Virus record (IMG/VR): IMGVR_UViG_3300025168_000033 | Coordinates: 102,533 to 166,532 of that record | Strand: one strand, 5' to 3' | DNA: 64,000 bases | From: a virus | Part shown: positions 1 through 64,000 of the stretch, one piece after another | How positions within the stretch are numbered: the stretch's first letter is position 1 | Layout: each line of letters starts with the position of its first letter | Program-made: the position numbers and the translations under genes | Notes under the pieces: generated by a model | The model's database searches: none | Seen by the model: the letters and a program-made list of their open reading frames with translations, nothing else | Told to the model about the DNA's origin: nothing

Positions 1-2169
1 AGTACTACTAGCACTTCTACCACTTTGACCGCTACCTTGTTCTATAAATATCTTCCCATACATATTTATAGGATTTAATGTATGTCCACTAACAGTCATC
101 GAATCTCGTTTATCCCATAATGTAATAGCTGAGCCTCCGTTTTTGATTCCAGTAGAAGGAGAATAAATATTTAATTTTCCATAAGGATTTGGCGCATAAG
201 CATAAGTACTACCGGATCCTAAAGATGTATGTAGATTCATATCATCTTTAGGATCTTCAGTTTTACTTCCTAAATATAATGTAGATCTATCATTACCATC
301 GCCATTAAACATTATATCACTATAATGCTTTCCAATATTAGTATATTGATTTGTACCAGTATCAAATCCAGGAGAATTTGCAGTCAATTTAATACCACCT
401 GCAATATTTACTTTATCTGTTGTATATTTGGTTCTAGTATATGTAATACCAGATCCAAAATTAAATACTACTGGTTTAGTAGCAGGTGAGCCTGAATAAC
501 CTGGAACACCGTTAGGCAAACCAGATACCGTACCCCAAGTAAAATTATTTGCTGTAGTAGGAACGGTACTGTCATAACTACCATATATTGCCCCAGCAGC
601 ATCACTCGTAGTACCATTCCGTTTAACCTGCTGTATTGCAGTATAATTATTAATATCATATCCTAGAGCCATTCTTGGTCTTATAGAATCATTTCCACTT
701 CCAATAAGAAGAGTTTTATATTGTTGTCCACCAGCAGCAATATCACCGGTTAAAAAATTACTCGGCATACTATGTTTTCCAATAGTAACTCCTTCAAGAA
801 TATTATTATCATCCTGTAATTTTATTCTACCATCGTAACTTCTTATTGCAATAGGTTCTAATAATTTAGTCGAACTAGAACCTAAATCCGTTCCAGCTGC
901 AGTTGGTGTAAAACCAGTACTTGTTCTACTATCACCAGCAACATAAATTTTAAATTCACTTTCATACAATTCACCTTGCCCTGGTCGATTCATATGAATT
1001 CTCCAGCCAGCACCAGATTCTTCATTCTTCCAATAACTATCCCAAAGAATATTGCTACTTACTGCTTCACCACGACCCATAGATAAAGCACCATTTAAAA
1101 TTTTGACAGAATATTGCCAGTGTATACCTGGAGAAGTTGTTAAAGGATCCCCAATTTTTAATGTATTTCTTATTGCAGCTTCACCGCCACGAGTAATACG
1201 AAATTGTTCTACTAACGAAGAACCATTCAAAGTTGTATAATTTATTTTCGCTTCATCAAGAGTAAAATTCTCATCTCGAGTTCCAGTTAATAGCCTTAAA
1301 TTAATATCTCCGTTCGATTTTTCTGTTTGTATTCTTATAGTACCGGTTCCAGATGTGTCACCTACACTTATATTTGCATTTTGATTTTTTGCATTCAAAA
1401 ATACTTTTCCTGATGGTCCCTTTGCATTTAATGTAATATCTCCTTCAGATCCACTTATACTATCAGTTCTAGTACTATCAATAGTAAATCCTGATGCTCC
1501 TTTAAAAATATTTGCATACTTATTAAAATCTGGACTTCCGATAACTGCATCACCAGAAGTATATTCACCACCTAGTCCTAAATAAATACCGGCATTTAAA
1601 TTAGATTGCATTATTAATGCAGTTGGTTGCTCACTTGGACCAGGGGCATTACTAGCAGTTACAGCATCTTCTAAATGTCCAAAAACATGTACATTAACTC
1701 CGGCTTTATTTCCATCGTTAAACCCAAAGAAATCCGGCGTATTACGATCATTAAGAGGGGTGGCAATATCCGTTGCAACATATTCACCACCATTAAGAAC
1801 ACCTTGATATCTTTTTATATCTGCTGAAACTCCGTCAGCACCAGTATCTCCTTTGACACCTTTTATATTTATAGTAGATACCCAAGTTGAACCAGTATAA
1901 TTCCAAACAGTCCCACCAATATCTAATACTTTATCATTAGCTAATGAAGTACTTAAAAAAGTAGCACCACTTGTTCCACTAACATTGCTAGTATTCCATT
2001 GAGATCCTCGAACCCCGTTAGCACCATTAGGTCCTACGGGTCCTGCAATTCCAATAGGTCCTGGGGGTCCGCCTCCGCTCAATATTAATTGATCAAAGTT
2101 AAAATTAAGTTTTTCTATTGCCTGTGATAACGAATCCGATGAGATAAGTTCTTTAATTTGTATTGGCAT
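1..2169 (-). CDS. Tail fibre/virion protein with short collagen-like segment (runs off window edge, >=723 aa)
   Basis: Not in ORF track. ATG at 2169 gives MPIQIKELISSDSLSQAIEKLNFNFDQLILSGGGPPGPIGIAGPVGPNGANGVRG...; the frame is still open at base 1 (ends translated by hand, middle not checked codon by codon). Confidence 0.75.
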   Translation of the reverse strand, partial: MPIQIKELISSDSLSQAIEKLNFNFDQLILSGGGPPGPIGIAGPVGPNGANGVRGSQWNTSNVSGTSGATFLSTSLANDKVLDIGGTVWNYTGSTWVSTINIKGVKGDTGADGVSADIKRYQGVLNGGEYVATDIATPLNDRNTPDFFGFNDGNKAGVNVHVFGHLEDAVTASNAPGPSEQPTALIMQSNLNAGIYLGLGGEYTSGDAVIGSPDFNKYANIFKGASGFTIDSTRTDSISGSEGDITLNAKGPSGKVFLNAKNQNANISVGDTSGTGTIRIQTEKSNGDINLRLLTGTRDENFTLDEAKINYTTLNGSSLVEQFRITRGGEAAIRNTLKIGDPLTTSPGIHWQYSVKILNGALSMGRGEAVSSNILWDSYWKNEESGAGWRIHMNRPGQGELYESEFKIYVAGDSRTSTGFTPTAAGTDLGSSSTKLLEPIAIRSYDGRIKLQDDNNILEGVTIGKHSMPSNFLTGDIAAGGQQYKTLLIGSGNDSIRPRMALGYDINNYTAIQQVKRNGTTSDAAGAIYGSYDSTVPTTANNFTWGTVSGLPNGVPGYSGSPATKPVVFNFGSGITYTRTKYTTDKVNIAGGIKLTANSPGFDTGTNQYTNIGKHYSDIMFNGDGNDRSTLYLGSKTEDPKDDMNLHTSLGSGSTYAYAPNPYGKLNIYSPSTGIKNGGSAITLWDKRDSMTVSGHTLNPINMYGKIFIEQGSGQSGRSASST

Positions 2170-2177
2170 CTATTAAT

Positions 2178-5100
2178 TTATTTTTTTCTTAATAATACCT
2201 TAAGGGAAATTGAAGTTAATTTCCTTTCTTCTGGTATGTTATATATCAATTTAAAATTCAAATTAGAATTAACTAGATTCTGAGTTCTAAAGTTTCTTGT
2301 ATTTTGAAAACTATATATTCTTCTATCAGTATCATTAAGGCCTAATTCTAATAATTCAAAGCTATTGATATTATTTCTATATCGTAATTCACTTAATTCT
2401 ATTGTGTCTATAGAATATACTTTTAAAATATTTTGTTTAATATATGATTTGACATCATCATTTATAGTATCTTTTAATCCTGTTGATAATGCTGGATTAA
2501 CAAATGTAGTAAATACTGATGAAATATTATCACCTATTAAATATTTTTCTAAAGCCTTTTCAATATATACCCATAATTCAACTATTGGCGGATTATTAAA
2601 TGCCAAAGTAGTAGAATCATTATTTGTTCTTCCTGTATTTCCAGAAACTGTTGTATTTTCACCAGTATTTTGAATTCTACTTACAATATCAAAATCAAGA
2701 TCAGACGGTAAAAATAATTCTCTACCTCCTATTTTTGAATCATTAATATCTATATCATTGAATGATTCTAGCTCTATAGTTTCTGGAAGATTCATTATTT
2801 TAGATCCGTAAAAAGATCTTTTTTCAAGCATACTATGAGTACCTTTAATTTTTTTGAATGATGCCTTATCATCATATCTTAAGAAATAATCGTTGCTCCA
2901 ATTAGATAAAGTTGTATCAAAATCAAGATAATTAATAGCAATCTCATTAATCTTTGGATATACTGGATTGAATCCATCTATACGAGTAAGTTCAAGTAAT
3001 CCTTTAGGATTGTTTTCATTTACCTTATTATGATACATGTTTTTTATTTTTGCAAATCCTTCAGCGGCAGTATCAAATGTTACATTATCTATAATACCGT
3101 CGACCTTATCAGCAGCTATTCCTTGATTTGTTAATGCAGGTTTTAATGTAGTAACATCATTCTTATAGAATAAAACATCTTTAAATCTTGGCGTATAATT
3201 ACCATTATATCTTGTAATAGGAGCAACATAAGTTCTATTAAGAAATTCTAATGTAGATCCAATAGAATCCGATGTAGTAGAAAATGTTGTAGGTCTATTA
3301 AAATCTTCAATCGATCCAAATGTAGTTACTTTATTTTCCTGCTCAGGTTTTAATAGCTCAATTAAATATGAATTAGATTTAGCAGCTACGCCAGTAGAAC
3401 CAACGTCCCAGTATTCTATAACTGGATCTCCACTATTAATCTTATCAGCTATTGTTGCAAATGAGATATTATTCATCATTCGTTTATGTGCATTAAATCC
3501 ACCAGGATAAATTGGCGCAGTTGCAACTCTATTATTTAATGAAAGTGGTGATCCACTTGCCCAAATATCATTTGTAATATCAGTAGTAACACCACTAGTT
3601 TCAAGTTCAATAGTTTTACAAATAATAGAATTAGTATAAACTTTTTTAATTCCTTTATATGTAAGCTTATCACCTGAAAAATATGTAATAATAATATCAC
3701 CATATTCACCACCAGCACTTGCATTTATGTCATTTGAAAAATTTGGAATAGATTTATCGAGTCCATCAACTCTACTTAAACCTGGTATTTTAAGTAATCC
3801 AAAAAACGGATCTAATACATCTGTTATTCCATAACAATCTCGTGGTGATCTTGGATCTATTACTGTAAGGCTACCATAAATTTCTAATGTTCCTGATACT
3901 TCAATTGTTTTATATACTGTTGGATCATTTATATCCCCAGTAGCATATAATGCAGCTTTATCATATTTGTGATCTGCAGTATACAGTATTGTCCGATCAA
4001 AATATCTTGACGGTGTACTGGTTGCACTAGCACCTACTGTCGGTTCAAATAATTCATCCTCAAATCCAATACCAATTACAAAAGTTATATGCTTAAATGT
4101 ATCATTCTTAATAAATCTATATCTTAAATTCGAATCATCGTCAAATACAAGAACTGCACTAAATTTATAATCATTAAATTTGTCAGTTGCTTCAGTAATT
4201 ATATCATTAATATTAAATTTAATCTCTTGATCTGTATTACTTTTTTCAGATATTTTAACTTTAATTCCTCTAAAAAATGTTTCTGCAAAATTAGCAGTAT
4301 CACCACCACTAAATATCGAATATTTAAATTTAGTTGGAAATTCTACAGATCCAGCCTTATCTTGTGTGAAATATTCAAGAAATTTATCAACAGTTACATT
4401 ATATAAATCTACAAGATCTAATTCGCTATCAAAATAGCTATATGATTTTTTCTTTTCATCATCAGTCATATATGCAGGATAGCTCTGAAGATAGTACCAT
4501 TCATGTGTATAGAATTTTGGATCCTGATTAAATGCATTAAATGAAGGAGAAAAATTAGAATATCTAAATGCTTCAGATACATCAAATCTATAGTCGTTTT
4601 CTCTAACATCTTTACCTTGATCGTCATAAACCCATTTATTAATAAATGGAATTATTCGTGATTGAGTCGATAAATTAAGATTAATATTTTCATTTAATCT
4701 GTCATATTCATTAACATTATTTAATGTCATTTCACCGCTAAGTTCGTCAATATCACCAGCTAATTTAATAAATCCACCAGAAGTTATAAACTGTGAAGTA
4801 GGTCCTATTAATTTATTTATCGCTGTAACACCAGTACTTCCTATAGCAGCAGCTTCTTGATAAGCTAATAAACTTGTAGGATTTGAATCAACATCGTTAG
4901 TATAATCAGTATTATGGAAATCAAAATCGAAATCTTTTACTGGATACATACTTAAAAATCCAGTTCCATTTTCAACCGTATCATATAATGTAATTTTACG
5001 TCCGCTATTAATTGAAATTACTTGATCCGCATCTTCAATTTGAACAACTCGATATTTATCAAAGTCATTTAATTTTATTATATCAGATCCAAGAGGACCG

Positions 5101-6959
5101 AATGAAGGATTATCTAAATAATGATTTACACTTTTTATTTTACTCCATCCAGTCTGAGTTTTTAAATATTTATCAGTTGTAAGTACAACAATATCTTCAC
5201 TATTTACTACAACATAATTTTCTTTGGAATCTGTTCCGCCAGTAAAAGTCGTTTTTGCAACAAATCCTGTAGTTTCAAGAGCTGTTGATGGTATTACAGT
5301 TGAATAACTTGCGCCTATCGCTGGTACATAATCAACACCAAAAATATTTATTGTATCTGATGAATTTAATTTATATGATTGAATTTCTATTTTATTCCAA
5401 ATGGTATTAACAAATCTTGAATAAACAATAACTTTAGTTCCTACTTCAACTGCTCTAAAAATTTCACGATCACCATCTAATTTAATTATATTATTCAGTG
5501 CCTTTCTTAAAGCAATTGCCACCTGTTCTTTAGTTCCATTTAAACTATATGTTCTTCCAGCAATAGTACCAGCAGGTAATCCTGAAGTTGCTGTAACCGT
5601 ATGTGATAATACTGAATCTTTATGCGTACCATAATCAGAAGGATTATCATAAATTTCTTTTACTCTAATTTGATCACCGCTAAAAGGATTATTTGTTATA
5701 TCAATTATTGCATAAGGGCGACCATAATCTTTTGGTCTAAAAGCATCTATAGAATCAATAGGCTTGGAGAATCCTGTAAATGATTCCCAATTTACAGTTT
5801 TATCATCTATTCTTAATTGAGTGTTATCATCCCATAGACCACCGTTCTTTAAAGAATATAATTTTCCTGTTTTATCTTTTACAAATCCAAATCGTGGAAT
5901 ATTATCAAAATATTCATCTTTTGGAATAACTCCAGACTGTTTATCCAGATAGATTTTTATTCCATTTTCATTTGTTTGTATTTGGGATTCTATATTATCA
6001 GCATATCCAACAGTATCAGATTCCGGCTTTGGTAATTGAATAACTTCATTAGTCCTATCTGCAAATAATGCAGCCCCATTTAATTTAAATTTCCCAATTT
6101 CTTCTGCATTACAGTAGAATCCAAAATATCTATTTATTTCATATTTTTTTGCATCAACATCATCAAATAGAAATTCCATATTTAAGATATTTGCACATAC
6201 TATTCCGTTAGTTTGAAAACCATTTGTAATTAAATTTTCTATTTCCATGATTGTCTTATCACGAATTAAAAGATCCTCATACATGAATGCCTTTTTCTCT
6301 GTCATTTCACCTCTATCAAATGATATTCCGTTCCATGTGGTAAATTCATTTTTTACAAAATTTATATTTATAGGAGCTTCAGGAAACAATTCATCTTTTA
6401 CATGCCTTCTAATATATCTTCCAATATTTGTATTTTCTGTAAGGTCTATAATAGCATGAATTTTACTAGATTCTATAATATTTTTATAAAAATCATTATC
6501 AATACTAGTAGCAGTTGCTGTATATCCGACAGGATCTGGATTCTTAAATACTACGAAATAATCAGGGATATTAAGCGGTTCTAACCATAACGGCGCAAAT
6601 ACTGCAAATTCTTCATTATATAATTTTGAAATTTTTGGATATGCACCGGCGGAATAAGTCATATCATATTGTTCCTTAAAATTAGATTTAACAGATAAAC
6701 TATCATCTTTAATTACGGGTGAATATGCTATAGCTTTAGGGAATTTTCCTTTATCGTAAAAGTTAAAAAGATCTTGTGAATAACTTCCACCACTTACTTT
6801 AAAACCTTTGAATCTTGCATCCGATAATTCTTCAGCTTCATCAAATGATTCCAGAAAGATTTTATCTTTTGAATCTACTACAACTTTAATATTGGTAGTA
6901 AGCTTTGAATTAGTTCTAGTCATCCCAAAGCTTACTTTTTGTAAAATACGTTTAGCCAT
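2178..6959 (-). CDS. Large virion structural protein (baseplate/tail region), 1593 aa
   Basis: Long ORF tightly packed in the operon with baseplate genes; no family motif recognised. Confidence 0.55.
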   Translation of the reverse strand: MAKRILQKVSFGMTRTNSKLTTNIKVVVDSKDKIFLESFDEAEELSDARFKGFKVSGGSYSQDLFNFYDKGKFPKAIAYSPVIKDDSLSVKSNFKEQYDMTYSAGAYPKISKLYNEEFAVFAPLWLEPLNIPDYFVVFKNPDPVGYTATATSIDNDFYKNIIESSKIHAIIDLTENTNIGRYIRRHVKDELFPEAPININFVKNEFTTWNGISFDRGEMTEKKAFMYEDLLIRDKTIMEIENLITNGFQTNGIVCANILNMEFLFDDVDAKKYEINRYFGFYCNAEEIGKFKLNGAALFADRTNEVIQLPKPESDTVGYADNIESQIQTNENGIKIYLDKQSGVIPKDEYFDNIPRFGFVKDKTGKLYSLKNGGLWDDNTQLRIDDKTVNWESFTGFSKPIDSIDAFRPKDYGRPYAIIDITNNPFSGDQIRVKEIYDNPSDYGTHKDSVLSHTVTATSGLPAGTIAGRTYSLNGTKEQVAIALRKALNNIIKLDGDREIFRAVEVGTKVIVYSRFVNTIWNKIEIQSYKLNSSDTINIFGVDYVPAIGASYSTVIPSTALETTGFVAKTTFTGGTDSKENYVVVNSEDIVVLTTDKYLKTQTGWSKIKSVNHYLDNPSFGPLGSDIIKLNDFDKYRVVQIEDADQVISINSGRKITLYDTVENGTGFLSMYPVKDFDFDFHNTDYTNDVDSNPTSLLAYQEAAAIGSTGVTAINKLIGPTSQFITSGGFIKLAGDIDELSGEMTLNNVNEYDRLNENINLNLSTQSRIIPFINKWVYDDQGKDVRENDYRFDVSEAFRYSNFSPSFNAFNQDPKFYTHEWYYLQSYPAYMTDDEKKKSYSYFDSELDLVDLYNVTVDKFLEYFTQDKAGSVEFPTKFKYSIFSGGDTANFAETFFRGIKVKISEKSNTDQEIKFNINDIITEATDKFNDYKFSAVLVFDDDSNLRYRFIKNDTFKHITFVIGIGFEDELFEPTVGASATSTPSRYFDRTILYTADHKYDKAALYATGDINDPTVYKTIEVSGTLEIYGSLTVIDPRSPRDCYGITDVLDPFFGLLKIPGLSRVDGLDKSIPNFSNDINASAGGEYGDIIITYFSGDKLTYKGIKKVYTNSIICKTIELETSGVTTDITNDIWASGSPLSLNNRVATAPIYPGGFNAHKRMMNNISFATIADKINSGDPVIEYWDVGSTGVAAKSNSYLIELLKPEQENKVTTFGSIEDFNRPTTFSTTSDSIGSTLEFLNRTYVAPITRYNGNYTPRFKDVLFYKNDVTTLKPALTNQGIAADKVDGIIDNVTFDTAAEGFAKIKNMYHNKVNENNPKGLLELTRIDGFNPVYPKINEIAINYLDFDTTLSNWSNDYFLRYDDKASFKKIKGTHSMLEKRSFYGSKIMNLPETIELESFNDIDINDSKIGGRELFLPSDLDFDIVSRIQNTGENTTVSGNTGRTNNDSTTLAFNNPPIVELWVYIEKALEKYLIGDNISSVFTTFVNPALSTGLKDTINDDVKSYIKQNILKVYSIDTIELSELRYRNNINSFELLELGLNDTDRRIYSFQNTRNFRTQNLVNSNLNFKLIYNIPEERKLTSISLKVLLRKK

Positions 6960-6961
6960 TA

Positions 6962-9900
6962 CTATTTAGATATGTTTGGTTGACTGCTTAATGTAGTAGT
7001 CAAAGAATCATTCAAATCATTTATAGTATTTTGGAAAGATTTTACTGGTGTATCAGTTACATCTAAATTATTCGATTTATACTTAGCAGTAACAGTGACA
7101 TCAAAAGAAAACCGTTCATCTAATCCATAAAAGACATCGATTCCAAGTGTTTTATTATATATCAATTGATCCAGTTTCGCATTAAGTTTACCACCAACTA
7201 ACCCAAGTTCATCAGTACCATCACCAAAGAAATCAGTCATTCTATATTGAAATACTAGTGGAATACTTAAGCTTTTAGTATTTCCAAAGCTTATTTTCTT
7301 TGTTGATTTTGAACTGCTACCAGCAACACGACCAAATTCATGATCTTGCATCTTAGGAAAGAAGTAAGCACCACAGCTACGACCACCTAATAAATATTGA
7401 TCATTGCTATCAAATCCAGATTTAACACCTCGATTTAATGTGGTATCATAAAATAATGCTGCCTGTTTATTACCATTTGTTTCGGCATTATCTAATCGAG
7501 ATAATATAGTATTTCTGAATTTTATAGGGAATGCTGCTTGCATCAAAAGTGTAGAATATCCAGTAGCAAGGCCAGAATCATATCCTATCTCTTTTGCATC
7601 TATAGCAAAAAACGGATGTAATTTATGAACACCTAAAAGTATATCATAATTTAATATACCAGTTGTAGAATGTTCACTAAGTGCTTCATCTATAGTAGCT
7701 AATGTTGTAGAAGTACCAACCAATGGAGAAATCCAAAAGTTCGAACTACTTCTATCAAATGGCGTAGTTCCAACAGGATAATCAAATTTATCTTCTAAAT
7801 CATCTACGCTTGAAGCTGGTAATGTAGTAAAATTACCATTGGCGTCATTCGCTTTAGGCACACCTGTATCATCAATATCACTATATAGCGACGAAGTTCC
7901 GTCTATATTTGAATATCTAAAATTTATGAATTGTCCTAATGATTGAGAAGACTGAAATGGTAATTCAGACCTAACTGTAGCAAATGGATTAGGTGCTCCA
8001 GTAGTATTAGTAAGTTTCTCAGAAATATTTAATTTATCAATAAGCATAGGAACAACATCATATCTATCCTCAACATTATATGCCGAGTCATTACCGTTAT
8101 ATTTGTAATTTCCTTGTAGTGGATCAATAGTATTCCAAGATGCAATAGGTTTTCTATTAACAGGACCGAAGATTCTAGAATAAAGTTCCATTTCTGAAGC
8201 TCTTTCATTTTCAATAGTTAAGAAATATGTCTTGGTAATAATTACGCCTTTACTTATGCTTAATGCGGCTACTTCATCTTTATAGTTAGGCGCATTAATA
8301 TATAGTTTTCCATTATTTTCTGCACGATATTCATTACCACTTTCATCGATTATTCTAATATTAAGCTGGCCTTTAGTTCTTTCAATTAAATCTCTAACTA
8401 CTTGCAATTCGTCCTGAATTGACTTGATTTTTTCAAACATTGAAATAGGTGTTTGCTGTTCATCAACAAAACCAGAAGCTAATTCCAATCCGCTATGAGC
8501 AAAATACCGTCCGTTAGATTCAGTACTTTCTGATACGTGCCTATAAACACCTTTGGTTTCTAGATCCTCTTGTAATTCAATTCGTACACTTTCTTTAGTA
8601 GCTTCTTCTGTAATATCATCAACACTTATTTGTGATTCTAATTCATCAGGGAAATCTACACGAATAATTTCAGTATATGCAGATTTTGTAGGATTTGCAG
8701 GATATCCTGCTTCAGAAACAGATTTAATTCTAAATTCTATTCCTTCACCTCCTTTAATAGCAAGGTCTAATTGATTAATATTTACCGAATCTGAATTTTC
8801 ATTTTCTTCTACAACCCAACTTACCAATCCGGTATTAGGATCTGTAACTCTTTTTCTAACTGGAGTTTTAATTTCATTCCAAGTAGAAAATGAACCACGT
8901 CTTGTAGAGCCATCAGCCTCAGTAAATTCAATTTGATCAGCTGAATTAGCACCACCATCTTTTGTTACATATCTATATTGAATTTCAAATTGTACTACTT
9001 CCTGTGGTGTAGTTTGATTTGAAAATTTAGCATCAGGCAATGGCCAGAATCCACGTAATCTATATTTTGGTGTTGTACCCGTAATATTAGATTCAATTGT
9101 TTTTGTATTTATATCTCTTACTGAAGATGCATACAATTTTGAACGTGAACTTCTTTGACCTATAAGAGCATTTAATTCATTTCTATCCGCATCTCTTTCA
9201 ACTTTAGATTTATATTTTTTATTTCCTAGCTGAGATTGCTTTTTATTAATTGCAATATCAAATTGTGAAATTTCATTTTTAAGTTTTACCTTTTCAGAAT
9301 GTAATTTCTTGATTTCATCAATTATTGGCGTATCTGTAATGTGTCTATTAATTTGTGTTACTTTAAAATCTGTAGCTGTAATTAATGGTGAACTAGGTAT
9401 TTCTGCTAAAATAGAAGGCACTGTTCCTTCTTTAGCCATTGAAAAAAGAAATGCACCAAAATCTACAACATCATCTTTATAATACTGATCTAGTGTTCTT
9501 GTAGTATTTCCATCATCAATAGTTAAATCATTTGAAAAATATCCAACACCAGGCGACCAGTTAGTTGCTTTAATTTCTGAATCTGGATCGATTGGCTTTA
9601 TAAACATTACTGTTCTTTCATTAAAACCTACATTAACTTCTACAAGACTTGCAGCATTATTATCACCAAAGAAAATAAGATTATCATTTCCAATAGATAT
9701 TTTTTCAAATCCTTCAAGTAATTCAACAGAAACTGTAGAAGTTCCTTCGTCTATTGAAGTAATTTTATATCGTGTATTTCTTGATTCAGAATTAATTACA
9801 ATAGAATCATTGATTTTCAATTGTTGTGTATTAATATATCTTGAATCTCTATCTGAATATGTTAATTTATCTAGCTTAAATTTTAAATCACGTTTAGTAA

Positions 9901-10594
9901 TTTCCTCACCATTTTCCGTAACTGTTATAGGATTATCTAGAATTCTAATTACACTAAAAGTACCGTAAAATTTAAGGTCTCTTGGCGGAAGATTAATTAC
10001 ATCTTGATCTAAAAAGAATAATATTCCTTCCTGAAGTAATGAACTTAAAAATGTATCGTAATCCAGGTTTGATTTTCCTTGAAAATTCTTTTCAAAAAAA
10101 TCTAATTTTTTATCTGTATCTAATGTTAAAATATATCTTGCGGTTTCTACTCTTTCAGTATTTGATTTAATTTGAACACCAAAATCGAATGAAACAAAAA
10201 GTAAAGGATTTAAAAATGATTCAAAAAACCAATTTGCTCTTGATCCAAAAGATGTCGGCGTAGAAATAGTTTTAATATCATTAGCTTCCTTTTTTAATGA
10301 ATCCTGTAGAACTTTTCTAAAAGATCCGTCAGCTAATTGTAATACTGAATTTGAACTACCTAACCCTGAAAGAGACTCAACATTTTGATCAAGTCTTTCA
10401 ATTTGTGATTGTAATTTTCCAAATGATGGAATTACAACTTTTTTAATTACATTATTTTCATCAAGTATATCAATTTCTACAGTATCAGATTTAGATGAAA
10501 CTACATCAGATAACTTGTTAACTATTTCTAACCCGTTTTTCTGAACTTTAATAAGATCAGAAAGTAAAGTAGATAATGAATTTTTAGTAGGCAT
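6962..10594 (-). CDS. Large virion structural protein with coiled coils and an FN3-like segment, 1210 aa
   Basis: Heptad segments; VVQFEIQYRY...IEFRIKSVSEAG resembles FN3 strands; structural context. Confidence 0.5.
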   Translation of the reverse strand: MPTKNSLSTLLSDLIKVQKNGLEIVNKLSDVVSSKSDTVEIDILDENNVIKKVVIPSFGKLQSQIERLDQNVESLSGLGSSNSVLQLADGSFRKVLQDSLKKEANDIKTISTPTSFGSRANWFFESFLNPLLFVSFDFGVQIKSNTERVETARYILTLDTDKKLDFFEKNFQGKSNLDYDTFLSSLLQEGILFFLDQDVINLPPRDLKFYGTFSVIRILDNPITVTENGEEITKRDLKFKLDKLTYSDRDSRYINTQQLKINDSIVINSESRNTRYKITSIDEGTSTVSVELLEGFEKISIGNDNLIFFGDNNAASLVEVNVGFNERTVMFIKPIDPDSEIKATNWSPGVGYFSNDLTIDDGNTTRTLDQYYKDDVVDFGAFLFSMAKEGTVPSILAEIPSSPLITATDFKVTQINRHITDTPIIDEIKKLHSEKVKLKNEISQFDIAINKKQSQLGNKKYKSKVERDADRNELNALIGQRSSRSKLYASSVRDINTKTIESNITGTTPKYRLRGFWPLPDAKFSNQTTPQEVVQFEIQYRYVTKDGGANSADQIEFTEADGSTRRGSFSTWNEIKTPVRKRVTDPNTGLVSWVVEENENSDSVNINQLDLAIKGGEGIEFRIKSVSEAGYPANPTKSAYTEIIRVDFPDELESQISVDDITEEATKESVRIELQEDLETKGVYRHVSESTESNGRYFAHSGLELASGFVDEQQTPISMFEKIKSIQDELQVVRDLIERTKGQLNIRIIDESGNEYRAENNGKLYINAPNYKDEVAALSISKGVIITKTYFLTIENERASEMELYSRIFGPVNRKPIASWNTIDPLQGNYKYNGNDSAYNVEDRYDVVPMLIDKLNISEKLTNTTGAPNPFATVRSELPFQSSQSLGQFINFRYSNIDGTSSLYSDIDDTGVPKANDANGNFTTLPASSVDDLEDKFDYPVGTTPFDRSSSNFWISPLVGTSTTLATIDEALSEHSTTGILNYDILLGVHKLHPFFAIDAKEIGYDSGLATGYSTLLMQAAFPIKFRNTILSRLDNAETNGNKQAALFYDTTLNRGVKSGFDSNDQYLLGGRSCGAYFFPKMQDHEFGRVAGSSSKSTKKISFGNTKSLSIPLVFQYRMTDFFGDGTDELGLVGGKLNAKLDQLIYNKTLGIDVFYGLDERFSFDVTVTAKYKSNNLDVTDTPVKSFQNTINDLNDSLTTTLSSQPNISK

Positions 10595-10611
10595 GTAAGG
10601 TTGTTTTTATT

Positions 10612-12633
10612 TTATTTTATTACATCAATATGAAATAAATATTTAATATCGTTTGCGCAAATTACATCAAAAACTGGTTTAGTTGAGATGATATTTATAT
10701 TATCTATCACACCAATTGTCTTGCCGTATTTACCTAGATTAAATTTATTTGCAGCATCCGTAAATAATACAATTCGCTTTCCATTTAAATTTATATCATT
10801 TTCAAAAGATATTCTTAAAGTTTGACCTTGAGACCAGCTAGTACTTAAGTCAGAAATATTAATTATTAGATCTGTAGTTAACGTTCCTGTAGCACTTGTA
10901 TTTTTAAAATAATTAGAAAACTTACCAAGTGTTATAATATTGTTTCTTTCAGCATAATTACTGTCGTTGATATCAAAAACACCATTATCAAGTCCGTAAC
11001 TTAAAAATCCTGTAGATGTTGAAATTTCAGGAAATGAAGAATACGTTTGATTTTTATTAATAATTTTTGCTTTATTTGGAACCGATCTATCGATTGAAAT
11101 ACCATCACCAAAATCAAGTACATTAGAATCAATTGTTAATGTTAAAGGAAGTTGACCGCCAATAATTTGATTTATTTTATCTGAATTATTTCCAATTAAA
11201 TCTAGTATTGAAGTATTATCTTCTAGCGCAATACTGGCATTATTAATTTTACTTTCTAATGCAGCAATTTCACTTGTTAAGGTTTTTATATTGTCTTGAG
11301 TATAAATTAATTTTTCTAGATTATCTAATCTAGACATTAAACTAATAGTATCTAGCTTTTGAGTTAGAAACATATCAGTTGTTTCCTGTAATCTTGTCGA
11401 TGCATCAACAAAAATATCCATTGAGAATGTATTGTAATCATTGATAACAGTAGTAATTCCTACATTATCCGTTGATGTATCAAATTTAACATTCAATTTT
11501 AATCCATATGAATTACCATTTAATTTAGTAACTGGATTAGGTTTAAATTTAGCAAAGCTTTTTAATGCACCAATACCTCCAGCAGAATTCTTATAATCGT
11601 CAAGAACCAATATCCCGTAAACATTGGTTGCACTTTTAGATGGATTTGATGCACTATATACATCATAATATAAAAGAACTGCATTGAATTCAAAATCACT
11701 TGCAGCATCGGAAGAATTTAATTCTGAAATAGAATTTAAATTTGGATTAGATGCAATGGGGGTATAATTCTGTGGATCAAAATCTAATACAACACCAGCC
11801 ATATCAGATTTAAGTACTGGTTTACTATTTGCTGTTACTCCTGTATTTGTAACTAATCCAAATGTTGTACCAGTAGAATAACTATTGTCTCCATCATCAT
11901 CATAATATGCGGTAAGTGATAATCCAGCAGGATGAGTTCCACTTCTATCGTTTATATCTTCCTGTGATGTATTAATAAATTTTATATTTGCCTTATAATT
12001 ATCGTCGGCAAATTCCTTGAATAGTACTAATGGTGTATTACCATGACCTGTTGGAATATTTATATATAGTTCTGTATATGTATGTCCTCCTCTAGAAACA
12101 GTATTTATAATATCTAAATCACCGATATATTTGACAACACTATCATAGCGTTGAGTTCCTATATTGGTTTGTGTTTCTTCTTTAAATCGATTATTAACTG
12201 TAGCTTCTGTAGGAAATGCAGAAGTTTGAAATCTCATAGCACCTAATTCAATAAGCCACTTCCAAAAAATTCTTTCAGATGCTGTGGCAAATTCACTATC
12301 ATCATATTCAATACCTGTACTGTTCTTGCTATTTAAAACAAGATCTTCAATATTAAGTGCATAGTTCTGTAAAGATTTAGCAAAATTTACATTATGATCT
12401 ATAGATAATTCAGAAATAGCACCTGAAGCTGCCATACCAGCGGCTTCCCAAACAACATTATTTTGTTTATTTGTAGGAGTTTCTACATCTGGAATATCCA
12501 GACATACAAATTTAGAAAACACAAATCTTGCATCATCATCAGTAAAAGTTTTAGAAATATCCGATGCCGCAGAGCTAAACGTATAGAACGTTCCACCTTG
12601 AACTTGCAACGGCTTTATGAGTGGAGTAGCCAT
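10612..12633 (-). CDS. Virion structural protein with coiled coil, 673 aa
   Basis: ORF track and operon context. Confidence 0.5.
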   Translation of the reverse strand: MATPLIKPLQVQGGTFYTFSSAASDISKTFTDDDARFVFSKFVCLDIPDVETPTNKQNNVVWEAAGMAASGAISELSIDHNVNFAKSLQNYALNIEDLVLNSKNSTGIEYDDSEFATASERIFWKWLIELGAMRFQTSAFPTEATVNNRFKEETQTNIGTQRYDSVVKYIGDLDIINTVSRGGHTYTELYINIPTGHGNTPLVLFKEFADDNYKANIKFINTSQEDINDRSGTHPAGLSLTAYYDDDGDNSYSTGTTFGLVTNTGVTANSKPVLKSDMAGVVLDFDPQNYTPIASNPNLNSISELNSSDAASDFEFNAVLLYYDVYSASNPSKSATNVYGILVLDDYKNSAGGIGALKSFAKFKPNPVTKLNGNSYGLKLNVKFDTSTDNVGITTVINDYNTFSMDIFVDASTRLQETTDMFLTQKLDTISLMSRLDNLEKLIYTQDNIKTLTSEIAALESKINNASIALEDNTSILDLIGNNSDKINQIIGGQLPLTLTIDSNVLDFGDGISIDRSVPNKAKIINKNQTYSSFPEISTSTGFLSYGLDNGVFDINDSNYAERNNIITLGKFSNYFKNTSATGTLTTDLIINISDLSTSWSQGQTLRISFENDINLNGKRIVLFTDAANKFNLGKYGKTIGVIDNINIISTKPVFDVICANDIKYLFHIDVIK

Positions 12634-12651
12634 TTAGTAAGTTTTTAATTT

Positions 12652-13167
12652 TTATGCACTTGTAACTTGTTCCCAAGCTGAACCATTCCAAAATTGTAGT
12701 TTTCCGCCAGTAATCATAAGTGGATTAGATCCTGCTACCGGAGCAGTAAGCGTAGCAGTTGCCCCAATTGGAATTCCAATTGCTGATGCACCAACAGTTA
12801 AAATCGGTGTAGTTTGAACTAAAGAATATATTAAATCTGCATCCTGAATACTTATTTTACCAGCACTTATATCTACATCACCTGAAGTTACAGTTAAATT
12901 ACCTGAGTCTAATTCAAAATTGCCAGAATTAATTTTTATAGTACCATTTTGAACTGTAATTCCTGAAGTAGTAACAATAATACCGTTAGTCTTAACAATA
13001 TTACCAGATGTTCCATAAATTGAATTATCAAATTCTCCGGTACTTGTATCAAATGCATCCAACACATCATTGACAGATTCTTTAATAGTATTAATATTGT
13101 CATTGATAGTTATTCTTGATGCTGAAACTGAATCAGTTCCCAAGATGTCTTTTGTTGTAATAGCCAT
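12652..13167 (-). CDS. Short beta-helical fibre/spike protein
   Basis: Seven-residue beta repeats (SGNFELD SGNLTVT SGDVDIS), C-terminal LQFWNGSAW; N-terminus resembles that of the 1..2169 ORF. Confidence 0.5.
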   Translation of the reverse strand: MAITTKDILGTDSVSASRITINDNINTIKESVNDVLDAFDTSTGEFDNSIYGTSGNIVKTNGIIVTTSGITVQNGTIKINSGNFELDSGNLTVTSGDVDISAGKISIQDADLIYSLVQTTPILTVGASAIGIPIGATATLTAPVAGSNPLMITGGKLQFWNGSAWEQVTSA

Positions 13168-13170
13168 TTT

Positions 13171-16100
13171 TTAAATTATTTTTATGAATTCATTCTTAAT
13201 TATGTTACTTTTGTTACCATTAGTATCTTCTAGTTCCAATGAAAAGGTATAACTTCCTTTTTGATTGAATAAATAAGATAGGTATTCATTTCTGTAATAT
13301 ATATCTACCCATTGATTATCGTTTTCCTTTGTGATTTTCCATACTGGTTTGACTCCTCCTGGCACAGAAGAATTATCATAAGTAAAATTACCTCGTACAA
13401 GATTCTTTAATGTATCAGAATATTTTATACTTCTTAATGTGTCGTAAGTAGGATTTGTGGTAATATTTCTACCATAAGACGTTCCTATCATTGTCGATCC
13501 ATATTGAATATTGACAGTATCATATGAATTAAATCCTTTATCTGTAGCTATTATTTTATTAAACGCATTACCAGCTAATGTCATACCAGTAGCACCAGTA
13601 CCTAAATGTGTACCACCAGTATATCCAGTAATAACAGTATAATCAAACTTAGATATTTCAGGACCAGTAGATAAATTTAGTTCATCGGCTAATATTGAAA
13701 GATCAGTTACCGTAGAACCTACAGTAAAAACCGTACCGTTATTAATACTAAATGTGGATCCGACTGGAGCTGTATAAATTTCAAATCCTGTCGGAATGTC
13801 TCCGAGTGTTTGTACATTTGCGTGATACGGACTTGAATCACCTGTTATATCAGTATATGTTATTTCTATTCTATTTGGAACTTCAATATTTTTTGAAATG
13901 GCCTTTATAGACGGAACAAAATTATGTGAATGTACTCCAGTTCCAAATGCATTATCATATTTAAAATCATAATGAAATATAAATATATCAAATAAATTTA
14001 CGGTATCATCTCCAACAGGACCAATTAAATTTGTATTGATTGCAGATGCACCTACATTTTCATTTAATTGTTTTACTGCATTTTTAAATTTATCGTATGG
14101 ATCTGTTCCAAGATTATCAAATGTGAATGCGCTTTTCTTTCCAAGAACTGGATGAGTTAATGTAATAGTAGGCGTTGTCGAAGTTATAGTATCAATTGAA
14201 AATTGAACTAAAGTTGGATCGCAATAATCCCAGTATAATGCTGATGTATCATCCCAAGTTGATTGTTCTCCTAGATTATTCCAGAAATAAGGTGTAATAT
14301 CAATTCTAGGATCTGTAGGAATCTCATTAAATTGTCTTTGAGCAAATTCTATTTTATCAAGAAATTCATAAGTCATTTCCGCCATATCAAGCTCCTCATT
14401 AGGATGAACAGGAATATTCCAGCTAGAATTGTAATCGTTCCAACTAAGCATATTAGATAGCTTGTTATCGTTAATGGCTTTTGTTTTTCTTGGTTCTCTC
14501 GTATCATCCCATGTATATTTAGGTTTTATAGATTCATGCCAAGCAATAAAGTTTGGCTTTTTAGCTTCAACTTCAACAAAATTATCTGTTTTAAGATATG
14601 TTATTCCATTAAATAAATCTCTCATTCGCATTTCTAATCTATACTTTCCAGTATATGGAAGTACAAGTGGATATTTATCTAGCAGATCTATTGATTGATA
14701 TCCAGTATCATGAACCCATCCGCTTGCACCAACTGTATTGGATTCTGTACAGGTAACAACCCATTGCATTTCATAGAAATTCATTCTTTCTACATTATAC
14801 CATTGATATTGAGCAGATGAAGGGGTGGTAGCATAAATACCGGTTGGAAATCCTGCTGCGGGTACCGGTGTATAAGTTGATCCAGCACTCACAGTAAGAC
14901 TTGAAAACGAAGTTGTAAAAGGTCCATATAAAGGCAATCCAAAATTATCGGAGCCTGATGTTATTTCAGTTTCATCTAAAGAATTCCAAGTAAGAGTCAT
15001 TTCATCCCAAGGGATAGTTAATGAATTATTGTCTAGTACTATTGGATATCCTACAGGAATTCCTTCAGCATCACTTAATTCATTTACTGGAATTTGAGCT
15101 CCAGTAAAATATCCAATAAAGCAATCAGCATAATCACTTATTGCCGATGCACCCATAAATAATTCAGTTTCAACTATAGTAGATGGCGTTCCTGAACTAG
15201 TGCCCTGAGTAATATCAAAAACATAATTAAATGTAGTCGGATATTGTTCAACTACTCGCATTACACCATTAGCAGTAGCACCAAAAGGATAAACTTTAAA
15301 ATTAATAAATGGATAATTTGGTGATGCATTCCAAGCATCAACTAATCCTAATAATGTTTCTGCATCATTTTCAGAAAACTGAGTAGTATATTCTATTGAG
15401 TTATTTGTTGTTGTATCTCTAATTACAAATTTGTCACCTTCATCCGCATTAGCAATAGTAAAATTATAAATATGTAAAGAATGAGTTCCACCAATACTAA
15501 GATCTGGTGCTATAGGGCAACCTAAATGATTAAGCGGTCTTAAATCTTCAATATATCCAAAATCTGAAGGAAGTACCTTAACATCAGGCCTAATATTTAA
15601 ATCGATTTTATCTATTCTTGTTTGATCGACCCAGCTATTAATATCATATTTAGTAAAGTAAATTGCTTCACCAATAATATCAACAATACGGGCATTCATT
15701 GGAAGAAAATGAGTCTTCAATTTTTGCTTTAATGCAAATAACTTGATTAATACTTCTTCTAGGCTAAATTCATTTGATTCTATTACTGTTGGTAATCCAT
15801 CGTCATCATATTTACCATCCCATTCTGTAATATTATAGAACAATCCAAATTTAGAAGTCTTCTTATAAAATTTATTTGGTATGAATTTTTCACTGACATT
15901 TGGATCGCCATCATTAGAAAAAATATCTACAATATCTGTATGTCTATATTTTCCAAAATTTACAGATTCAATTTCAATATTCTTCCAGTATTCTTTTAGC
16001 TTAACATTGTCATATCCAAAATATTTTACAATATTAATTAATGCCTTGTAGCTACCTAAATACGGAAATATATTTTCAAATTCTAATAAAAGTTCTTTTC

Positions 16101-16776
16101 TTTTTGTATTTAATTTTTGATTGTCTGGAATATCTTCATTAATGTCAGTAGATTGAAATATTTTGAAATCTCTAGCATTAATGTTCCAGCCAAAATTATC
16201 AAGCATTACTGCTAATCTTTTATCTTCTTCAATACCTTCACCATAGAATGTTATTTTTGCAAATACTTCATTAGTATGTGAATCCTTAAGCTGAAGTACA
16301 TTTTCATATGCAATATCCTGTTTAGGACAAAATCCAATATTTAATGCTATCACATTATCTGTAATATTAGATGTAATTTTCATTCCAGTTGCACCAGTAG
16401 TTTCTATAGTTTCGGTAGAATCTATATCAAATGTAACTTCCTGTGAAGTTGATTTTGTTAGTAAAATATTTTCGGCAGTTGCATCAAAAGAATATAAAAA
16501 TAATTCTGGAGTTTTATCATCGACCCAAGATACATTTACTGCAGATGTAGCACCAGCACCATTAAAAATATGTGGTAATCCAAATGTCGTAGTTGCTGCT
16601 CCAGCAGAAGCTTTAAATTCTTCAGAAATAAATATTTGATAACTTTCAATTAAGTCTGTAGATACTTTTGGAATATGAACTCTACCTGTTAGTAGCCCTA
16701 AATCTGAATCATAATCTAGATTCAGATTGTCTCCACTTTTATTGTAGAAATTAAGAAATTTATATTTAGTAGCCAT
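13171..16776 (-). CDS. Baseplate wedge-like protein with PKD-type domains
   Basis: GSYKALINIVKYFGY resembles the wedge (gp7/GpI-like) motif; GKYRLEMRM and GSYTFSLELEDTNG are PKD-like; adjacent to gp6-like gene. Confidence 0.55.
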   Translation of the reverse strand: MATKYKFLNFYNKSGDNLNLDYDSDLGLLTGRVHIPKVSTDLIESYQIFISEEFKASAGAATTTFGLPHIFNGAGATSAVNVSWVDDKTPELFLYSFDATAENILLTKSTSQEVTFDIDSTETIETTGATGMKITSNITDNVIALNIGFCPKQDIAYENVLQLKDSHTNEVFAKITFYGEGIEEDKRLAVMLDNFGWNINARDFKIFQSTDINEDIPDNQKLNTKRKELLLEFENIFPYLGSYKALINIVKYFGYDNVKLKEYWKNIEIESVNFGKYRHTDIVDIFSNDGDPNVSEKFIPNKFYKKTSKFGLFYNITEWDGKYDDDGLPTVIESNEFSLEEVLIKLFALKQKLKTHFLPMNARIVDIIGEAIYFTKYDINSWVDQTRIDKIDLNIRPDVKVLPSDFGYIEDLRPLNHLGCPIAPDLSIGGTHSLHIYNFTIANADEGDKFVIRDTTTNNSIEYTTQFSENDAETLLGLVDAWNASPNYPFINFKVYPFGATANGVMRVVEQYPTTFNYVFDITQGTSSGTPSTIVETELFMGASAISDYADCFIGYFTGAQIPVNELSDAEGIPVGYPIVLDNNSLTIPWDEMTLTWNSLDETEITSGSDNFGLPLYGPFTTSFSSLTVSAGSTYTPVPAAGFPTGIYATTPSSAQYQWYNVERMNFYEMQWVVTCTESNTVGASGWVHDTGYQSIDLLDKYPLVLPYTGKYRLEMRMRDLFNGITYLKTDNFVEVEAKKPNFIAWHESIKPKYTWDDTREPRKTKAINDNKLSNMLSWNDYNSSWNIPVHPNEELDMAEMTYEFLDKIEFAQRQFNEIPTDPRIDITPYFWNNLGEQSTWDDTSALYWDYCDPTLVQFSIDTITSTTPTITLTHPVLGKKSAFTFDNLGTDPYDKFKNAVKQLNENVGASAINTNLIGPVGDDTVNLFDIFIFHYDFKYDNAFGTGVHSHNFVPSIKAISKNIEVPNRIEITYTDITGDSSPYHANVQTLGDIPTGFEIYTAPVGSTFSINNGTVFTVGSTVTDLSILADELNLSTGPEISKFDYTVITGYTGGTHLGTGATGMTLAGNAFNKIIATDKGFNSYDTVNIQYGSTMIGTSYGRNITTNPTYDTLRSIKYSDTLKNLVRGNFTYDNSSVPGGVKPVWKITKENDNQWVDIYYRNEYLSYLFNQKGSYTFSLELEDTNGNKSNIIKNEFIKII

Positions 16777-16785
16777 CTAATGTAT

Positions 16786-17028
16786 TTATTTAACGTCTTT
16801 TTGATCCTGTTTTATAGTATAATTTACGAATGTTTTTATTCTTTTAACTGATTCAATAGCTTCAAATAGAATATCATTAATATATCCTAAAAATCCTTCC
16901 GCAATTGGATTTCCTGCAAAAAATCTAGGAGATAAAGAATTCTTCATTAAAGATTTACTATAATCATATCCAGTTTTATTCTTATCAGATCCAAATGACC
17001 AGGTCTCATCGTATAATTTCTTTGCCAT
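16786..17028 (-). CDS. Small baseplate-region protein
   Basis: 80 aa ORF packed between wedge genes. Confidence 0.5.
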   Translation of the reverse strand: MAKKLYDETWSFGSDKNKTGYDYSKSLMKNSLSPRFFAGNPIAEGFLGYINDILFEAIESVKRIKTFVNYTIKQDQKDVK

Positions 17029-17030
17029 AA

Positions 17031-18809
17031 TTAAAATGATTTTTTTACATCAGCTTTACGCTGTCTTGTAATTTGTGAATTGATATCTTCAATAATCACA
17101 TCCTTGATTATTACATTCAATGAGCTAAATTCTGCATCACTAGCAGTATCTTCAAAATAAACACTATTTCTATCTGACCAACCACCACGTATAATTGGAA
17201 ATTCATTTTCACCAATGATTATATCATTAAATTCATCAAGTCCTAAAGACGGATCTTCACCTTTAGCTACCGGTATTTTTTCAACTATTTCCTCTTTAAT
17301 TGAAGTCAATCTATTTACTTTAAATGATTTCTTCCAGTAGTATCCATTTGCAATTGCCTCTTCATTTTCTTGGGATACAAATTTAACATTAACAGAATCA
17401 ACACCAGAAACTCCTTCAAGTATTTCAATAATATCTGACTTTGGAATTTTATCTCGCCTTTTAACATTAACAAAATATTCACCGAGCCTTGCAACAATAT
17501 CCGCCTTTAATACCGATTCATCCGCAGTATCAAATATTCTTAAATAAATATTAAGCAAATATCTTTTAACTATTGGATCCTGTATTTTAACTTCTGTAGT
17601 TACAATTTGTCTTCCACTTTTTTGAAGAACTTTTTTAAGCGCAGATTTTTCATCAGCATCAATATAAAAGTTATCTACGTTTGTAGAAAAATATTCTGAA
17701 CTTGCATCAAGTTTCTTTTTAATATTAGGAATCAAGAACAAATAAATAATATTGTCATCATCAAGATATTCATCATCAAATGTAGTATAAGCATCTATAA
17801 ATGAAAAGGAATCATACCGTGATAAAAAGTGAATATAATTACGCGGGTGTGCGAGAACTAATGACCTAGAATTTGATCCAGCTATAAGCCTTGTTAAATC
17901 TAAATCTTCACCGTCAGATCCGAGCAAGAATTTTTCTTCAACCGACACAAACATTACTTCATTTAAATCGATTTCTTCACCTAAAATTCCAGTTGCATCA
18001 TCCAAAAATTCCCATTCAATTGTAGTTGCCTTTGAACTTATAATTCCAATAGCACCAGCTGAAATAATATATTCAATTTTTATAGTAGCACCAGAAGGAG
18101 GAATAGTCCCGTAATCTTCATTGCCAAAATAAACATCAATTCCAGCAGTAATAGAAGTTTTTACAATTACCGCTTTATCACCTTTATTCATATCATATAA
18201 TGATTCTACAATATCATATTTTTCACCATTAACATAAACAAAAACATGTTCATTTTCAATTTCACCATTCCCACGAATAAAAACATTAAATGATTGTAAT
18301 TCATCACCAGTACTAATTCTATTTTGACTTTCTAATTTTCCTTGAATAGCCTTTAAAGATAATTTTTGTGATGAATTTTTATCCCATCTAATTCTCTCAG
18401 AATCTAACATAATCAAATATTCCTGACCATTTGTTTTGTTATTTATTGATGTGAAATTATTAATAAAGAAAAAGTTTGATTCTATATCCGAACTTGCCCC
18501 TGGTTTTAATTTAAGTCCTAGCATTCCTTGAGCAGAAATAGCTCTTGTCGGATTATGACCACTTAATCTAGCCATCCCATAAATAGAATCAGCTTTACTA
18601 GCTTTAAAAATATTTAATTCTGTTATAGAATCTTCAATATATAAAAGAATTAAATCTACATATTCACTTAATACTTGAAGTATTTGTCCATATGCAGACG
18701 AAGGCGAAAATACTTCACCTGTTTGTCTATATTTATTTACTAAATATTGTAAAGATTGATTTTTTAATTCACTAACCTTTACTTTTGCTTTATCTAAAAA
18801 TCCAGCCAT
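17031..18809 (-). CDS. Baseplate wedge subunit (T4 gp6 / Baseplate-J-like)
   Basis: SIYGMARLSGHNP, VYFGNEDYGTIPPSGATIKIEYIISAGAIG and LEGVSGVDSV are typical gp6/GpJ motifs; next to gp25-like gene. Confidence 0.8.
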   Translation of the reverse strand: MAGFLDKAKVKVSELKNQSLQYLVNKYRQTGEVFSPSSAYGQILQVLSEYVDLILLYIEDSITELNIFKASKADSIYGMARLSGHNPTRAISAQGMLGLKLKPGASSDIESNFFFINNFTSINNKTNGQEYLIMLDSERIRWDKNSSQKLSLKAIQGKLESQNRISTGDELQSFNVFIRGNGEIENEHVFVYVNGEKYDIVESLYDMNKGDKAVIVKTSITAGIDVYFGNEDYGTIPPSGATIKIEYIISAGAIGIISSKATTIEWEFLDDATGILGEEIDLNEVMFVSVEEKFLLGSDGEDLDLTRLIAGSNSRSLVLAHPRNYIHFLSRYDSFSFIDAYTTFDDEYLDDDNIIYLFLIPNIKKKLDASSEYFSTNVDNFYIDADEKSALKKVLQKSGRQIVTTEVKIQDPIVKRYLLNIYLRIFDTADESVLKADIVARLGEYFVNVKRRDKIPKSDIIEILEGVSGVDSVNVKFVSQENEEAIANGYYWKKSFKVNRLTSIKEEIVEKIPVAKGEDPSLGLDEFNDIIIGENEFPIIRGGWSDRNSVYFEDTASDAEFSSLNVIIKDVIIEDINSQITRQRKADVKKSF

Positions 18810-18817
18810 CTCTTTAA

Positions 18818-19180
18818 TTATTTTATTGCTAGTCCAAGTAGTTTAGCACCGTTTATTGCTATATCTATTACAGCAATATCTTGAAAATTTATTTCTTCTA
18901 CTGTTGCATATATTTCAACATCATAGTTAACTCTATATGAACAATATTTATTTATTTGTCGCATTGCCTCGGCTTCTAATTCAGGGCCAGTCTTACCAAA
19001 ACTCCATAAATAAGTATCTAAAGAAGCTCCATAATCCGGATCACCCATAACCGATCCTTTTGGTGTAAGAAGAACCATTTCAATTTGTTGTAGAAATAAA
19101 TCTAGCTCTTCTGAAATTTCTGCTCGACCTTCTTCATAAGTAGGATCCGTTGAATTACGTAAGTAAATATCTACAGCCAT
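18818..19180 (-). CDS. Baseplate gp25/GpW-like protein
   Basis: IEMVLLTPKGSVMGDPDYGASLDTYLW matches the gp25 motif. Confidence 0.85.
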   Translation of the reverse strand: MAVDIYLRNSTDPTYEEGRAEISEELDLFLQQIEMVLLTPKGSVMGDPDYGASLDTYLWSFGKTGPELEAEAMRQINKYCSYRVNYDVEIYATVEEINFQDIAVIDIAINGAKLLGLAIK

Positions 19181-19193
19181 TTTTATTTATATT

Positions 19194-19943
19194 TTATTTA
19201 CCGCCAGTCATTACAAACCAGTCCATTCCTTCATCATTTTTCAATTCTTCTTCAAGCTTTTCCAGTTCTTCAGAACCTTCTTCTTTATATGAATCAAAAT
19301 TAATTGTAATTCCACCAGGCAATTTGAAATCAAATGCACCTAACATTCTAGCTAATTGAGTTTTACTCTTAGCTACACAATATCTATAGAATATTTCATC
19401 ATCCATCAAAAATTCTAAAGGAACTTTATTATAAACCTGAAGTACCATGTCTGTCTGTGGTGTTTCACCTAAAATTACAAGGTCTCTAGTAAGTCTGCTA
19501 AAATTATAAGAAATTGGATGATACAAAATATGTCTGCTCAAATCTATAAATGATTCTTGCATTACATATTCCATTAATGCTTCAGTTGAATTTGAAATAT
19601 CACTTACATCTTTAAATAATGCCTTTTCTAATGAAAAATCTGCCATATTACTAAATGGTGATGCAGATCCTCCGCCTTGGCCATTAGTTTGTGAAATTGA
19701 ATTTACTGAATAAATACAACTCGGTAATGTAATAGTCCTGTATTTTGTAAAATTGGAATCGCTAAGCTGTGATTTTTTTATAATATAATATCGTTCTTCA
19801 ACGGCTTCTTCATATTTCTTGTAGATCCATTTTTCCGCATATTTTAATATTCTTTCAATCTCGGTTTTTGGCACATTAAATGGAAGAGAACATCCAACTG
19901 TAATCTCATCCTGTATTTCTTTTATAAATTCATCTTTAAGCAT
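19194..19943 (-). CDS. Neck protein (T4 gp13-like)
   Basis: C-terminal KTQLARMLGAFDFKLPGGITINFD...EEG..EL..LEEEL resembles gp13. Confidence 0.7.
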   Translation of the reverse strand: MLKDEFIKEIQDEITVGCSLPFNVPKTEIERILKYAEKWIYKKYEEAVEERYYIIKKSQLSDSNFTKYRTITLPSCIYSVNSISQTNGQGGGSASPFSNMADFSLEKALFKDVSDISNSTEALMEYVMQESFIDLSRHILYHPISYNFSRLTRDLVILGETPQTDMVLQVYNKVPLEFLMDDEIFYRYCVAKSKTQLARMLGAFDFKLPGGITINFDSYKEEGSEELEKLEEELKNDEGMDWFVMTGGK

Positions 19944-19944
19944 A

Positions 19945-21258
19945 TTAGTATACTTTTAATTTTGTTGGTTTTATCTTTGTATATTCAACAACTTTTACAT
20001 TGCTTTTAAGTGAAGCACTATCGCTAATATTTCCTTCTCTAAAAATACCGCCATTCATAGTTCCATTGAATATTGTTTCCTTACCGTTAACATAACAATC
20101 AAAAATATCTACAGTGGAATTGCAATATGAATTTTTAAGTTTTGAATTTTTAATTTCTGTATTTGCATAAATATTGTTTACTTCTATATTAGAATTAATT
20201 ACAGTACATTTATATAAATTACATTTATTTAATACTGAATCATAAATTTCTGAATCAACAACTTCAATATCTCTTAGATTTAATGATTTAAATTTTGCAT
20301 CCTTGATTTGCATCCTAGATAAAAATGTATCATAATTAATAGAGCCTGTTTTTAAATTGCTATTAACTAATATACAAAAAATTTTATCTTTAATTTTTGG
20401 CCAATGAGTTTTTAATACCTGCTCATTATCATTAAGATCGACTGTTAATTTTAATTCTGGAAATTCCTTTTTGAATTTCATCGGTGATTCATAACCTATT
20501 AAAACATCACGTAAATCATCAAGAATTAATTCTAATTTAATTCTATTTTTTTCAGTATATTCATTAGAATTTAAAGTTGATGCTAAACTTATCATATAAT
20601 AGTCTACACAATCTAATGCCTCATTTATTTTCTTTTCATATTTTTCACCACCAATATAGTTAAATCCTATTTGATTAGTCAATATGCCAGTATAATCAAT
20701 TCCGTACAAATTACTATTAGGAAGTTTATATCTAGTAGAATCTATAGTTTTTATATTATCAACAATTTTATTTACAGGTACAATATGATACATCGAACGC
20801 ACAAATGGAGAGTCCTTCTGTAGTTCAAATTTTGACCATATAAGACTCTCATCAAAATTCAATATGTACCTTAATCTATCTATATTTGATACATCAGGGA
20901 TCAACTGTGAACCTTCTGCAACACTTAATTTGACTCTAAGAAATGTTTTAGGATCTGTATAACCAAATTCACGTATTTTTTCAAATACTTTAATAATTGT
21001 TAATCTAGCAGTTTGATAATCTAGATTGCCTGTTATTAATTGTACGTATGGATTTAAAAATGCATTATTGAATTTCAATTTATATGTGTAATCATCACAT
21101 ATTATATTGTCTTCGTTATCTTTAATTATTTCTTTGTTAAGATGATCCTTTAGAATTTGTACTGTTTTATCAACGCCATAATAAGAAAAGAATTCAAATT
21201 TTAATTGAATTTCAAACTGATTATAAACTTTGCTATATTTTACAGGATCAAATGACAT
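19945..21258 (-). CDS. Putative amidoligase-fold protein with degenerate catalytic motifs and C-terminal beta-helix
   Basis: QLKFEFF / VQLITG / GYTDPKTFLRVKLS / YGIDY...IGFNYIGGEKYEKK follow the order of phage amidoligase motifs, but the E/H/R residues are substituted; pentapeptide-like C-terminus. Confidence 0.5.
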   Translation of the reverse strand: MSFDPVKYSKVYNQFEIQLKFEFFSYYGVDKTVQILKDHLNKEIIKDNEDNIICDDYTYKLKFNNAFLNPYVQLITGNLDYQTARLTIIKVFEKIREFGYTDPKTFLRVKLSVAEGSQLIPDVSNIDRLRYILNFDESLIWSKFELQKDSPFVRSMYHIVPVNKIVDNIKTIDSTRYKLPNSNLYGIDYTGILTNQIGFNYIGGEKYEKKINEALDCVDYYMISLASTLNSNEYTEKNRIKLELILDDLRDVLIGYESPMKFKKEFPELKLTVDLNDNEQVLKTHWPKIKDKIFCILVNSNLKTGSINYDTFLSRMQIKDAKFKSLNLRDIEVVDSEIYDSVLNKCNLYKCTVINSNIEVNNIYANTEIKNSKLKNSYCNSTVDIFDCYVNGKETIFNGTMNGGIFREGNISDSASLKSNVKVVEYTKIKPTKLKVY

Positions 21259-21276
21259 GGATATATTACGTTTAAG

Positions 21277-21286
21277 TTATATATCT
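21277..21286 (-). promoter_or_regulatory. Class III (putative late) promoter GATA(T/A)ATAA, representative copy
   Basis: Also at 22803, 24026, 25077, 31108, 42790 and 57308, each shortly upstream of a start codon; a variant lies at 41828. Confidence 0.65.
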
Positions 21287-21306
21287 ACTTTGCTAATTGA
21301 TGAATT

Positions 21307-22785
21307 TTACTTTACCTTGATTCCGTATGTTTTATCAGACTTAGCTAAGGCTGTATCGTATTTTCCATCAAACCCGCTTACAACAAAAGTTTTTTGTGGA
21401 TTGACAACGACTCCTATTTTTTCCATCAATTCCCTATTAATAAGCATAGGAGTAGATTTAGATGAACGATCAACAACGCTAAAATGCATTTTACTATATG
21501 ATATTCCTCTAAATTTAATATCAAGTTCTATTATAGGACGTTTTGTAACCGTATCACCTACTTCGGCATTAGCGTAACCAACAATTTTTGATTTCATTTT
21601 TTTATTTCCAGCAGACCAATTTAAATAGCCATTTTTTTCTGACATTTTATCCGCATGAACTGATGACGATTTAGTACCGTTTCCACTATCAAATTTAGCA
21701 ACATATTCACCAAATCCAGTAAGATTAACAACTTCCATATATCCTATTTCAGTAACATTGACAGACCAATTAGATTTATCTTTTATGAAATCTATAATAT
21801 CTTGTAATATAGATTTTCCAATAACTTTTTTAATTCCTTTAGTCCCAGGAGAAGCATTTACTTCAAGTATATAATTCTTTTTAGTTTTATCATCAACAAT
21901 AATATCAACACCACACCAATGACATCCCATAGCATCTGCAGCCTTAACTGCTAAATTAATTTGTTCTTCAGTTAATTTTACATTTTCAACAGATCCACCA
22001 AGTGAATGATTAGTTCTAAAATCTTTTTTGTCTCCTCTATTACGTCGCATATATCCAATGATTTTAACATTGTCTTTATTGTTTCCGTGATAGTCAAATC
22101 TTTTAGTTAAGACCTGAATTCTAATATCGTAATCCGAATCAATTTTTTCTTGAATTAAAGTTTCAGTATCAGAAAGTTTCCACATTGTCTGTAAAACAGA
22201 TTTAAGCGATCCTTGTGAATCAATAATAGAAACACCTATTCCTTGAGATCCTGAAAGAGTCTTTAAAATTATAGGAAATTTTCCACCTATTTTTTTAATT
22301 GCATCATCTAATGAATCTATACTAGGAACTAATGCCGTTCTAGGCGTCGGTAATAAATGCTGCTCTAGTTTTTGTGCAGTTAAATATTTATTTTCACAAT
22401 CCAGGATTGAAGATAATGAATTAATGCAGAAGAATCCATTACTTTCAAATAATGATAGAATTCCACGAGTATATGTGTTTTTTACAACACCACGTCTAGC
22501 TATTATAACAGTATTTTCTTTATTAATAACAAATCCTTTTGATTCACCTTTATTTGTTAGCGTAATATTTCCATCATCATCTGGATCACTAATAGTACAG
22601 TCTTTTAAGCAAAATAAAAATCCGTTCATTCCAGAATTTACAGCCTTTTCAATTAAAAACTGTGGTGTATCTTGTGAATCTGGATCTACTGGCGTATTTG
22701 TCATTACAACAAGATTTAATTTATTACCTAGCTGAACTGCTTCAGTTAGCATATCATCAAATCTCTTGAACCTTATATTTTGCAT
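21307..22785 (-). CDS. rimK: RimK-like ATP-grasp ligase fused to a retropepsin-like (RimB-type) protease
   Basis: NKYLT, PTPRT, FPIILKTLSGSQGIGV, LIQEKI, DFRTNHSLGG, GVDI, LEVNASPG; C-terminal AKFDSGNG...DRSSKSTPMLINRELM. Confidence 0.85.
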   Translation of the reverse strand: MQNIRFKRFDDMLTEAVQLGNKLNLVVMTNTPVDPDSQDTPQFLIEKAVNSGMNGFLFCLKDCTISDPDDDGNITLTNKGESKGFVINKENTVIIARRGVVKNTYTRGILSLFESNGFFCINSLSSILDCENKYLTAQKLEQHLLPTPRTALVPSIDSLDDAIKKIGGKFPIILKTLSGSQGIGVSIIDSQGSLKSVLQTMWKLSDTETLIQEKIDSDYDIRIQVLTKRFDYHGNNKDNVKIIGYMRRNRGDKKDFRTNHSLGGSVENVKLTEEQINLAVKAADAMGCHWCGVDIIVDDKTKKNYILEVNASPGTKGIKKVIGKSILQDIIDFIKDKSNWSVNVTEIGYMEVVNLTGFGEYVAKFDSGNGTKSSSVHADKMSEKNGYLNWSAGNKKMKSKIVGYANAEVGDTVTKRPIIELDIKFRGISYSKMHFSVVDRSSKSTPMLINRELMEKIGVVVNPQKTFVVSGFDGKYDTALAKSDKTYGIKVK

Positions 22786-22816
22786 GTGAATACTTATTTT
22801 AGTTATTTATCTAAAT

Positions 22817-22846
22817 TAAAAATGGAGGAAACTTAATTCCTCCATT
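22817..22846 (-). terminator. Intrinsic terminator after S1-like gene
   Basis: AATGGAGGAA-TTAAGT-TTCCTCCATT followed by TTT on the minus strand. Confidence 0.75.
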
Positions 22847-22850
22847 GATT

Positions 22851-23993
22851 CTATAATTTAAAAAATAGCTTTTTTGATTCTTTATCTATTCGATACAGAT
22901 CGACTGTTATATCATCACCCTGTTCGAGTTCAATATTAAGACCTTCATATTCAGATTTATGAAGCAGTCCTGTTATTTTAGGTTCTAGTTCAACAAATAA
23001 TCCGAATCGAGTTATATTTCTAATTTTACCAGTAACGCTACTAGGAACTTTATATCGTTTTTCAATATCATCCCAAGGATCAAGTTCTTCAATTATTTCT
23101 TTTTGAGTAAGAACAATTCTAAATGCATCTACAACCTCTTTAATTTTAAATTCTATTGAATCTCCTGGCTTGATACTTCTACTATTAAATTCTTCAAATG
23201 ATTTCGAATCTAATTCAGATTTATGAATTAATCCAGTAAGACAACTATCAAATTCTACAAAAATACCTATCTTTGATGCGCCTGTTACAAATCCAGTTTT
23301 AGTCTCACCTTGAACGAGATTTGCTGCAGCTTCAGGAACCTGAGTTTTTAGAAATGCTCTATGTGAAACTACAATATAATTTTTACCTGAATCATAATTG
23401 ATAGGACATACATAAATATCTTGTCCTAATAAAGATTCAAAGTTTGTTAATTTATTCATACCACCTTGTGATCCAGGCATAAATACTTCAATACCTCCTA
23501 TATCTAGAAAATATCCACCGTAAACTAGGGTTTTAACTTTTGCAGGATATGCAAAATTAGCACCAATATTAGATTTTATTTCTTCAAACCTACGTTTCTT
23601 AATACCGTCAGTATAGGATCCTACAATATTATAATTTTTTGATTTTTGCTTATTTGAAACTTCTTTTAATAAGACTTCTATTGAATCACCTTCATTAAGA
23701 TCCTCAATAAATTCTGGACTTTCTTTTGATAAATCTAGATATGCTGATTCTCTCCAGTTAATGTCTACTTCTAAATAGCCATTACTCTTTTTTACTATTG
23801 TTCCTTGTGTAATTGTTTTGCTAGAAGGTTTTTTGAAATCTTTGCCTTCCCAGTGAGATGTTAATGTGTCGTAATATTCTTGTGCATAATCTTCTTTTGA
23901 AAGAATTTTTTCACCATTAGATGTTATTACTGTTGAGGTTTTTGTTGACCAATCGAAATTATCAATTGGTGATACATGATTGTACGCTGACAT
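22851..23993 (-). CDS. rpsA: Ribosomal protein S1-like protein (four S1 domains)
   Basis: GGYFLDIGGIEVFMPGS, GIFVEFDSCLTGLIHKSEL, GKIRNITRFGLFVELEPKITGLLHKSE. Confidence 0.85.
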   Translation of the reverse strand: MSAYNHVSPIDNFDWSTKTSTVITSNGEKILSKEDYAQEYYDTLTSHWEGKDFKKPSSKTITQGTIVKKSNGYLEVDINWRESAYLDLSKESPEFIEDLNEGDSIEVLLKEVSNKQKSKNYNIVGSYTDGIKKRRFEEIKSNIGANFAYPAKVKTLVYGGYFLDIGGIEVFMPGSQGGMNKLTNFESLLGQDIYVCPINYDSGKNYIVVSHRAFLKTQVPEAAANLVQGETKTGFVTGASKIGIFVEFDSCLTGLIHKSELDSKSFEEFNSRSIKPGDSIEFKIKEVVDAFRIVLTQKEIIEELDPWDDIEKRYKVPSSVTGKIRNITRFGLFVELEPKITGLLHKSEYEGLNIELEQGDDITVDLYRIDKESKKLFFKL

Positions 23994-24041
23994 TTTTTTA
24001 AGTTTAAGTAAATAATTAATATAGGTTATATATCCCTAGTA

Positions 24042-24494
24042 TTATTTGAATTTCTTTATAAGATCTGTAATATCAATATGAACACCTACCATTCTTACCG
24101 GCTTATCATCATCCCATTCACAAACACAACCACGACACAAAATATCTACAGTATGTCCTAATTTATGTTTATATCTAGATATAACTTCAAATTTAATTTT
24201 TCCTTTTGATTTTACGTGATCTGCAAATTGTTGAAGAGCATCAGTTAAATCATCCGAATGAATTAATTTCATCCATGTACTGGTTGAATTTTCTAATTCA
24301 CTGTCGCTATATCCTAATTGATTTTTCCATGAGGGACTTAAATATTCATAGTTAGTAACAATATTCCAATCCCAGTATCCATCTAAAGTATTATCAAGTA
24401 CATCGGTTAATGTCTGATTTTCGCTAGCAAGATTCAACTCTATTTTATTTAAAGTATCTGTTAGCTCTTTTATTTTTTTTAAATTATCTGGCAT
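24042..24494 (-). CDS. Stand-alone PAS domain protein
   Basis: DGYWDWNI...YLSPSWKNQLGY...WMKLIHSDD...RYKHKLGH...RG...RMVGVHIDIT is a classic PAS/PAC pattern. Confidence 0.9.
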   Translation of the reverse strand: MPDNLKKIKELTDTLNKIELNLASENQTLTDVLDNTLDGYWDWNIVTNYEYLSPSWKNQLGYSDSELENSTSTWMKLIHSDDLTDALQQFADHVKSKGKIKFEVISRYKHKLGHTVDILCRGCVCEWDDDKPVRMVGVHIDITDLIKKFK

Positions 24495-24496
24495 AT

Positions 24497-24856
24497 TTAA
24501 AAAATTTTATCTTTAAAAAAGACTATAATAACCCAAAGAACCTGTACTGCAATTCCAACTCCAACAACTAATTGCCATTTAGATTTTTGATGATACAATT
24601 CATCTTTTGCTTCTTTCATTTGAGATGGCGACCATACTTCATTAACCTTTTCCTTGAATTCTTTAAGTTCGTTTACTTCTCGTTCAGTTGTCTTAAAATC
24701 TGATAAAGTCTCATTAATTTCTTTAAATCTTTTGTCCATATCAGCACGAAGTCGTTCCTGTCCTGTAGTCAATTGCTCTAATTGAGCGAGCACTAATCGT
24801 CCATATTCAGACCATCCGTTTTTTGGAGTATTTTTATTTTCGTTAGACATAATCAT
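24497..24856 (-). CDS. Coiled-coil protein with C-terminal transmembrane helix (holin-like candidate)
   Basis: LVVGVGIAVQVLWVIIVFF after a coiled coil. Confidence 0.5.
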   Translation of the reverse strand: MIMSNENKNTPKNGWSEYGRLVLAQLEQLTTGQERLRADMDKRFKEINETLSDFKTTEREVNELKEFKEKVNEVWSPSQMKEAKDELYHQKSKWQLVVGVGIAVQVLWVIIVFFKDKIF

Positions 24857-25068
24857 TGAGATGAAAGCAATGCAAGTAACCTATTACACATATTCTCATA
24901 ATGTTTAATTTTTGTACCGGGTTTTTCAAGTGTTGCAATTATCTTCATTTCAGCATGAAGTAAACTTTGAATATCATTAAGAATTTCCATATATCTAGGA
25001 GAATCATTTGGATAGTTTTCTAACGTATCCAACAATATTCTTAGATTTATGATATTTTCACTTGCCAT
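24853..25068 (-). CDS. Hypothetical protein
   Basis: 71 aa, ATGA-coupled to next gene, preceded by GATATATAA motif. Confidence 0.55.
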   Translation of the reverse strand: MASENIINLRILLDTLENYPNDSPRYMEILNDIQSLLHAEMKIIATLEKPGTKIKHYENMCNRLLALLSSQ

Positions 25069-25091
25069 AATATGATTTATATATCTAAAGT

Positions 25092-25334
25092 TTATGTTAT
25101 AACTCCTATACTGCTTCCAGTACCAGCACCTACTTGAGCTACTGCTGATCCTGTAGTAGCAACAACTGTTAATATCGGTACTGTTATTGTTTGTGATCTT
25201 ATATATGCATCTATTGCGGTTGCTAAATCTGCAGCAACTTTGTCAATGGCAGCTTTTGATTTTGTATCTGGTGCATCAAGACTACCTAATGCTGCTGCTA
25301 TTTGAAGTTCGAATGGTTTTTTTATTAGTGGCAT
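25092..25334 (-). CDS. Small baseplate spike-associated protein
   Basis: LATAIDAYIRSQTITV pattern, directly downstream of gp5-like gene. Confidence 0.5.
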   Translation of the reverse strand: MPLIKKPFELQIAAALGSLDAPDTKSKAAIDKVAADLATAIDAYIRSQTITVPILTVVATTGSAVAQVGAGTGSSIGVIT

Positions 25335-25362
25335 AATTATATGATTTAATTTAATTTAATTA

Positions 25363-26172
25363 TTATGATTTTGATGGACCGTCGACAGAAACAGTATTAC
25401 TTCTTGTCTGTGGTATTTCTTTTGAATCTATAGAAGTAAGTGCAGGTGTAATTGGTGCTACTGCAGCCAATAATGCTGCATATTCAGGTACTAATCCTGT
25501 AGTAAATGGGACTGCACCAGCCGCGGCTCCATTTTTTGTAGCAAATTCAATTACTGCATCATTCAATGCTTTTAATTGATCAGATAATGCGGTTAATGCT
25601 GTTACATTTTTTTCACCTAAAACTGCGGGTTCATCACTAATGGTTTCTGTTCCAATGCTAATATGATCTTCCTGTATATGAACTACCTTTCCAGCCGCAT
25701 GTTCAAGATAAATTGTATTATCTGGTCGTATATTTATTTGGCTTAAATTATAGTCAATCATTAAGCCCTTTTCTATAGTGTAAAATATTTTAAGACCGCC
25801 TTCAATCTCGGTATCATACATTAATACTTGAGCAGTTGCATAATTATCACCTGTTATTTCAGCAGATAATTCTTCAGACAAATGTTGAATATATGTATAG
25901 ATTGGCGTATATAAATTACTATTTTCAAATTGTACATTAACAATCGATCCGATCTTGGGTAATGAAAATTGACCCGAGCCTGTAGCACTTCCTGCACTTG
26001 TCATAAATCCTGAAGGACTTGCCCATGGAATTTGTGCATCTTCTAGTTTATCAAATTTACCAAAAACTTTTACGCGTACGCGACCTTTTTCTAGCGGATC
26101 TAATATATCAACTACTTCACCTAACCAGTCCATTTGACCGATCTTATCGTTTGTCATTTCTGATGTCTTCAT
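25363..26172 (-). CDS. Baseplate central spike (gp5/VgrG OB-fold N-terminus)
   Basis: GEVVDILDPLEKGRVRVKVFG...IPWA...LPKIGSIVNVQFEN. Confidence 0.85.
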   Translation of the reverse strand: MKTSEMTNDKIGQMDWLGEVVDILDPLEKGRVRVKVFGKFDKLEDAQIPWASPSGFMTSAGSATGSGQFSLPKIGSIVNVQFENSNLYTPIYTYIQHLSEELSAEITGDNYATAQVLMYDTEIEGGLKIFYTIEKGLMIDYNLSQINIRPDNTIYLEHAAGKVVHIQEDHISIGTETISDEPAVLGEKNVTALTALSDQLKALNDAVIEFATKNGAAAGAVPFTTGLVPEYAALLAAVAPITPALTSIDSKEIPQTRSNTVSVDGPSKS

Positions 26173-27500
26173 TATGGATAAACTGTTTTAGGCGATACAT
26201 CTGAATCAGTATCATTATTTAAACTAGGTCCAGAAGTATTATTTCCACTAGCTGTAGTAGTATCATTATTTAAACTAACACCTTCGGTATTATTTCCATC
26301 TGCTCGATCAGTTCTATTTGCTAAGCTAGCACCTTCAGTATTATTTCCACCTGCTCGATCAGTTCTATTTGCTAAACTTCCGCTTTCACTATTTGAATTT
26401 TTAGGACCATTTGGACCTCTTAATTTATTTGTAATGTTATTTAATGATACAGATTCACCACCGATAGCATCTAATACCATACTAGCAACACCAATTTTTG
26501 CAGCATCAACCTTTTCGCCTATAAATCCACGAGCTAAACTTGTTGCAATTCCAGTAGCTTTATCTGCAATAAAATCACCTAGATTTGAATCATCAGGCTT
26601 ATCAAATGCAGCTATATCCAATCCACCGGTAACAATATCAGCAATTTTTTCATTACCAAATATCATATAAACATTTTCTTCTACGATGCTTTTTGTATTG
26701 ATTTTTATTGATTGAATACCGGTTGTCATTGCATCGCCTTTATTATTTAAAGACGCAAATATACCTGATCCACTTTCTAAATCAATAGTACATTTATGTA
26801 ATGAAAATAGCATTCGAGTCGTATTTTCCATAGATGATTGTTTATCATTAGGTCCTGTAATTTTAGACCAGATTCCTTTAGCGGCCTTTCCAAAGTCAGT
26901 GCCCTTTACATCATTAAATTTAGATTTTACATTTTTACCTGTAAATTCACCAAAAGGATTTTTAGGGTACGGATCACCAACAAATGTAGAATTGAAAACA
27001 TATACACCCATATTGAATTTACGTAAATTATGAGGAACTACTTCTCTAATATTTTCAAAATCAAAACAAGCCTTACGATATAAATCTATAAGTCCAGTCA
27101 TTTTAAATGTGACATCATCGAGACATTCAATTGTAATATCTTTTGATACTACTGGATTTGAAAAATCTCGTTTCCAGATTTCATCTAATCCTTCGATAGC
27201 TTGGAAATACCAAGACATATCATTACTTATAAACTTAAGAACTTCAACAAAATGCTTTAAATATGCAGCTCGTTCTAATTCATTAATTGACAATAAATAT
27301 GAATGTGCAGTATTTTTATTTGTTTCATCTATAGTTAATAAAGGACTTGTATTAAAATCAAACATCAAACGAAATGCAATTATTGATGGATCCTGAGTAG
27401 TCATAAAAGTATTAGTCTCAAAAAATAAATTAGTTTTTTGAAACCTCGACATTTCAGGGTCCTTATATTTATTTAAAAGAAAATCGTCAATTAATGCCAT
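26172..27500 (-). CDS. Tail tube-like / baseplate-tube junction protein with repetitive C-terminus
   Basis: ITIECLDDVTFKMTGLIDLYRKACFD resembles gp19-like tube folds; located between hub and spike genes. Confidence 0.5.
   Translation of the reverse strand: MALIDDFLLNKYKDPEMSRFQKTNLFFETNTFMTTQDPSIIAFRLMFDFNTSPLLTIDETNKNTAHSYLLSINELERAAYLKHFVEVLKFISNDMSWYFQAIEGLDEIWKRDFSNPVVSKDITIECLDDVTFKMTGLIDLYRKACFDFENIREVVPHNLRKFNMGVYVFNSTFVGDPYPKNPFGEFTGKNVKSKFNDVKGTDFGKAAKGIWSKITGPNDKQSSMENTTRMLFSLHKCTIDLESGSGIFASLNNKGDAMTTGIQSIKINTKSIVEENVYMIFGNEKIADIVTGGLDIAAFDKPDDSNLGDFIADKATGIATSLARGFIGEKVDAAKIGVASMVLDAIGGESVSLNNITNKLRGPNGPKNSNSESGSLANRTDRAGGNNTEGASLANRTDRADGNNTEGVSLNNDTTTASGNNTSGPSLNNDTDSDVSPKTVYP
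26205..26380. repeat. 51-bp (17-aa) tandem repeat, about 3.4 units
   Basis: SLANRTDRAGGNNTEGA / SLANRTDRADGNNTEGV / SLNNDTTTASGNNTSGP / SLNNDT. Confidence 0.9.
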
Positions 27501-27514
27501 AAAAGTTTAATATT

Positions 27515-29005
27515 TTAGTAGTCTATGTTTTCAACTGGAATTGGCCATTCACGACGTAAACAATTAAGTTTCATTCCTATACCAGCTCCTTTATATATGT
27601 ATTCAATTGAATCTATTACATAATATCCACTTAGAAATTCATTCTTTGTTTTTGCTCCTGGAGTTTCTGTTGAATCTTCAGTTTCGTTATCTTTAGTTTC
27701 TTCCTCGCCAAGCTCTTCGTCTCGTTTTTCATTTAATCTTTTAGTATTAGGATCACCATTATAAATGCTAATAGGAATTCTTTGATACCTATAAAGATTA
27801 AAATTCATATTTGGCATTTCAACGGTCAATGCCATTTTATTAATTTCTTTTAGATTTTGATAATTCAAAATCTGTGCAAAAATATAATTTTCATGCATAT
27901 TATATCCATCAAGTTGTGTTCCGCCTGATACTTGTTTACCAAGATATTTATACTTTACTTGAGATTCATAAAATGTTTCATCCGCACGACCCTTTTGTAA
28001 TATTAAATCTTTTTCTGCTCCTTCAGTTGTTAACGGATCTACAAAAAATTCATTCCATTCTCTAACAAAATCATCATAATATTGACAGTATCTTTTATAG
28101 CCATTCATTCTCCAGGTCTTTCCAGAAATATTAGTCAAACCGTAATTATTAATGTACATGTCTGAATCACGTTTAGCTTCTTCATTTGATAAAAATAAAG
28201 TTGTTAATGAACTAGCAGGTTCTCCTGTCACAGTTCCGTCCCTATTAGGATTTTGTCCTATTGAAATAGTCGCATCTTCAAATAAATCTTCTGTACTAAA
28301 TTGCTTATTAATATTTACAAAACATAAATAATAATACGGATCGATATATGACGTCCAAAAACTATCATCATCTTTATATGCCTGTAATGTCAAATCATTT
28401 ATAAACTTTAAATTTGTATCATACGGTCTAATTCTCACCATTGGATCTAATGTTTCAGATTCATTTGATGCATATCCAAGACCTAGATTATCAGCCACTA
28501 AATTAATTTGAGCAAATGTAGATGCTTCTTCAAATGCTTCACAATCCTCAGCATGAAGATTTGGTACCTTCATTGAACATTCTAAAGTAAATAAATTAGG
28601 ATTGCTAGAAACAAATTTTATTGAAATTATATCAAAGTCTATTCTTATTTCTTTAAATACTTCATCATCAGGCGGTTTAATAAATACGGATACAATATCA
28701 CCATCTTTAGGATAATCTCTATCACCAAATCTATTACTAACATCACTAATTACTAGTTTTGCACTAGGCAAAAATCCACTAATACTAATTGAAAAAAATG
28801 AAATTTCTTCCTGTTTTAATTGTGTAGAATTAATTTGAATCAATGGAATAACTGTCCCAGAAATCTGCGAAGCTTTATTCATGGTCGGGCTAGAATTTGC
28901 ATTTCCGCTACCTTCATCAGGACTTTCAAAATCCTCAATCGACATAGGATCTAATGCTATCGTAGGATCCGTTAATGGTAATATTTGTCTATCTGTATTT
29001 GCCAT
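27515..29005 (-). CDS. Baseplate hub protein (gp27/GpD-like)
   Basis: C-terminal FLSGYYVIDSIEYIY...LNCLRREW; position between gp53-like and spike genes. Confidence 0.65.
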   Translation of the reverse strand: MANTDRQILPLTDPTIALDPMSIEDFESPDEGSGNANSSPTMNKASQISGTVIPLIQINSTQLKQEEISFFSISISGFLPSAKLVISDVSNRFGDRDYPKDGDIVSVFIKPPDDEVFKEIRIDFDIISIKFVSSNPNLFTLECSMKVPNLHAEDCEAFEEASTFAQINLVADNLGLGYASNESETLDPMVRIRPYDTNLKFINDLTLQAYKDDDSFWTSYIDPYYYLCFVNINKQFSTEDLFEDATISIGQNPNRDGTVTGEPASSLTTLFLSNEEAKRDSDMYINNYGLTNISGKTWRMNGYKRYCQYYDDFVREWNEFFVDPLTTEGAEKDLILQKGRADETFYESQVKYKYLGKQVSGGTQLDGYNMHENYIFAQILNYQNLKEINKMALTVEMPNMNFNLYRYQRIPISIYNGDPNTKRLNEKRDEELGEEETKDNETEDSTETPGAKTKNEFLSGYYVIDSIEYIYKGAGIGMKLNCLRREWPIPVENIDY

Positions 29006-29008
29006 TGA

Positions 29009-29554
29009 TTATGACTTTTTAGATTTATGTGCACTAAGTTGTATTGATCCGCCACCAAATGTAAATGCATTTTCACCAGCACGTTTTAAATTTGTAGGCT
29101 TAACTTCACTAGCACCGTTAGCCTTTTTAGCGGCCTGTTTTTGAAGATTTTTAATTCTTGCAATATCTTTTTTACTAGCTCTATCAGGATTCAGGAATAA
29201 TTCTTTAGTAACATCAATAGCAGCTTTAGGTTTCTTAGGACTTCTATAAAATTTCTGTGCAGCATTCTTATCTAGAATAATTAACACATCACCAATATCA
29301 ATAGAAAACGGATTAGAAATATTATTTGCTTTAAGAATAAGGTCTACATGATCTGTAGATCCATATACCGCAAATGAAATAAGATCTGGTCTCATGACAT
29401 ATTGTTCATTAACGACAATAAGTTTTTTCACAATAAATGATGCTGAATTATCATCAATAATGAGAGTCGGTTCCTGTAAGTCTAAAATAGTTTCACCATT
29501 AAATTCTTTAGTTCCTTTTAAATTTGTAGTTCTTATATCCATTATGCATTCCAT
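29009..29554 (-). CDS. Baseplate wedge gp53/LysM-like protein
   Basis: RPDLISFAVYGSTDHVDLILKANNISNPFSIDIGDVLII. Confidence 0.8.
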   Translation of the reverse strand: MECIMDIRTTNLKGTKEFNGETILDLQEPTLIIDDNSASFIVKKLIVVNEQYVMRPDLISFAVYGSTDHVDLILKANNISNPFSIDIGDVLIILDKNAAQKFYRSPKKPKAAIDVTKELFLNPDRASKKDIARIKNLQKQAAKKANGASEVKPTNLKRAGENAFTFGGGSIQLSAHKSKKS

Positions 29555-31092
29555 TTTCGTTTTTCTTCAACTATAGTAGGACTCCAATTTCCAAATCTAT
29601 TTAAACTTGCTAAGTTTGCATCTAAAGGATTATCATGTAAAGTTTTACCTTTACCACCACCTTTAGATTTACTTAAAGATTTATTACCGGCATAAGATTT
29701 AGAACTCGGTTCAAGAACTGGTAATTTTATATTTCCATTTCCAAAGCTGAACATAGCCTGTATTCCAGATCTATCTCTAGGCATTGCTGGTTTTAATGAA
29801 CAAGTAAGTTTAAGTTTAGATGGGAATCCGTCAACTCCTATAGGACCGCCTAATTCAAATTTAGAATTTTCTAACATAAGATTTCCTACTACCATTATAG
29901 GGTACAAAGGATTTCCAATTGTTAAATGCCATTCACCTGTATCTTCACCGCTTAATAAAGCTTGAAATCCTAGAATTTCTGGTCGACCCATTTCATCTAA
30001 CGCCATACCACCTAACATATTAGCAATATTTCCACCAATATTCTTAGCCATATTTTTTACTCCTTCTATTGATGCACCTTTCCCACCTGTTAATTTTTCA
30101 AATCCCGAAGTCATACTTTTCATTGCGCTATCAACATAACCAGCTAAATCACCACTAGCAAGTTTTGAAGGATCTCCAAGAAATCCAGGAGCTTTTTTAC
30201 CTAGAAGACGATTTGCACCTCCCCAGAAATCTCCTCTGTTATAAGTTAATAAAAGAAGATTTGTTAAAAGATCTAGCATCGCAGCTCTAGGATTTACACC
30301 ATCAATAGATTTTAATTCATATTCAAATATAAGCTCAAATGATTGCTCATGCTCTAGTCCACGATCTCTAATATGTAAATTATCTACAACATCTATAGGA
30401 CCATATACCGTATTAGTATATGTTGCTACTGGATCAAATGACATTGCATCATCGCCTTTAGCGGCCTGTGAAGATTGTGATTTTGATGTAGCTGTTATTG
30501 CAGTTTTAGCTCTTTTACCCATTTTAGTAGAGAACAAGGATCCACTTCCAAATCCTTTAGATGAATCTGCAGTTTTTGTATCAATCTTGGATTCAATTTT
30601 CTTATATTTTAATTTAACACTAAAACCAAGTAATGATTCCATTGTATTTTTTTCGCCAGTCATATATCCTACAGCTCGAGCAACATCTGGCATGCTACCA
30701 TAACTATCAGGACTCCAGATATTATCACCGACAGGCGATCCAAATCTTCTTAATGTAATCATCCAGTGATTTGGAATTTCACCAAAATCTGAACAATATG
30801 CAAAATCAGAATATTCATATTCTATAGCCCCTAAATCAAGGTTGCATAATGTATTAGTTGTAGGATTTTTAAATCGAGTTCTAGCATTACCATCACCCCA
30901 ATCACTTTCTTCAAAGCTTGAACCTTTATTTTCAAGATATCCAGGACCAGATGAGAATAGATTGTATCTACTAAAAATTGAATGATAGCCAGTAACACTT
31001 TCAGAATCACCAGTATATTTAATAGATGCACTTCCTTGAGATGCTAAATTACCTATTCTATTATCATTAGACTCGTTCTGACTATCCGACAT
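29542..31092 (-). CDS. Tail tube initiator-like baseplate protein (gp48/54-like)
   Basis: FELIFEYEL and GFPSKLKLTCSLKP; conserved position upstream of gp53-like gene. Confidence 0.45.
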   Translation of the reverse strand: MSDSQNESNDNRIGNLASQGSASIKYTGDSESVTGYHSIFSRYNLFSSGPGYLENKGSSFEESDWGDGNARTRFKNPTTNTLCNLDLGAIEYEYSDFAYCSDFGEIPNHWMITLRRFGSPVGDNIWSPDSYGSMPDVARAVGYMTGEKNTMESLLGFSVKLKYKKIESKIDTKTADSSKGFGSGSLFSTKMGKRAKTAITATSKSQSSQAAKGDDAMSFDPVATYTNTVYGPIDVVDNLHIRDRGLEHEQSFELIFEYELKSIDGVNPRAAMLDLLTNLLLLTYNRGDFWGGANRLLGKKAPGFLGDPSKLASGDLAGYVDSAMKSMTSGFEKLTGGKGASIEGVKNMAKNIGGNIANMLGGMALDEMGRPEILGFQALLSGEDTGEWHLTIGNPLYPIMVVGNLMLENSKFELGGPIGVDGFPSKLKLTCSLKPAMPRDRSGIQAMFSFGNGNIKLPVLEPSSKSYAGNKSLSKSKGGGKGKTLHDNPLDANLASLNRFGNWSPTIVEEKRKWNA

Positions 31093-31118
31093 AAATAAAC
31101 ATTTATTTTATATATCAA

Positions 31119-31679
31119 CTAGAATCTTTCGATAAAGTTATTCCAGTCCGAGTCAGTCTTTGCGACCATGTCGGATATCATACGTTTTAATCTTGCAAAG
31201 AATTCATTTTTTGTTGGAACTTTATACTTTCCAGAATAGAAAGATCGTACAGATTTTCCTTTTATAGAGTTGAAATCTCTTTCAATTAAATAATCCTGAA
31301 TCTTATTAAATCTAATATTCATTTCTGCTTTTGTAGGAACACAGCTTATGCTATCTACAACAACATAAAATTGTTTCTCATTATTATGAATATAGTCCAG
31401 TATTTCTTCTGTAGTTTTAGGCTTGAAATTAGAACTAAATTCAAGCTTTCTTTTTCTTGAATCTAATCCAGTTTTGAAACTCATATTCATGAAATAGTTT
31501 TTCAAAAAGAATACCGTATCGTAAAAATAAATTATCTTTACAAGATATTGTGGATTAGATTCATCGAACTTAACGTCTTTAATAACGACTTTTGCTGGAA
31601 TCAAAATATTAGGATATGATCCTGAACTTAATAATGCATGACCTATACCGCCTTTACGAATAAGATCGTGCTTAATCAT
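31119..31679 (-). CDS. Hypothetical protein
   Basis: 186 aa ORF, ATGA-coupled. Confidence 0.6.
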   Translation of the reverse strand: MIKHDLIRKGGIGHALLSSGSYPNILIPAKVVIKDVKFDESNPQYLVKIIYFYDTVFFLKNYFMNMSFKTGLDSRKRKLEFSSNFKPKTTEEILDYIHNNEKQFYVVVDSISCVPTKAEMNIRFNKIQDYLIERDFNSIKGKSVRSFYSGKYKVPTKNEFFARLKRMISDMVAKTDSDWNNFIERF

Positions 31680-32083
31680 TTTATAATTATTATTTCGTTA
31701 AAATTATCTTTGATGTCATCAATATATACGCTCTCATGTAAAATTAAATTCAATTCTACTTTATCAAAATATGCGCCTAATACTAGCTTCATGGATGATA
31801 TAATATCACTGTTAATTTCATCAACCTTATAGAATATTGATTCTATTTTTTGTGAATTAATTGACTTTTTTATTCTTGTAATAATGAAGAATTTTAAAAT
31901 ATCCTGAGTAGGTTTATTTTTATAGATGTCATTATTTTCTAGCTTTACAATTATTTCATTATGATTTATGATATCTATTTTAGGACTTTTCTTATAGAAC
32001 TTTCTAAAGTCCGCATCATCACATAAAACCAGATTAAATTCCTTTTTCATTTTTTTCTGGCTTTTAAATCTTCTCGCATCCAC
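31676..32083 (-). CDS. Hypothetical protein
   Basis: 135 aa ORF; true start may be the internal Met. Confidence 0.55.
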   Translation of the reverse strand: MDARRFKSQKKMKKEFNLVLCDDADFRKFYKKSPKIDIINHNEIIVKLENNDIYKNKPTQDILKFFIITRIKKSINSQKIESIFYKVDEINSDIISSMKLVLGAYFDKVELNLILHESVYIDDIKDNFNEIIIIK

Positions 32084-32385
32084 TTAAGATCGAGACTTAA
32101 TAATTTAATTTCAGCTTTTAATTCCTCGTCGGTCAATTCATAATTTTCACCATATTGAGTAGTAAATGATAGTCGTCTTCTTGAATTTTTACTTCCTAAA
32201 TCTATGCCTAAATCTTCACATAATTCATACATAAATAAATTAGTTTCTTCAAAATCTGTTGCAGCATCATCATTAAGATTATGCACAATTTTAGTTTCAA
32301 GAGCTTCACCAGCGCCATTTGAATTATCGTCAGTAATAGTTTTTATTACGCCGTTTGAGGCTATTTCAAGAATTATTTTATACAT
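32047..32385 (-). CDS. Hypothetical protein
   Basis: 112 aa ORF in operon. Confidence 0.6.
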   Translation of the reverse strand: MYKIILEIASNGVIKTITDDNSNGAGEALETKIVHNLNDDAATDFEETNLFMYELCEDLGIDLGSKNSRRRLSFTTQYGENYELTDEELKAEIKLLSLDLKWMREDLKARKK

Positions 32386-32536
32386 CTTCGTCGTCTATAT
32401 CTTCTATGTGATCGAATGCTTGTAAAAAATTAGAAACACATGCCGAACAAATTACTTGAGCTGCATCATGACCTACATTATTTACTATAGAATTACATTC
32501 TCTACATTTAAGTGATTTGCTATTATTGTTCATCAT
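32378..32536 (-). CDS. Small zinc-ribbon protein (52 aa)
   Basis: Hand-translated MMNNNSKSLKCRECNSIVNNVGHDAAQVICSACVSNFLQAFDHIEDIDDEDV; two CxxC motifs; fills the operon gap. Confidence 0.65.
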   Translation of the reverse strand: MMNNNSKSLKCRECNSIVNNVGHDAAQVICSACVSNFLQAFDHIEDIDDEDV

Positions 32537-32696
32537 TTCTTAATTGATCTTGTTGATTTTGTCTATGAATTTCTTTACCTCTTTTAATAGAATCCTTTTT
32601 AAATTCAGCATAAGATGCAGAATCCATTTTCTTTAAGATTTTTTCATAAGCTCTTCGCTGCTTACGAGATTGACTTTGTGGTGATCGTTTACTCAT
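32523..32696 (-). CDS. Small basic protein (57 aa)
   Basis: Hand-translated MSKRSPQSQSRKQRRAYEKILKKMDSASYAEFKKDSIKRGKEIHRQNQQDQLRNDEQ; fills the operon gap. Confidence 0.6.
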   Translation of the reverse strand: MSKRSPQSQSRKQRRAYEKILKKMDSASYAEFKKDSIKRGKEIHRQNQQDQLRNDEQ

Positions 32697-32702
32697 TTTA
32701 AT

Positions 32703-33371
32703 TTAGGATTTAGATTGTTTATATCGATTCTTTATTGTCTTTACCATTTCATCCATTAGCATTCTAATAATTGTTTTCTTATCCATTTTATCAAATACTA
32801 ATTCTGTAATTTCTTTAGCTACGTCCGAATCAGGAAATGATGCATTTAAAACATCATAAATTGCTTTCTGTGGAAGGTCTATAGTAACATTACAGGAAAC
32901 TTTTACAGAGTCAATTGATTTATTGGATTCTAAAACTAATCCAACTGGCGATTTTGTTTTTACTGATTTATTTACCTTTGGTTCCGTTGTTATTTTAGGA
33001 GTATCTAATGCATCCGAATATTCATTTCTTAATTCTGGTATTTGTTCTGGTGTTTTAGATATTACTGGTTCAACTGCGAGTCCTTTGATAAGATTAGCAT
33101 TTCTTGTCTGTATTTCTGCCGTATTGTCTGGGCCTGCTGAAATAGGGGTCATGCTTTCTTGTAAAGCACTAAGATTACAACGCCTACCACTTTTAAAAAT
33201 AGCAAAGCCGTTTTTAACTTCTATTAATTCTTCTACCCATCCAGAATTTTCTGTTTTGACCCATTCATATTTTGAACCAGGAAAAAAACTAAAATCTTTA
33301 GGTTGACTGGGTATATTGCCATTTTCATCCGCAGCCAGTTGTGGCTTTCCAAACATTGGATTTGAACTCAT
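32703..33371 (-). CDS. Hypothetical protein
   Basis: 222 aa ORF behind a class II promoter. Confidence 0.6.
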   Translation of the reverse strand: MSSNPMFGKPQLAADENGNIPSQPKDFSFFPGSKYEWVKTENSGWVEELIEVKNGFAIFKSGRRCNLSALQESMTPISAGPDNTAEIQTRNANLIKGLAVEPVISKTPEQIPELRNEYSDALDTPKITTEPKVNKSVKTKSPVGLVLESNKSIDSVKVSCNVTIDLPQKAIYDVLNASFPDSDVAKEITELVFDKMDKKTIIRMLMDEMVKTIKNRYKQSKS

Positions 33372-33388
33372 AAGTATGTATTTATTAA

Positions 33389-33418
33389 TTTATATACTAC
33401 AGAAATTTGAATGTTTCA
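33389..33418 (-). promoter_or_regulatory. Class II promoter TGAAAC-N15-(G)AATATAA
   Basis: TGAAAC ATTCAAATTTCTGTA GTATATAAA. Confidence 0.7.
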
Positions 33419-33420
33419 AA

Positions 33421-34491
33421 TTAAGTTATTATTATTCTTCTTTGAGCTACTGCAGCAGTAACAGTCCCATTTAAGGTAACATTTAAAGTAGTTGCACCAG
33501 TTGATGCAATAGTTAATGTTTCACTATTATAATCTGCTACAGATAGACTAGATTTTAATCTTATATAAACTGTTCTTGGCTCTGATGTAAGATCAGTGCC
33601 GGTTCTTCCTATTGATGCGGTGTTATTAAATCCACTTCCACTTGATAATGATATTTCATAATTAGTAGGCGCGCTTAATTGTGCATTTGCAGTTAAGTCA
33701 TCTCCGGATACGGTAAATGTTAATTCATTACTTGGTCCGTTTCCTTCCACATAAGTAAATCCGCTTACAGTATTTGTTGAAACCGTTAATGTTGGAGTTG
33801 CACTAGATGCTGCTAATATTTCCCAAGTATAGTTCGTTATTTTCTTATTATTAGCACCTGTCTTAGCTGAAACGACTATAGATCCAGCAGGAAGAACGTT
33901 AGTAGCACAAGCTACCATATAATAAGCAGCATTTAGTTGACCTTCTTTATAAGCAGATACAGTAGTTCCATTTATAGTACTTATTGCTCCATTTGGATTT
34001 TGACCATTACTTTGAGTAAAACCAGCTAATTGCATCAACGATCCTGCAGTAACTCCCGTCCGTGTTCTGGTATGTGTATTAGCTATTAAACCACCACCTT
34101 CAGCTGCAGTTGAATTAGATACCACTCCTATTCCTGATGCTCCAGTAAAAGACTGAACTACAGCAATTACTGGACTATTTACAGTTGATGTATGTGTTAT
34201 AACAATGTTATTATTCCCAGTAGAAGGATTCTTCAAAAAGTAAGATCTATGTCGATTTTGTCCTGAAGTAAAGTTCTGTATAGCACCTGAGTTAGAGGTA
34301 GAAGCTGTCATCGATACTCCATCATAGGTCACACTTTGAATATTTTCACCGGATGACATTGCTATTGAAATAACTAAAAGTCTGTCGTCTCCAGTATTTT
34401 GGTTATGATTAAATGTTTTACTAGCTGCAGTGTTCCAACTACCCGCTGAAGTATATCTATTATATGTAGTAGTCCCTCTTGCTATTGCCAT
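33421..34491 (-). CDS. Virion appendage protein with C-terminal Ig-like domain of Bacteroidota type
   Basis: S/T/G-rich beta protein; PTLTVS...GFTYVEGNGPS...FTVSG..LT...APTNYEISL resembles repeats in flavobacterial surface proteins. Confidence 0.6.
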   Translation of the reverse strand: MAIARGTTTYNRYTSAGSWNTAASKTFNHNQNTGDDRLLVISIAMSSGENIQSVTYDGVSMTASTSNSGAIQNFTSGQNRHRSYFLKNPSTGNNNIVITHTSTVNSPVIAVVQSFTGASGIGVVSNSTAAEGGGLIANTHTRTRTGVTAGSLMQLAGFTQSNGQNPNGAISTINGTTVSAYKEGQLNAAYYMVACATNVLPAGSIVVSAKTGANNKKITNYTWEILAASSATPTLTVSTNTVSGFTYVEGNGPSNELTFTVSGDDLTANAQLSAPTNYEISLSSGSGFNNTASIGRTGTDLTSEPRTVYIRLKSSLSVADYNSETLTIASTGATTLNVTLNGTVTAAVAQRRIIIT

Positions 34492-34492
34492 C

Positions 34493-34768
34493 TTATAGTT
34501 GGTTTATATTAGTTATATTTGGATATAGATTGTCATCGTGGGTAGTAGTTTCTCTAGCTTCATAAACTATATTATGCACTTCAAAAAACCCGATATATGT
34601 AATTTCTCTAGCATCAAGCTTAGTTAAATTTTCACCAATAAACTTTCCTAGCTTAGAGTCATAATCTTCATTTATACTCTTAATTATAGCAGGGTCTGTA
34701 GTTTGTCCTATAGGAGTTTGAATAAAGCCTTCTTCATGACCTTCTATTTTGCTTATAATTGTTATCAT
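34493..34768 (-). CDS. Hypothetical protein (fibre-associated)
   Basis: 91 aa ORF in fibre cluster. Confidence 0.5.
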   Translation of the reverse strand: MITIISKIEGHEEGFIQTPIGQTTDPAIIKSINEDYDSKLGKFIGENLTKLDAREITYIGFFEVHNIVYEARETTTHDDNLYPNITNINQL

Positions 34769-34817
34769 TCTAGATATTATTTTTATTTATTAATTTTAAA
34801 TGCATTGTATATTTATT

Positions 34818-36434
34818 TTAATCTTCCGTGTATAATATATTTATAGTCACTGTTTGTGCAGAAGCTGCTTCTGGTATAGATAAAAATATCCATTTATCAG
34901 CAGGTATGTCAGGATCTGTAGCAAAATTTACATCTGCTTCAGTTACAGCAGTTAATGTTTCAACCGTTCCTATTGCATAACCAGAACTAAGAGCCATATC
35001 AGGTGACCAATATAATCGAACATCAACATCCCCAGAACTCGTTAAGGCGCCTTTAACTTGTGTAATTGTTATTGCTACGTCTGTTCTAAATATAGGAATC
35101 CAATCATCGGCTACAGGAGCTTCTAATGTTATTGTTTTAGTCAAGCTAGGTCCTATCATTGCTCTTACTTGAGTAACCGTTAAGTCAGCTGGAGCCGCAG
35201 CACTACCAGTATTATTACCTTTAATTCTATATGCAGGCATATTTGCCGACATAGCATTTGTAATACTACCAGAAGCTGGTGTTCCACCGGCTAATAAATC
35301 AACCTTCACAGTTCGAGTTTTATGGAACCATAAATTAGTACCGTTAAACCACATTTCACCCGGTAGTATAGGATTATTCGTTGCACTCTGCACACCGCCA
35401 TTATCTTCTCGATCTTCACTAGTAAATAATGATAACTGTGATCGGTATTTATCACCTGTTGCAAGATTCAACCAACTACTACCATGCCATCCATAAGTTG
35501 TTCCACCAGTAGATTGACCCGGTAATAATGAATTGCCGCTATTATTTTGTCCACCGATTTTTATGTATCCACCAAAACCTCCAGTATCATGCTCACCATA
35601 AGCTCTCAAATATGCAAATGAGTCGTTAGTACCAATAAAAGTATCAAAGTCAGCAAGAGCACCCTTATTAATAAAATACCATGCGTCATCGGTATTAGGA
35701 GAAGCAGCATCCGAGTTAGACCATGCTTCAGTAAATGAAATATTATTAACTTTATTGTTAATTCCTGTTGATCCTATTTCTATTTTTGTATTAGTATTTG
35801 TTGAATTTATTATGTCACCAGGAGTTGTAATATCACCAGTAGTATCCGCTATAGTTATTAATGAATCCTGTATAAGTCCGCCAGTAGTAGAATCATATCT
35901 TGCAATAGCATTATCCGTAGAACTTGCAGGTCCTTCAACAAATCCAAGTATTGTTTTTGCTTGAGCCTTAGTAAGATCTATAGGATTTCCACTAGATATA
36001 GCACCTTTAATAGTATTTGCCGCCATTATTGCAAGCTTACTATTATTGACATTACTTGCGGCTATTTTACTTACAGTTACATTTGCATCTAATATTTTTA
36101 TTGTTGTAATTGCATCATTTGCAATAGTAATTGCACCAGTATTACTAATTGTAGCATCACCACTTAATGTTCTTGCGGTTGCAACATTACTTCCATTACC
36201 TACAAGTATTTGCGCACTATTTAATACTGATGACAATCCGGTTCCGAGTTCAGTCCATATGGCATTTGATGTAGTAGAATCAACACAAACATATACCTTG
36301 TTAGCATTAATATCTATCCAACGTGAACCTACTGAATATCCAGCAGAATCGTCATCTGATGCACCTGGATTTCCAGTGGCTGAGAAATTATTTCCCTTTA
36401 TTTTTGCAGCATTTATATTTGGTGTAGCACTCAT
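34818..36434 (-). CDS. Tail fibre protein
   Basis: PGASDDDSAGYSVGSRW, GPASSTDNAIARYDSTTG and LSGDATISNTG are common phage fibre modules. Confidence 0.75.
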   Translation of the reverse strand: MSATPNINAAKIKGNNFSATGNPGASDDDSAGYSVGSRWIDINANKVYVCVDSTTSNAIWTELGTGLSSVLNSAQILVGNGSNVATARTLSGDATISNTGAITIANDAITTIKILDANVTVSKIAASNVNNSKLAIMAANTIKGAISSGNPIDLTKAQAKTILGFVEGPASSTDNAIARYDSTTGGLIQDSLITIADTTGDITTPGDIINSTNTNTKIEIGSTGINNKVNNISFTEAWSNSDAASPNTDDAWYFINKGALADFDTFIGTNDSFAYLRAYGEHDTGGFGGYIKIGGQNNSGNSLLPGQSTGGTTYGWHGSSWLNLATGDKYRSQLSLFTSEDREDNGGVQSATNNPILPGEMWFNGTNLWFHKTRTVKVDLLAGGTPASGSITNAMSANMPAYRIKGNNTGSAAAPADLTVTQVRAMIGPSLTKTITLEAPVADDWIPIFRTDVAITITQVKGALTSSGDVDVRLYWSPDMALSSGYAIGTVETLTAVTEADVNFATDPDIPADKWIFLSIPEAASAQTVTINILYTED

Positions 36435-36613
36435 ATCGTATTATTTTCTTTTAGTATTTCTAGCCATTCGGTATATTCTGCAGGTGGTTCATCACTCCAA
36501 TACCAACCATTTTTTTCAATCTTATTATCTTTTGTGATAATCGTTCCGTCTGGAAATCCCACTCTGCCTGCTGAATTCCATTTATCATTTTCTTCGTTGT
36601 ATATATAGAACAT
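36431..36613 (-). CDS. Small fibre-associated protein
   Basis: 60 aa, ATGA-coupled, follows BspA-like gene. Confidence 0.5.
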   Translation of the reverse strand: MFYIYNEENDKWNSAGRVGFPDGTIITKDNKIEKNGWYWSDEPPAEYTEWLEILKENNTI

Positions 36614-36632
36614 AATTTTAGTTTTTATTTTA

Positions 36633-38264
36633 TTATGTAATTGCTACCGTCCATCCTCTTGCTGTTGCTATTGCTATCTCTGCACTTGTAACTGCAGCGG
36701 ATCCTGGATTGTTTTGAACATTTATTGTCTGAGCACCATTTGCTGTACCTAAATTATTAAAAATAACTACAATCTGTGCTCGTTCTAAGTTACAATATCT
36801 ATATGAATGCCCTACAGTTAGGTTGGTTATTAATACTTCTTGTAAAGAATTGGCACCTTGAAACCAATTTCCGCAACTTGTTATATTGGAACCGTCCCAT
36901 GCAGGTATTTTTACCAGACTCTGCATACCGTCAAAGCAAGTATTAAAAGTTGTAGTAGTTGTATTAATTACAATATTAGGCAGTTCTTCTAGTGAAACAC
37001 TAGAATTAAATCCTCTAATTATTGAAGTTGGGGGTGTGCCATTAAAGTTTCCCCACTTTTTTAACTGACTAGCACCTTGCGAAAAATAGGTCATACCTCC
37101 TGAACCTAATTGTGCAGGACTTTTTCTAAGACCGCTATATATAAACATATAGCTCATATTGGTTGAACTGCTAAAATCAAATGCGCTTAAATCATCTATC
37201 CTATATGTGTTCCTAAACATCATTTGAGTATTAGTTGCATTAGAACAGTCAAATACTTTTACTTCTTCTAAATTAATGCACTTATCAAACATATGACTAG
37301 TATTTGTTAAGTTATTTGGGAATGTTGCATTGCAGCTTATTAGATTTGTACAATCAGAAAACATATTATTAACAGTCGTTGCATTTGAACAGTCTAAATT
37401 AAAGTCTCCTCCCCACTTATTTCCTGAAAATACAGAATTAAAGTTTTGAATATTAGAACAACTTGCAATCGGACAAACCATTAGCCTAGTACAAGTAAAA
37501 AACATGAATTGAATGCTAGTAAGGTTAGGAGCATCAGCATCCAGACTCCAAGGTTCTATGTATTCTATAGCGTAGCAATTATAAAACATGTCCCTAACTT
37601 CTGTAGCACTAGATAAATCTAATTTTGGAACTTCTAATAATAATTGACATTGACGAAAACACCTATAAAAATTAGTAACATTAGAAGTATCTATTCCAAC
37701 TACCCTTTGTAATCTGTAACTTACATAAAATGCTTGCGACATGTTTGTAACATTACAAGTTCCCACAAATTCAAATTGCTCTAATCCTTTATTATTATAA
37801 AAACTGTTACTTAAGGATGTGACATTAGAACTTGCCATTTTACAATCAATGATATTCATATTTCCCGTTCCATCATAATCATCAGCTGGATTCAGCAAGT
37901 TACCCATAACAAAGGAAGTAAGGTTTTGCCCAGATTGAGGTGTTAATGTAACTATTGCCTGTCTATATCCTTCAGTAGTTTGTGTTGTTGCTGAAATATG
38001 TGTAAAGTCAATGGAATAGTCAGCGTTTGCTCCAGAAGAATAGTTTACTGAACCCTGTCCATCACCCCAATCAACAGTATAATCACCTGCCGCTTGTAAT
38101 CTTATGTGATTGCCAAACTTTTCATATATCTTAACTAGTAGATAAACTTTTTGATCACCATTAGATAATGCAGGTAAATCTAAATATTCAGGATTCCGAA
38201 TATACTTTCTGTAGGACTTTTTACCTCCTAACATTCTTCCGCTACTTACTATTATATTTGCCAT
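36633..38264 (-). CDS. BspA/DUF285-like leucine-rich repeat surface protein
   Basis: ~23-aa repeats (DTSNVTNFYRCFRQC, DLSSATEVRDMFYNC, DCSNATTVNNMFSDC) and N-terminal YTVDWGDG. Confidence 0.8.
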   Translation of the reverse strand: MANIIVSSGRMLGGKKSYRKYIRNPEYLDLPALSNGDQKVYLLVKIYEKFGNHIRLQAAGDYTVDWGDGQGSVNYSSGANADYSIDFTHISATTQTTEGYRQAIVTLTPQSGQNLTSFVMGNLLNPADDYDGTGNMNIIDCKMASSNVTSLSNSFYNNKGLEQFEFVGTCNVTNMSQAFYVSYRLQRVVGIDTSNVTNFYRCFRQCQLLLEVPKLDLSSATEVRDMFYNCYAIEYIEPWSLDADAPNLTSIQFMFFTCTRLMVCPIASCSNIQNFNSVFSGNKWGGDFNLDCSNATTVNNMFSDCTNLISCNATFPNNLTNTSHMFDKCINLEEVKVFDCSNATNTQMMFRNTYRIDDLSAFDFSSSTNMSYMFIYSGLRKSPAQLGSGGMTYFSQGASQLKKWGNFNGTPPTSIIRGFNSSVSLEELPNIVINTTTTTFNTCFDGMQSLVKIPAWDGSNITSCGNWFQGANSLQEVLITNLTVGHSYRYCNLERAQIVVIFNNLGTANGAQTINVQNNPGSAAVTSAEIAIATARGWTVAIT

Positions 38265-38279
38265 AATTTATGTTATTTA

Positions 38280-39242
38280 TCATCCTCTAATTAATCTAAC
38301 CCAAGTGTTATCAGCTACTGCTGTAAACCAATAGTCACCATTATAATGTGATTGTCCTTGGTAAGTTCCTGTTATTGTTGAACCTGTATACACACCATTA
38401 ACATTCCAATTAGAAGTAGTATTCAATAAAGTTGCTACAGAACCAGTGCTTGAAATATATTGATCTATTATTGGAACTTCTGTAATTTGTCCAGTTCCAG
38501 CACTAGTTTTACCTAGCATACAGGCTTGGGAAACATCTTGCATCTTAGAATAGGTAACCTTATCAGCTCCTATAGTAATTACTCCAGCATTAGTTATTGT
38601 AGCATCACCACTCATTGCTACCGATGCAGCAGCATTTGAGGCATCACCTACAAATATTTGACCATTATTTAATGCAGGTATAGATGACGTAAGATCTAAT
38701 AATCCTTGAACTGTATCTTTCTTTAAATTATCTGAATCACTAGCATCACCATAAATAATATAATCACTAGCAGTAATAGTTGTATCGGTTCTATTACTAA
38801 TCGATGTCTTAGCTAAAACCTGAGCACCATCAGCAGTTGAAGTAACTTCTCCTGTATGATTTGGATGCACATAATTATTTGCACCCGCGGTAACATTTAT
38901 TAAAGTTAATATTGCAGCGGCATCTAATTCCTGTACTACACTTCCAGCACCATTATCATTTCCTAAAATAACATTATTTGCAGCAACATTCTGTATATTC
39001 GAATAATTAATTGTTCCTACCTGAATATTATCAGCATTAACGGTTATTGTTGCATCGGCGGCAGCAATATTATATTGACTACTAGAAAATACCATTCCAG
39101 CACCGCCAGCACCTGACAATTGACCGTAATTTATTCCGTCTGTTGCTGCCGTACCCGCGGCAAGATTCTCTACTTTTTTTGAAGAACCTGTAAATGTTAT
39201 TTTACTGTCATAAGATATTTGACCATTCTTTAACTTTGGCAT
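38280..39242 (-). CDS. Tail fibre protein
   Basis: VENLAAGTAATDGINYGQL (trimeric neck-like), NNYVHPNHTG and MSGDATITNAG motifs. Confidence 0.7.
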   Translation of the reverse strand: MPKLKNGQISYDSKITFTGSSKKVENLAAGTAATDGINYGQLSGAGGAGMVFSSSQYNIAAADATITVNADNIQVGTINYSNIQNVAANNVILGNDNGAGSVVQELDAAAILTLINVTAGANNYVHPNHTGEVTSTADGAQVLAKTSISNRTDTTITASDYIIYGDASDSDNLKKDTVQGLLDLTSSIPALNNGQIFVGDASNAAASVAMSGDATITNAGVITIGADKVTYSKMQDVSQACMLGKTSAGTGQITEVPIIDQYISSTGSVATLLNTTSNWNVNGVYTGSTITGTYQGQSHYNGDYWFTAVADNTWVRLIRG

Positions 39243-39266
39243 ACTGTGTTTTATATTTTGTTTTTA

Positions 39267-41807
39267 TTATACTTGTTGTTCATAGTAAAATGATATTAAA
39301 TCTGTTGTTGTAAGATCCATTCCATATATAGTTCCATTCCAATAGAACTTATCACCGAATACTATATCAACCCAATTTTTTGCAGGTGATGTAGAAGTAG
39401 AACTAAAGTATCCATCACAACCAGTTTTAGTTCCATCACCTAACTTGATAATCTGACCATTAATAGTTACAAATACATGGCCATCATTAGCCGGCGTTTT
39501 AGATATTATTGTGCCTGTATCGGCATCATCACCAGTAGTTGCAGCAGATGCCATATTCTTATTAAAGCCTGTTGAAAATGTTCCAGCGCCATCAGCACCA
39601 GTCATTCCTGTAGATCCAGTAGCTCCAGCAACGCCAATACCTGTCATTCCAGTAGGACCTGTAGCTCCAATACCAACAAGCTTAGTTAAGTTAGCATCAA
39701 AATTATTATATGTTATTGTGACTGCTTGATCTGCCTTTAAACGAATTTCAACTACATCATTAGCAACTAATGTTAATAATTTTGACATGGAAAACGAATA
39801 ATTAAATCCACTAGTTTCAAAGAAATTTGATGTGTCTGATCCAGCAATCAATAATCCATTTACATATATTGCAGCTGAAATATTTACATTATTCTGATTA
39901 GCTGATAATGAAAATGTAGCATCAAATTGATAAGCTCCACCATACAGTGTAGGAATTGTAAAATTATCACCAATTATACCTGATCCAGTTGCATATACAA
40001 GCCATCTATATTCACCTCTGGCAGTTCCAGTAATTCCGACATAAGATGTTGTAATTGCCGCAGTAGTTGAACTACCAGACGCAATACTCCATTCTCCATA
40101 GGTAACATCACCAGATACCTGTATCTCTGCACCAGTTGCACCAGCAGAACCAGTAGCACCTTTAAGACTAATAGGAGTTACTCCGGCAAATGTACCAGAG
40201 TTTTTAGGTCCGAAAAGTACAGTTTGAGATGTATCTAACCAGTAGTCACCAGTAGAGCCTAGACTATCATCAAAAGGTGCAACTCCTCTTATTATTCGTG
40301 TCCCTGTACCAGTAGGACCAGTAATTCCTGTTGCGCCTGTTTCACCAGCGCCTGGAATTCCAACAGCTACTACAGACCAGTCAACAGATGAATATGGTCC
40401 AATAAAAGATTTATATAATGGAGCTCCTAGTGATATAGTACCATTGAAACCGTTATATGCAATTACTATAGATTCTGTAAAATGAGAAATATCAACTGAA
40501 TCTATTATTCTAACTCTTTGTCCGGGTGCAAAATTTCTCAGTAATGGCAGAGTCCCAGTTAAAGTTATAGCTGTATTGTCTATTTCTATCGCTGGTCCTT
40601 GGTATCTTGTAAATAGACCACCACCACCTGTAGCACCTGTAGGCCCAGGCAAACCTGCACCTGTTTCACCAGTAGCTCCAGTAATATCTAATGATGTCGA
40701 TGGCCAATTGCCGGAAGTTTTAGGACCGTATAATTGTTTAGTAGAAGTATCTAACCAATAGTCACCATCACTACCAATAGCATTAGCTGGTGGTGTAATT
40801 CCATTTAGAATTGCGGCACCGTCAGGACCAGTCATTCCTGTTGCTCCTGTTTCACCAGCACCTGTTTCACCAGTAATACCTATACCAGCCATACCTGTAA
40901 TAGAAATATCCCAAGTATTTGATGAATATGAGCCAGACCCCCAGGTTCTATATAACGGTGCATCTAAAACTATTGCACCCGTAGAATTATCGTATGAAAA
41001 TATTTGAGATTCAAAAAATTTAGTAATATCATTAGGATTCACAACTCTAACTCGTTGACCAGCAATAAATGCTCTATTTATAGGGGTTGTAGCTGGAAAT
41101 GATACAGCAACACTCTGAACAACAATACTAGTTGCATTATACTTTGCAGTATAATCTGAGCCAGCACCAGTCATTCCTGTCATTCCAGTCATTCCAGTAG
41201 CACCGGTTTCACCCGCACCAGTCATTCCTGTCATACCTGTCATACCAGTAGGGCCTGGAACATTTGATACTCCGTCAGCACCAGTCATTCCAGTAGCACC
41301 AGTCACACCACCACCAGTCATTCCTGTCATACCTGTCATACCAGTAGGGCCTGGAACATTTGATACTCCAGGAATTCCTCGAAGTCCATCAGCACCTGTC
41401 ATACCGGTAGCACCTGTCATACCTGTCATACCAGTCATACCAGTCATTCCAGTAGATCCAGCAGGACCAGGCACAATAGAATCAGCACCTGTCATTCCTG
41501 TCATTCCTGTAGCACCGGCAGGACCAGCACCTACACCGGTTTCTCCAGCAGGACCTTGAGTTCCGTTACCTATAGATTCCCAGTCGTCAGTAGCATCAAA
41601 TGTAGAAAATGTAAGAACATCCCTTTTTGCTCGCCACCAGCTTACTGAACCTGAACCTGCATTTTCATAGAGTACAGTCATACCCTCAAGATAAGGATAA
41701 TTTTGAGTCCATTCATTAGGATATCGCCAGTTATTATCGTGTTCGGCATGAGTTAGATTTCGATCTATATCTAATCTAAAAATTACCTTATTTGGTTTAT
41801 TAGCCAT
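39267..41807 (-). CDS. Collagen-like fibre protein with duplicated globular modules
   Basis: Long G-X-T runs (GMT, GAT, GPT, GET); duplicated GQRVR and GDYWLDTS...GPK modules; C-terminal BclA/C1q-like beta domain. Confidence 0.85.
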   Translation of the reverse strand: MANKPNKVIFRLDIDRNLTHAEHDNNWRYPNEWTQNYPYLEGMTVLYENAGSGSVSWWRAKRDVLTFSTFDATDDWESIGNGTQGPAGETGVGAGPAGATGMTGMTGADSIVPGPAGSTGMTGMTGMTGMTGATGMTGADGLRGIPGVSNVPGPTGMTGMTGMTGGGVTGATGMTGADGVSNVPGPTGMTGMTGMTGAGETGATGMTGMTGMTGAGSDYTAKYNATSIVVQSVAVSFPATTPINRAFIAGQRVRVVNPNDITKFFESQIFSYDNSTGAIVLDAPLYRTWGSGSYSSNTWDISITGMAGIGITGETGAGETGATGMTGPDGAAILNGITPPANAIGSDGDYWLDTSTKQLYGPKTSGNWPSTSLDITGATGETGAGLPGPTGATGGGGLFTRYQGPAIEIDNTAITLTGTLPLLRNFAPGQRVRIIDSVDISHFTESIVIAYNGFNGTISLGAPLYKSFIGPYSSVDWSVVAVGIPGAGETGATGITGPTGTGTRIIRGVAPFDDSLGSTGDYWLDTSQTVLFGPKNSGTFAGVTPISLKGATGSAGATGAEIQVSGDVTYGEWSIASGSSTTAAITTSYVGITGTARGEYRWLVYATGSGIIGDNFTIPTLYGGAYQFDATFSLSANQNNVNISAAIYVNGLLIAGSDTSNFFETSGFNYSFSMSKLLTLVANDVVEIRLKADQAVTITYNNFDANLTKLVGIGATGPTGMTGIGVAGATGSTGMTGADGAGTFSTGFNKNMASAATTGDDADTGTIISKTPANDGHVFVTINGQIIKLGDGTKTGCDGYFSSTSTSPAKNWVDIVFGDKFYWNGTIYGMDLTTTDLISFYYEQQV
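41160..41570. repeat. 9-bp collagen (GMT) tandem repeats with a ~55-bp internal duplication
   Basis: Repeated cagtcattc/ctgtcatac units; GVSNVPGPTGMTGMTGMTG is encoded twice. Confidence 0.9.
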
Positions 41808-41872
41808 TTATTGAAGTTTTTCTTTTTTTATATATTCAAGTTCAATTTTTAGTATTATTCATTTATCAATTA

Positions 41873-42772
41873 CTATAGTAGATAAGGAGTAATGTTAATA
41901 TCATCACTTAAAGTAAGCCCCCACGGATATGTAACAGTTAATGTAATATGCATATATGCATACTGAGAAATAATTGCGTTACCAGTTAAAGATCCATTTA
42001 ACGATAATGTCGGTGTTAACGATCTAGAATTAGATATTATCAATTTATCATTTTGTAAATTAAGTGGGTACGGTGGCGTAGCATCAGTTATTGTCCATAA
42101 AACTGTAGTACCCGGAAAACCTGTATGAGTAGCACCTGTAAGATTTAGCGGAAAATCACTTAAATATAATTTACCTGCTGCTGGCCAACCAAGCCAATTA
42201 CTTCCCGGACCAGCATAAACACCAGCTTCTACCGGATCAATGTCTGGATATATCACTGTTGGTGTTGAAAGAGCTTTATCATTTTTACAGTTATAATGTT
42301 TATCAACATAACAAGCATTAACATAGCATTCATTCATTAAATCTACAGTAGCCTTTAAGTCACTTATATATTTCTTGAATATTGAAATTAATTGTTTTTT
42401 GAATCTTTCAATTTCTTCAGAATAAAATGATTTATTTAAACCATTATATCTAACTCTATCAGAAATTCTAATAGTTCCATCAATATCGGATAATTTAAAT
42501 TCATTAAAAAATGGTAAATTGTTATTTGTAATAAGAACTTCGGCTATTAACGAAAGATCACCATACATACATTTACGAGCATTTTTTGATAACAATACAT
42601 CAGGATATCGAGAAGACATTCCTTCAACTGAAGCTATTGTTTCAGTATATTTCTCACCCTTAATATATCTTGTGAATTTTAATTTAATATTTTTTGAACT
42701 AAAATTCTGTTTACGTTTTAAGGATAGTAAGAAATCTTGATTAAATTTAACGATGTTTATATCCGCGCTCAT
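41873..42772 (-). CDS. Hypothetical protein (late), C-terminal Ig/PKD-like region
   Basis: 299 aa, preceded by GATATATAA; ends ITLTVTYPWG. Confidence 0.55.
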   Translation of the reverse strand: MSADINIVKFNQDFLLSLKRKQNFSSKNIKLKFTRYIKGEKYTETIASVEGMSSRYPDVLLSKNARKCMYGDLSLIAEVLITNNNLPFFNEFKLSDIDGTIRISDRVRYNGLNKSFYSEEIERFKKQLISIFKKYISDLKATVDLMNECYVNACYVDKHYNCKNDKALSTPTVIYPDIDPVEAGVYAGPGSNWLGWPAAGKLYLSDFPLNLTGATHTGFPGTTVLWTITDATPPYPLNLQNDKLIISNSRSLTPTLSLNGSLTGNAIISQYAYMHITLTVTYPWGLTLSDDINITPYLL

Positions 42773-42834
42773 AGAATCTATGATTTTATTTATATATCAT
42801 AGATTCTAATCAGCTATTTTCAATAAAACTTATA

Positions 42835-43323
42835 TTAAATCCACGGAGATGTAGATTTATCAAATGACAATTCTACTAAAGTTTCCATGTTACCTACACT
42901 TACTCCAGCAGTTTTAAACATGCCAAAATGAGACTGATCTCTGTAATCATCAATCCAATATACATGCTTGAATCCAGAATTAATTAAAACCTTAGAACAC
43001 ATTTTACAAGGACTTAATGTTAATAGAACAATATAATTTTCAGGATCCTTTTCTTGGAATTTTGCAATCATATTAATTTCTGCATGAATAAATCCACTGC
43101 ATCCAGGATCCAGTGATTCTTCTTCAGTTCCAGTTTCTTCCTTTATAGTGTCGCCTTTAAACGATCCGTTATAGCCAAATGACGCTATTCTACTAAAGTC
43201 ATTTCTTAATGCCATGCATCCAACTTTTACTGTTGTTGCTGTAGATAGATTTGCAATCTGCTTTACTATTGTTGCATAGGTTGCAAGCTTATGAGATTTT
43301 CTTTTTATTTTTTCAATATCCAT
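42835..43323 (-). CDS. dCMP deaminase family protein
   Basis: KVGC, GYNG, HAEIN and TLSPCKMCSK motifs. Confidence 0.9.
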   Translation of the reverse strand: MDIEKIKRKSHKLATYATIVKQIANLSTATTVKVGCMALRNDFSRIASFGYNGSFKGDTIKEETGTEEESLDPGCSGFIHAEINMIAKFQEKDPENYIVLLTLSPCKMCSKVLINSGFKHVYWIDDYRDQSHFGMFKTAGVSVGNMETLVELSFDKSTSPWI

Positions 43324-43556
43324 TTTCTATTTTTTACGTCCAATTCACCATTACCATATTTAATATCTAGTTCTTCTTTGAATTTATCATCAAGTTCTCT
43401 AAGTGTATTTATTCTATCTATTAATAAGTCTTTTTCTTGATGTAAACTTTCAATATCTTTTAATACAAGATCAAGGCTATTATGAAGTTCTTTATAAGAA
43501 TTCAAAAATACATCTATCTTCATTTCATCTAATTCATCGAGATTATATTCTTTCAT
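43305..43556 (-). CDS. Small coiled-coil protein
   Basis: 83 aa, overlaps both neighbours. Confidence 0.55.
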   Translation of the reverse strand: MKEYNLDELDEMKIDVFLNSYKELHNSLDLVLKDIESLHQEKDLLIDRINTLRELDDKFKEELDIKYGNGELDVKNRKWILKK

Positions 43557-45157
43557 TTTAAATATTTTGTAAGTAATTGCATTCCGTAAAAATAAGAAGC
43601 AATAACCTTGTTAGGATTATTTTTAATGTAATAAGGCAATTTAAGCCAGATCAAACCAACTAATATTTTCACATCAATATCATCAGTAATTTTATCTAGA
43701 TCCTGACCTTCAATATCAAATTTAATTTCATCACCATCAATTTTAAATTTAAAGTTTTTGTCTAGATTAAAATGTGAATATCCAGACAAGCCATAAGCAA
43801 ATTTAGCATGATCATAATTAGTATCGCCATAGAAATTAGAATTCCCAAATCGACCACGTGGATCAATGAATTTTACTTCATGATAATATGATTCCATAGT
43901 TTGCCAATCCAATGTAAATTGATGTTCTATTCTTTTAGCCATGATATTTGACGAATTAGGATCGCCATGAATCAATCCCCAGTTATAGGTTTTAGATTTC
44001 AAATACATCAATAATTTATCCATCATTGAATAGAAATCACCTATTAAAACACCGTTAACTCGTGTAATATTCTTTGGAATCAAATATTCAATCTTGCTAT
44101 ATCTTTCAATAGGAACACGATAATATTCTTCAAATATATCAGCATTGAATTTTACCTTTTCAATATTAGATTCAGATAATTTTTCAATTGCTTCAAATAC
44201 GTCCGATGTCAATTTTGAATCTTCTGGCATTTCATGAATAGTTTGATATCCAGTAGTTTTAAGATTTTCCATTTCAATGCAATCCATATCAGCATTTAAA
44301 ATTTTAGGAAATGATTCACTTGAATTTTTAATTGCATGACAATAAAAATTAGATTCATGTTGCATAACCCTTTTACCGTAATCCGATATAGATTTTTTAT
44401 AGACTATAGATTCAGTAAATACAATATCATTAAACCATCGTTGTTCTACAGATTGAGATTCTAGATATTTTTCATATTTAGGAATATCACCTATATCGTC
44501 AATTGAAATTATGGATTCAGAAATAAATCTTCCCCAGCTATCGTAAGATCCAGTAGGATATTTTTCAATTGCATACATTAAATAATCTACAAAATCTATT
44601 TCATTATCGTCATTAATTACTAAGCTATAAAAGTCTTCAATAGATTTTATTTCTAATTCTTTATATTTGTAAAGACCCATGATATTTCCTTCATGACCAG
44701 GAGAATATTTTATTGTATTATCTTCAAGTCCATATCTATGAACTTTATTAGAATCAGTATAAACCTGAATCATTGCATTTTCAATATCAGCTAGCTTAGA
44801 TTTTTGATGAGGAACAATATCAGACCAGCTTAAAAATACATCTTTTAAATATTCTGGATGCTGATTTAATATCCAGTAGATAGTTCTAAAAGTACCATCA
44901 GTCTTTGGATAATATGCAAGTTTAATATTTCTATTTGAATGAAATACGTTCAAGTATTTTTGTATCATATTAACATAAGATTCCTCACTTAATACAATCA
45001 TCATTTCCTGTACTTCTTCATTTTCAAACCAGTATTCAACTAATTTATCAAGCATGGTTTGATTGCCAAGACTAAGAAGCAATTTAGGATATTGACCTTG
45101 AGTATATGTATGTAAACGACTACCTAATCCACCTGCAAGTATTAATGCTTTTGTCAT
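43553..45157 (-). CDS. Nucleotidyltransferase fused to APH/choline-kinase-like sugar kinase
   Basis: ALILAGGLGSRL...PKLLL (NTP transferase); LIHGDPNSSNI and FIDPRG (kinase). Confidence 0.85.
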   Translation of the reverse strand: MTKALILAGGLGSRLHTYTQGQYPKLLLSLGNQTMLDKLVEYWFENEEVQEMMIVLSEESYVNMIQKYLNVFHSNRNIKLAYYPKTDGTFRTIYWILNQHPEYLKDVFLSWSDIVPHQKSKLADIENAMIQVYTDSNKVHRYGLEDNTIKYSPGHEGNIMGLYKYKELEIKSIEDFYSLVINDDNEIDFVDYLMYAIEKYPTGSYDSWGRFISESIISIDDIGDIPKYEKYLESQSVEQRWFNDIVFTESIVYKKSISDYGKRVMQHESNFYCHAIKNSSESFPKILNADMDCIEMENLKTTGYQTIHEMPEDSKLTSDVFEAIEKLSESNIEKVKFNADIFEEYYRVPIERYSKIEYLIPKNITRVNGVLIGDFYSMMDKLLMYLKSKTYNWGLIHGDPNSSNIMAKRIEHQFTLDWQTMESYYHEVKFIDPRGRFGNSNFYGDTNYDHAKFAYGLSGYSHFNLDKNFKFKIDGDEIKFDIEGQDLDKITDDIDVKILVGLIWLKLPYYIKNNPNKVIASYFYGMQLLTKYLK

Positions 45158-45161
45158 CTTA

Positions 45162-45779
45162 TTATTTGTTTATTGTTTTTCCAATCGATCCACCTGGATG
45201 ATTGATTCCAAAATGTTCTTGTGTAAATTTTAAATCCTGTGATGCAGCTACACCAACAATATCACCAACCATTTGTATAGTTAATGCTGATATAGTAGGA
45301 ACCATATTATGCGGATCCAGTTCTTCGCCTATATGTAAATGAATTACTTTATCACAATATAAATCAAAGAAATTATGTTTTTGTGAACAATCGATTCCCC
45401 ATACAGTTACATTAAAATGTTCCTTGTTATTATCGATATGTTGAAGTGTATTTATTAATTCAGCAGTATTTCCTGACTTAGATTGACATATTAATATGTC
45501 GCCTGGATTTAAGATTCCTAGATCACCATGTACCGCATGTACAGCATCCATAAAGAAAGATGGAATTCCTAGTGATGAAAATGATGCAGCTAATTTTTGA
45601 GCAGCATACACATTTTTTCCTATTCCTGTGAAAATAACTTTTCTGCCATTGATTTTTGCATCAACTACATCTTTAGTTAATTCACGAATTAAATTCATAG
45701 TATCTGTATTCGCTATAGAATTTAAACTTTGATTAAGACTACTTGTTCCTTTACGTATAATTGCTTCGATTCTTTCCAT
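45162..45779 (-). CDS. kdsD: SIS-domain sugar-phosphate isomerase (arabinose-5-phosphate isomerase KdsD/GutQ-like, no CBS domains)
   Basis: VIFTGIGKN..AQKLAASFSSLGIPSFF, AVHGDLG, SKSGNTAEL, PTIS, NHPGGSIG. Confidence 0.85.
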   Translation of the reverse strand: MERIEAIIRKGTSSLNQSLNSIANTDTMNLIRELTKDVVDAKINGRKVIFTGIGKNVYAAQKLAASFSSLGIPSFFMDAVHAVHGDLGILNPGDILICQSKSGNTAELINTLQHIDNNKEHFNVTVWGIDCSQKHNFFDLYCDKVIHLHIGEELDPHNMVPTISALTIQMVGDIVGVAASQDLKFTQEHFGINHPGGSIGKTINK

Positions 45780-47407
45780 TAATAAATTAAAGTTTGTATA
45801 TAGTTATTATTCTTATTTTGTTTTAATGTTTCAAATGCTATGCAATCCGATGAAATAAAATTTACAATTTTAGGACACAATATAGACATTTCAATTAATG
45901 ATTGATGTAGTACTTCTTCGGGATTTTCATAAATCGGTATTGTCATATTTTCATGATTTACAATTTCATTAAGAACACTAAAGTATAATGACTTTTTATT
46001 GATATTCAAATCACTAGCAATATTTATAATTTCAACATTATCTGGTGTTTTTTCGATTATGCTAGCATCGTTTGGATTAGTTATAAGAATTGCATATTTA
46101 CCTGAAGCACTAAATAATCGCTTAACGATTCCATCAAAATTATAGCAAGGATCTGAAAGCCTAAATGGCATGAAAAAGACATGATCAAATTTATTAGAAG
46201 CTTCTTTAATTATTGATGTAATTTTATTTGTTTCTTCTGTCGTTAATAATGACTTAAAGAATTCCTGTTGAATTTTCAAGAACTTACTATTTGAAATATT
46301 ATCATCAACAATTACGTTTGCATCAATAGTTAAATACTCTTCATTATCTGAATTATGTTTCATGAAATCTTTTTGATTCTCGTTTAATACAAATATTTGA
46401 TTTTCTGTATTTATTGCCCTTTCATATTGAGCATTAAAAAATGAATCTATAAACCATCTTTCAATATTGAAGTTTTGTGAGATATTAAAATTGTAATATC
46501 CATGATTGTGTTTAGATAAATCAATTCCTTCAAAGTCTGATATAACAGCATCATAAGAGTTACTTGCGCCATATTTACCATTGAACAATTTTCTATTTTC
46601 ATAAGCATTAATACCATAATCAATAGGTATAAATGTAATTCTATCAGCAAACGTAGGTCTAACAAATTTTAAAAGAATTTCCATTTGATCCTCGTCAATA
46701 TTTTTAGGTATTGTTATATCAAATTGTGACCATGAATTAGATTCACATATTCCATAAATTCTATGTAACGTTAAATTCAAGTTGCCATCCAATAATGGAT
46801 TGTAAGTTTCATCAGAATGATTACGCATTGAATATTGCTGAATAAACAAAATCTTATTAAATCTACGATCAATAAAGGTTTCTACAAATGATGCTTGATG
46901 TGATTTTTTTACTATTGTATCTGCAATTCTATCGAGAGGAATATCAATAAATACAAATTTGGATAAAACATGTAAAGCCATATCCATAAAGAAATAATCC
47001 GACGTATTATATTTACTTTTAAAATCTAAATGCGGCGTAAATATGCTATGAGCATTTGCTGTTGTAATAGCATAAGTATTTCTAAAGACATCAATATCAT
47101 AAATATCGTCACCAACATAAATACATTCATCAAGATTAAATTTAGCTTTTAATGTTGATAATTTTTTATGTGATTTAACAAATAATATTTCTGTAATTTT
47201 AAGATTTTTACAGAATCTTTGAGTTATAGCCTGTCCATTTTTAGTGCTATCACCTGTAATAATGTATATGTCAAATCTATTATCTACTAGAATATCTACC
47301 GCATGTCTGATACCCCAAGGGAAGGTTTTTAAAGCCTTCCCGTGTTCATCATAAATCATGTTCGATGCAAATACACCATCGAAATCCATAATAATTTTGT
47401 TTCTCAT
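45779..47407 (-). CDS. KdsC-like HAD phosphatase fused to an uncharacterised ~370-aa domain (candidate glycosyltransferase)
   Basis: MDFDGVF, IITG, YVGDDIYD HAD motifs; C-terminal domain has QYSMR..DGNLN and PFRLSD motifs, with function inferred from context only. Confidence 0.65.
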   Translation of the reverse strand: MRNKIIMDFDGVFASNMIYDEHGKALKTFPWGIRHAVDILVDNRFDIYIITGDSTKNGQAITQRFCKNLKITEILFVKSHKKLSTLKAKFNLDECIYVGDDIYDIDVFRNTYAITTANAHSIFTPHLDFKSKYNTSDYFFMDMALHVLSKFVFIDIPLDRIADTIVKKSHQASFVETFIDRRFNKILFIQQYSMRNHSDETYNPLLDGNLNLTLHRIYGICESNSWSQFDITIPKNIDEDQMEILLKFVRPTFADRITFIPIDYGINAYENRKLFNGKYGASNSYDAVISDFEGIDLSKHNHGYYNFNISQNFNIERWFIDSFFNAQYERAINTENQIFVLNENQKDFMKHNSDNEEYLTIDANVIVDDNISNSKFLKIQQEFFKSLLTTEETNKITSIIKEASNKFDHVFFMPFRLSDPCYNFDGIVKRLFSASGKYAILITNPNDASIIEKTPDNVEIINIASDLNINKKSLYFSVLNEIVNHENMTIPIYENPEEVLHQSLIEMSILCPKIVNFISSDCIAFETLKQNKNNNYIQTLIY

Positions 47408-47937
47408 ATTTTATCTTTTATAATGTTGTATACAGTTTTTAAATCGTTTACCGATGTATCTATAACTTCAATATTTATTTTAGGTACTTGATGTTGAATT
47501 TCAAATATATGAGATGCAAATAAATATTGCATATCAGTATATTCGGTTGAAGTTAATTTGACTTTATTTTTAGGACCGCGATTTAAATAATCTCTATGAG
47601 TATTTTTTAAATAGAACATTGTAATTTCATTATCTTTAGAAAGTTCCTTAACATATTCAATATCCATATATGTCTTTCTTTTAAATTGTTCCGAATAAAC
47701 AAATTCACTTAAAAAGAATCTATCAAATATGTAAGTATCGTTAGGAATAATTTTTAGAAATTTTTGCGTGAAATTATGTATGCCTTCGTAAAATATTCCA
47801 AGATGTTCAAATGGAATATCATCAGGTTGTTTCTTGCCTGGCTTTACAAAAGTGCCAATATTATCGCGATGAAGTATTTCTATTAATGTTGTTTTTCCAC
47901 AACGTTCAATACCTTCAAGTATAATTAATTTAGCCAT
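47404..47937 (-). CDS. Thymidylate kinase-like dNMP kinase
   Basis: IILEGIERCGKTT P-loop; IFDRFFLSEFVY. Confidence 0.85.
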   Translation of the reverse strand: MAKLIILEGIERCGKTTLIEILHRDNIGTFVKPGKKQPDDIPFEHLGIFYEGIHNFTQKFLKIIPNDTYIFDRFFLSEFVYSEQFKRKTYMDIEYVKELSKDNEITMFYLKNTHRDYLNRGPKNKVKLTSTEYTDMQYLFASHIFEIQHQVPKINIEVIDTSVNDLKTVYNIIKDKI

Positions 47938-48632
47938 TAAATAATGTTAAGAGATTCTAAATATTCTTCATCACGTTCAAATACATGTGCGGATACAACT
48001 GATGACATAAATGTTCCGACTTCGATATTTAATTGTTTTGCTATTTCACATTGAAATCTACCCCATATATACATATCAAGCTTTAAGACTTGTGCCATAT
48101 TTTGTGATCGCATATGTAAGTGCATATTTAATTTATTTTCACGAATTGATAGCGTAGCAGAATCACAACATGGAAATTCTAATGATTCATCTTTATCAAG
48201 TAATTGCAAATCATCACTAGACAAAATAGAAATTACCGCACGTCGGCTATTAGGATTGTCCTTTAATTCTTTGAGAATTATTGGTAGTTGTGAAACAATT
48301 CTAGGACCATAAAACGTATTAAAATTTGCAGGCAAATCAGGATTTTCAGGCTTCTTTAAAAATCTAGCAACCTGAGGATAGTCTTTTAAAACCGATTCAG
48401 TATCAGTGGATCCACTTATCATCCAGTCATAGAAATTAACAGCATATCCATAGTCAATACGACCTATATCTTCATCTTTAAAAATATATGATGTTGGATC
48501 GTTTACTAGATATGTTAGTCCTTGAATTTCACGCATGTCACCTATGCGCGAATCAGTTTTATAATCCGGTTGTATCCAGATTTCAGAAATAGTATCTACA
48601 AAAGCTTCTTGAAATGTATTGACTGCTATCAT
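47937..48632 (-). CDS. Thymidylate synthase-fold dCMP-modifying enzyme (hydroxymethylase/hydroxylase-like)
   Basis: YGPRI, SRRAVI, FPCC, MRSQN, KLDMY (Asp at the pyrimidine-specificity site), SAHVFE. Confidence 0.8.
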   Translation of the reverse strand: MIAVNTFQEAFVDTISEIWIQPDYKTDSRIGDMREIQGLTYLVNDPTSYIFKDEDIGRIDYGYAVNFYDWMISGSTDTESVLKDYPQVARFLKKPENPDLPANFNTFYGPRIVSQLPIILKELKDNPNSRRAVISILSSDDLQLLDKDESLEFPCCDSATLSIRENKLNMHLHMRSQNMAQVLKLDMYIWGRFQCEIAKQLNIEVGTFMSSVVSAHVFERDEEYLESLNII

Positions 48633-48644
48633 ATATGTTTATTT

Positions 48645-48674
48645 TTTATATTACTATTTTGTTACATTGTTTCA
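48645..48674 (-). promoter_or_regulatory. Class II promoter (heads the DNA-modification operon)
   Basis: TGAAAC AATGTAACAAAATAG TAATATAAA. Confidence 0.7.
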
Positions 48675-49457
48675 TATTGATTTCTTAATTGTATTCCGTA
48701 ATTGACAATGTTCTGATATTAACATCTCATCATTAAATTCGTCAATATTACTTGACCAGAATATACGACCATATATTTCTCTATTATCAATATATTGCTT
48801 GATTTCGTTTTTACGTAAATTATCCGAGAATATTACATATTCATATCTTCCACTATTATCATCATATACAATTTTATCTAATGCTTTATTTGCTATATAA
48901 TATGTACAATGAACTACAGGCACTTCAATAAGACCTTTACAGGTTTGATTCAATATATAATGATATTCAGGCGATTCTTTAAAATATCCATTCTGGTCTA
49001 TCGATGAATGATAGTTTGAATATAGATTCGGTGTTTTTAAAAGTGGAGCAACAACATCAAATCCGGTAGACCTAATCGCGTTAATTGTATGCGGCAAGCA
49101 AATATTATCACAATCGGCTATGAAATAATCAGCACCTTCGCTTAATGCAAAGTCACATGAATTCTGCCTAATCTTTCCTAAGATTTTAAATCTATTTACA
49201 TTCCAATCATGATTGCCGGTAGATATTAAATTAGAGTCTATAGATGAATCATCTAAATATATCTTATATTTCCATTTATACTTTTTATAGAAGTCACGTA
49301 ACACCTCCGAGGTATCATCATTATTATCGTTTGTTCGTATATAAAAAATTGTATCTGATGATATTTCAGTTTGAGCTAATAAACTATCCAGATAAAACGG
49401 CAATATATGTCCGACTGATTTTGCCAGAATTGCTATTACTAAAGGTTTCTTTTTCAT
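48672..49457 (-). CDS. GT-A glycosyltransferase resembling the collagen galactosyltransferase/PLOD GT domain
   Basis: IRTNDNNDDT, YFIADCDN (DxD), VVAPLL, YSNY, EVPVVHCTYYI, YIDNREIYG. Confidence 0.7.
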   Translation of the reverse strand: MKKKPLVIAILAKSVGHILPFYLDSLLAQTEISSDTIFYIRTNDNNDDTSEVLRDFYKKYKWKYKIYLDDSSIDSNLISTGNHDWNVNRFKILGKIRQNSCDFALSEGADYFIADCDNICLPHTINAIRSTGFDVVAPLLKTPNLYSNYHSSIDQNGYFKESPEYHYILNQTCKGLIEVPVVHCTYYIANKALDKIVYDDNSGRYEYVIFSDNLRKNEIKQYIDNREIYGRIFWSSNIDEFNDEMLISEHCQLRNTIKKSI

Positions 49458-49458
49458 G

Positions 49459-50700
49459 TTAAAATAATGAATTAGTCTCTACTGCAGGTAAACAAAATTT
49501 ATTGTAATTTTCTGGCTTTACAATCTCATCAATCATTGCATACCATTTATTAGGAAAGTCGTTAACGTGTAATTTATCAAATATTCCTTTTTGAATTTGT
49601 TTCCTAAATTCTAGATCTTCTGGAATTTCATTTATTATATCTAGTAACGTATCCGGATTATCATTCAATAAATCTACGTTATATGAATAATGTGAAATGT
49701 CTTTTAGGATAGTTTCTGCTGGATATTTATTTTCAAAATCATTTGAAAATGCAAGAACAGATGGAACTCCAAGTTCACCAACTTCTAGCATTGTTATTGG
49801 ACCTGTTTCCTTATAAGATCCGCTAATAAATGCTTTACAGTTTGCAGCAATTTTAAACATTTCATCACGCGGCATACCAACATGCACTTTAACATGTTCA
49901 TACAATTTTTCCTGTTTTAATATTCTATTAAGAATTGCATCCGCAGCATAATCATTGTGCTTAGTAAAAATATGGATATCACCACCTTTATAATCTGTCA
50001 AAAATTTCAATGTTTCTGGAATTCTTTTCATCTTATCTGTACGGCCTATCATCATAATATCACCAGTAGAACTTTTAACTTCTTGCTTAGGATTTTCAAA
50101 GCAGAAACTAAAGAATCCATTATTGAAATCTACAAACGGAATAGGAATAGGTGGTATTTTCTTGGCTTCCATAGTATATGTAGCCTTAGCAAAATCCGAG
50201 TTAGTCATCATAACAGTATTAACTCTACCGGGTGCTGTAGCTCTATAATTATCATGATCTAGATACCAATCTTTCATTCCAGGAAATGGGCATTCAACAA
50301 GTGCAATTTGTGCACTCATATGAAAAATATTGATGATATTTAATTTCTTGTTGCAGCTATATGGCATCAAGGTTTTACACATGTTATTCATCTTTTTACC
50401 GTCAGTAAATGCGTGATTAACTAAAACATCTATTCGTCTATCGACAATAATCTGTTGAATTTCTGGACCGATTCTAGATATTCTGCCTTTCTTACCGCAT
50501 AGAATTGAAGTAACAATATGATTTTCATGAATCTTAGGAGAATCCTTAGTTTCATGTGTGAATGAATATAGATAATGATTATTGTCAGTATTGTCATTGA
50601 CTAAGGCTTCCCACCAGGCAAGACAGACCCTTTCGGATCCGCCTGCTACTTTATTAATTTCAACTGGGCCTCGTGGTAAAAATACATGTAGATAATTCAT
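49459..50700 (-). CDS. GT-B (GT4-like) glycosyltransferase
   Basis: GGSERV, IGRTDKMK, ETGPITMLEVGELGVPSV (EX7E). Confidence 0.8.
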   Translation of the reverse strand: MNYLHVFLPRGPVEINKVAGGSERVCLAWWEALVNDNTDNNHYLYSFTHETKDSPKIHENHIVTSILCGKKGRISRIGPEIQQIIVDRRIDVLVNHAFTDGKKMNNMCKTLMPYSCNKKLNIINIFHMSAQIALVECPFPGMKDWYLDHDNYRATAPGRVNTVMMTNSDFAKATYTMEAKKIPPIPIPFVDFNNGFFSFCFENPKQEVKSSTGDIMMIGRTDKMKRIPETLKFLTDYKGGDIHIFTKHNDYAADAILNRILKQEKLYEHVKVHVGMPRDEMFKIAANCKAFISGSYKETGPITMLEVGELGVPSVLAFSNDFENKYPAETILKDISHYSYNVDLLNDNPDTLLDIINEIPEDLEFRKQIQKGIFDKLHVNDFPNKWYAMIDEIVKPENYNKFCLPAVETNSLF

Positions 50701-50715
50701 AGGTTGCGATTTAAA

Positions 50716-52041
50716 TTATATATCGCGACCATTTTCAAAAACATGTTTTAATACTGGAAATCTTAAGGATTCTTTACCTTGTTTGTTGACAGTATATTCG
50801 AAGAATTGAATAGTACAGGTCTTTCCTACAATTAAAGAATTATCTTTATAGAATGCTTGTCTTTGTTTCATAGATAAACCAGAGCCAACATCAACAAGAT
50901 TTCCTTTATGTTCTATTACTAGATTAGATACCATTTCTTCTTCAACCTCGGTAGATATTTTAGATCCATCTGGTTGTGGAATATATTTGATGTATCTTAC
51001 ATTTCCAGGAACAGTATCAATAATAACATATTCATCATCCATCATTTCCTTGACCTTAAGCAGATCTTTAGATCTTTTACCTTTGTAAGTAGTATCTTTA
51101 CGAACCATGAATCCTTCCCATTTCTTAGTTCTAGATTCATCTAACCAAGAATTAAAAATGTTCATGTCTGTTACTTGTTCTTGTTGTAGAACTTCAACAG
51201 TATTTGAATCTTTTAATATTGAACATTTTTCAGTTAGATTAATTAATCTTTCAGATAATAATGTTGTAGAAGATTCATTATCAAAATCCGTTTGAGTAAT
51301 CATATCAAATATCTTGAATTTTGGATTTTCGATAGTATGATTTTTCCTTCTGATTTCTGACATAACACCGTTAAAGTTATCTGTGCCATCTGGATTAATT
51401 AAACAGATTTCACCGTCGAAAACCGTATTAGGTGAATTTAATAATTTAATTTCATCAAGAACTTTTTGAATTGTATCAAAAGATTTACCTGATCGAGATA
51501 ATGCAATTGGTGTATTGTTAGGACCTGTAAAAATCAAACATCTTACACCATCAAGTTTCCTAGATGCAAACCATGTTTCTTTTTCAAAATCAACATATTC
51601 AGGATAGTAATCAACAGCTAGAGCTACATTAAATGATGGAACGATATCACCGAAGATTTTGTTAATAGTAGTACTTGATACACGAATCTTTAAATTGTTA
51701 TCGATCAATCCGTATATTAATTCTTCGTATTCCTTGTTTTGTTCGATATATCCAAGAACAGCGGCTATTGCAGAATGACCAGTTAAATCACGATTATTAA
51801 GGGCATCTAGTAAATCGAAGATTGAATCGAATTGAAATGTTGGTTGTAATTTGCTAGCCATTTTTCTAGCAGTTTTTTCATGAACACCATATTTTTTGTA
51901 TGGTGACATTGCATATAGAAATGCTTTCTTAATAAATTCATTATCAACATAATCGTTAAGAATTTGTTTCTTATCGTTATTTGAATTTGTTGATTTTAAT
52001 CGTGTGACCATGTCGGCCATAGTTCTAAATTGTTCAGTCAT
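50716..52041 (-). CDS. ATP-dependent DNA ligase
   Basis: KLDGVR, VFDGEI, IFDM, EGFMVR, LLKVKE, SLRFP. Start moved from 52065 to 52041 because the upstream ATG lies in the conserved leader. Confidence 0.9.
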   Translation of the reverse strand: MTEQFRTMADMVTRLKSTNSNNDKKQILNDYVDNEFIKKAFLYAMSPYKKYGVHEKTARKMASKLQPTFQFDSIFDLLDALNNRDLTGHSAIAAVLGYIEQNKEYEELIYGLIDNNLKIRVSSTTINKIFGDIVPSFNVALAVDYYPEYVDFEKETWFASRKLDGVRCLIFTGPNNTPIALSRSGKSFDTIQKVLDEIKLLNSPNTVFDGEICLINPDGTDNFNGVMSEIRRKNHTIENPKFKIFDMITQTDFDNESSTTLLSERLINLTEKCSILKDSNTVEVLQQEQVTDMNIFNSWLDESRTKKWEGFMVRKDTTYKGKRSKDLLKVKEMMDDEYVIIDTVPGNVRYIKYIPQPDGSKISTEVEEEMVSNLVIEHKGNLVDVGSGLSMKQRQAFYKDNSLIVGKTCTIQFFEYTVNKQGKESLRFPVLKHVFENGRDI

Positions 52042-52066
52042 AATGTGCGTGTTTAAAGTTGTCATT

Positions 52067-52133
52067 TATTAATTATTTATAGTTAAATATAAACAAAATA
52101 ATCGACAGTAAAAAATCCTAGAGCACTTATTTT
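52067..52133 (-). promoter_or_regulatory. Class I (putative early) promoter repeat, copy 1
   Basis: GGATTTTTTACTGTCGA-N~8-TTATATTTAACTATAAATAATTAATAA; seven intergenic copies. Confidence 0.8.
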
Positions 52134-52137
52134 ACAA

Positions 52138-52347
52138 TTAAGAATTTAACATTGAATCATTACCAAAATCAGAATTACCTAAATTTTGCTCTGTCATCAA
52201 TGAATAATCATTACAATTAAAAATACCGTTAACCATCGTAAATGGTGCTTGCTTTATCATTGATGCATTATATGCATTATATGATTGACAGCTACCAGCT
52301 TGTGGACATACACTGCTATCGGATTTTTGACCTGTACATTTAACCAT
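52138..52347 (-). CDS. Small cysteine-containing protein
   Basis: 69 aa with four Cys. Confidence 0.5.
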   Translation of the reverse strand: MVKCTGQKSDSSVCPQAGSCQSYNAYNASMIKQAPFTMVNGIFNCNDYSLMTEQNLGNSDFGNDSMLNS

Positions 52348-52349
52348 AA

Positions 52350-52838
52350 TTATTCCTTAAATTTGTTTATTGATTCTCTTAATAGCTGAGATTCTTTATT
52401 ATATATTTCCTCGTCATTACCGTTGTATGTTAGATGTACAGGTCGCGGAACATTAGCACCGACATATTCTAAAATATGTTTCATATGACTCGTACCTAAT
52501 AGATTGCCAGAAAAACTACCTGAATATCCGACGAGGAAAACATTCTTGTCTTTAAGATAATTTGGCCATCCTAAATTGTCGACTAATGCTTTAAATGGCG
52601 CTGGAAAGGAACCATTAAATTCCGGCATTACGAATACAAATTTAACAGCTTTATATACCGGATGCTTAATGTTAGATATTATCTCTTCTGGATTAATTGA
52701 TTCCTGTTTTACATCAAGTATTGTAGCAAGATCTGTTTTATTTACTATGGCCGCTATATTTGTAGCAAGCTTAGAGCCAAATCCCTTATCCGTACTTAAT
52801 TTAAGAATAATATATTTAGTCACTGGTTTACCAGACAT
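52350..52838 (-). CDS. NAD(P)H-dependent FMN reductase-like flavoprotein
   Basis: FVFVMPEFNGSFPAPFKALVD...LKDKNVFLVGYSG. Confidence 0.8.
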   Translation of the reverse strand: MSGKPVTKYIILKLSTDKGFGSKLATNIAAIVNKTDLATILDVKQESINPEEIISNIKHPVYKAVKFVFVMPEFNGSFPAPFKALVDNLGWPNYLKDKNVFLVGYSGSFSGNLLGTSHMKHILEYVGANVPRPVHLTYNGNDEEIYNKESQLLRESINKFKE

Positions 52839-53307
52839 AATTTATATGTTTAGGGAGTTTAGCTCTTTCTTCTTTAGTCATTTCTTCCAGTTCCATTTCA
52901 GTAGGTTTTATTCCAAATCTCTGAATTTCTGGATATTTTTCAGTCCAATTCCACTCCGATTCATATTTAGCATTTGTCGCTTCTGCTATTCTATCTATCT
53001 CTTTTAATGTAGCATCGAACGTTTGTGTTCTAGTTAATTTATAGCTAGCGCAATATCTAGATCCAGAAATAAAGTATCTATTTTTATGACGCATTTCAGG
53101 ATTATGTTCACCTACACGAATAATAATTCTTGACATAAATTCAGATTCAGGTCTAGGATAAGCCCATCTAAAAAATGAAATAGTTTCACTTTCATGTGAT
53201 AATTCTGTTTCTAGAAAATTCCATCCATCGACAGTACATTTAAAATCCGATACGGCATTGTCTTCCAACGTTATTGTTAAATTTGGTTTCATAATTGTGT
53301 TTATCAT
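52828..53307 (-). CDS. Hypothetical protein
   Basis: 159 aa ORF. Confidence 0.55.
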   Translation of the reverse strand: MINTIMKPNLTITLEDNAVSDFKCTVDGWNFLETELSHESETISFFRWAYPRPESEFMSRIIIRVGEHNPEMRHKNRYFISGSRYCASYKLTRTQTFDATLKEIDRIAEATNAKYESEWNWTEKYPEIQRFGIKPTEMELEEMTKEERAKLPKHINYVW

Positions 53308-53309
53308 TT

Positions 53310-54098
53310 TTATTGGTGTAAAATTGTTTGAGCTAATTTATCATGAATTTGTTTTGCATATTGTTTTGTTTCTACAGGGAAATCAGCCTTTTCAGCAATC
53401 CATAAGAAATATTTAGAATCTTCAGCATATACTTCATGTACTGTCTTATCTTTATGCTTACCAAAAGTAAATACTAATTGACCATCTTTCTTAGCGAACT
53501 TACCTGCAAGATCCAGTTTTTCTGTTTCTTCATGATATTTTATATCACTAATAGTGTCACTTGTTTCAGGTAATTGTTCACTAAATATTTCATTGAATTT
53601 CTTGAATATTTCAATAGTAGCTTCATTATCGGCCTGTGCCGAGTGAGCATCTTCAAGATTATTTCCAGTAAATCGTTTGTATGTTCCTGAAAGAGTTCTT
53701 GGCTCTAGCACCTGTAAAATCTTAAAGATATCAATGACTTTATGATTCTTATAATTCCAAGTCTTACCTGCACGATAGAATTCCTCAAGCAAAAGTGGAA
53801 TATCAAATTTGATTACGTTATATCCAGCCAAGTCGCATCCTTCAATAAATTCAAGAACACCTTCAGCAACAATACCGCCAAACTTATCCTGATCTTCTAC
53901 GTCACTATTAGATATTCCGTGACATTGAAATGCGCCATCAGGAATAGGAATTCCAGGATTTACGAGAGTATGAAAGCTCGCTATTTCATTAAAATTTTCA
54001 TCGATTTTTGTTATTGCAATTTCAACAATACGATCTTTAGATGTGGATACGCCAGTAGTTTCTAAATCAAAAAATGCAACAGGTCTAGATAGCTTCAT
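53310..54098 (-). CDS. DEDDh 3'-5' exonuclease (Pol III epsilon-like)
   Basis: FFDLETTG, GYNVIKFDIPLL, AHSAQAD; C-terminal FTFGKHK...YFLWI. Confidence 0.9.
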   Translation of the reverse strand: MKLSRPVAFFDLETTGVSTSKDRIVEIAITKIDENFNEIASFHTLVNPGIPIPDGAFQCHGISNSDVEDQDKFGGIVAEGVLEFIEGCDLAGYNVIKFDIPLLLEEFYRAGKTWNYKNHKVIDIFKILQVLEPRTLSGTYKRFTGNNLEDAHSAQADNEATIEIFKKFNEIFSEQLPETSDTISDIKYHEETEKLDLAGKFAKKDGQLVFTFGKHKDKTVHEVYAEDSKYFLWIAEKADFPVETKQYAKQIHDKLAQTILHQ

Positions 54099-54666
54099 TA
54101 AATAGGGTTTTAGTTAATTTATGTGATAATTTAAATTGTTCTCTTAATTCTACGCGTTTTATAACATCGGATACTATATTGAATTCCGAATCTTTTATCA
54201 TGATATCCCAGTCAACATAGGATTTGAAATCTTCAGTATCTGCAGCAATACGCCTTGAAATATTATCGACATCACCTCGATCGGCTAATCGATTTTCACG
54301 GATCGTTTGATCGATATTAAAAAATATGACAATAGATTTATCTCTATCAGTTTTTACAAGATCGGCTAAACCTGCAGGAGTCATAATAAACAATTGACTA
54401 TTGTTCATTTCCTTTTTAGTTGTTCCGTAAGACCAGCCGTTAAATTCCTGATTCTCATAAAATTCAGAACGAGATACCATATTATTAAATTCCGTGTCGT
54501 CTATATAATGATAATCAACACCATCCTGTTCACCTTCACGTATAGGTCTTGTAGTATAGGAAATACTTTGAGTAAGGCCTAGATTTATTAAATCTTTACG
54601 AGCATGATCCTTGCCTGATGCAGCTGGACCTACAAGAATTATTCTATCAATTATCGATCGCCGCAT
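54085..54666 (-). CDS. gmk: Guanylate kinase-like protein
   Basis: GPAASGKD, SYTTRPIREGEQDGVDYHY, WSYGT. Confidence 0.9.
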   Translation of the reverse strand: MRRSIIDRIILVGPAASGKDHARKDLINLGLTQSISYTTRPIREGEQDGVDYHYIDDTEFNNMVSRSEFYENQEFNGWSYGTTKKEMNNSQLFIMTPAGLADLVKTDRDKSIVIFFNIDQTIRENRLADRGDVDNISRRIAADTEDFKSYVDWDIMIKDSEFNIVSDVIKRVELREQFKLSHKLTKTLFNEAI

Positions 54667-54823
54667 ATATGTCAGTATTTAAGATTTTTTGAATTTTGAC
54701 TCCTAGTTCTGTTGAGTTAGGTGTTTCTATTGTTGCAGATACAAGATCTAACAATAAAGAATCCTTGTCTGGATGTACATTTAAAAAATGTTCCAATACT
54801 TTTCTACGATTATTGTCTGTCAT
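54647..54823 (-). CDS. Hypothetical protein (58 aa)
   Basis: Hand-translated MTDNNRRKVLEHFLNVHPDKDSLLLDLVSATIETPNSTELGVKIQKILNTDIYAAIDN; directly behind a class II promoter. Confidence 0.6.
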   Translation of the reverse strand: MTDNNRRKVLEHFLNVHPDKDSLLLDLVSATIETPNSTELGVKIQKILNTDIYAAIDN

Positions 54824-54840
54824 AATAGGTTTGTTTTTAT

Positions 54841-54870
54841 TTTATATTCACGTTAATATTAATTGTTTCA
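54841..54870 (-). promoter_or_regulatory. Class II promoter
   Basis: TGAAAC AATTAATATTAACGT GAATATAAA. Confidence 0.75.
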
Positions 54871-54872
54871 TC

Positions 54873-55079
54873 TTAAAAATCACTGTATAATTTATCAAAA
54901 AATGTTTTTGCATCTTCAGCACTATCATATTCAGCAGTTACCGATGATTTGTCGGATACTATTGTAAATTGAATTCTATTGCTTATTTGTTCTATTCTTG
55001 TAATTTTATCAAGATTCAAAAGAACAATATTAAACTGATCCTTGCCTTTCTTTACTTTTATTTTAATTAAATTTGCCAT
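54873..55079 (-). CDS. Hypothetical protein
   Basis: 68 aa ORF. Confidence 0.55.
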   Translation of the reverse strand: MANLIKIKVKKGKDQFNIVLLNLDKITRIEQISNRIQFTIVSDKSSVTAEYDSAEDAKTFFDKLYSDF

Positions 55080-55081
55080 AG

Positions 55082-55441
55082 TTATTCTTTGTTAAACCAT
55101 CCTAATCGATTCATTTCATCAATTAGCTGTAAGATTGCTGATGCTAATTCAGGATTCTCATTATCTAAAATAGTCATCCATTTTGCATTACGACTTGATA
55201 GACCAATAAGATATGATTCATTATCAGCAATCCAAGAACCATCAGGATTTTTTTTATCTACCTGATTTATCCACGGCATAGAGAATTTACCGTTATCTTC
55301 TAGGACATTTCCTTCAATCATGAAATTGTCACATTCGTATGTTATGGTTCGAGTATATATGAAGTCTTCTTTAATAGAGGCTTCTTCTTTAACTTCCTTG
55401 ACATACCAGTCGTTTCCTACTTTTATTCTTTCTTTTGCCAT
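55082..55441 (-). CDS. Hypothetical protein
   Basis: 119 aa ORF. Confidence 0.6.
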   Translation of the reverse strand: MAKERIKVGNDWYVKEVKEEASIKEDFIYTRTITYECDNFMIEGNVLEDNGKFSMPWINQVDKKNPDGSWIADNESYLIGLSSRNAKWMTILDNENPELASAILQLIDEMNRLGWFNKE

Positions 55442-55442
55442 G

Positions 55443-56084
55443 TTACAGATTTATGATTAGTTTGTTTGGATTAGGATTAATGTATAGTTCAGGATCGTGA
55501 GACACATATTGAATTCTTGCAATATCTTTACAATGCTTATCTCTAGCAAATCCTGATTCGGTTTCAAATAATTCTGCAACCTTTATTTCAACATCCTTGT
55601 AGGTTTCTGTTGTTGCATTAGTTTGTATAAAGACCTTAAGACCTTGTCCGCTAGGAGTAATAAATGCAGCAGTCACATAAGGTAATTGTGTGCATCTATA
55701 CTTTAAGGTTTCTGGCTGTCTTACATTATCAAGATCCAAACAAATCAAGCCATTGTAGGATTCTAGACCTTTCTTGGATCGATGATTGAATATTCCTGTA
55801 GGAGTAAAAACCGGTAGTCGATCTTTAATAGGCGATTTTGAAGGATTTTCATGAATACGAACCTCGTTGATTTTAGTTTCATATTTGTCAGATTTAATTT
55901 CATCTAGAACATCCGTAAGGCGGCATGTTTCAACCGGTTTTGTAGATCTAAGTGATTTAAATCGAGTAACTTCAAGTTCATGAGGTTTAGCACCTTCGAT
56001 TTGATTGGTTCTAAGAGATTTAAAAAATTGATTTGATGCAGTAGCACCATGTTGTAATTCTAATTCGTTTTGTGAAGTTTCCAT
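55443..56084 (-). CDS. BT4734/VirE N-terminal-like domain protein
   Basis: KDRLPVFTPTGIF, YNGLICLDLD, FITPSGQGLK, DKHCKDIARIQYVSHDPELYIN. Confidence 0.8.
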   Translation of the reverse strand: METSQNELELQHGATASNQFFKSLRTNQIEGAKPHELEVTRFKSLRSTKPVETCRLTDVLDEIKSDKYETKINEVRIHENPSKSPIKDRLPVFTPTGIFNHRSKKGLESYNGLICLDLDNVRQPETLKYRCTQLPYVTAAFITPSGQGLKVFIQTNATTETYKDVEIKVAELFETESGFARDKHCKDIARIQYVSHDPELYINPNPNKLIINL

Positions 56085-56108
56085 GTGTGTGTATTTAAAG
56101 GGGTTATC

Positions 56109-56165
56109 AGTTATTAATTATTTATAGTTAAATATAAACAAAAAAAACGACAGTAAAAAATTCTG
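56109..56165 (-). promoter_or_regulatory. Class I promoter repeat, copy 2
   Basis: Same motif, upstream of ATG 56084. Confidence 0.8.
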
Positions 56166-56182
56166 CCGCTTTAATTTAAAAA

Positions 56183-56383
56183 TTATTTTATGCTATACAC
56201 CAAAGTATATATGGTATGTGTATGTTCTCTTTTATCTTTTTCGTTATAAATAAATCTCAATGCAAATCTACAACTAAATCCTAAATGAAAACTATTTCTA
56301 CGATAATTCTCTAGATTATGATGACATATCCAATGTTGTTCTTTACTGATCTTCGAATTGTCTTTCATGATTCTTGACTTCAT
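56183..56383 (-). CDS. Small hypothetical protein (VY-terminal family)
   Basis: 66 aa ending TLVYSIK; its 21-bp upstream motif is shared with the ORF at 62924. Confidence 0.5.
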   Translation of the reverse strand: MKSRIMKDNSKISKEQHWICHHNLENYRRNSFHLGFSCRFALRFIYNEKDKREHTHTIYTLVYSIK

Positions 56384-56417
56384 ATATTATACTAACCTTT
56401 TCAGGATCTGTATAATT

Positions 56418-56447
56418 ATTATATTCACATTCGAGCTTCATGTTTCA
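56418..56447 (-). promoter_or_regulatory. Class II promoter
   Basis: TGAAAC ATGAAGCTCGAATGT GAATATAAT. Confidence 0.75.
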
Positions 56448-56511
56448 TCTTACGGTATATGATAGTAAAATAATTTTATATTTATACCAGATGCTCGCAC
56501 TCGGAATGTTG

Positions 56512-56564
56512 ATGTATTCTATTTCGTATCCTTCACTCATATTATTATATATGCTAAAATATCA
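56512..56564. repeat. 53-bp direct repeat, copy A
   Basis: 49/53 identical to 57319..57371 by manual alignment. Confidence 0.9.
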
Positions 56565-56593
56565 AGCTTATCTAATTCTGTTGCTATCAAATA

Positions 56594-56632
56594 TTAAAAC
56601 CGCCGTAACGAAAAATCGATAGGCGGTTTTAA
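56594..56632. terminator. Terminator hairpin
   Basis: TTAAAACCGCC...GGCGGTTTTAA downstream of the 56674..57291 gene. Confidence 0.75.
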
Positions 56633-56673
56633 ATTGATATTCTTAAAATTTAATTAAATAGATTTGTATTCAT

Positions 56674-57291
56674 TTAATTATTATAATTATATTGTCCGTG
56701 TGAATCCGGATAATAATGACCATCCCATGTAACGACAGGTATTTCAGTCATACCATGAGCTACATACCAGTGAAATCTATAAAATCCGTCTAGAAAAAAA
56801 TGCCCATAAGGTTTTTCGTTATGTATAGTGCATGCAATTATCGAATCTTTTTTAGCAGCACCATGTAAATTATTGTTAAATTTATTATCAGCATGCCAGT
56901 CTTCAAATGTTGTGATTGGTATTACTTGAGTTTTAGAATTTTCTATAACATCTGGCATAAACATTTCCTTCATTAATTCTAATGGAATCATACCGTATTT
57001 TACGATTTGGTGATTTGGCGATGTTGCATATTCTTGTATCATGGCATCGACTTTAGGATCATTACACCAGTCATCTATTTCAATTTTCAATTTTTCTTCA
57101 ATAACATTTTGACCCTCAGCGTTTACTTTTGTAGGTCTTGCAGTTGAAGCCAGTGACAAATCTATGTCATAATAAGGTTGTTCAAGTTGCCACATTAAAA
57201 AGCCTAATTGAAATTTCTTAGGTATATTAGCAAATGTGTCTTTTTTAAGATAACCTTCTATCTTGATTTCAAGTAATGTTGGTATTCTCAT
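56674..57291 (-). CDS. Protein with ParB/Srx-like C-terminal motif
   Basis: FFLDGFYRFHWYVAHGMTEIPVV resembles the DGxHR...G...IPV motif. Confidence 0.5.
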   Translation of the reverse strand: MRIPTLLEIKIEGYLKKDTFANIPKKFQLGFLMWQLEQPYYDIDLSLASTARPTKVNAEGQNVIEEKLKIEIDDWCNDPKVDAMIQEYATSPNHQIVKYGMIPLELMKEMFMPDVIENSKTQVIPITTFEDWHADNKFNNNLHGAAKKDSIIACTIHNEKPYGHFFLDGFYRFHWYVAHGMTEIPVVTWDGHYYPDSHGQYNYNN

Positions 57292-57318
57292 TTTTTGTTT
57301 ATTTTATTTATTTATCTA

Positions 57319-57371
57319 ATGTATTCTATTTCGTATCCTTCGCTCATATTATTAAATATGCAAATATATCA
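57319..57371. repeat. 53-bp direct repeat, copy B
   Basis: See copy A. Confidence 0.9.
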
Positions 57372-57499
57372 GACGGATCTCCATTGTTCCAGTTCCACCA
57401 GGTCGTAAAGCCGCCTGCAGTTTTTCTTGTTAGGTCCGTACCTTCTTGAAATTCTCTAGTTCTAATTAAATAATATCTATTAAATAGTTTCGTATCCAT
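57344..57499 (-). CDS. Small hypothetical protein (51 aa)
   Basis: Hand-translated MDTKLFNRYYLIRTREFQEGTDLTRKTAGGFTTWWNWNNGDPSDIFAYLII. Confidence 0.45.
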   Translation of the reverse strand: MDTKLFNRYYLIRTREFQEGTDLTRKTAGGFTTWWNWNNGDPSDIFAYLII

Positions 57500-57529
57500 A
57501 CTATATATTGAGAGGGCCAGGGCGGTATT

Positions 57530-57748
57530 TTACCATTGCTTACGACGATCGAGGCGATCGAGTTCTTTTGCAGTTTCTTCGGATACTATTTGAATAGTAT
57601 TGCCAGTCTTACCGCTAATAACATGAGAACAGGCTACTCTTTTGGTTTGCGAGCAGCTTACGCAGCTATTATAGCCGTAGCTTAATCTTACGGGATGAAT
57701 TGAATTGCCGCATTTACAGTAGCGAGCTTCGGTTTTTTCGATTTGCAT
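57530..57748 (-). CDS. Small zinc-finger protein
   Basis: CKCG..IHPVRL..GY..CVSC, loosely DksA/TraR-finger-like. Confidence 0.6.
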   Translation of the reverse strand: MQIEKTEARYCKCGNSIHPVRLSYGYNSCVSCSQTKRVACSHVISGKTGNTIQIVSEETAKELDRLDRRKQW

Positions 57749-57751
57749 GGC

Positions 57752-58132
57752 TTATGATTTTTTAAATGGATTGTTAAATGTCGAAGTTCTAAAAAAGATG
57801 TGATCGTTATATTTCGTATATTCATTATTCGCAGCATCGGGTTCTTTCAGGGGTTCTTTCAGGGGCTCTTTTAAATCGAGGCGTTTATCGACCCAGTCGG
57901 AAAGCTCTTCCGAGTTTAAAGGTTCTAGAGGTGGCTGGCTATTAAGTCCTTGATTCTCTGAAAAGAATGCCGCAATTTCGCGAGTAAAGTCGACTACCTC
58001 TTCGCTAGCCAGCCTAAGTGTAAATATTTGCGGAGAATTCTCATTTACAAATGTAATGACCATTTTGCCGTCTACAGCCGTAAAGGTTATAGTAACTTCG
58101 TCGTCAGTAATTAATCGTTTTTCTATTTTCAT
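57752..58132 (-). CDS. Hypothetical protein with LKEP x3 repeat
   Basis: 126 aa ORF. Confidence 0.55.
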   Translation of the reverse strand: MKIEKRLITDDEVTITFTAVDGKMVITFVNENSPQIFTLRLASEEVVDFTREIAAFFSENQGLNSQPPLEPLNSEELSDWVDKRLDLKEPLKEPLKEPDAANNEYTKYNDHIFFRTSTFNNPFKKS

Positions 58133-58396
58133 TGTTTAAAAGTTGTTAGGTTAAAAAGGGTCAGGAAAGAGTAAAAATTTTTTCCTGAAATTTTTTTATT
58201 TTGGCAATTATAGCTTTTACCCTGGCTATTTGAAAATGCATTTTACTCGAAAGGCCTCGAAAATCGTAATTTTTTCAGGGAACCTATAGGCCGCTAGCCA
58301 TATTTGACTTTTCGCACGCGTTAACGAGGCGGTCCGTATCAGGGGTGGCTTTTATGTCTATGCGCATGTCTTAGCATGTGTGATCGTGTGTACATA

Positions 58397-58465
58397 TAAA
58401 GAGAACCAGCTAGCCACACACAGCATCATTGCCAGTTCTCATACACACATTACTTAATTTCTTAT
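58397..58465 (-). ncRNA. Candidate small RNA 1 (AUGUGUGU + hairpin with GUGUGU loop + U-tract)
   Basis: Directly behind class II promoter 58470..58499; stem GAGAACTGGC/GCTGGTTCTC; covaries with the copy at 60044..60100. Confidence 0.7.
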
Positions 58466-58469
58466 AGTT

Positions 58470-58499
58470 ATTATATTCGAAATGTGAGCGAATGTTTCA
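58470..58499 (-). promoter_or_regulatory. Class II promoter (drives small RNA 1)
   Basis: TGAAAC ATTCGCTCACATTTC GAATATAAT. Confidence 0.75.
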
Positions 58500-58880
58500 C
58501 TTTTCAAATTCGATATTACCGACAAAGTCCGAGTACATACAACACCAACGTCCCATGAATTCGCCTTTCGGCTTTATGAGCTTGTCGGTTTTCATATCGT
58601 ACCACTTAACTTTTCCTGATTCCATTAGATTACGAGTTAAGCGATGTTCTGCCTTTTCACGTTTTTCGCTATCGAAATATTCATTGAGGCAGTCCTCTAT
58701 AATTTCTTGTTGTATGTCTTCTCTAATAGATGATTCGAGCCATGCCATGTCTTTACGACTTAGTTCTGATATAGCTAAAGGAACCGAACCTTGATGAGTG
58801 TAACCTTTCCATTTGAATATGAAATAAATTGCATCTTCTGGCTTAATTCGATTCGAGTAATTTAGTGATTTATGTGTCAT
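58497..58880 (-). CDS. Hypothetical early protein
   Basis: 127 aa ORF behind a class I promoter. Confidence 0.6.
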   Translation of the reverse strand: MTHKSLNYSNRIKPEDAIYFIFKWKGYTHQGSVPLAISELSRKDMAWLESSIREDIQQEIIEDCLNEYFDSEKREKAEHRLTRNLMESGKVKWYDMKTDKLIKPKGEFMGRWCCMYSDFVGNIEFEK

Positions 58881-58885
58881 AGTCT

Positions 58886-58954
58886 GTTATTAATTATTTA
58901 TAGTTAAATATAAACAAAAAAATCGACAGTAAAAAATCCTGTAGCACTTATTTT
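58886..58954 (-). promoter_or_regulatory. Class I promoter repeat, copy 3
   Basis: Same motif, upstream of ATG 58880. Confidence 0.8.
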
Positions 58955-59082
58955 AAAGGACTTCCAAAGACTATTAAAAAAAGAAATAGATCCAGGAATG
59001 CTGTTACAATTCCTACTACTACTCTATCTTCGAGATCGTATGATTTCGATACTAGAATTCTATTTACTATAAATGTTATCAT
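58948..59082 (-). CDS. Small membrane protein (44 aa)
   Basis: Hand-translated MITFIVNRILVSKSYDLEDRVVVGIVTAFLDLFLFLIVFGSPLK; leader AAACTCACACC-ATG. Confidence 0.5.
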   Translation of the reverse strand: MITFIVNRILVSKSYDLEDRVVVGIVTAFLDLFLFLIVFGSPLK

Positions 59083-59094
59083 GGTGTGAGTTTA

Positions 59095-59700
59095 AAAAAA
59101 TAGGACCTAGCACTACTCGGTTCCTGATGTTAATGATCTGGTTTAGTCCCAGCTAGCACACGGATAGAAAAATCCTTCATTAACTTTGCCTTATCGATTT
59201 GATCTGTTCGATACCAGATTAAGATATAGTTGTTCTACTCTCCTATCCACCTGCAGCGCAAGCAGGATACAATATTTAAGTGTTACGTCGTCGATGCTGG
59301 CACATCCACTAGGCAACCCCTTTCGGGATACATAAAACATTTCTGCCTTATGATTAGGCACTTCCAACTAATACCATAAGTGTTTGATGATTAGAGAATC
59401 ATCTTGTCCAGTTCTGTTTTTAGTTTGAACCTAGCATTTTACGTCTTATTAGGATAATCACTCAAATTCCTAACTTTATAAACAACCACATATAGCTAGC
59501 AGGCTATACTCTTTATTTATAATACTGATGGTTTTAGATTCCTGCAAGAACTGTGTTCCATCCATCCTCGTGTTCAACTGCTCCCCTTACAAGAAAGGTA
59601 CTGATCGAACGATGTTTTGCATATTTCACATTATAGTGCGACATCTATAATTTATCCTCCCTGCAACTCGGGAGTAAGATTTTCAAGATTTTAATGAACG
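59095..59700 (-). ncRNA. Large structured RNA, ROOL-like
   Basis: ~600 nt with no ORF in the track, own promoter, terminal U-tract and more than ten visible helices; segments resemble ROOL consensus as recalled. Confidence 0.7.
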
Positions 59701-59708
59701 TTATAGTT

Positions 59709-59738
59709 ATTATATTCAACTTCGGGTCGAATGTTTCA
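59709..59738 (-). promoter_or_regulatory. Class II promoter (drives ROOL-like RNA)
   Basis: TGAAAC ATTCGACCCGAAGTT GAATATAAT. Confidence 0.75.
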
Positions 59739-59743
59739 TTTTG

Positions 59744-59817
59744 TCGGGTAGGCAGGATTCGAACTTACGATCTCCTCGTCCCAAACGAGGCGCGTTACCT
59801 GGCTACGCTACTACCCG
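59744..59817 (-). tRNA. tRNA-Pro (UGG)
   Basis: CGGGTAG/CTACCCG acceptor, CCTCG-TTTGGGA-CGAGG anticodon arm, TTCGAAT T-loop; T-stem has one A-C mismatch; CCA not encoded. Confidence 0.9.
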
Positions 59818-59831
59818 TATTAGTATTTTAA

Positions 59832-60019
59832 AACTCTCCAAGTCCCTTCAAGTAGGAATATCGGTTTAACAACTTCCCGTAGGTTAGGGAATACAGGAAT
59901 TTAACCTATACAATATCTAATTTCAAAGCTAACACTCTTGATAGTGTTGGTGATAGTTGGCGTTTCTTATTTCTAAGCGCTCACACTCATCACTTGCTTA
60001 TTCATTAGCTTGGAGAGTT
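59832..60019 (-). ncRNA. 188-nt structured RNA closed by an 11-bp terminal stem (6S-like or unknown)
   Basis: AACTCTCCAAG/CTTGGAGAGTT ends; internal CTTA-GAAA-TAAG, AACACT/AGTGTT and TTCCC/GGGAA hairpins. Confidence 0.6.
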
Positions 60020-60043
60020 CATTATGTTTTCGTTCGATGTTTT

Positions 60044-60100
60044 AAAAAGGATCGGCTAGGACACACTCCATGATTGCCGATCCTGTTAACACACATCTCA
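60044..60100 (-). ncRNA. Candidate small RNA 2 (paralogue of small RNA 1)
   Basis: ATGTGTGT, stem AGGATCGGC/GCCGATCCT, inner GGA-GTGTG-TCC, then TTTT. Confidence 0.7.
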
Positions 60101-60121
60101 TATTTTAAAGAACTATTGTCT

Positions 60122-60198
60122 TGGTGGTCTAAATGAGAATCGAACTCATTATCTTCAAGGCTATTCGCCAAGTGCTCTACCAATTGAGCTACAGACCC
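60122..60198 (-). tRNA. tRNA-like element with aberrant anticodon arm (identity undetermined)
   Basis: TAGCTCAATTGGTAGAGC D-arm, ATGAG-TTCGATT-CTCAT T-arm, GGTCTG/TAGACC acceptor and ACCA end; no canonical anticodon stem. Confidence 0.65.
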
Positions 60199-60219
60199 AT
60201 ATTGCTGTAGAATGGAGAA

Positions 60220-60453
60220 TTAAAAACCTAATCCTAAATCTATAGAATATGCTTTATTATAATCTCTTGTAACTTCTTTTCCGCTTTTATCAAATTCTAG
60301 TTTATCAATTACTGTTTTATTGTCAAGATCCATAAACAACATTGTAGTACCGTTATCGTGTTTTACAAGTTTAAGATCTTCTCCTGCTTTTTCGAATGAT
60401 TTAGTGTACTGTTCTAATTGTGTTAAATTCTTCATTTTGTTTGTTTTTTTCAT
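60220..60453 (-). CDS. Hypothetical early protein
   Basis: 77 aa ORF. Confidence 0.55.
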   Translation of the reverse strand: MKKTNKMKNLTQLEQYTKSFEKAGEDLKLVKHDNGTTMLFMDLDNKTVIDKLEFDKSGKEVTRDYNKAYSIDLGLGF

Positions 60454-60458
60454 GAGCT

Positions 60459-60776
60459 TTACTTAGCCATTTTTTTCATTTTCTTTTTAAAATCAGCCAT
60501 TTCTGATTTTGACCAGGACGAAGATCCGTTCATTGGATTATTAGGATTGTAAGTCGAGATCCGTACCTCTTCTTTTTGTTCTACCTTATGTTTCGTTCCA
60601 AAGAATCCGTAGATCGATTCGTTATAGGTTGATTTGTTCTTTGATCTTCGTGCAGTATACATTGCGTTATCAACAGCTCGATTTGCTTTGTCAGCGTTAG
60701 AACCTTTTGAGTTTTTGCATCTCATTGTACCTGTTTCGAAATTTGTTTCGTTTGATGATAGGAATGTGTCTTTCAT
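60459..60776 (-). CDS. Basic hypothetical early protein
   Basis: 105 aa ORF behind a class I promoter. Confidence 0.6.
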   Translation of the reverse strand: MKDTFLSSNETNFETGTMRCKNSKGSNADKANRAVDNAMYTARRSKNKSTYNESIYGFFGTKHKVEQKEEVRISTYNPNNPMNGSSSWSKSEMADFKKKMKKMAK

Positions 60777-60796
60777 GTGTGTTGTATTTAAGTTGT

Positions 60797-60870
60797 CAGT
60801 TATTAATTATTTATAGTATAAATATAATCAAAAAATTCGACAGTAAAAAATCCTGGTGAATCTTTTTTTC
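60797..60870 (-). promoter_or_regulatory. Class I promoter repeat, copy 4
   Basis: Same motif, upstream of ATG 60776. Confidence 0.8.
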
Positions 60871-60879
60871 ATTTATTTT

Positions 60880-61074
60880 TTAATCGTCATTTCGAGTTTC
60901 AAATCGAAGTTCCGTTTGGTAATCTTGAAATTGTTCTTCAAGAACCATGAGACCTCCATCATAAAGATCTCTTTGACGAGTACTTGTGCAAGTATCACGT
61001 AATTCACAGATTTGATTGATTCGATTTTGAATTTCAATCAATTTGATTTTGAGGTTTTGTGCGTGTGTTGTCAT
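60880..61074 (-). CDS. Small helical early protein
   Basis: 64 aa ORF behind a class I promoter. Confidence 0.6.
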   Translation of the reverse strand: MTTHAQNLKIKLIEIQNRINQICELRDTCTSTRQRDLYDGGLMVLEEQFQDYQTELRFETRNDD

Positions 61075-61096
61075 AGTTAGCGTATTTAAAGTATAT

Positions 61097-61170
61097 CAGT
61101 TATTAATTATTATAGTATAAATATAACCAAAATAATCGACAAATGAAACTTCCTGAGCACTTATTTTTTA
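61097..61170 (-). promoter_or_regulatory. Class I promoter repeat, copy 5 (variant upstream element)
   Basis: GGAAGTTTCATTTGTCGA variant, upstream of ATG 61074. Confidence 0.8.
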
Positions 61171-61221
61171 AACTTGTTAACAACGGTTTTTCGCAAATTG
61201 TTAACAACCCGTAAAGGCAAC

Positions 61222-61260
61222 AATCCCCAGGAGGTAACGTGCGTACCACTCTAGGGGATT
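61222..61260 (-). terminator. Hairpin / probable terminator
   Basis: AATCCCC...GGGGATT with inner GGTA/TACC, downstream of the 61286..61516 gene. Confidence 0.55.
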
Positions 61261-61285
61261 CGTAAACAATCTTATTAACAATCTA

Positions 61286-61516
61286 TTATTTCTCGTTGTT
61301 AACAAGTTTCGTGTAGCCAAATTGATTCTCATAGAAATCCGACTTATTTATAGTCGTGAAATATCCCGAGCCAGAGTACATGGACTTATTTGTCTCGACT
61401 AGCTCTACATCATAATATTCGGTTTTTTCGTCTACTATTCTATAAAGTTTTCGTACTTCTCCGAATCCAGAAATAGTGTATTCGTTATATCGGCCTGATT
61501 CTATATAGTTTGTCAT
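61286..61516 (-). CDS. Hypothetical early protein
   Basis: 76 aa ORF. Confidence 0.55.
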   Translation of the reverse strand: MTNYIESGRYNEYTISGFGEVRKLYRIVDEKTEYYDVELVETNKSMYSGSGYFTTINKSDFYENQFGYTKLVNNEK

Positions 61517-61519
61517 GGC

Positions 61520-61801
61520 TTATAGTTTTGCTGTTGCGTTTAATAGTTTTCCGTTCGGTCCTTTTGCATGTGGCATCGGACAATATTGAATTCTATCTTC
61601 AGCGACATCGCAATCTTTTCCTTCCCATACTCTTCGTGTCACCTCAACCAGAAAGTAAGGACCGATTTCTCTTACCGGATCGATATTCTCCTGTAGAACT
61701 CTTCCTTCAATGAAGCAGGCTTCTATTCCTTCGATAGCTTTATTGTATCTCGGGAAATCGAGACTTCTTACTCGATCTCCTATTTTTATGATATCTTTCA
61801 T
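61520..61801 (-). CDS. Hypothetical early protein (SH3-like start)
   Basis: IKIGDRVRS start; 93 aa. Confidence 0.55.
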   Translation of the reverse strand: MKDIIKIGDRVRSLDFPRYNKAIEGIEACFIEGRVLQENIDPVREIGPYFLVEVTRRVWEGKDCDVAEDRIQYCPMPHAKGPNGKLLNATAKL

Positions 61802-61811
61802 GATTATAGAT

Positions 61812-62033
61812 TTAATGAGTTAGAGTCATTACAACTTTGCTTTGCAGATCTTTAAGATTGACATGTTCCATTTCTGCATAATGATCGATTATATAATCGA
61901 GCTTGATAGCTTTTGTATCATCATCACCAAGAAGATAGATCATGTCGTTATCGGTTACCTGATCTTCAGTAATCTCTGGAAGATCGTTAGTAGTTAAATA
62001 TTCGTTTACGTGTTGTAGATTAATGAGAATCAT
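61812..62033 (-). CDS. Hypothetical early protein
   Basis: 73 aa ORF behind a class I promoter. Confidence 0.55.
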   Translation of the reverse strand: MILINLQHVNEYLTTNDLPEITEDQVTDNDMIYLLGDDDTKAIKLDYIIDHYAEMEHVNLKDLQSKVVMTLTH

Positions 62034-62057
62034 ATGCGTGTCGTATTTATGTGTTAT

Positions 62058-62130
62058 CAGTTATTAATTATTTATAGTTAAATATAATCAAAAGATTCGA
62101 CAGTAAAAAATCCTGCCGAATCTTTTTTTC
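62058..62130 (-). promoter_or_regulatory. Class I promoter repeat, copy 6
   Basis: Same motif, upstream of ATG 62033. Confidence 0.8.
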
Positions 62131-62132
62131 TA

Positions 62133-62495
62133 TTATTTTCTCTTCCAGTTACCGTGTTCATCGATAAGTTCTAGTTTATCAAGAGCAGCATAACCAGCTT
62201 CAGTGATTCGGAATGTTCCGTAATCATTTGGATCGTAGTTACGATTTCTTTTACGATTTCCGTTTTCATCAACAATAAATTTCTTGTTTCTTTCTGTTAC
62301 CTGAAGAAATTCTTTGTTAGCAAGAGATCCAATAACTCCAGATCGAGTCTTACCTTTTAAGATTGCGGGAAGTATATCGAGCAGAGAGAAATCCCATATG
62401 CAACTTTCTCTTCCATCGTAAAAATCACTGTACGTGATATATTCGAGAATGATTAATTCTTTTTCGGTTAATGTGTAATCAGTGGTGTTTTTCAT
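62133..62495 (-). CDS. Winged-helix-like protein
   Basis: LTEKELIILEYI...SGVIGSLANKEFL...FRITEAGYAAL. Confidence 0.6.
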   Translation of the reverse strand: MKNTTDYTLTEKELIILEYITYSDFYDGRESCIWDFSLLDILPAILKGKTRSGVIGSLANKEFLQVTERNKKFIVDENGNRKRNRNYDPNDYGTFRITEAGYAALDKLELIDEHGNWKRK

Positions 62496-62519
62496 GCGTA
62501 GTGTGTATTTAAGGGTTAT

Positions 62520-62592
62520 CAGTTATTAATTATTATAGTATAAATATAACACTTTTTTCCCACAGTTGAAACTTCCTGAGCACTTATTTTTT
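62520..62592 (-). promoter_or_regulatory. Class I promoter repeat, copy 7 (variant upstream element)
   Basis: GGAAGTTTCAACTGTGG variant, upstream of ATG 62495. Confidence 0.8.
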
Positions 62593-62619
62593 AAACTTGT
62601 TAACAGGGTTGTTAACAAT

Positions 62620-62754
62620 CTAGTCGATATCATAGACGAGAAATGACTCTGTAGCATTCGAGTTGTCAGGATTTTCTAGAAATCTTGATCGACTGCAGAA
62701 TCCTGCTGTTTCTAGAATCCATGAATGATATCTGTCGAATATGTCTTGTCTCAT
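62620..62754 (-). CDS. Small protein (44 aa), tandem paralogue
   Basis: Hand-translated MRQDIFDRYHSWILETAGFCSRSRFLENPDNSNATESFLVYDID. Confidence 0.6.
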   Translation of the reverse strand: MRQDIFDRYHSWILETAGFCSRSRFLENPDNSNATESFLVYDID

Positions 62755-62765
62755 GTCTTTCTATT

Positions 62766-62924
62766 TTATTCTATATCATAGACGAGAACCGTCTCTGCTA
62801 TTGGTAATCGTTGATCGGTGTTAGCAAAAAACTCTCCCCATGTATAGTTGGTTGTGATTCTTACTCGACGCTTGAATCCAATATTGGTATAGTTGCTATA
62901 GTTGCAGAATATGTCTTGTGTCAT
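62766..62924 (-). CDS. Small protein (52 aa), tandem paralogue
   Basis: Hand-translated MTQDIFCNYSNYTNIGFKRRVRITTNYTWGEFFANTDQRLPIAETVLVYDIE. Confidence 0.6.
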   Translation of the reverse strand: MTQDIFCNYSNYTNIGFKRRVRITTNYTWGEFFANTDQRLPIAETVLVYDIE

Positions 62925-62963
62925 GTCTTATATTATACTAACCTTTTCAATGCCTGTATAACT

Positions 62964-62993
62964 ATTATATTCATCATGCGAGACAATGTTTCA
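62964..62993 (-). promoter_or_regulatory. Class II promoter
   Basis: TGAAAC ATTGTCTCGCATGAT GAATATAAT. Confidence 0.75.
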
Positions 62994-63186
62994 TTTTGCG
63001 AAGCTTTTTATTTTCTGAAGACGCCTGCACGTAGCGTTTTAGGCTTTTTAAGGATACCGGACCTCATATCTATGGTTCCTATTATCTTTCGTTTATAGCT
63101 TCCTAGAAGTCCCTGATAATATCATAGCTATAATTCATGGGTCATATCTATAATACAACAATAAGGCTCGAGATAATTTCTTCGAT

Positions 63187-63510
63187 CTATAAATCATAGA
63201 CTATTGAACCTAAACGAGAACTATGCATGCTATTTCTATATATAGCAAACGTCGAATTAAACGACCTATCTCTTATATAACGATTATATTCATCAAACTC
63301 CGCCTTATCATGATTACTAAATGCAGGATGAAATCCTATACCTAGAATTCCGTCTATATTCTCATAGTCCCGAAGTGCTTTATAATATCTATTGCGGGAT
63401 AAATCTATCGAGGACTCATAGCTTATTCTACTAAATAAATTTTCTTCTATATAGATTTTCATATATTTCTGTTGGTTTTCCTGACTATTCTTCCTCTTCT
63501 CCTGGATCAA
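63187..63510 (-). CDS. Hypothetical protein (VYD-terminal family)
   Basis: Ends SIVYDL; true start may be the internal MKIYIEE. Confidence 0.5.
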   Translation of the reverse strand: MIQEKRKNSQENQQKYMKIYIEENLFSRISYESSIDLSRNRYYKALRDYENIDGILGIGFHPAFSNHDKAEFDEYNRYIRDRSFNSTFAIYRNSMHSSRLGSIVYDL

Positions 63511-63706
63511 ATATTCTTAATAATTCTTTATCTATGAATAAATCATTAGCTACATCGAATCGAGTATAAGACTTTGAATATATTCGCAATTCTTCTGTTA
63601 CAATATTACCATAAGCAAATTTGCCTAGATATCTTTCTATCCATTCCGTATCGCTTATAGGTATTCTTAATAATCCTATGCTTGATATTTCTATTCTATT
63701 GTTCAT
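63485..63706 (-). CDS. Hypothetical protein
   Basis: 73 aa ORF. Confidence 0.5.
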   Translation of the reverse strand: MNNRIEISSIGLLRIPISDTEWIERYLGKFAYGNIVTEELRIYSKSYTRFDVANDLFIDKELLRIFDPGEEEE

Positions 63707-63857
63707 CTTCTTTTTGGTTTAATATCTTATTTTTGATATCATTTAACTCAGATATAATTCTACGGTCACCCACCGATTCATTTATGGATTTCATTTCATC
63801 ACCAGTGTAATATTCAATGCGTTCATTAATCAATTCTATTATTTCTTCTTTACTCAT
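63696..63857 (-). CDS. Small hypothetical protein (53 aa)
   Basis: Hand-translated MSKEEIIELINERIEYYTGDEMKSINESVGDRRIISELNDIKNKILNQKEDEQ. Confidence 0.5.
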   Translation of the reverse strand: MSKEEIIELINERIEYYTGDEMKSINESVGDRRIISELNDIKNKILNQKEDEQ

Positions 63858-64000
63858 CTTCTTTTTGATTTAATCTAAGATCTACCCATTGGTCTCTTGT
63901 GTCTTCATACCTAACATACGGTCCTATATCTGTTTTAGTTACCCAAACCTTTCTTCTAGGTGTTTCTTTATTTGGAGAAAACATAACTTGATGAAATTGA

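Follow-up and report, generated by a model that had tools for sequence, protein, structure and literature searches.

The minus-strand operon at positions 42835-48632 of the 64,000-nt window (the whole stretch of viral DNA analysed) can be predicted with good confidence to make glycosylated 5-hydroxycytosine (5hoC) take the place of all cytosine in the phage DNA, with D-arabinose made by the phage itself as the sugar. The locus is a rearranged, non-Straboviridae variant of the known gene set for sugar decoration of 5-hydroxycytosine, described in Straboviridae as the arabinosyl-5-hydroxycytosine pathway of RB69 (gp45-gp55 and gp3), DLP3 (gp76-83) and HY126 (Afh enzymes) (PMC6024577, PMC13326640). 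The pathway is already known, and its range and parts list are now broader than published. The phage is uncultivated, and its 166-kb record is an estimated 59% fragment. Its capsid protein groups with those of PAU, PTm1 and Lak-type jumbo phages, not with Straboviridae, which agrees with the preliminary description in placing the operon outside the T-even coliphages. The features of the locus are as follows:

42835..43323, minus strand: dCMP deaminase, 162 aa (PF00383 7.3e-16, phrog_174 2.2e-25)
43305..43556, minus strand: conserved ORF of 83 aa, acidic and coiled-coil-like
43553..45157, minus strand: AfhE-like bifunctional enzyme, 534 aa (PF00483 4.2e-9, phrog_4098 3.8e-89)
45162..45779, minus strand: single-domain SIS arabinose-5-phosphate isomerase (predicted), 205 aa (PF01380, phrog_5670 8.7e-39)
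45779..47407, minus strand: HAD-GT fusion protein, 542 aa
45779..46855, minus strand: GT-B glycosyltransferase, C-terminal domain of the fusion (phrog_3891 1.6e-33)
46943..47407, minus strand: KdsC/YrbI-type HAD phosphatase, N-terminal domain of the fusion (TIGR01670 8e-12)
47404..47937, minus strand: Tmk-like P-loop nucleotide kinase, 177 aa, its start overlapping the TS stop
47937..48632, minus strand: TS-fold enzyme, 231 aa (PF00303 5.5e-13, phrog_160 1.9e-33)
48672..49457, minus strand: GT-A glycosyltransferase (Glyco_tranf_2_4), 261 aa
49459..50700, minus strand: GT4-family GT-B glycosyltransferase, 413 aa (PF00534 5.9e-6)
50716..50724, minus strand: class II promoter-like motif GATATATAA, immediately upstream of the GT4 start
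50716..52065, minus strand: ATP-dependent DNA ligase, 449 aa (PF01068 1.5e-15 and PF14743)
52066..52120, minus strand: early-type promoter-like motif of ~50 nt (ACTGTCGATT..TTTGTTTATATTTAACTATAAATAATTAATAA), immediately upstream of the ligase start
52350..52838, minus strand: NADPH-dependent FMN reductase, 162 aa (PF03358 9.3e-12, above cut-off)

The operon comprises seven genes with the folds that had been predicted, separated by -1, -4, -1, +4, -4 and -19 nt. The TS-fold, kinase, HAD fusion, SIS, NTP transferase-kinase and dCMP deaminase genes of the preliminary description were all found on the minus strand where it had placed them, and the tight coupling it reported holds, with gaps of -19 to +4 nt. 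All genes of the operon are under purifying selection (dN/dS 0.03-0.23 against a 91-99% identical metagenomic relative), and the core of TS, fusion, SIS and AfhE genes is preserved at seven metagenomic loci with 43-91% identity. The module extends beyond the operon: the two glycosyltransferase genes at 48672-50700 belong to it, as does, probably, the gene for the FMN reductase.

The TS homologue shares 52% identity with both RB69 gp48 and the HY126 enzyme, and matches PDB entries 9iqu/9iqc at E 1.1e-71. In MAFFT alignments it carries E143/C146/N169/D177 (E. coli ThyA numbering), and the Asp in its KLDM motif, earlier proposed to select dCMP, indeed occupies the ThyA N177 position. By comparison, the phage's own ThyA, encoded separately in the 166-kb fragment, has L143/D169/N177, and T4 gp42 retains D169 in the alignment. 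The position equivalent to ThyA H147 is variable, being Cys here and Thr in RB69. In the tree, the TS homologue clusters with D169N homologues (support 85/92). RB69 gp48 is a verified 5-hydroxy-dCMP (5hodCMP) synthase, and N169 replaces the folate-contacting Asp in every verified enzyme of this kind (PMC13326640). The TS homologue is predicted to be a flavin-dependent 5hodCMP synthase, with a signature as in the RB69 and HY126 enzymes. Because of the D169N signature and the 52% identity to verified synthases, the predicted base is 5-hydroxycytosine rather than 5-hydroxymethylcytosine; of the "hydroxy(methyl)cytosine" suggested previously, the hydroxy form is thus the one favoured. An identity as a T4 gp42-type hydroxymethylase was rejected on E143/N169/D177 and the similarity to the RB69/HY126 enzymes.

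The Tmk-like kinase (PF02223 1.6e-5, below cut-off; phrog_761 3.3e-13) is weakly similar to RB69 p045 (pairwise E 2e-5), and its gene adjoins the TS gene also in L014, L025, L026 and L027. It may phosphorylate 5hodCMP. Moreover, the FMN reductase, which probably supplies reduced flavin to the putative hydroxylase, is syntenic in four lineages, among them three besides the present one (L015/L016, L026 and L027) in which it accompanies a D169N TS gene; tblastn gave no match for it among cultured phages.

The sugar genes correspond to the published route, which runs from arabinose-5-phosphate through arabinose-1,5-bisphosphate and arabinose-1-phosphate to UDP-arabinose. The SIS protein, previously described as isomerase-like, bears out that assignment by matching KpsF/GutQ (TIGR00393 4.2e-30) and PDB entries 5uqi (7.6e-30), 3etn (3.4e-18) and 2xhz (1.8e-13); it retains the HGDLG, SxSGxT and HPGG motifs and is 33% identical to RB69 p055. 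The AfhE-like enzyme, consisting of an N-terminal sugar-1-phosphate nucleotidyltransferase and a C-terminal sugar kinase, aligns over its full length with HY126 AfhE (E 1.2e-44), PAU gp215 (1.3e-84), PTm1 ORF165 and the bifunctional RB69 gp52:53, and matches 372 phage records. The fusion of these two activities is the same in RB69, where it appears split merely through sequencing error (PMC13326640), so the "different fusions" noted earlier apply to the HAD phosphatase joined to a DNA glycosyltransferase and not to this one.

A phosphatase is needed because the published route passes through arabinose-1,5-bisphosphate. The AfhF-type phosphatase (EcbF/BcbF HAD) is absent, and in its stead the N-terminal HAD domain of the fusion, with DFDGV and GDDxxD motifs, resembles KdsC (PDB 7t35, 5.6e-8; Foldseek 4um5, 9e-9, TM by target 0.73) and would act as an arabinose-1,5-bisphosphate 5-phosphatase. 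The GT-B domain (AF2 model, pLDDT 89.7) matches the 299-aa HY126 GT (blastp 1.7e-18) and, by tblastn, RB69 p046 and p047, and its model resembles LmbT (3.8e-7), MshA 3c4q (3.2e-5) and T4 alpha-GT with DNA 1ya6 (2.5e-4) in Foldseek. By sequence, it is homologous to the transferase that places the base-proximal arabinose on DNA (RB69 gp46:47, HY126 GT). The HAD-GT fusion is kept in about 20 protein clusters or metagenomic lineages. The TS Asp, the isomerase homologue and the full-length AfhE homologue together support the earlier reading of an arabinosylation-type cytosine operon.

As for the upstream transferases, GT4 matches GT4 clusters in the Atlas at TM 0.71-0.78 and has just two known homologue clusters, of which a 52% identical member directly precedes the TS gene in L027; it shows no similarity to RB69 gp3 and is a candidate glycan-extending transferase. 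GT-A matches PF13704 clusters (TM 0.94, feature score 0.99), its L014 homologue scores PF13704, and homologues with 58-60% identity adjoin D169N TS genes in L025 and L026. Since this family is very large in viruses (>900 homologues), GT-A need not act on DNA.

From the folds, homologies, signature residues and conserved synteny of these genes, we infer a pathway, including every activity, the identity of the sugar, the order of transfer and the final structure. A gp56-like dCTPase from another part of the genome (a homologue in the 166-kb fragment is 45% identical, E 1.2e-23) would convert dCTP to dCMP, which the TS-fold enzyme would hydroxylate at C5 with reduced FMN and O2, the phage FMN reductase being the probable source of FMNH2. 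5hodCMP would then be brought to the triphosphate by the Tmk-like kinase, which is translationally coupled, together with the NDP kinase of the host, and the polymerase would incorporate it. In parallel, the SIS isomerase would convert ribulose-5-phosphate to arabinose-5-phosphate, the AfhE-like enzyme would use its kinase half to form arabinose-1,5-bisphosphate, the KdsC-type domain would take off the 5-phosphate, and the nucleotidyltransferase half would yield NDP-arabinose. The phosphatase-fused GT-B domain would move arabinose onto 5hoC in DNA, and GT4 and GT-A would probably lengthen or diversify the glycan. The dCMP deaminase, which adjoins the AfhE homologue also in L008, L011, L014 and L017, is predicted to channel dCMP into dUMP, from which the separate canonical ThyA would provide dTMP.

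Compared with the Straboviridae pathway, the locus shares the TS fold with E143/N169/D177, a Tmk-like kinase in the cluster, the SIS isomerase, the full-length AfhE-type enzyme, a small capless HAD phosphatase, a homologue of the base-proximal GT-B arabinosyltransferase, a gp56-like dCTPase, and separate ThyA and dCMP deaminase. It differs, however, in its PAU/PTm1/Lak-like jumbo phage lineage, related to phages of Bacteroidota, in a KdsC/YrbI-type, arabinosyltransferase-fused phosphatase instead of an EcbF/BcbF-type one, in extra transferases (GT4 and GT-A) unrelated to gp3 or gp76/77, in possessing a phage FMN reductase, and in including the dCMP deaminase in the operon. Neither a U32 (RB69 gp50) homologue nor a gp1-type dNMP kinase was found in the 166-kb fragment, and the sugar enzymes reach just 29-33% identity, compared with the 52% of the TS homologue.

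As in T4 glucosylation (gp42, gp1, gp56, alpha- and beta-glucosyltransferases), a dCTPase would clear dCTP, a TS-fold enzyme with Asp at the N177 position would modify dCMP, a kinase would phosphorylate the product, and the sugar would be joined to DNA after replication. Unlike T4, the predicted reaction is hydroxylation (N169) with flavin instead of hydroxymethylation (D169) with folate, the sugar donor would be a phage-made pentose nucleotide instead of host UDP-glucose, and alpha-GT/beta-GT homologues are lacking here. In Pootjesviridae (Rhizobium phage RL38J1), too, a TS homologue with D169N and a Tmk-like kinase occur beside a GT-B transferase. The fold of this transferase is like that of LmbT, which also ranks first among the structural matches of the fusion GT domain. 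These phages, however, use hexoses (galactofuranose, glucose) via UDP-galactopyranose mutase and are without SIS, AfhE and phosphatase genes (PMC13326640).

Among cultured phages, the Bacteroidota jumbo phages PAU and PTm1, whose clusters are unannotated, provide the closest homologues of both the AfhE-like enzyme (34% and 32%) and the capsid protein, and their TS homologues also carry E143/N169/D177. PAU gp216 has a KdsC-like HAD N-terminus as in the fusion, whereas PTm1 has a histidine phosphatase in this slot and an apparently split transferase (ORF163 and ORF164), and the PAU TS homologue lies ~20 kb from the sugar genes. GT4 and the FMN reductase are absent from both by tblastn, and no report on their DNA chemistry was found in the literature examined.

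Three other explanations were weighed. With the operon logic unchanged, the TS homologue might be a gp42-type folate-dependent dCMP hydroxymethylase producing arabinosyl-5-hydroxymethylcytosine, as RB69 was read in 2018. It shares with T4 gp42 the Asp at N177 and an acidic residue at L143, and such a combination may occur in nature, because Chryseobacterium phage MA9V-1 pairs a gp42-like D143/D169/D177 enzyme with SIS and AfhE homologues. Yet N169, clustering with D169N homologues, matches to T4 gp42 structures at just E 5e-6, and FMN reductase synteny favouring flavin chemistry make this extremely improbable. A glycan other than simple arabinose on 5hoC, be it another pentose or derivative, or a mixed oligosaccharide built by GT-A and GT4 from host NDP-hexoses, is unlikely, though less remotely so. 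One block holds three glycosyltransferases from three families, and Pootjesviridae attach hexoses to 5hoC (PMC13326640). In L025 and L026, amino- or deoxy-sugar enzymes accompany the GT-A homologues and D169N TS in place of arabinose genes, and the lineage therefore swaps sugar cassettes. However, the locus has all four functions of the arabinose route, conserved as a set, and several transferases alone do not imply several sugars, because DLP3 makes tri-arabinose with three.

The sugar genes might instead serve host KDO or capsule, or glycosylate virion proteins such as the collagen-like fibre protein nearby, leaving only the TS homologue to alter the nucleotide pool. KDO synthesis likewise uses SIS and KdsC, as its first and third enzymes, the GT-A model is similar to collagen galactosyltransferase/PLOD GT domains (TM 0.79-0.89), and surface-polysaccharide cassettes occur in jumbo phages (PMC7824862). 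An 846-aa collagen-repeat protein is encoded 1 kb downstream. Against this, KdsA and KdsB were not found in the 166-kb record, the phosphatase forms one protein with a DNA arabinosyltransferase homologue and is coupled with the TS and kinase genes, the AfhE homologue is confined to modified-cytosine phages, and the TS-fusion-SIS-AfhE core is intact in lineages without the collagen-like gene, so that this explanation is very unlikely and glycosylated 5hoC in the DNA is preferred.

The 83-aa ORF of the operon has a dN/dS of 0.037 against L014 and a 38% identical homologue at the matching position in L027, while profile searches (including Pfam, phrog and TIGR) gave no family match. The DNA ligase holds an equivalent place in L014 and L027 and is probably a syntenic neighbour outside the pathway. 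The single class II promoter previously proposed for the operon is a weak claim, as the TS gene is preceded merely by a degenerate TAATATAAAA. The window has eight exact GATATATAA matches, every one on the coding strand, where 3.5 would be expected over the two strands together, and besides the one ahead of GT4, a second lies upstream of orf299 (42790-42798). Finally, the ~50-nt early-type motif, which may act as a promoter, also stands ahead of >15 further genes on the minus strand of the genome.

The window forms the final 64 kb of a 166.5-kb IMG/VR record of an uncultivated phage (GC 0.31; completeness estimated at 59%), and nearly every gene lies on the minus strand. The operon at window positions 42835-48674 consists of seven ORFs which overlap or almost touch, with gaps of -1, -4, -1, +4, -4, and -19 nt:

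Minus strand, within 42835-48674: TS-fold protein, 231 aa
Minus strand, within 42835-48674: Tmk-like P-loop kinase, 177 aa
Minus strand, within 42835-48674: HAD fusion protein, 542 aa
Minus strand, within 42835-48674: single-domain SIS protein, 205 aa
Minus strand, within 42835-48674: NTP-transferase protein with a long C-terminal extension, 534 aa
Minus strand, within 42835-48674: ORF of 83 aa
Minus strand, within 42835-48674: dCMP deaminase, 162 aa

All the folds predicted in the preliminary description are present, and with gaps from -19 to +4 nt the enzyme set is as tightly coupled as was claimed. The metagenomic contig L014 carries eleven genes in identical order with protein identities of 90-99%, and dN/dS against this contig is 0.03-0.28 across all genes (0.037 for the 83-aa ORF), indicating that every gene, the 83-aa ORF included, is real and constrained. 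Comparing the region by megablast with 50,697 phage records gave zero matches. Searching IMG/VR with the fusion protein also returned zero matches when pattern-based and one further contig only when alignment was used; finding relatives required a large protein collection.

The TS-fold protein matches PF00303 above the cut-off, with the catalytic cysteine C146 and the phosphate-binding RS motif (R166 and S167; E. coli ThyA numbering) aligned and invariant. The Asp in KLDM, which had been proposed to select dCMP, does align with ThyA N177 (D177), and an acidic residue, E143 within LEFPC, occupies the position of L143. The motif MRSQN carries Asn at the position of ThyA Asp169. This N169 is common to the window enzyme, RB69 gp48, HY126, and P10VF, while Asp is kept in T4 gp42 and both ThyA sequences.

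Table. TS homologues aligned to E. coli ThyA with MAFFT: residues at four positions (order: 143, 146, 169, 177).
Window enzyme, RB69, HY126, PTm1, PAU, P10VF, and all metagenomic relatives: E, C, N, D
T4 gp42: D, C, D, D
Second TS gene of the same phage as the window enzyme: L, C, D, N

RB69 gp48 and DLP3 gp80 were shown by Lee et al. (NAR 2026, PMC13326640) to carry flavin and to convert dCMP to 5-hydroxy-dCMP with O2. In that study N177D and L143E were described as common to these enzymes and T4 gp42, while the Asn at D169 was unique to them, and D169N was proposed as the diagnostic residue. The experimentally verified RB69 gp48 is 52% identical to the TS-fold enzyme (E 3.9e-71), as is the HY126 enzyme (52%). 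The best solved structures are PDB 9iqu/9iqc (E 1.1e-71), the printed sequence of which matches the HY126 homologue, and far weaker matches were obtained with the CMP hydroxymethylase MilA, ThyA, and T4 gp42 (E 1e-10 to 5e-6). In the tree, sequences with D169N cluster apart from ThyA and gp42 (support 85/92). Taken together, the E/N/D signature, the identity pattern, and the tree grouping point to 5-hydroxycytosine rather than 5-hydroxymethylcytosine as the predicted base, and the TS-fold enzyme is predicted to be of the hydroxylase type, not the gp42 type.

A flavin reductase gene is also possessed by the window phage:

52350-52838, minus strand: NADPH-dependent FMN reductase, upstream of an ATP-dependent ligase

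It had zero tblastn matches among cultured phages. The metagenomic contig L027 retains the whole block at 38-72% identity, in the order guanylate kinase, exonuclease, FMN reductase, ligase, GT4, TS, kinase, fusion, SIS, AfhE, and small ORF. The reductase also adjoins the D169N TS gene in the metagenomic loci L015/L016 and L026, and is syntenic in four lineages. That these phages encode a flavin reductase themselves independently supports, on genomic grounds, flavin chemistry in the hydroxylase, and the synteny lends indirect support to the predicted FMN/O2-dependent hydroxylation of dCMP by the TS homologue. The base had previously been left as hydroxy(methyl)cytosine; its hydroxy part is favoured by N169 and by the identity to RB69 gp48, while N169 speaks against the hydroxymethyl part. 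The alternative that the TS homologue is a hydroxymethylase is contradicted by N169, the identity pattern, and the FMN reductase synteny. A T4-type 5-hydroxymethylcytosine system is unlikely, as the folate-contacting Asp169 of the gp42 type is absent, with Asn instead, and T4 gp42 structures match only at E 5e-6.

As Lee et al. (PMC13326640) describe the arabinose route, with reference to He et al. and Mahler et al., an isomerase first converts ribulose-5-phosphate to arabinose-5-phosphate. AfhE then yields arabinose-1,5-bisphosphate through its kinase half, the phosphatase AfhF yields arabinose-1-phosphate, the transferase half of AfhE forms UDP-arabinose, and arabinose is finally transferred onto 5-hydroxycytosine within DNA. 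Each of these functions has a candidate gene in the locus. The SIS protein, which had been called A5P isomerase-like, fits this assignment (KpsF/GutQ, 4.2e-30; PDB 5uqi, 3etn, and 2xhz, conserved motifs kept) and is 33% identical to RB69 p055. Similarly, the proposed NTP transferase-kinase was recognized in the 534-aa protein, which aligns over residues 1-534 with residues 1-506 of HY126 AfhE (E 1.2e-44) and matches phrog_4098 (3.8e-89). It aligns better to PAU gp215, PTm1 ORF165, and the MA9V-1 GlmU-like proteins than to HY126 AfhE.

Two domains are fused in the 542-aa protein (full-length model pLDDT 88). Residues 5-134 constitute a KdsC/YrbI-type HAD phosphatase (TIGR01670, 8e-12; PDB KdsC, 5.6e-8; Foldseek KdsC-type match, 9e-9) with DFDGV and GDDxxD motifs. 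The RB69 phosphatase p051, in contrast, belongs to the EcbF/BcbF subfamily (TIGR01689), and the fusion HAD is not of this AfhF type, having no BLAST similarity to the 128-aa HAD of HY126. RB69 gp50 (U32) and gp51 (AfhF) also had no significant match in the 166-kb record. The AfhF function is probably supplied here by another HAD subfamily. In Tenacibaculum phage PTm1, unlike the window phage, a histidine phosphatase occupies the phosphatase slot. Different phosphatases in one slot suggest that the step is required while the enzymes differ, and the slot seems to have been occupied on at least three independent occasions, once each by an EcbF-type HAD, a KdsC-type HAD, and a histidine phosphatase. 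As the window locus illustrates, the phosphatase can be fused to a DNA transferase.

Residues 193-506 of the fusion match the 299-aa glycosyltransferase of HY126 (E 1.7e-18), and RB69 p046 and p047 (gp46:47, the base-proximal arabinosyltransferase, with DLP3 gp79 as counterpart) match this domain by tblastn. Because Foldseek with the full-length model gave KdsC-type matches only, the domain was folded separately. Its model is of the GT-B type with LmbT, MshA, and sucrose-phosphate synthase as nearest structures, and the Foldseek check proposed beforehand placed DNA-bound T4 alpha-glucosyltransferase among the structure matches. These structural neighbours agree with those of the RB69 and RL38J1 (Pootjesviridae) transferases (PMC13326640).

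The operon span claimed earlier holds for the core, but the module is wider, with GT-A and GT4 transferases directly upstream and the ligase and FMN reductase beyond. The 261-aa GT-A protein itself has zero Pfam matches; its Atlas model matches PF13704 clusters at TM 0.94, PF13704 is recorded on close homologues, and more than 900 homologues were found. The 413-aa GT4 transferase has zero tblastn matches in phages and zero similarity to RB69 gp3, so it is not called an orthologue of arabinosyltransferase 2/3.

The short motif GATATATAA occurs eight times in the window, always on the coding strand, and lies upstream of GT4 and orf299. The TS gene is preceded by a degenerate form only, which leaves the single class II promoter once placed in front of it unsupported. 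A near-invariant motif of about 50 nt, ACTGTCGATT..TTTGTTTATATTTAACTATAAATAATTAATAAC, is found upstream of more than 15 minus-strand genes throughout the genome, including the ligase, with copies at these window positions, among others:

52066-52120: ACTGTCGATT..TTTGTTTATATTTAACTATAAATAATTAATAAC motif
56085-56140: ACTGTCGATT..TTTGTTTATATTTAACTATAAATAATTAATAAC motif
60777-60830: ACTGTCGATT..TTTGTTTATATTTAACTATAAATAATTAATAAC motif

This longer motif probably marks the early promoters of the phage, and GT4 or the ligase is the more likely start of the transcription unit. Matches in a sigma-70 promoter scan were rarer than in shuffled sequence, so the scan was uninformative.

Occurrence outside the T-even phages, as anticipated, is supported by the gp23-like capsid protein, which is closest to that of an uncultured 462-kb phage (55%), followed by PAU (37%), PTm1 (36%), pT24, and Lak phages. 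These relatives place the window phage among the Bacteroidota-associated jumbo/huge phages, not the Straboviridae. The record also encodes distant homologues of gp41, gp44, gp46, gp47, gp61, UvsX, gp2, and gp4, as well as two further genes of nucleotide metabolism:

Genome 14442-15431: canonical ThyA, the second TS gene (Pfam E 1.2e-95)
Genome 78453-78935: gp56-like dCTPase (45% identical over 96 aa, E 1.2e-23)

The dCTPase gene adjoins the first piece of a split gp43-like DNA polymerase, the two pieces of which lie about 4.5 kb apart (genome C1:78942-80063 and 73508-74392), ahead of the window. For a gp1-type dNMP kinase the best tblastn match had E 0.13 in this record, which covers about 59% of the genome; the kinase whose gene is coupled to that of the TS homologue is Tmk-like. 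A 380-aa protein with two S1 RNA-binding domains (PF00575, 6.7e-25; window 22851-23993, minus strand) represents a ribosomal-protein-S1-like gene, a kind known in huge phages. tRNA-Pro(TGG) and a tRNA-Ile with the unusual anticodon AAT are encoded at window 59743-59817 and 60122-60197 (minus strand).

Among cultured relatives, phage PAU (JQ362498.1: 135407-135901, 154025-158186) possesses an E143/N169/D177 TS homologue, a SIS gene, the AfhE-like gp215, and gp216, which contains a KdsC-like HAD. Extensive modification of PAU DNA has been reported (PMC7824862), which fits the D169N TS homologue and the AfhE, SIS, and HAD genes; glycosylated 5-hydroxycytosine in PAU DNA is a direct prediction from these gene contents. 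In PTm1 (L006, ORF163-167), the AfhE homologue and the D169N TS gene are separated by the histidine phosphatase ORF166, and ORF163 and ORF164 correspond to different portions of the transferase domain, which looks like a split gene. Chryseobacterium phage MA9V-1 (OR050627.1; L007, L023) carries SIS and AfhE homologues together with a TS of D143/D169/D177, the T4 gp42-type signature, suggesting that an arabinose-type decoration may sit on 5-hydroxymethylcytosine there, not on 5-hydroxycytosine.

The sugar genes might instead serve KDO or surface glycans, as the SIS and KdsC folds and a nearby collagen-repeat protein would suggest. This explanation is weakened, however, as KdsA and KdsB (PF00793, PF02348) were not found in the 166-kb fragment record while control genomes matched, the phosphatase is fused to a DNA-transferase homologue, and lineages that lack the collagen-like gene keep the core; the KDO-pathway reading was rejected on the KdsA/KdsB result from this fragment. 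The collagen triple-helix repeat protein (846 aa; window 39267-41807, minus strand), perhaps a fibre protein, is encoded in a locally GC-rich stretch (0.41 versus 0.30). The glycosyltransferase domains of collagen glycosyltransferases are also resembled by the GT-A model. A role of GT-A in glycosylating collagen was rated low, because its homologues adjoin D169N TS genes in unrelated sugar contexts.

In two independent metagenomic contigs, L025 (4977-13378) and L026 (3664-14810), GT-A homologues of 58-60% identity flank D169N TS genes (59-61% identical) and a Tmk-like kinase, and epimerase/dehydratase, aminotransferase, acetyltransferase, and deacetylase genes replace the arabinose genes. Both loci also encode a 433-aa unknown protein, and the sugar genes belong to the NAD-dependent epimerase/dehydratase, DegT aminotransferase, hexapeptide acetyltransferase, and PIG-L deacetylase families. 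These sets are candidates for amino-sugar or deoxy-sugar decorations of 5-hydroxycytosine. The gene contexts of L027, L015/L016, L025, and L026 can be read as a chassis of the lineage that accepts different sugar cassettes; the recurring parts of this chassis are taken to be the TS homologue and Tmk-like kinase, with the reductase and GT-A/GT4 alongside in most contigs. The cassettes seen are arabinose in the window phage and L027, and amino-sugar/deoxy-sugar enzymes in L025 and L026. We tentatively propose, at somewhat less than even confidence, a constant chassis with swappable cassettes, by which the window phage would carry 5-hydroxycytosine with an undescribed hetero-oligosaccharide built by three unrelated transferases. 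If so, the fusion would channel arabinose-1-phosphate metabolism into the DNA-modifying step, and the long-known DNA modification of phage PAU would be explained. As an alternative to an arabinose decoration, the glycan on 5-hydroxycytosine may be mixed or non-arabinose.

The chemistry of glycosylated 5-hydroxycytosine was established only in 2025-2026, and to our knowledge the arabinose form of this base has so far been reported only for Straboviridae of Enterobacterales and Acinetobacter. Judged from gene content, the predicted arabinosyl-5-hydroxycytosine-type system is already known, while the lineage is new and the parts list changed: the whole predicted route is also present in a distant large-phage lineage, the hosts of which are probably Bacteroidota. 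For two cultured phages, PAU and PTm1, the locus yields testable predictions, and it points to further sugar cassettes on 5-hydroxycytosine. Both bear on restriction and CRISPR resistance and on the sequencing and cloning of such phage DNA. A protein of 383-390 aa, with zero homologues in the 166-kb record and a weak match to Nuc_deoxyri_tr2 (nucleoside deoxyribosyltransferase-like), is encoded no more than a few kb from the D169N TS gene in the metagenomic loci L008, L011, L015, and L016.

Follow-up and report, generated by a model that had tools for sequence, protein, structure and literature searches.

An uncultured marine jumbo phage carries on its minus strand two conserved hairpin elements that each open with a GU repeat, and this repeat, referred to as the seed, is the exact antisense of a CA-repeat leader common to about 14 cassette-driven phage genes. 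We tentatively read the elements as sibling small RNAs directed against this leader, and assign a probability of roughly 0.45 to this reading. Their sequence makes them good, though still unproven, candidates for an RNA switch by which the whole cassette gene set may be turned down. The elements are built as follows, where positions refer to the window, i.e. the whole stretch of 64,000 nucleotides of DNA that was analysed:

58397..58450, minus strand: copy 1, a candidate small hairpin RNA with the tail UUUAUAU
58450-58441, minus strand: seed of copy 1, AUGUGUGUAU
58440-58431 with 58410-58401, minus strand: stem P1 of copy 1, including two G-U pairs
58430-58425 and 58412-58411, minus strand: internal loop of copy 1, AAUGAU versus UA
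58421-58416, minus strand: apical loop GUGUGU of copy 1, on stem P2 (GCU/GGC)
60044..60096, minus strand: copy 2, a candidate small hairpin RNA with a U tract at 60047-60044 (4-5 U)
60096-60089, minus strand: seed of copy 2, AUGUGUGU, followed by the linker UAAC
60084-60076 with 60056-60048, minus strand: stem P1 of copy 2
60066-60062, minus strand: apical loop GUGUG of copy 2, on stem P2 (GGA/UCC), with the internal loop AAUCAU/UA

In the common fold, which an earlier note on this DNA had described with exactly these sequences and coordinates, a stem of 9-10 bp is followed by an internal loop (AAUNAU/UA) and then by a stem of 3 bp that closes a GUGUG loop. For both copies it is the minimum-free-energy structure, with z-values of -2.5 (copy 1) and -4.0 (copy 2), or -1.5 and -3.0, respectively, for the modelled transcripts. 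The view that the outer and inner stems differ between the copies and yet pair was borne out: 22 of 22 cells (11 modelled pairs in 2 copies) are paired, compared to 19-50% of the cells in slid controls, with three pairs altered on both sides and two on one side. It should be noted that the covariation support from these two sequences is modest, the same level being reached by 70 of 500 shuffles. Three G-U pairs in copy 1 are consistent with the minus strand only. The covariance model R1 scored the copies at 82 and 80 bits (E ~1e-17), and a search with this model of the whole 166.5 kb record, which represents 59% of the phage genome, retrieved only these two. The resemblance between the copies therefore goes beyond chance. 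Runs of (GU)3 on the transcribed strand occur nine times in the 166.5 kb, and four of the nine lie inside the two elements. The elements had been thought not to belong to any described family and, indeed, neither of them matched Rfam 15 (including C4 antisense RNA, 6S, tmRNA, GOLLD and ROOL): the whole window gave only two tRNA matches at gathering thresholds, and permissive matches (E up to 10) in the interval 57900-60300 did not overlap the minus strand of either element.

Several other interpretations of the two copies were rejected. A micro-ORF or small-protein gene is contradicted by the copies being read in different frames without a common peptide; the ORFs crossing the elements have 10-26 codons, with frames that differ relative to the conserved GGCAAU core, and the changes between the copies preserve pairs rather than codons. 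Two same-strand hairpins around a 1.65-kb segment could be IS200/IS605-type transposon ends, but ORF127, which lies between them, matched no Pfam family above threshold and shows no HUH motif by eye, and the indel relative to the related phage L003 is not bounded by the hairpins. A K-turn, a C/D-box and an 11-nt tetraloop-receptor were dismissed by eye for the internal loop, as the required GA or CCUAAG/UAUGG bases are not common to the copies. Homology between the flanking sequences was unconvincing, as these A+T-rich stretches are only about 50% identical, and an origin of the elements from an inverted class I leader was discarded, the similarity ending after the 9-13 nt seed.

The leader has the consensus UUAAAUACACACAC, followed by 0-4 nt and then AUG, and is found at or just after start codons behind the class I terminator-promoter-leader cassette. 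Matches to the seeds had been reported at 60776, 56084 and 52041, and all of them are present. The predicted targets include:

60774..60783, minus strand: leader and start of ORF105, AACACACAUG (start 60776; 9-nt antisense match to copy 2)
56082..56094, minus strand: leader of a BT4734-like gene, AUACACACACAUG (start 56084)
52039..52050, minus strand: start of a DNA ligase gene, ACGCACAUUAUG (start 52041; 10 bp, one of them G-U, to copy 1)
62493..62512, minus strand: leader AAAUACACACUACGCAUG (start 62495)
62031..62050, minus strand: leader AAAUACGACACGCAUAUG (start 62033)
61060..61076, minus strand: CA tag just past the start, AUGACAACACACGCA (start 61074)

All 14 of the 14 cassette starts reached a cofold ddG of -6 or lower, compared to 55 (copy 1) and 44 (copy 2) of 191 other starts; the complementarity is a dinucleotide repeat and was the basis of the original finding, so that enrichment tests of this kind are partly circular and only the result for the relative L033 described below is independent. 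The possibility raised earlier that class I leaders might score no better than random starts was not borne out, as the mean ddG was -11.1 and -10.2 for the cassette starts versus -5.0 and -4.6 for the 191 others (p ~1e-9). In a control with random 62-mers from the transcribed strand, at most 1 of 250 was equally selective and none of the 250 bound the cassettes as well. Among the top-ranked interactions listed with cassette leaders, it is the 5' seed that is predicted to pair, while the hairpin remains folded. The seed is likewise unpaired in the predicted fold of the short-form RNA, where the hairpin stands next to a free 5' GU stretch. By prediction, the elements thus have what is generally expected of a small RNA, namely a conserved and accessible seed complementary to target starts. 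The cassette gene at 58880 has lost its CA leader through a 15-nt deletion; the leader is therefore dispensable for at least one gene.

We then consider the conservation of the elements. Copy 1 is identical in L003, L004, L005, L006 and L019. Between the phage studied here and L003, 13% of the 4-fold sites are different, as opposed to a single base in the 125 nt of both elements (P ~4e-6), and this base is the first U of the copy 2 tail. The copy 2 core is also invariant relative to L032, for which 6 of 34 4-fold sites differ (~18%), whereas the neighbouring tRNA-like element and 188-nt RNA are 73% and 69% identical, respectively. In the class II promoter that precedes copy 1 the hexamers are retained and the spacer is altered at 4 of 18 positions in L003 and 8 of 18 in L019. 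On the evidence of these comparisons both elements are under purifying selection, since their cores are invariant at 13-18% neutral divergence while the spacer, the tRNA-like element and the 188-nt RNA vary freely. In L003, the tRNA-like element shows a compensatory T-stem change.

The seed is retained in L003, L019, L032 and L033, as it is in every relative with the CA-leader cassette, and no such element was found in the DNA examined of L007 and L008, two relatives without this leader. L033 (56% amino acid identity) retains three cassettes with CA leaders, and it has a different tRNA-like element at the same place, followed by AGUGUGUGUAUUUAG and then a hairpin; copy 2 counterparts lie beside a tRNA-like element in L003 and L032 as well. 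The L033 seed is antisense to UAAAUACACACAC, with 12-13 nt of complementarity that extend past the repeat into the UAAAU of the leader, and its ddG is -11.5 and -10.5 for its own leaders versus -1.7 for one non-cassette gene. Altogether, three natural seed variants represent different registers of one leader. The earlier note had stated that both the loops and the 5' GU stretch are kept between the two copies. Among the relatives, the seed is kept in all cassette-bearing ones including L033, but not the GUGUG apical loop and the AAUNAU/UA internal loop, which are absent from L033, where the loops differ. It follows that the core conserved throughout the family does not include the loops. This weakens variants of the small-RNA reading with two pairing sites, and also the earlier suggestion that the elements act as a sponge for a UGUGU-binding protein.

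The following features in the surroundings of the elements bear on how the RNAs might be produced:

58470..58499, minus strand: class II promoter before copy 1 (TGAAAC 58499-58494, 18-nt spacer, TATAAT 58475-58470)
58375..58393, minus strand: CA block GUACACACGAUCACACAUG, directly 3' of copy 1
60102..60131, minus strand: weak sigma-70-like site TAGACC-18-TAAAAT, in the trailer of the tRNA-like element
60122..60197, minus strand: tRNA-like element upstream of copy 2, assigned as tRNA-Ile(AAU) by ARAGORN

That copy 1 sits directly behind a class II promoter was confirmed in that the motif class is real: TGAAAC-N16-20-TATAAT has 14 minus-strand matches in the 166.5 kb record, one of which is probably inside a gene. 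The TGAAAC of the copy 1 promoter overlaps the TGA stop of ORF127. From the position of the hexamers, transcription would start near 58463 and give a leader of 12-13 nt ahead of the seed. Copy 1 had been described as having no ORF behind it, and indeed none of at least 30 aa follows, but there is a 27-aa ORF (58367..58284) downstream. Copy 1 thus combines a promoter of its own (TGAAAC-N18-TATAAT) with a lack of coding capacity, as is typical of small RNAs, and copy 2 has for this purpose only the weak TAGACC-18-TAAAAT site or tRNA-like processing. Transcription from the weak site would begin at the copy 2 seed or close to it, and the sequence AAAATAT followed 3-4 nt on by the GU run is retained in L032 and L033. 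The tRNA-like element has an aberrant anticodon arm and a score of 32.8 bits (threshold 29), and it may serve as a handle for processing that frees copy 2. The phage also encodes a sigma factor (G000 26992-27612). The GC-rich block after copy 1 was also considered as a structured RNA and rejected (z = +1.3, no stabler than shuffles).

In our preferred reading, the elements would belong to a family of phage small RNAs that is specific to this lineage; each RNA would measure about 55-70 nt and comprise a single-stranded 5' GU seed, a stable hairpin in two parts and, after it, a short run of U. Copy 1 would be transcribed as a discrete RNA from its own TGAAAC-N18-TATAAT promoter, and copy 2 would be freed from, or initiated within, the trailer of the tRNA-like element. 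Acting in trans, the seed would pair with the CA-repeat stretch at or just after the starts of the approximately 14 class I cassette genes. The host is probably a member of the Bacteroidota, and translation would then be initiated without Shine-Dalgarno pairing and depend on an open leader. Because initiation in such a host needs an open leader, a duplex of 8-13 bp that covers positions -15 to +3 would keep the 30S subunit from binding and/or make the mRNA prone to decay, and the entire cassette regulon would be lowered together. It is possible, albeit somewhat doubtful, that the sibling pair serves in this Bacteroidota jumbo phage as a master anti-leader that switches off or times the translation of the whole class of about 14 genes. 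To take class I as early and class II as middle is an assumption. The earlier proposal of a small-RNA family was thus partly supported. Every computable prediction (Rfam, the two copies, enrichment and seed conservation) came out in its favour, but the loops are not kept in L033 and the copy 1 seed can pair with a downstream GUACACAC. Two further observations count against it: the U tract of copy 1 is poor (UUUAUAU), and seed pairing does not explain the conserved internal and apical loops of both copies.

Other explanations were weighed as well. Firstly, the elements could be structural modules that act in cis, i.e. terminators or processing and stabilising hairpins that bound the ORF105-ORF77-tRNA-like and ORF127 units, with the GU stretch being incidental or a nuclease determinant. 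Both elements do lie on the 3' side of a class I unit, and copy 2 fits an intrinsic terminator by its sequence, as its 9-bp G+C-rich stem is followed by U5 and was found in a terminator scan (35-nt hairpin, -15.3 kcal/mol). In L007, a plain terminator stands in the corresponding position behind the ORF127 homologue, and in L008 the tRNA-like element and the 188-nt RNA are separated by another, different structured element (about 95 nt, with AUUUUA after it). Copy 1, in contrast, is located downstream of a promoter, ends in UUU-A-U-A-U only and fails terminator criteria, and the other terminators of the phage, unlike either element, are simple perfect hairpins with loops of 3-12 nt and U5-7. 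Moreover, copy 2 cannot terminate fully, because the 188-nt RNA and tRNA-Pro behind it have no obvious promoter of their own. This explanation also accounts neither for the invariant 5' GU in four lineages nor for the 12-13 nt leader match in L033, and we regard it as unlikely. The L008 region 15943-16000 was considered separately as an analogous seed-plus-terminator element, with a 9-nt complement to the different cassette leader of that phage; it ranks 3rd-5th of 33 starts, which makes it a lead and not evidence.

Secondly, the elements could be RNA sites bound by a protein or by the polymerase, either operators or decoys for a UG-repeat protein or cis-acting antitermination signals. HK022 put and lambda nut are two dispersed, promoter-proximal structured RNAs that act in cis on RNA polymerase. 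The elements resemble them in that two dispersed structured copies occur near promoters in what would be the phage early region, with stems that differ and unpaired bases that are kept. Copy 1 is only about 13 nt from its presumed start and lies upstream of a strong terminator (58188-58161), and no base of copy 2, in the stems or elsewhere, has changed at 18% neutral divergence. Between the paralogues, 5 of 30 unpaired columns differ as opposed to 10 of 24 stem columns, a contrast that is weak (Fisher p = 0.066), and L033 retains the seed and not the loops. A search of the 166 kb found no gene for an RRM, Hfq or ProQ protein, and similarity to any Rfam model, or in sequence to put and nut, is lacking. 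A put- or nut-like function would moreover leave the antisense match to the leaders unexplained. We regard a binding site as more improbable than a cis-acting module.

Thirdly, the copies could be cis-regulatory 5' leaders that work as an intramolecular switch, in which the GU stretch pairs with a downstream CA block to form a helix (P0) that controls read-through or translation. For copy 1 the switch would act on the 27-aa ORF and the GC-rich block, plus ORF62 in relatives, and for copy 2 on the 188-nt RNA and tRNA-Pro. In read-through RNA, GUACACAC of the CA block can pair with GUGUGUAU of the copy 1 seed. When the copy 1 RNA is extended, its minimum-free-energy fold contains this 8-bp P0, which contributes -8.7 kcal/mol (-23.5 kcal/mol with P0 versus -14.8 without). 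Copy 2 has a 5-bp equivalent, GAUGU with ACAUC. In relatives, the CA block behind copy 1 is unchanged through 58379, and the homologous block runs on past it into a conserved 130-nt region that holds the 27-aa ORF. It is therefore possible that copy 1 is not a free small RNA but a 5' leader, given that its seed would be sequestered in read-through RNA by the conserved GUACACAC and that the conserved 130-nt region follows; in L003 the copy 1 leader precedes a 62-aa ORF (ORF62). However, the register and the flanks of P0 differ between the two copies, so that it is not a conserved helix. In addition, RNA genes and not an ORF follow copy 2, ORF62 is missing from this phage and from L019 with the element still present, and the codons of the 27-aa ORF are G+C-rich, which would be atypical for a phage of 31% G+C. 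For the two copies together we regard such a switch as quite improbable, even more so than a binding site. Finally, a recent functionless duplication or a DNA-level recombination or protein-binding site, with the leader match as a coincidence of low-complexity CA/GT repeats, would suit the mere two copies in a narrow lineage, but is very improbable in view of the strong purifying selection relative to 4-fold sites and adjoining non-coding DNA, the compensatory stem changes, the strand-specific G-U pairs, and the longer match of the seed kept by L033.

Anti-leader small RNAs as we propose them would have partial counterparts in several known systems. The c4 antisense RNA is cut from a longer precursor by RNase P, and the location of copy 2 behind a tRNA-like element would be a parallel to this. 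Exposed segments of c4 in P1 and P7 (Rfam C4, RF01695) pair with an initiation region and block icd/ant (PMC12197685, PMC8198154). Like c4, the elements are small structured phage RNAs by prediction, with predicted pairing to initiation regions of phage mRNAs made elsewhere in the genome. Unlike c4, which acts on one operon in a temperate immunity circuit, they have about 14 dispersed predicted targets with one leader and no sign of lysogeny in the DNA examined, and they have no sequence or structure match to the Rfam C4 model. The T4 protein RegB cuts GGAG in Shine-Dalgarno sequences of early genes (PMC3014915). The proposed coordinated inactivation of many phage mRNAs via a short motif in the initiation region is shared with T4 RegB/RegA; these are proteins, whereas here the proposed effector is an RNA, the motif a CA repeat and the leader devoid of a Shine-Dalgarno sequence. 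OmrA/OmrB, RybB and Qrr1-4 are Hfq-dependent sibling small RNAs of bacteria with a 5' seed and a terminator hairpin. The phage elements share with them the unpaired 5' seed, the 3' hairpin with a U tract, the kept seed and diverging body of paralogues, and the multi-target short motif at starts. They differ in that no Hfq, ProQ or RRM gene was found in the 166 kb (to our knowledge, Bacteroidota lack Hfq), and in that the target motif stems from a duplicated promoter-leader cassette and not from independently evolved sites. Lastly, 3'ETS-leuZ is a small RNA derived from a tRNA spacer that serves as a sponge for other small RNAs. Copy 2, in a spacer beside a tRNA-like structure, would similarly be freed by tRNA-processing enzymes, but copy 1 lies behind a promoter of its own and is not adjacent to a tRNA-like element.

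Most of the regulatory RNAs known from phages come from temperate phages of enterobacteria and control one or a few genes each. If our preferred reading is true, an RNA that acts in trans, via a common leader, on all genes of one temporal or promoter class in a lytic jumbo phage would represent a new regulatory logic and an RNA-based counterpart of T4 RegB. It would also offer a first way into post-transcriptional control in phages of the Bacteroidota type, the hosts of which have neither Shine-Dalgarno initiation nor Hfq. Few metagenomic findings lend themselves so readily to testing, as a seed, a target motif and three natural seed variants are defined. If one of the other explanations holds, the elements would be ordinary terminators or leader hairpins and the finding a minor one.

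Exact-pattern scans of viral contigs gave no matches for the class I and class II promoters or for the hairpin core, and the L033 seed 18-mer gave chance matches only, inside a large ORF. A search for related loci with a structural protein as query found nothing, and public phage genomes yielded only tRNA-Pro matches. Among metagenome contigs there were six matches to the hairpin core, of which only L019 is a true relative, the five others having arisen by chance in coding DNA. Sites at which this lineage occurs are represented by ENA ERZ23491676, ERZ22156399 and ERZ3906614, by SRR26182213 and ERR3525244, and by JGI Ga0114915 and 3300039186. Even the nearest of the described phages are distant and share no more than 37% amino acid identity.

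The largest non-coding stretch of the source record (window 58133-60220, minus strand) holds both hairpin elements, copy 1 and copy 2, within an island of RNA features. These are listed below in their order on the minus strand, with the hairpins that open class I cassettes in the last line.

60197-60122, minus strand: tRNA-like element
60096-60044, minus strand: copy 2
60019-59832, minus strand: 188-nt RNA, closed by an 11-bp helix
59817-59743, minus strand: tRNA-Pro
minus strand: class II promoter with an RNA of ~600 nt
minus strand: ORF44
minus strand: class I cassette with ORF127
minus strand: class II promoter with copy 1 (58450-58397)
58245-58378, minus strand: conserved G+C-rich block
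minus strand: strong terminator
62121-62093, 60861-60833, 58947-58919 and others, throughout the source record: class I cassette hairpins

An earlier note had proposed the two elements as a candidate sRNA switch on early-gene starts, and its sequences and its partition of both copies into a 5' GU-repeat stretch (the seed), outer and inner stems (P1 and P2) and loops proved exactly correct on re-reading. Each copy folds on its own into this architecture, with 11 of 11 modelled pairs forming in both. Between the two copies, both bases are altered in three pairs and one base in two, and pairing falls to 19-50% in a control in which the partner was slid by one to three columns; for a comparison of two sequences, these pair-preserving changes lend modest support to the structure. 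The three G-U pairs of copy 1 are compatible with the minus strand only. A covariance model built from both copies and run on the 166.5-kb record returned the two elements (82 and 80 bits) and no further match, and neither had a match in Rfam, just as the earlier note had recognised no described family. The transcribed strand has just nine (GU)3 runs, four of which fall in these 110 nt. Copy 1 and copy 2 are real, paralogous, selected and structured RNA elements outside any described family.

Selection is apparent from the lineage of contigs L003 and L019, which differs from this phage at 13% of 4-fold sites. That lineage shows no difference over copy 1 and its 5' leader (66 nt) and a single one in copy 2 (59 nt), in the U tract; the chance of two or fewer changes in both elements at that divergence is ~4e-6. 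In the same alignment, the 18-nt promoter spacer before copy 1 is changed at 4 positions in L003 and at 8 in L019. In contig L032 (ORF105 79% identical, 4-fold changes at 6 of 34 sites), copy 2 has changed only in its linker, outermost pair and tail, with no change in the seed, in the loops, in P2 or in 8 bp of P1, whereas identity falls to 73% in the neighbouring tRNA-like element and to 69% at the start of the 188-nt RNA. Since the copies are nearly invariant while the spacer, the tRNA-like element and the 188-nt RNA change, both elements are under tighter constraint than anything else in the island.

The class I cassette opens with a small hairpin (xxCAG-GAUUUUUUA-CUGxx), the stem of which varies pair-preservingly, and then a U run, so that it joins a terminator, a promoter and the CA leader within a single unit of ~100 nt. 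Its leader has the consensus UUAAAUACACACAC, followed by 0-4 nt and the AUG. The cassette is present at 14 of the 205 minus-strand ORFs scored, and the CA tag lies at most ~15 nt from the start in 7 of 7 window cassette genes. At the ORF127 start (window 58886-58880), 15 nt of the cassette leader (AACTTAAATAACGCA) are lost relative to L003:3056-3076 and only ATGACACAT is retained. As the earlier note had anticipated, predicted pairing is enriched at start regions of genes behind class I promoters, in tests that are partly circular because the motif match first drew attention to the elements: the cofold ddG (pairing energy after a charge for opening internal structure) is ≤-6 at 14/14 cassette starts and at 55/191 and 44/191 other starts for the two copies, with means of -11.1/-10.2 versus -5.0/-4.6 (p ~1e-9). 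Plain duplex energies are -17.7/-17.0 for cassette starts versus -12.3/-11.6 for the others (p ~1e-6). In a comparison with 250 62-mers drawn at random from the transcribed strand, at most one was equally selective, and none bound the cassettes as strongly. Among the top-ranked cassette-leader interactions listed, the pairing segment is the 5' seed and the hairpin stays intact.

Relatives were reached via neighbouring proteins and one metagenome pattern scan. Contig L033, with an ORF105 homologue of 56% identity, was found after the enrichment tests and was treated as an independent test. Three class I cassettes on this contig carry CA leaders. There, a different tRNA-like element comes after the ORF105 homologue, and next come AGUGUGUGUAUUUAG and a hairpin (AACCUG...CGGGUU), the 5' arm of which is similar to P1 of copy 1. 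The L033 seed has a 13-nt antisense match to UAAAUACACACAC, and this match passes the repeat into the UAAAU of the leader; from base composition, we estimate the chance of a match over those five A/U bases at ~0.005. With two of its own leaders this seed forms 12 predicted bp (ddG -11.5 and -10.5), compared with -1.7 for a non-cassette gene. The three seed variants each fall in a different register of the same leader (copy 1 AUGUGUGUAU, copy 2 AUGUGUGUU, L033 GUGUGUGUAUUUA). Both the GUGUG apical loop and the AAUNAU/UA internal loop are missing from L033, so that the conserved feature is the seed and not the loops; of the conservation proposed earlier, that of the 5' GU seed thus extends to L033 and that of the loops does not. 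No such element was found in the available DNA of contigs L007 and L008, both of which lack the cassette leader. An sRNA-like stretch at L008:15943-16000 (AAUUAGGUUAGUUAUAAU, then U6 after a terminator hairpin) is complementary over 9 nt to L008's own, different cassette leader UAUAACCUAAUAACCC; it ranks only 3rd-5th among 33 start regions, and may be taken as a lead to an analogous system, not as evidence.

The best-supported reading, which we hold tentatively at a probability of about 0.45, is that the copies are sibling small RNAs, the 5' GU seeds of which would pair with the CA leader common to the cassette genes and thereby lower their translation or stability. Among known systems, the nearest in mechanism are the P1/P7 c4 antisense RNA (PMC12197685, PMC8198154) and bacterial sibling sRNAs, and the nearest in outcome is T4 RegB (PMC3014915). 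The window makes up the final 64 kb of the source record (166.5 kb, IMG/VR, estimated 59% complete, 30.7% G+C), which carries 206 of its 214 crude ORFs on the minus strand. The large structural proteins of the phage have distant relatives only (≤37% identity), in jumbo phages of Tenacibaculum, Chryseobacterium, Flavobacterium and Prevotella (Lak) and in Sphingomonas phage PAU, and the nearer relatives come from marine metagenomes, part of them Tara samples; these relationships point to a marine Bacteroidota as the probable host. In E. coli, CA repeats near start codons increase ribosome affinity and translation, and Shine-Dalgarno pairing is not used by Bacteroidetes (PMC4611024), which makes it plausible that the CA leader is an initiation element and hence a point of attack.

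The class II promoter of copy 1 overlaps the ORF127 stop, and an RNA from it would begin ~13 nt before the seed. Copy 2 lies 26 nt downstream of the tRNA-like element, the trailer of which contains a weak TAGACC-18-TAAAAT site and has AAAATAT 3-4 nt upstream of the GU run; L032 has the trailer without any change, and L033 repeats AAAATAT at this spacing. It is unlikely that the copies are terminators or processing hairpins: copy 2 was picked up among the terminators, though it is atypical beside the ordinary ones of this phage (simple perfect hairpins with U5-7), whereas the features of copy 1 are not those of a terminator.

Somewhat less likely still are binding sites for a protein or polymerase. 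Such sites would fit the retention of loops between paralogues with differing stems (10 of 24 stem columns differ and 5 of 30 unpaired columns; p = 0.066), which seed pairing leaves unexplained, but the loops are missing in L033, and the available DNA of the phage contains no gene for an Hfq, ProQ or RRM protein.

A read-through RNA is predicted to fold with the seed of copy 1 bound to a conserved GUACACAC located 7 nt past the hairpin (-23.5 kcal/mol with this pairing versus -14.8 without). The G+C-rich block that follows has ~50% G+C within a 31% G+C phage and 2-4% changes versus ~9% in the neighbouring gene; it shows no excess structure over shuffles (z = +1.3) and includes a 27-aa ORF (58367..58284, MRIDIKATPDTDRLVNACEKSNMASGL) with codons atypical for the phage. 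Because of the seed pairing and this conserved ORF-bearing block, copy 1 could alternatively be read as a 5' leader. As an account of both copies, an intramolecular leader switch is nevertheless improbable, since the copy 2 equivalent is weaker (5 bp) and in a different register. That the copies have no function is highly improbable, both lying far below 4-fold divergence. In the L003 lineage, a 62-aa ORF (L003:3726-3914) lies between the G+C-rich block and the terminator; it is missing here and in L019.

The class II motif, TGAAAC-N16-20-TATAAT, has 14 minus-strand matches, one probably within a gene. The ATG often follows just 7-8 nt downstream (e.g. positions 9830 and 13523 of the record, minus strand), which suggests leaderless or nearly leaderless mRNAs, and a second motif, TGAAAAGGTTAGTAT(AATATA), follows three of these promoters. 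A sigma-70-family protein with regions 2 and 4, encoded outside the window (26992-27612 of the record, minus strand), probably serves one promoter class.

The 188-nt RNA is closed by AACUCUCCAAG/CUUGGAGAGUU and folds jointly with copy 2 at z = -5.1. Its conservation reaches well past this lineage (L008:9433-9615, L018:12509-12690, L032:749-840 and L011), with three kept blocks (the ends, GCUAAUGRAURAGCAA and ACACUWYCAAGAGUGUUAGCUUUGAA) and a variable middle. Rfam gave no match, and 185,579 prokaryote genomes gave no exact one. Carriers of this RNA include a Tara phage contig (66% aa relative) as well as an unrelated IMG/VR contig, where it adjoins an ORF that by eye resembles a P-loop (terminase-type) protein. 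The ~600-nt RNA, its class II promoter and ORF44 (window 59095-59740, minus strand) are missing in the close relatives L003 (2979-3010) and L005, where the class I cassette of ORF127 lies directly 3' of tRNA-Pro, which makes this RNA a movable module. The RNA islands of relatives are flanked by tRNA-like genes (L008:9243-9335, 9620-9770 and 10395-10465; L033:1655-1727) with good acceptor and T arms and aberrant or much enlarged middles, on which ARAGORN made no call. The motif GTTCTTTAAAATA is repeated beside these genes and is also found at window 60112.

What the first reader, a model, noticed from the sequence alone, without database searches (positions are those of the whole stretch)
59095..59700. 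~600-nt ROOL-like large structured RNA with its own promoter in a probable Bacteroidota phage
Seen on the minus strand: CTCCC/GGGAG, GATGT/ACATC, GATGG/CCATC, TTATAAATAA/TTGTTTATAA enclosing TATAGC/GCTATA, TTAGGA/TCCTAA, GATGATT/AATCATC, CTTATG..TTAG/CTAA..CATAAG, TCCC-GAAA-GGGG, GTTAATGA/TCATTAAC, a long-range ACGT-AAA-ATGCT/AGCAT..ACGT pairing, a possible pseudoknot ATCTGGT/ACCAGAT and a final T7 tract. Established: ROOL and GOLLD are large phage/tRNA-associated RNAs of unknown function, reported to form multimeric cages. From memory, AGACGTAAAAT, TGGTATTAG...CCTAATCAT and GGATAGGAGAGTAG resemble ROOL conserved segments and the size fits. ROOL is mostly known from Firmicutes and related hosts, so this would be a divergent host context.
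Basis: partly seen in the sequence, partly recalled or inferred. Interest (0 to 1): 0.8.

Follow-up and report, generated by a model that had tools for sequence, protein, structure and literature searches.

The report
Orphan 600-nt marine phage RNA gene
A large marine phage carries, right after a tRNA gene, an optional gene for a ~600-base non-coding RNA that appears in many ocean RNA datasets, belongs to no catalogued RNA family (not ROOL), and starts with the same rRNA-style leader signal that related phages place in front of their giant GOLLD RNAs.

Summary
The observed region is real. Window 59095-59705 (minus strand) has no ORF under four genetic codes. It has its own phage promoter (TGAAAC-N18-TATAAT, 59738-59709), a weak hairpin plus U7 at its end, and higher GC than the genome. 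Contigs from three marine metatranscriptome studies tile 59110-59705, and 17 RNA-library runs hold part of it.

The ROOL label fails. No ROOL, GOLLD or other Rfam hit appears on the RNA's strand, even at E<=10.

The new link is to GOLLD. The first 24 nt are a leader whose core is a boxA word (GTTCATTAAAA, 10/11 to GYTCTTTAANA). In IMG/VR this leader sits in front of bona fide GOLLD RNAs in seven contigs, of tRNA-like genes, and of other unclassified large RNAs. Beyond about 65 nt, RNA1 resembles none of them.

The RNA, its promoter and a 44-aa membrane-type ORF form a ~788-nt cassette. A relative with ~95% identical flanks lacks it, so it is accessory.

Evidence for structure is modest: MFE z about -2 and two compensatory changes between strains. 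No divergent homologue was found.

Best reading: a new, orphan, abundant stable phage RNA of the GOLLD/ROOL kind. Its function is unknown.

Earlier notes of this scan reported boxA-led GOLLDs on other phage DNA.

The parts
59743..59817 (-). tRNA-Pro(TGG). The cassette begins directly at its 3' end.
   Evidence: Rfam tRNA 61.4 bits; ARAGORN; conserved in relatives L014/L016.
59709..59738 (-). Phage promoter of the class TGAAAC-N18-TATAAT (TGAAAC 59738-59733, TATAAT 59714-59709). Predicted start near 59702.
   Evidence: 13 copies on the gene strand against 1 on the other, 0.4 expected by chance. The others lie 7-40 nt (a few 119-156 nt) upstream of ATG ORFs. The 42 nt 59742-59701 are 81% identical to the promoter region of a second ORF-free stretch at 58503-58462.
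59679..59702 (-). 24-nt 5' leader AACGTTCATTAAAATCTTGAAAAT with boxA-like core GTTCATTAAAA (59699-59689).
   Evidence: Core matches GYTCTTTAANA at 10/11 (PMC5725501). The word GTTCTTTAAAA is a working boxA in Legionella (PMC7862264). The leader recurs in front of GOLLD, tRNA-like and other RNA genes in IMG/VR contigs. It lies inside the X5 RNA-run contig 59442-59705.
59657..59674 (-). First hairpin CUCCC-GAGUUGCA-GGGAG, 5 nt after the leader, followed by GGAUAAA.
   Evidence: MFE -12.7 kcal/mol for the first 50 nt after the leader, z -2.55. A hairpin at the same distance occurs in 10 other leader-bearing large-RNA loci. Layout shared with the L020/L027 group.
59095..59705 (-). RNA1: the ~600-nt non-coding transcript (RNA numbering r = 59706 minus window position).
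   Evidence: No ORF under four codes. GC 0.38 against 0.307 for the genome. RNA-run contigs 59128-59626 (X2, 0 differences), 59136-59637 (X3) and 59110-59705 (X5). No Rfam family.
59094..59125 (-). Terminal hairpin (59125-59102, -7.3 kcal/mol) followed by A + U7 (59100-59094): a weak intrinsic terminator.
   Evidence: Fold. RNA-run contigs end at 59110-59136.
58948..59082 (-). ORF44: small ORF with a C-terminal hydrophobic segment, part of the same cassette, 11 nt after the U7 tract.
   Evidence: Its leader AAACTCACACC-ATG has 3 CAC/ACA steps in 14 nt (1.1% of all ATGs reach this, 6% of genes of at least 120 aa). Kyte-Doolittle 2.8 over residues 21-39. No homologues.
58953..59740 (-). Accessory cassette (promoter + RNA1 + terminator + ORF44), absent from relatives L014/L016.
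   Evidence: Alignment A1: in L014/L016 the tRNA-Pro 3' end runs straight into the canonical promoter of the 127-aa gene. The same cassette is present in the independent JGI assembly L018, 99.93% identical over 7.5 kb.

Best explanation
Window 59095-59705 (minus strand) is a stand-alone gene for an abundant ~600-nt non-coding RNA (RNA1) of a family not yet catalogued. Shown: it sits in an accessory ~788-nt cassette inserted between tRNA-Pro and the next gene's promoter in a large marine phage. It is preceded by a promoter of a class the phage uses about a dozen times (TGAAAC-N18-TATAAT). Its first 24 nt are a leader that other AT-rich phages place in front of GOLLD RNAs and tRNA-like genes. 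It ends at a weak hairpin plus U7. Contigs from marine RNA libraries coincide with these limits. Inferred: the leader's core is a boxA. On the nascent RNA it would recruit the host Nus factors, as on rRNA operons and long CRISPR arrays, so that RNA polymerase crosses 600 nt of untranslated RNA without Rho-dependent termination. The RNA then folds and accumulates as a stable particle. Most speculative: like GOLLD and ROOL (phage RNAs near tRNA islands, abundant yet dispensable), it acts in trans during infection. It would do so as an RNA particle that binds or sequesters a host component of the translation or RNA-turnover apparatus, not as a regulator of a neighbouring gene. It is not a member of ROOL or GOLLD.
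For: Non-coding: no ORF of 85 aa or more under four codes, and a 58-aa frame finds only its own spurious gene call. Promoter: 13 against 1 strand bias, 0.4 expected. Limits: RNA-library contigs of two studies lie wholly inside it (499 nt, 0 differences; 502 nt) and stop within 8-11 nt of each other with no loose end, while DNA-run contigs go further. A third study tiles 59110-59705, and the predicted start is near 59702. The tool rates this a weak hint. 17 of the 20 runs that hold part of the stretch are marine RNA libraries; the 20 runs come from 19 studies. Leader: found at the 5' side of GOLLD 3' domains in 7 contigs at 163-288 bits, and before tRNA-like genes. The GTTCATTAAAA variant is shared by at least 10 other loci. 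Structure: the minus strand folds better than shuffles (z -1.9 to -2.5) and the plus strand does not. GC is 0.38 against 0.307. Two compensatory changes occur between natural strains: C68-G79 to U-A, and GUUC/GAAC to GUCU/AGAC at 276-279/292-295. Accessory status: absent from a relative with ~95% identical flanks, present in an independent assembly. Not ROOL or GOLLD.
Against: No divergent homologue was found, so a conserved elaborate fold is unproven. The global consensus fold is not supported by the strain variants: 6 of 13 paired variable columns break a pair. The z-score is modest. Contigs cannot show strand, true ends or level, and RNA libraries can contain DNA. RNA1's boxA differs from the consensus at position 5. 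The leader could instead be a promoter element: in L019 and L025 a TTTACA lies 17 nt before GAAAAT. The function is argued only by analogy with RNAs whose own function is unknown. ORF44 directly downstream allows a cis role.
Confidence: 0.65

Rival explanations
1. RNA1 is a highly divergent or truncated member of GOLLD (or ROOL). It would be homologous to the GOLLD 5' region, but with a body too diverged, or a 3' domain lost, for the Rfam models to detect.
For: Same leader (22/24 nt) as GOLLDs in L020/L021. The first ~65 nt have the same layout: leader, hairpin with 8-nt loop, GGAUAAA. One 26-nt match at 85% to the L020 GOLLD 5' region, E 0.011. True GOLLDs are themselves not alignable by BLAST. 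The GOLLD 5' half is known to be variable.
Against: No GOLLD or ROOL hit even at E<=10 on the RNA alone, although seven other leader-bearing loci score 163-288 bits. Length is ~600 nt against more than 800. The same 5' module also precedes RNAs with other bodies (L027 type, no GOLLD at E<=1), so the module looks exchangeable and is not diagnostic.
Confidence: 0.1
2. RNA1 is mainly a long cis-acting leader of ORF44. Promoter, RNA, leaky terminator and the small membrane-protein gene would form one unit, with the RNA controlling read-through or translation of ORF44 (attenuator-like or toxin-control-like).
For: ORF44 belongs to the same indel. It has no promoter of its own in the 11 nt after the U7 tract, carries the phage's typical ACAC-rich leader and has a transmembrane-like C-terminus. 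The terminator hairpin is weak at -7.3 kcal/mol.
Against: 600 nt is far longer than known attenuators or riboswitches. RNA-library contigs from three studies end at 59110-59136 and none was laid on ORF44 (absence of cover is not evidence). The leader is shared with stand-alone RNAs such as GOLLD and tRNA-like genes. ORF44 has no homologues, so it may not be a gene.
Confidence: 0.12
3. RNA1 is a selfish or decaying insert with no function for the phage. It could be a remnant of a mobile element or a broken gene that is transcribed only because it landed behind a strong promoter, and that accumulates because GC-rich hairpins slow its decay.
For: Orphan distribution: only one phage lineage, and absent from a relative with ~95% identical flanks. 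No homologues in IMG/VR, JGI, GTDB genomes or INPHARED. Only modest fold statistics.
Against: It carries a precise fusion of a native promoter to a conserved RNA-gene leader, and a terminator. It is maintained almost unchanged in strains from many studies, and the changes seen include two compensatory pairs. There is no trace of protein homology or of transposase, integrase or intron signatures.
Confidence: 0.1

Closest known systems
GOLLD RNA (Rfam RF02032)
   Same: Phage-encoded and next to tRNA genes. It can be abundant. The same 24-nt boxA-type leader (22/24 nt) precedes bona fide GOLLDs in IMG/VR contigs found here, followed by a hairpin and GGAUAAA. Both are stand-alone transcription units ending in a U-tract.
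   Different: RNA1 has no detectable GOLLD 3' domain (no hit at E<=10, while seven leader-bearing loci score 163-288 bits). It is ~600 nt against more than 800 nt, and shows no similarity beyond about 65 nt. Cage formation is unknown.
ROOL RNA (Rfam RF03087)
   Same: Similar size (ROOL averages 581 nt; PMC5737381). Both occur in phages or prophages near tRNAs, and ROOL is abundant yet non-essential in the one strain studied (10.1101/2024.12.08.627333).
   Different: No match to the ROOL covariance model at any threshold. [quoted passage not shown] ROOL is known from Firmicutes, Tenericutes, Fusobacteria and rumen samples; this RNA is from a marine phage.
boxA leaders of rRNA operons and long CRISPR arrays (Nus-factor antitermination)
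   Same: GTTC(T/A)TTAAAA at the very 5' end of a long untranslated transcript. The exact word GTTCTTTAAAA works as boxA in Legionella (PMC7862264), and the consensus is GYTCTTTAANA (PMC5725501).
   Different: Here it heads a phage RNA gene. RNA1's copy has one mismatch (T5A). Nus binding and the host are unknown. The extra conserved ATTGAAAAT has no described counterpart that I could find.
Small stable RNAs of the phage T4 tRNA cluster (species 1 and 2; from memory, not checked here)
   Same: Non-tRNA stable RNAs of unknown function encoded in the tRNA region of a T4-related myovirus.
   Different: Those are about 120-140 nt and processed from the tRNA precursor. RNA1 is ~600 nt with its own promoter.
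Unclassified ~1.2-kb boxA-led RNAs of IMG/VR contigs L027/L053, L030/L031, L037/L043
   Same: Same leader variant GTTCATTAAAA, hairpin and GGAUAAA at the start. They are ORF-free, sit next to tRNA arrays and have no Rfam family.
   Different: Twice as long, mutually alignable, and their body is unrelated in sequence to RNA1.

Membership tests
ROOL (RF03087) | Match to the Rfam covariance model at or above 99.1 bits | tested here: not met
   No hit at gathering score, none at E<=10 on 1.6 kb or on the RNA alone, none on the whole record.
ROOL (RF03087) | [quoted passage not shown] | not testable with these tools
   No homologues to derive a consensus. The single-sequence MFE is unreliable at 600 nt, and one proposed pseudoknot is broken by a natural variant.
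ROOL (RF03087) | About 580 nt, in phages or prophages, near tRNA genes | tested here: met
   About 600 nt. Its promoter element starts immediately after the tRNA-Pro 3' end (the RNA itself starts about 40 nt further on), in a 166.5-kb virus record.
GOLLD (RF02032) | Conserved 3' domain matching the Rfam model at or above 150 bits | tested here: not met
   No hit on RNA1 at E<=10. The best hit in the whole record is 4.7 bits, elsewhere. Positive controls in the same session: 163-288 bits in seven contigs.
GOLLD (RF02032) | Length above about 800 nt, with a variable 5' region plus a conserved 3' region | tested here: not met
   Promoter-to-U7 distance is about 610 nt.
GOLLD (RF02032) | Phage context near tRNAs, and the 5' leader seen on the GOLLDs retrieved here | tested here: met
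   Leader matches 22/24 nt, with a hairpin at the same distance. This feature is not part of the published definition.
boxA / Nus antitermination leader | Sequence GYTCTTTAANA near the 5' end of a long untranslated RNA | tested here: inconclusive
   RNA1 has GTTCATTAAAA, 10/11, at +8 to +18 of the predicted transcript. The same variant recurs in at least 10 other RNA loci. Copies in L003 and L019-L021 match 11/11.
boxA / Nus antitermination leader | Binding of NusB/NusE and resistance to Rho | not testable with these tools
   Needs experiment; the host is unknown.
Phage promoter class TGAAAC-N18-TATAAT | Exact hexamers with 18-nt spacing, on the gene strand, intergenic | tested here: met
   59738-59709; 13 against 1 strand bias, 0.4 expected.
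Intrinsic terminator | GC-rich hairpin directly followed by a U-run | tested here: inconclusive
   U7 is present, but the hairpin is weak and bulged (-7.3 kcal/mol, z -0.95). The consensus scan did not call it.

The most novel reading that the evidence does not exclude
RNA1 is the first seen member of a new class of large, self-folding (possibly self-assembling) phage RNAs. The boxA-type leader GTTCWTTAAAATNTTGAAAA would then be a general search handle that exposes a whole set of unclassified giant RNAs in phage tRNA islands: RNA1, the ~1.2-kb L027-type RNAs and others. These would be made by rRNA-style termination-resistant transcription with exchangeable 5' modules and bodies.
Probability: 0.3. 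Interest if true: 0.85.

Novelty: new variant of a known kind. Interest (0 to 1): 0.6.

Why it matters
Large stable phage RNAs near tRNA islands (GOLLD, ROOL) are among the few natural RNAs known to build protein-free cages, and their function remains unknown. RNA1 has the same genomic and expression context, is widespread in ocean RNA data, and fits no catalogued family. If it is structured, it would widen this kind beyond two families.

Its accessory status gives a natural comparison: strains with and without the cassette have ~95% identical flanks. That could make the function testable in metagenomic time series or in culture.

The shared boxA-type leader suggests how phages get long untranslated RNAs transcribed without termination. 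It also gives a practical way to find more such RNAs, which covariance-model searches miss. Earlier notes of this scan reported the boxA link for GOLLD on other phage DNA. What is new here is that it extends to non-GOLLD bodies.

Tried and rejected
- **Hidden ORF under a recoded genetic code:** rejected. TAG=Q, TGA=W and TAA=Q all leave the region closed.
- **DNA homologues:** none by blastn against INPHARED phages. No exact 21-mer in IMG/VR, JGI metagenomes or GTDB genomes. None by nhmmer --max or sensitive blastn against all 60+ fetched loci.
- **Relatives through flanking proteins in IMG/VR and JGI:** none. Only ENA/Tara/Logan contigs turned up, via the protein collection.
- **Spurious-ORF handles:** one frame led to L018, the same phage at 99.93% identity. 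Other frames and ORF44 gave nothing.
- **Flanking genes in the three RNA runs:** no contig was laid on them.
- **Single SNPs scored against the MFE fold, and a four-strain RNAalifold:** uninformative.
- **GAAA tetraloop plus an 11-nt receptor (UAUGG/CCUAAU):** the register does not allow a continuing helix, so rejected by inspection.
- **Group I/II intron, ribozymes, tmRNA, 6S, RNase P, SRP, Y RNA:** no Rfam hit on RNA1.
- **Host boxA check in prokaryote genomes:** not possible.
- **Covariance model of RNA1:** not built. A single sequence, a 400-column limit and calibration time made the expected yield low.
- **Genome-wide z-score scan:** not run because of the time it would take.

Full report
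**1. Where it lies**

The window is the last 64 kb of a 166.5-kb IMG/VR virus record, which CheckV rates 59% complete. All large ORFs are on the minus strand. By protein similarity the nearest cultured phages are distant, at 30-34% identity. They are the jumbo myoviruses Sphingomonas phage PAU, Tenacibaculum phage PTm1/PTm5 and Chryseobacterium phage MA9V. Sequencing runs and related contigs are marine, including Tara.

**2. The observation**

The stretch lies in a 1339-nt ORF-free gap (58881-60219). That gap has GC 0.368 against 0.307 for the genome and also holds tRNA-Pro(TGG) and a weak tRNA-like "Ile(AAT)". No ORF appears under table 11, TAG=Q, TGA=W or TAA=Q.

The minus strand folds better than shuffled sequence: z = -2.5 with 20 shuffles and -1.9 with 100, where 4 of 100 shuffles fold as well. 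The plus strand does not, at z = -0.35 and -0.7. This is a modest signal, and single hairpins are not individually significant.

**3. It is not ROOL, GOLLD or any Rfam family**

cmscan against Rfam 15 finds only the two tRNAs at gathering score. At E<=10 it finds nothing on RNA1's strand, either on 1.6 kb or on the RNA alone. The only hit inside RNA1, 17 bits to a Staphylococcus sRNA family at E 4.6, is on the opposite strand. Over the whole record, ROOL gives nothing and GOLLD gives 4.7 bits elsewhere. In the same session the GOLLD model scored 163-288 bits on seven other phage contigs, so it does detect GOLLD in comparable phage contigs.

**4. Its own promoter**

Directly upstream lies TGAAAC-(18 nt)-TATAAT (59738-59709). 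Genome-wide this pattern occurs 13 times on the gene strand and once on the other, with 0.4 expected by chance. Eleven copies have exactly 18 nt of spacing, and nearly all sit 7-40 nt before an ATG ORF.

Only two copies have no ORF for more than 330 nt downstream. One precedes RNA1. The other (58499-58470) precedes a second GC-rich ORF-free stretch, RNA2. The two share 42 nt at 81% identity. With the -10 box ending at 59709, the start is predicted near 59702.

**5. RNA data**

Twenty public runs from 19 studies hold part of the stretch, and 17 of them are marine metatranscriptome libraries. I laid three RNA runs and one DNA run on 57700-60500.

- X2 gives one whole contig of 499 nt at 59128-59626, with no differences.
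- X3 gives one of 502 nt at 59136-59637.
- X5 tiles 59110-59705 and includes a variant strain.

The X2 and X3 contigs stop within 8-11 nt of each other and have no loose ends, while DNA-run contigs go on (59100-59250 and 59451-59695). The tool rates this a weak hint of RNA ends. The X5 contig reaches 59705, about 3 nt from the predicted start, and the 3' ends fall 10-40 nt before the U7 tract. Contigs cannot show strand or level, and RNA libraries may hold DNA, so expression is strongly suggested but not proven.

**6. An accessory cassette**

The adjacent 127-aa protein has homologues at 90%, 71% and 66% identity. In the closest relative (L014/L016, ~95% nucleotide identity in the flanks) both tRNAs are present. 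There the tRNA-Pro 3' end runs straight into the canonical promoter of the 127-aa gene. So window ~58953-59740 (~788 nt) is an insertion or deletion.

It holds the promoter, RNA1, the hairpin-U7 and a 44-aa ORF (59082-58948). That ORF has this phage's typical ACAC-rich leader and a hydrophobic C-terminus, but no homologues. An independent JGI assembly (L018), 99.93% identical over 7.5 kb, has the same cassette, so the cassette is not an assembly artefact.

The stretch shared with RNA2's promoter ends exactly where the leader described below begins. That suggests a native promoter fused to an imported RNA module.

**7. The leader and the link to GOLLD**

The only part of RNA1 with relatives is its first ~27 nt. 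L003, the 66% relative, has 24 nt at 92% identity in front of a tRNA-like gene. A pattern scan of IMG/VR with AACGTTCNTTAAAATNTTGAAAAT gave three contigs. Two carry the motif about 440-460 nt upstream of a bona fide GOLLD 3' domain, which is where the variable GOLLD 5' region should start. The third is a 372-kb phage with a GOLLD preceded by a copy with 3 mismatches, and further copies before tRNA-like genes.

A relaxed pattern gave 46 stretches, mostly in contigs of GC 0.29-0.35. Together with the first scan, GOLLD follows the leader in seven contigs in all. Others precede tRNAs or a recurring tRNA-like or YrlA-like gene. Several (L027/L053, L030/L031, L037/L043) precede ~1.2-kb ORF-free RNAs with no GOLLD hit even at E<=1.

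The leader's core GTTCTTTAAAA matches the boxA consensus GYTCTTTAANA at 11 of 11 (PMC5725501). It is also the exact word shown to work as boxA in Legionella, where it raised precursor RNA of a long non-coding array about 10-fold (PMC7862264). RNA1's copy is GTTCATTAAAA, 10 of 11, and at least ten other RNA loci share that variant.

A hairpin starts 2-7 nt after the leader in eleven large-RNA loci, with different stem sequences. In RNA1 and the L020/L027 group, GGAUAAA follows it. Beyond about 65 nt, RNA1 resembles none of these. True GOLLDs are also not BLAST-alignable to each other, so the negative covariance-model result is the relevant test.

I could not exclude that the leader is a promoter element and not an RNA signal. 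Its presence inside the X5 RNA-run contig, and the TGAAAC promoter just upstream, favour the RNA reading for RNA1. No paper in the library links GOLLD with boxA. Earlier notes of this scan do report boxA-led GOLLDs, and one ~615-nt unclassified boxA-led RNA, on other phage DNA. I could not test whether that RNA is related.

**8. Evidence for structure from natural variants**

The strains in X5, X3 and X9 differ from the window at about 21 positions. Two events are compensatory.

- C68-G79 becomes U-A in a CAC/GUG hairpin, with both changes on one X9 contig.
- GUUC/GAAC becomes GUCU/AGAC at 276-279/292-295, on one X5 contig.

Two further changes extend the helix CCUGC/GCAGG to seven pairs, and A201>G keeps a pair as G-U. 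Against this, G492>A breaks the proposed pseudoknot. U265>C and U336>C break proposed pairs. In a four-strain consensus fold, 6 of 13 paired variable columns break a pair.

So some local hairpins appear to be under selection, but an elaborate global fold is not shown.

**9. Verdict**

A real, independently transcribed and probably abundant ~600-nt non-coding RNA gene lies in an accessory cassette of a marine jumbo-type phage. It is of the GOLLD/ROOL kind by context and expression signals, but it is a member of neither family and has no known relatives. The ROOL label is refuted as membership. The general idea of a large phage RNA associated with tRNAs and carrying its own promoter stands. Function remains inferred by analogy only.

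Noticed in passing
window 58133-58499 (minus strand): A second ORF-free, GC-rich (0.37) stretch, 'RNA2', with its own TGAAAC-N18-TATAAT promoter (58499-58470). It is 95% conserved over 256 nt in relatives L014-L017, where a 62-aa ORF is inserted after it. No Rfam hit at gathering score.
   Followed up: partly
window ~60044-60100 and ~58400-58455 (minus strand): Two hairpins flanked by GUGUGU words, one after the tRNA-like Ile gene and one at the start of RNA2. Their stems differ in sequence but both pair (AGGAUCGGC/GCCGAUCCU against GAGAACUGGC/GCUGGUUCUC). nhmmer links them weakly (E 0.1-0.25).
   Followed up: partly
window 59830-60019 (minus strand): The spacer between the two tRNAs is conserved in relatives L003 (E 8e-10) and L006 (E 1e-12), which lack the tRNAs. 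In L014 it contains a T-arm-like GGTTCGATTCC. It may be a degenerate tRNA or another small RNA.
   Followed up: partly
window 60122-60197 (minus strand): The tRNA called Ile(AAT) scores only 32.8 bits and has an irregular anticodon arm. It is conserved in L014.
   Followed up: no
L003 5238-5330 and 5615-5770; L003 9719-11573: Two tRNA-like genes with long internal insertions, which ARAGORN does not call. Their acceptor and T arms are recognisable, and the first is preceded by the boxA-type leader. There is also a 1.85-kb ORF-free gap whose first 500 nt have GC 0.40-0.45 and no Rfam match.
   Followed up: no
L027 ~1000-2234, L053, L030/L031 (5372 onward), L037/L043: About 1.2-kb ORF-free RNAs beside tRNA arrays. 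They start with the leader variant GTTCATTAAAA and the hairpin GGGGUGCUUAUGCUCC, align with one another, and have no GOLLD or other Rfam hit at E<=1. They are good candidates for a further unclassified giant phage RNA.
   Followed up: partly
L019 (3643-3758, 4035-4100), L025, L026, L042, L048, L055, L063: A recurring tRNA-like gene, GUGGCAAU...GUUACUUCG, directly after the leader. One copy scores 44.9 bits against YrlA (Y RNA-like), below its gathering score of 69.
   Followed up: no
L019 11344-11427, L051 5261-5348, L040 1417-1789, L019 2608-2680: Phage contigs with small SRP RNA hits above gathering score (42.3 and 47.2 bits), a tmRNA (83.8 bits) and a suppressor tRNA with anticodon TTA.
   Followed up: no
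window 58890-58955, 62080, 56130, 52085 and other copies in the record: A ~70-nt highly conserved promoter-plus-leader repeat with core TAACTATAA (15 on the gene strand, 1 on the other). It is followed by AAATACACACAC-ATG starts without Shine-Dalgarno sequences.
   Followed up: partly
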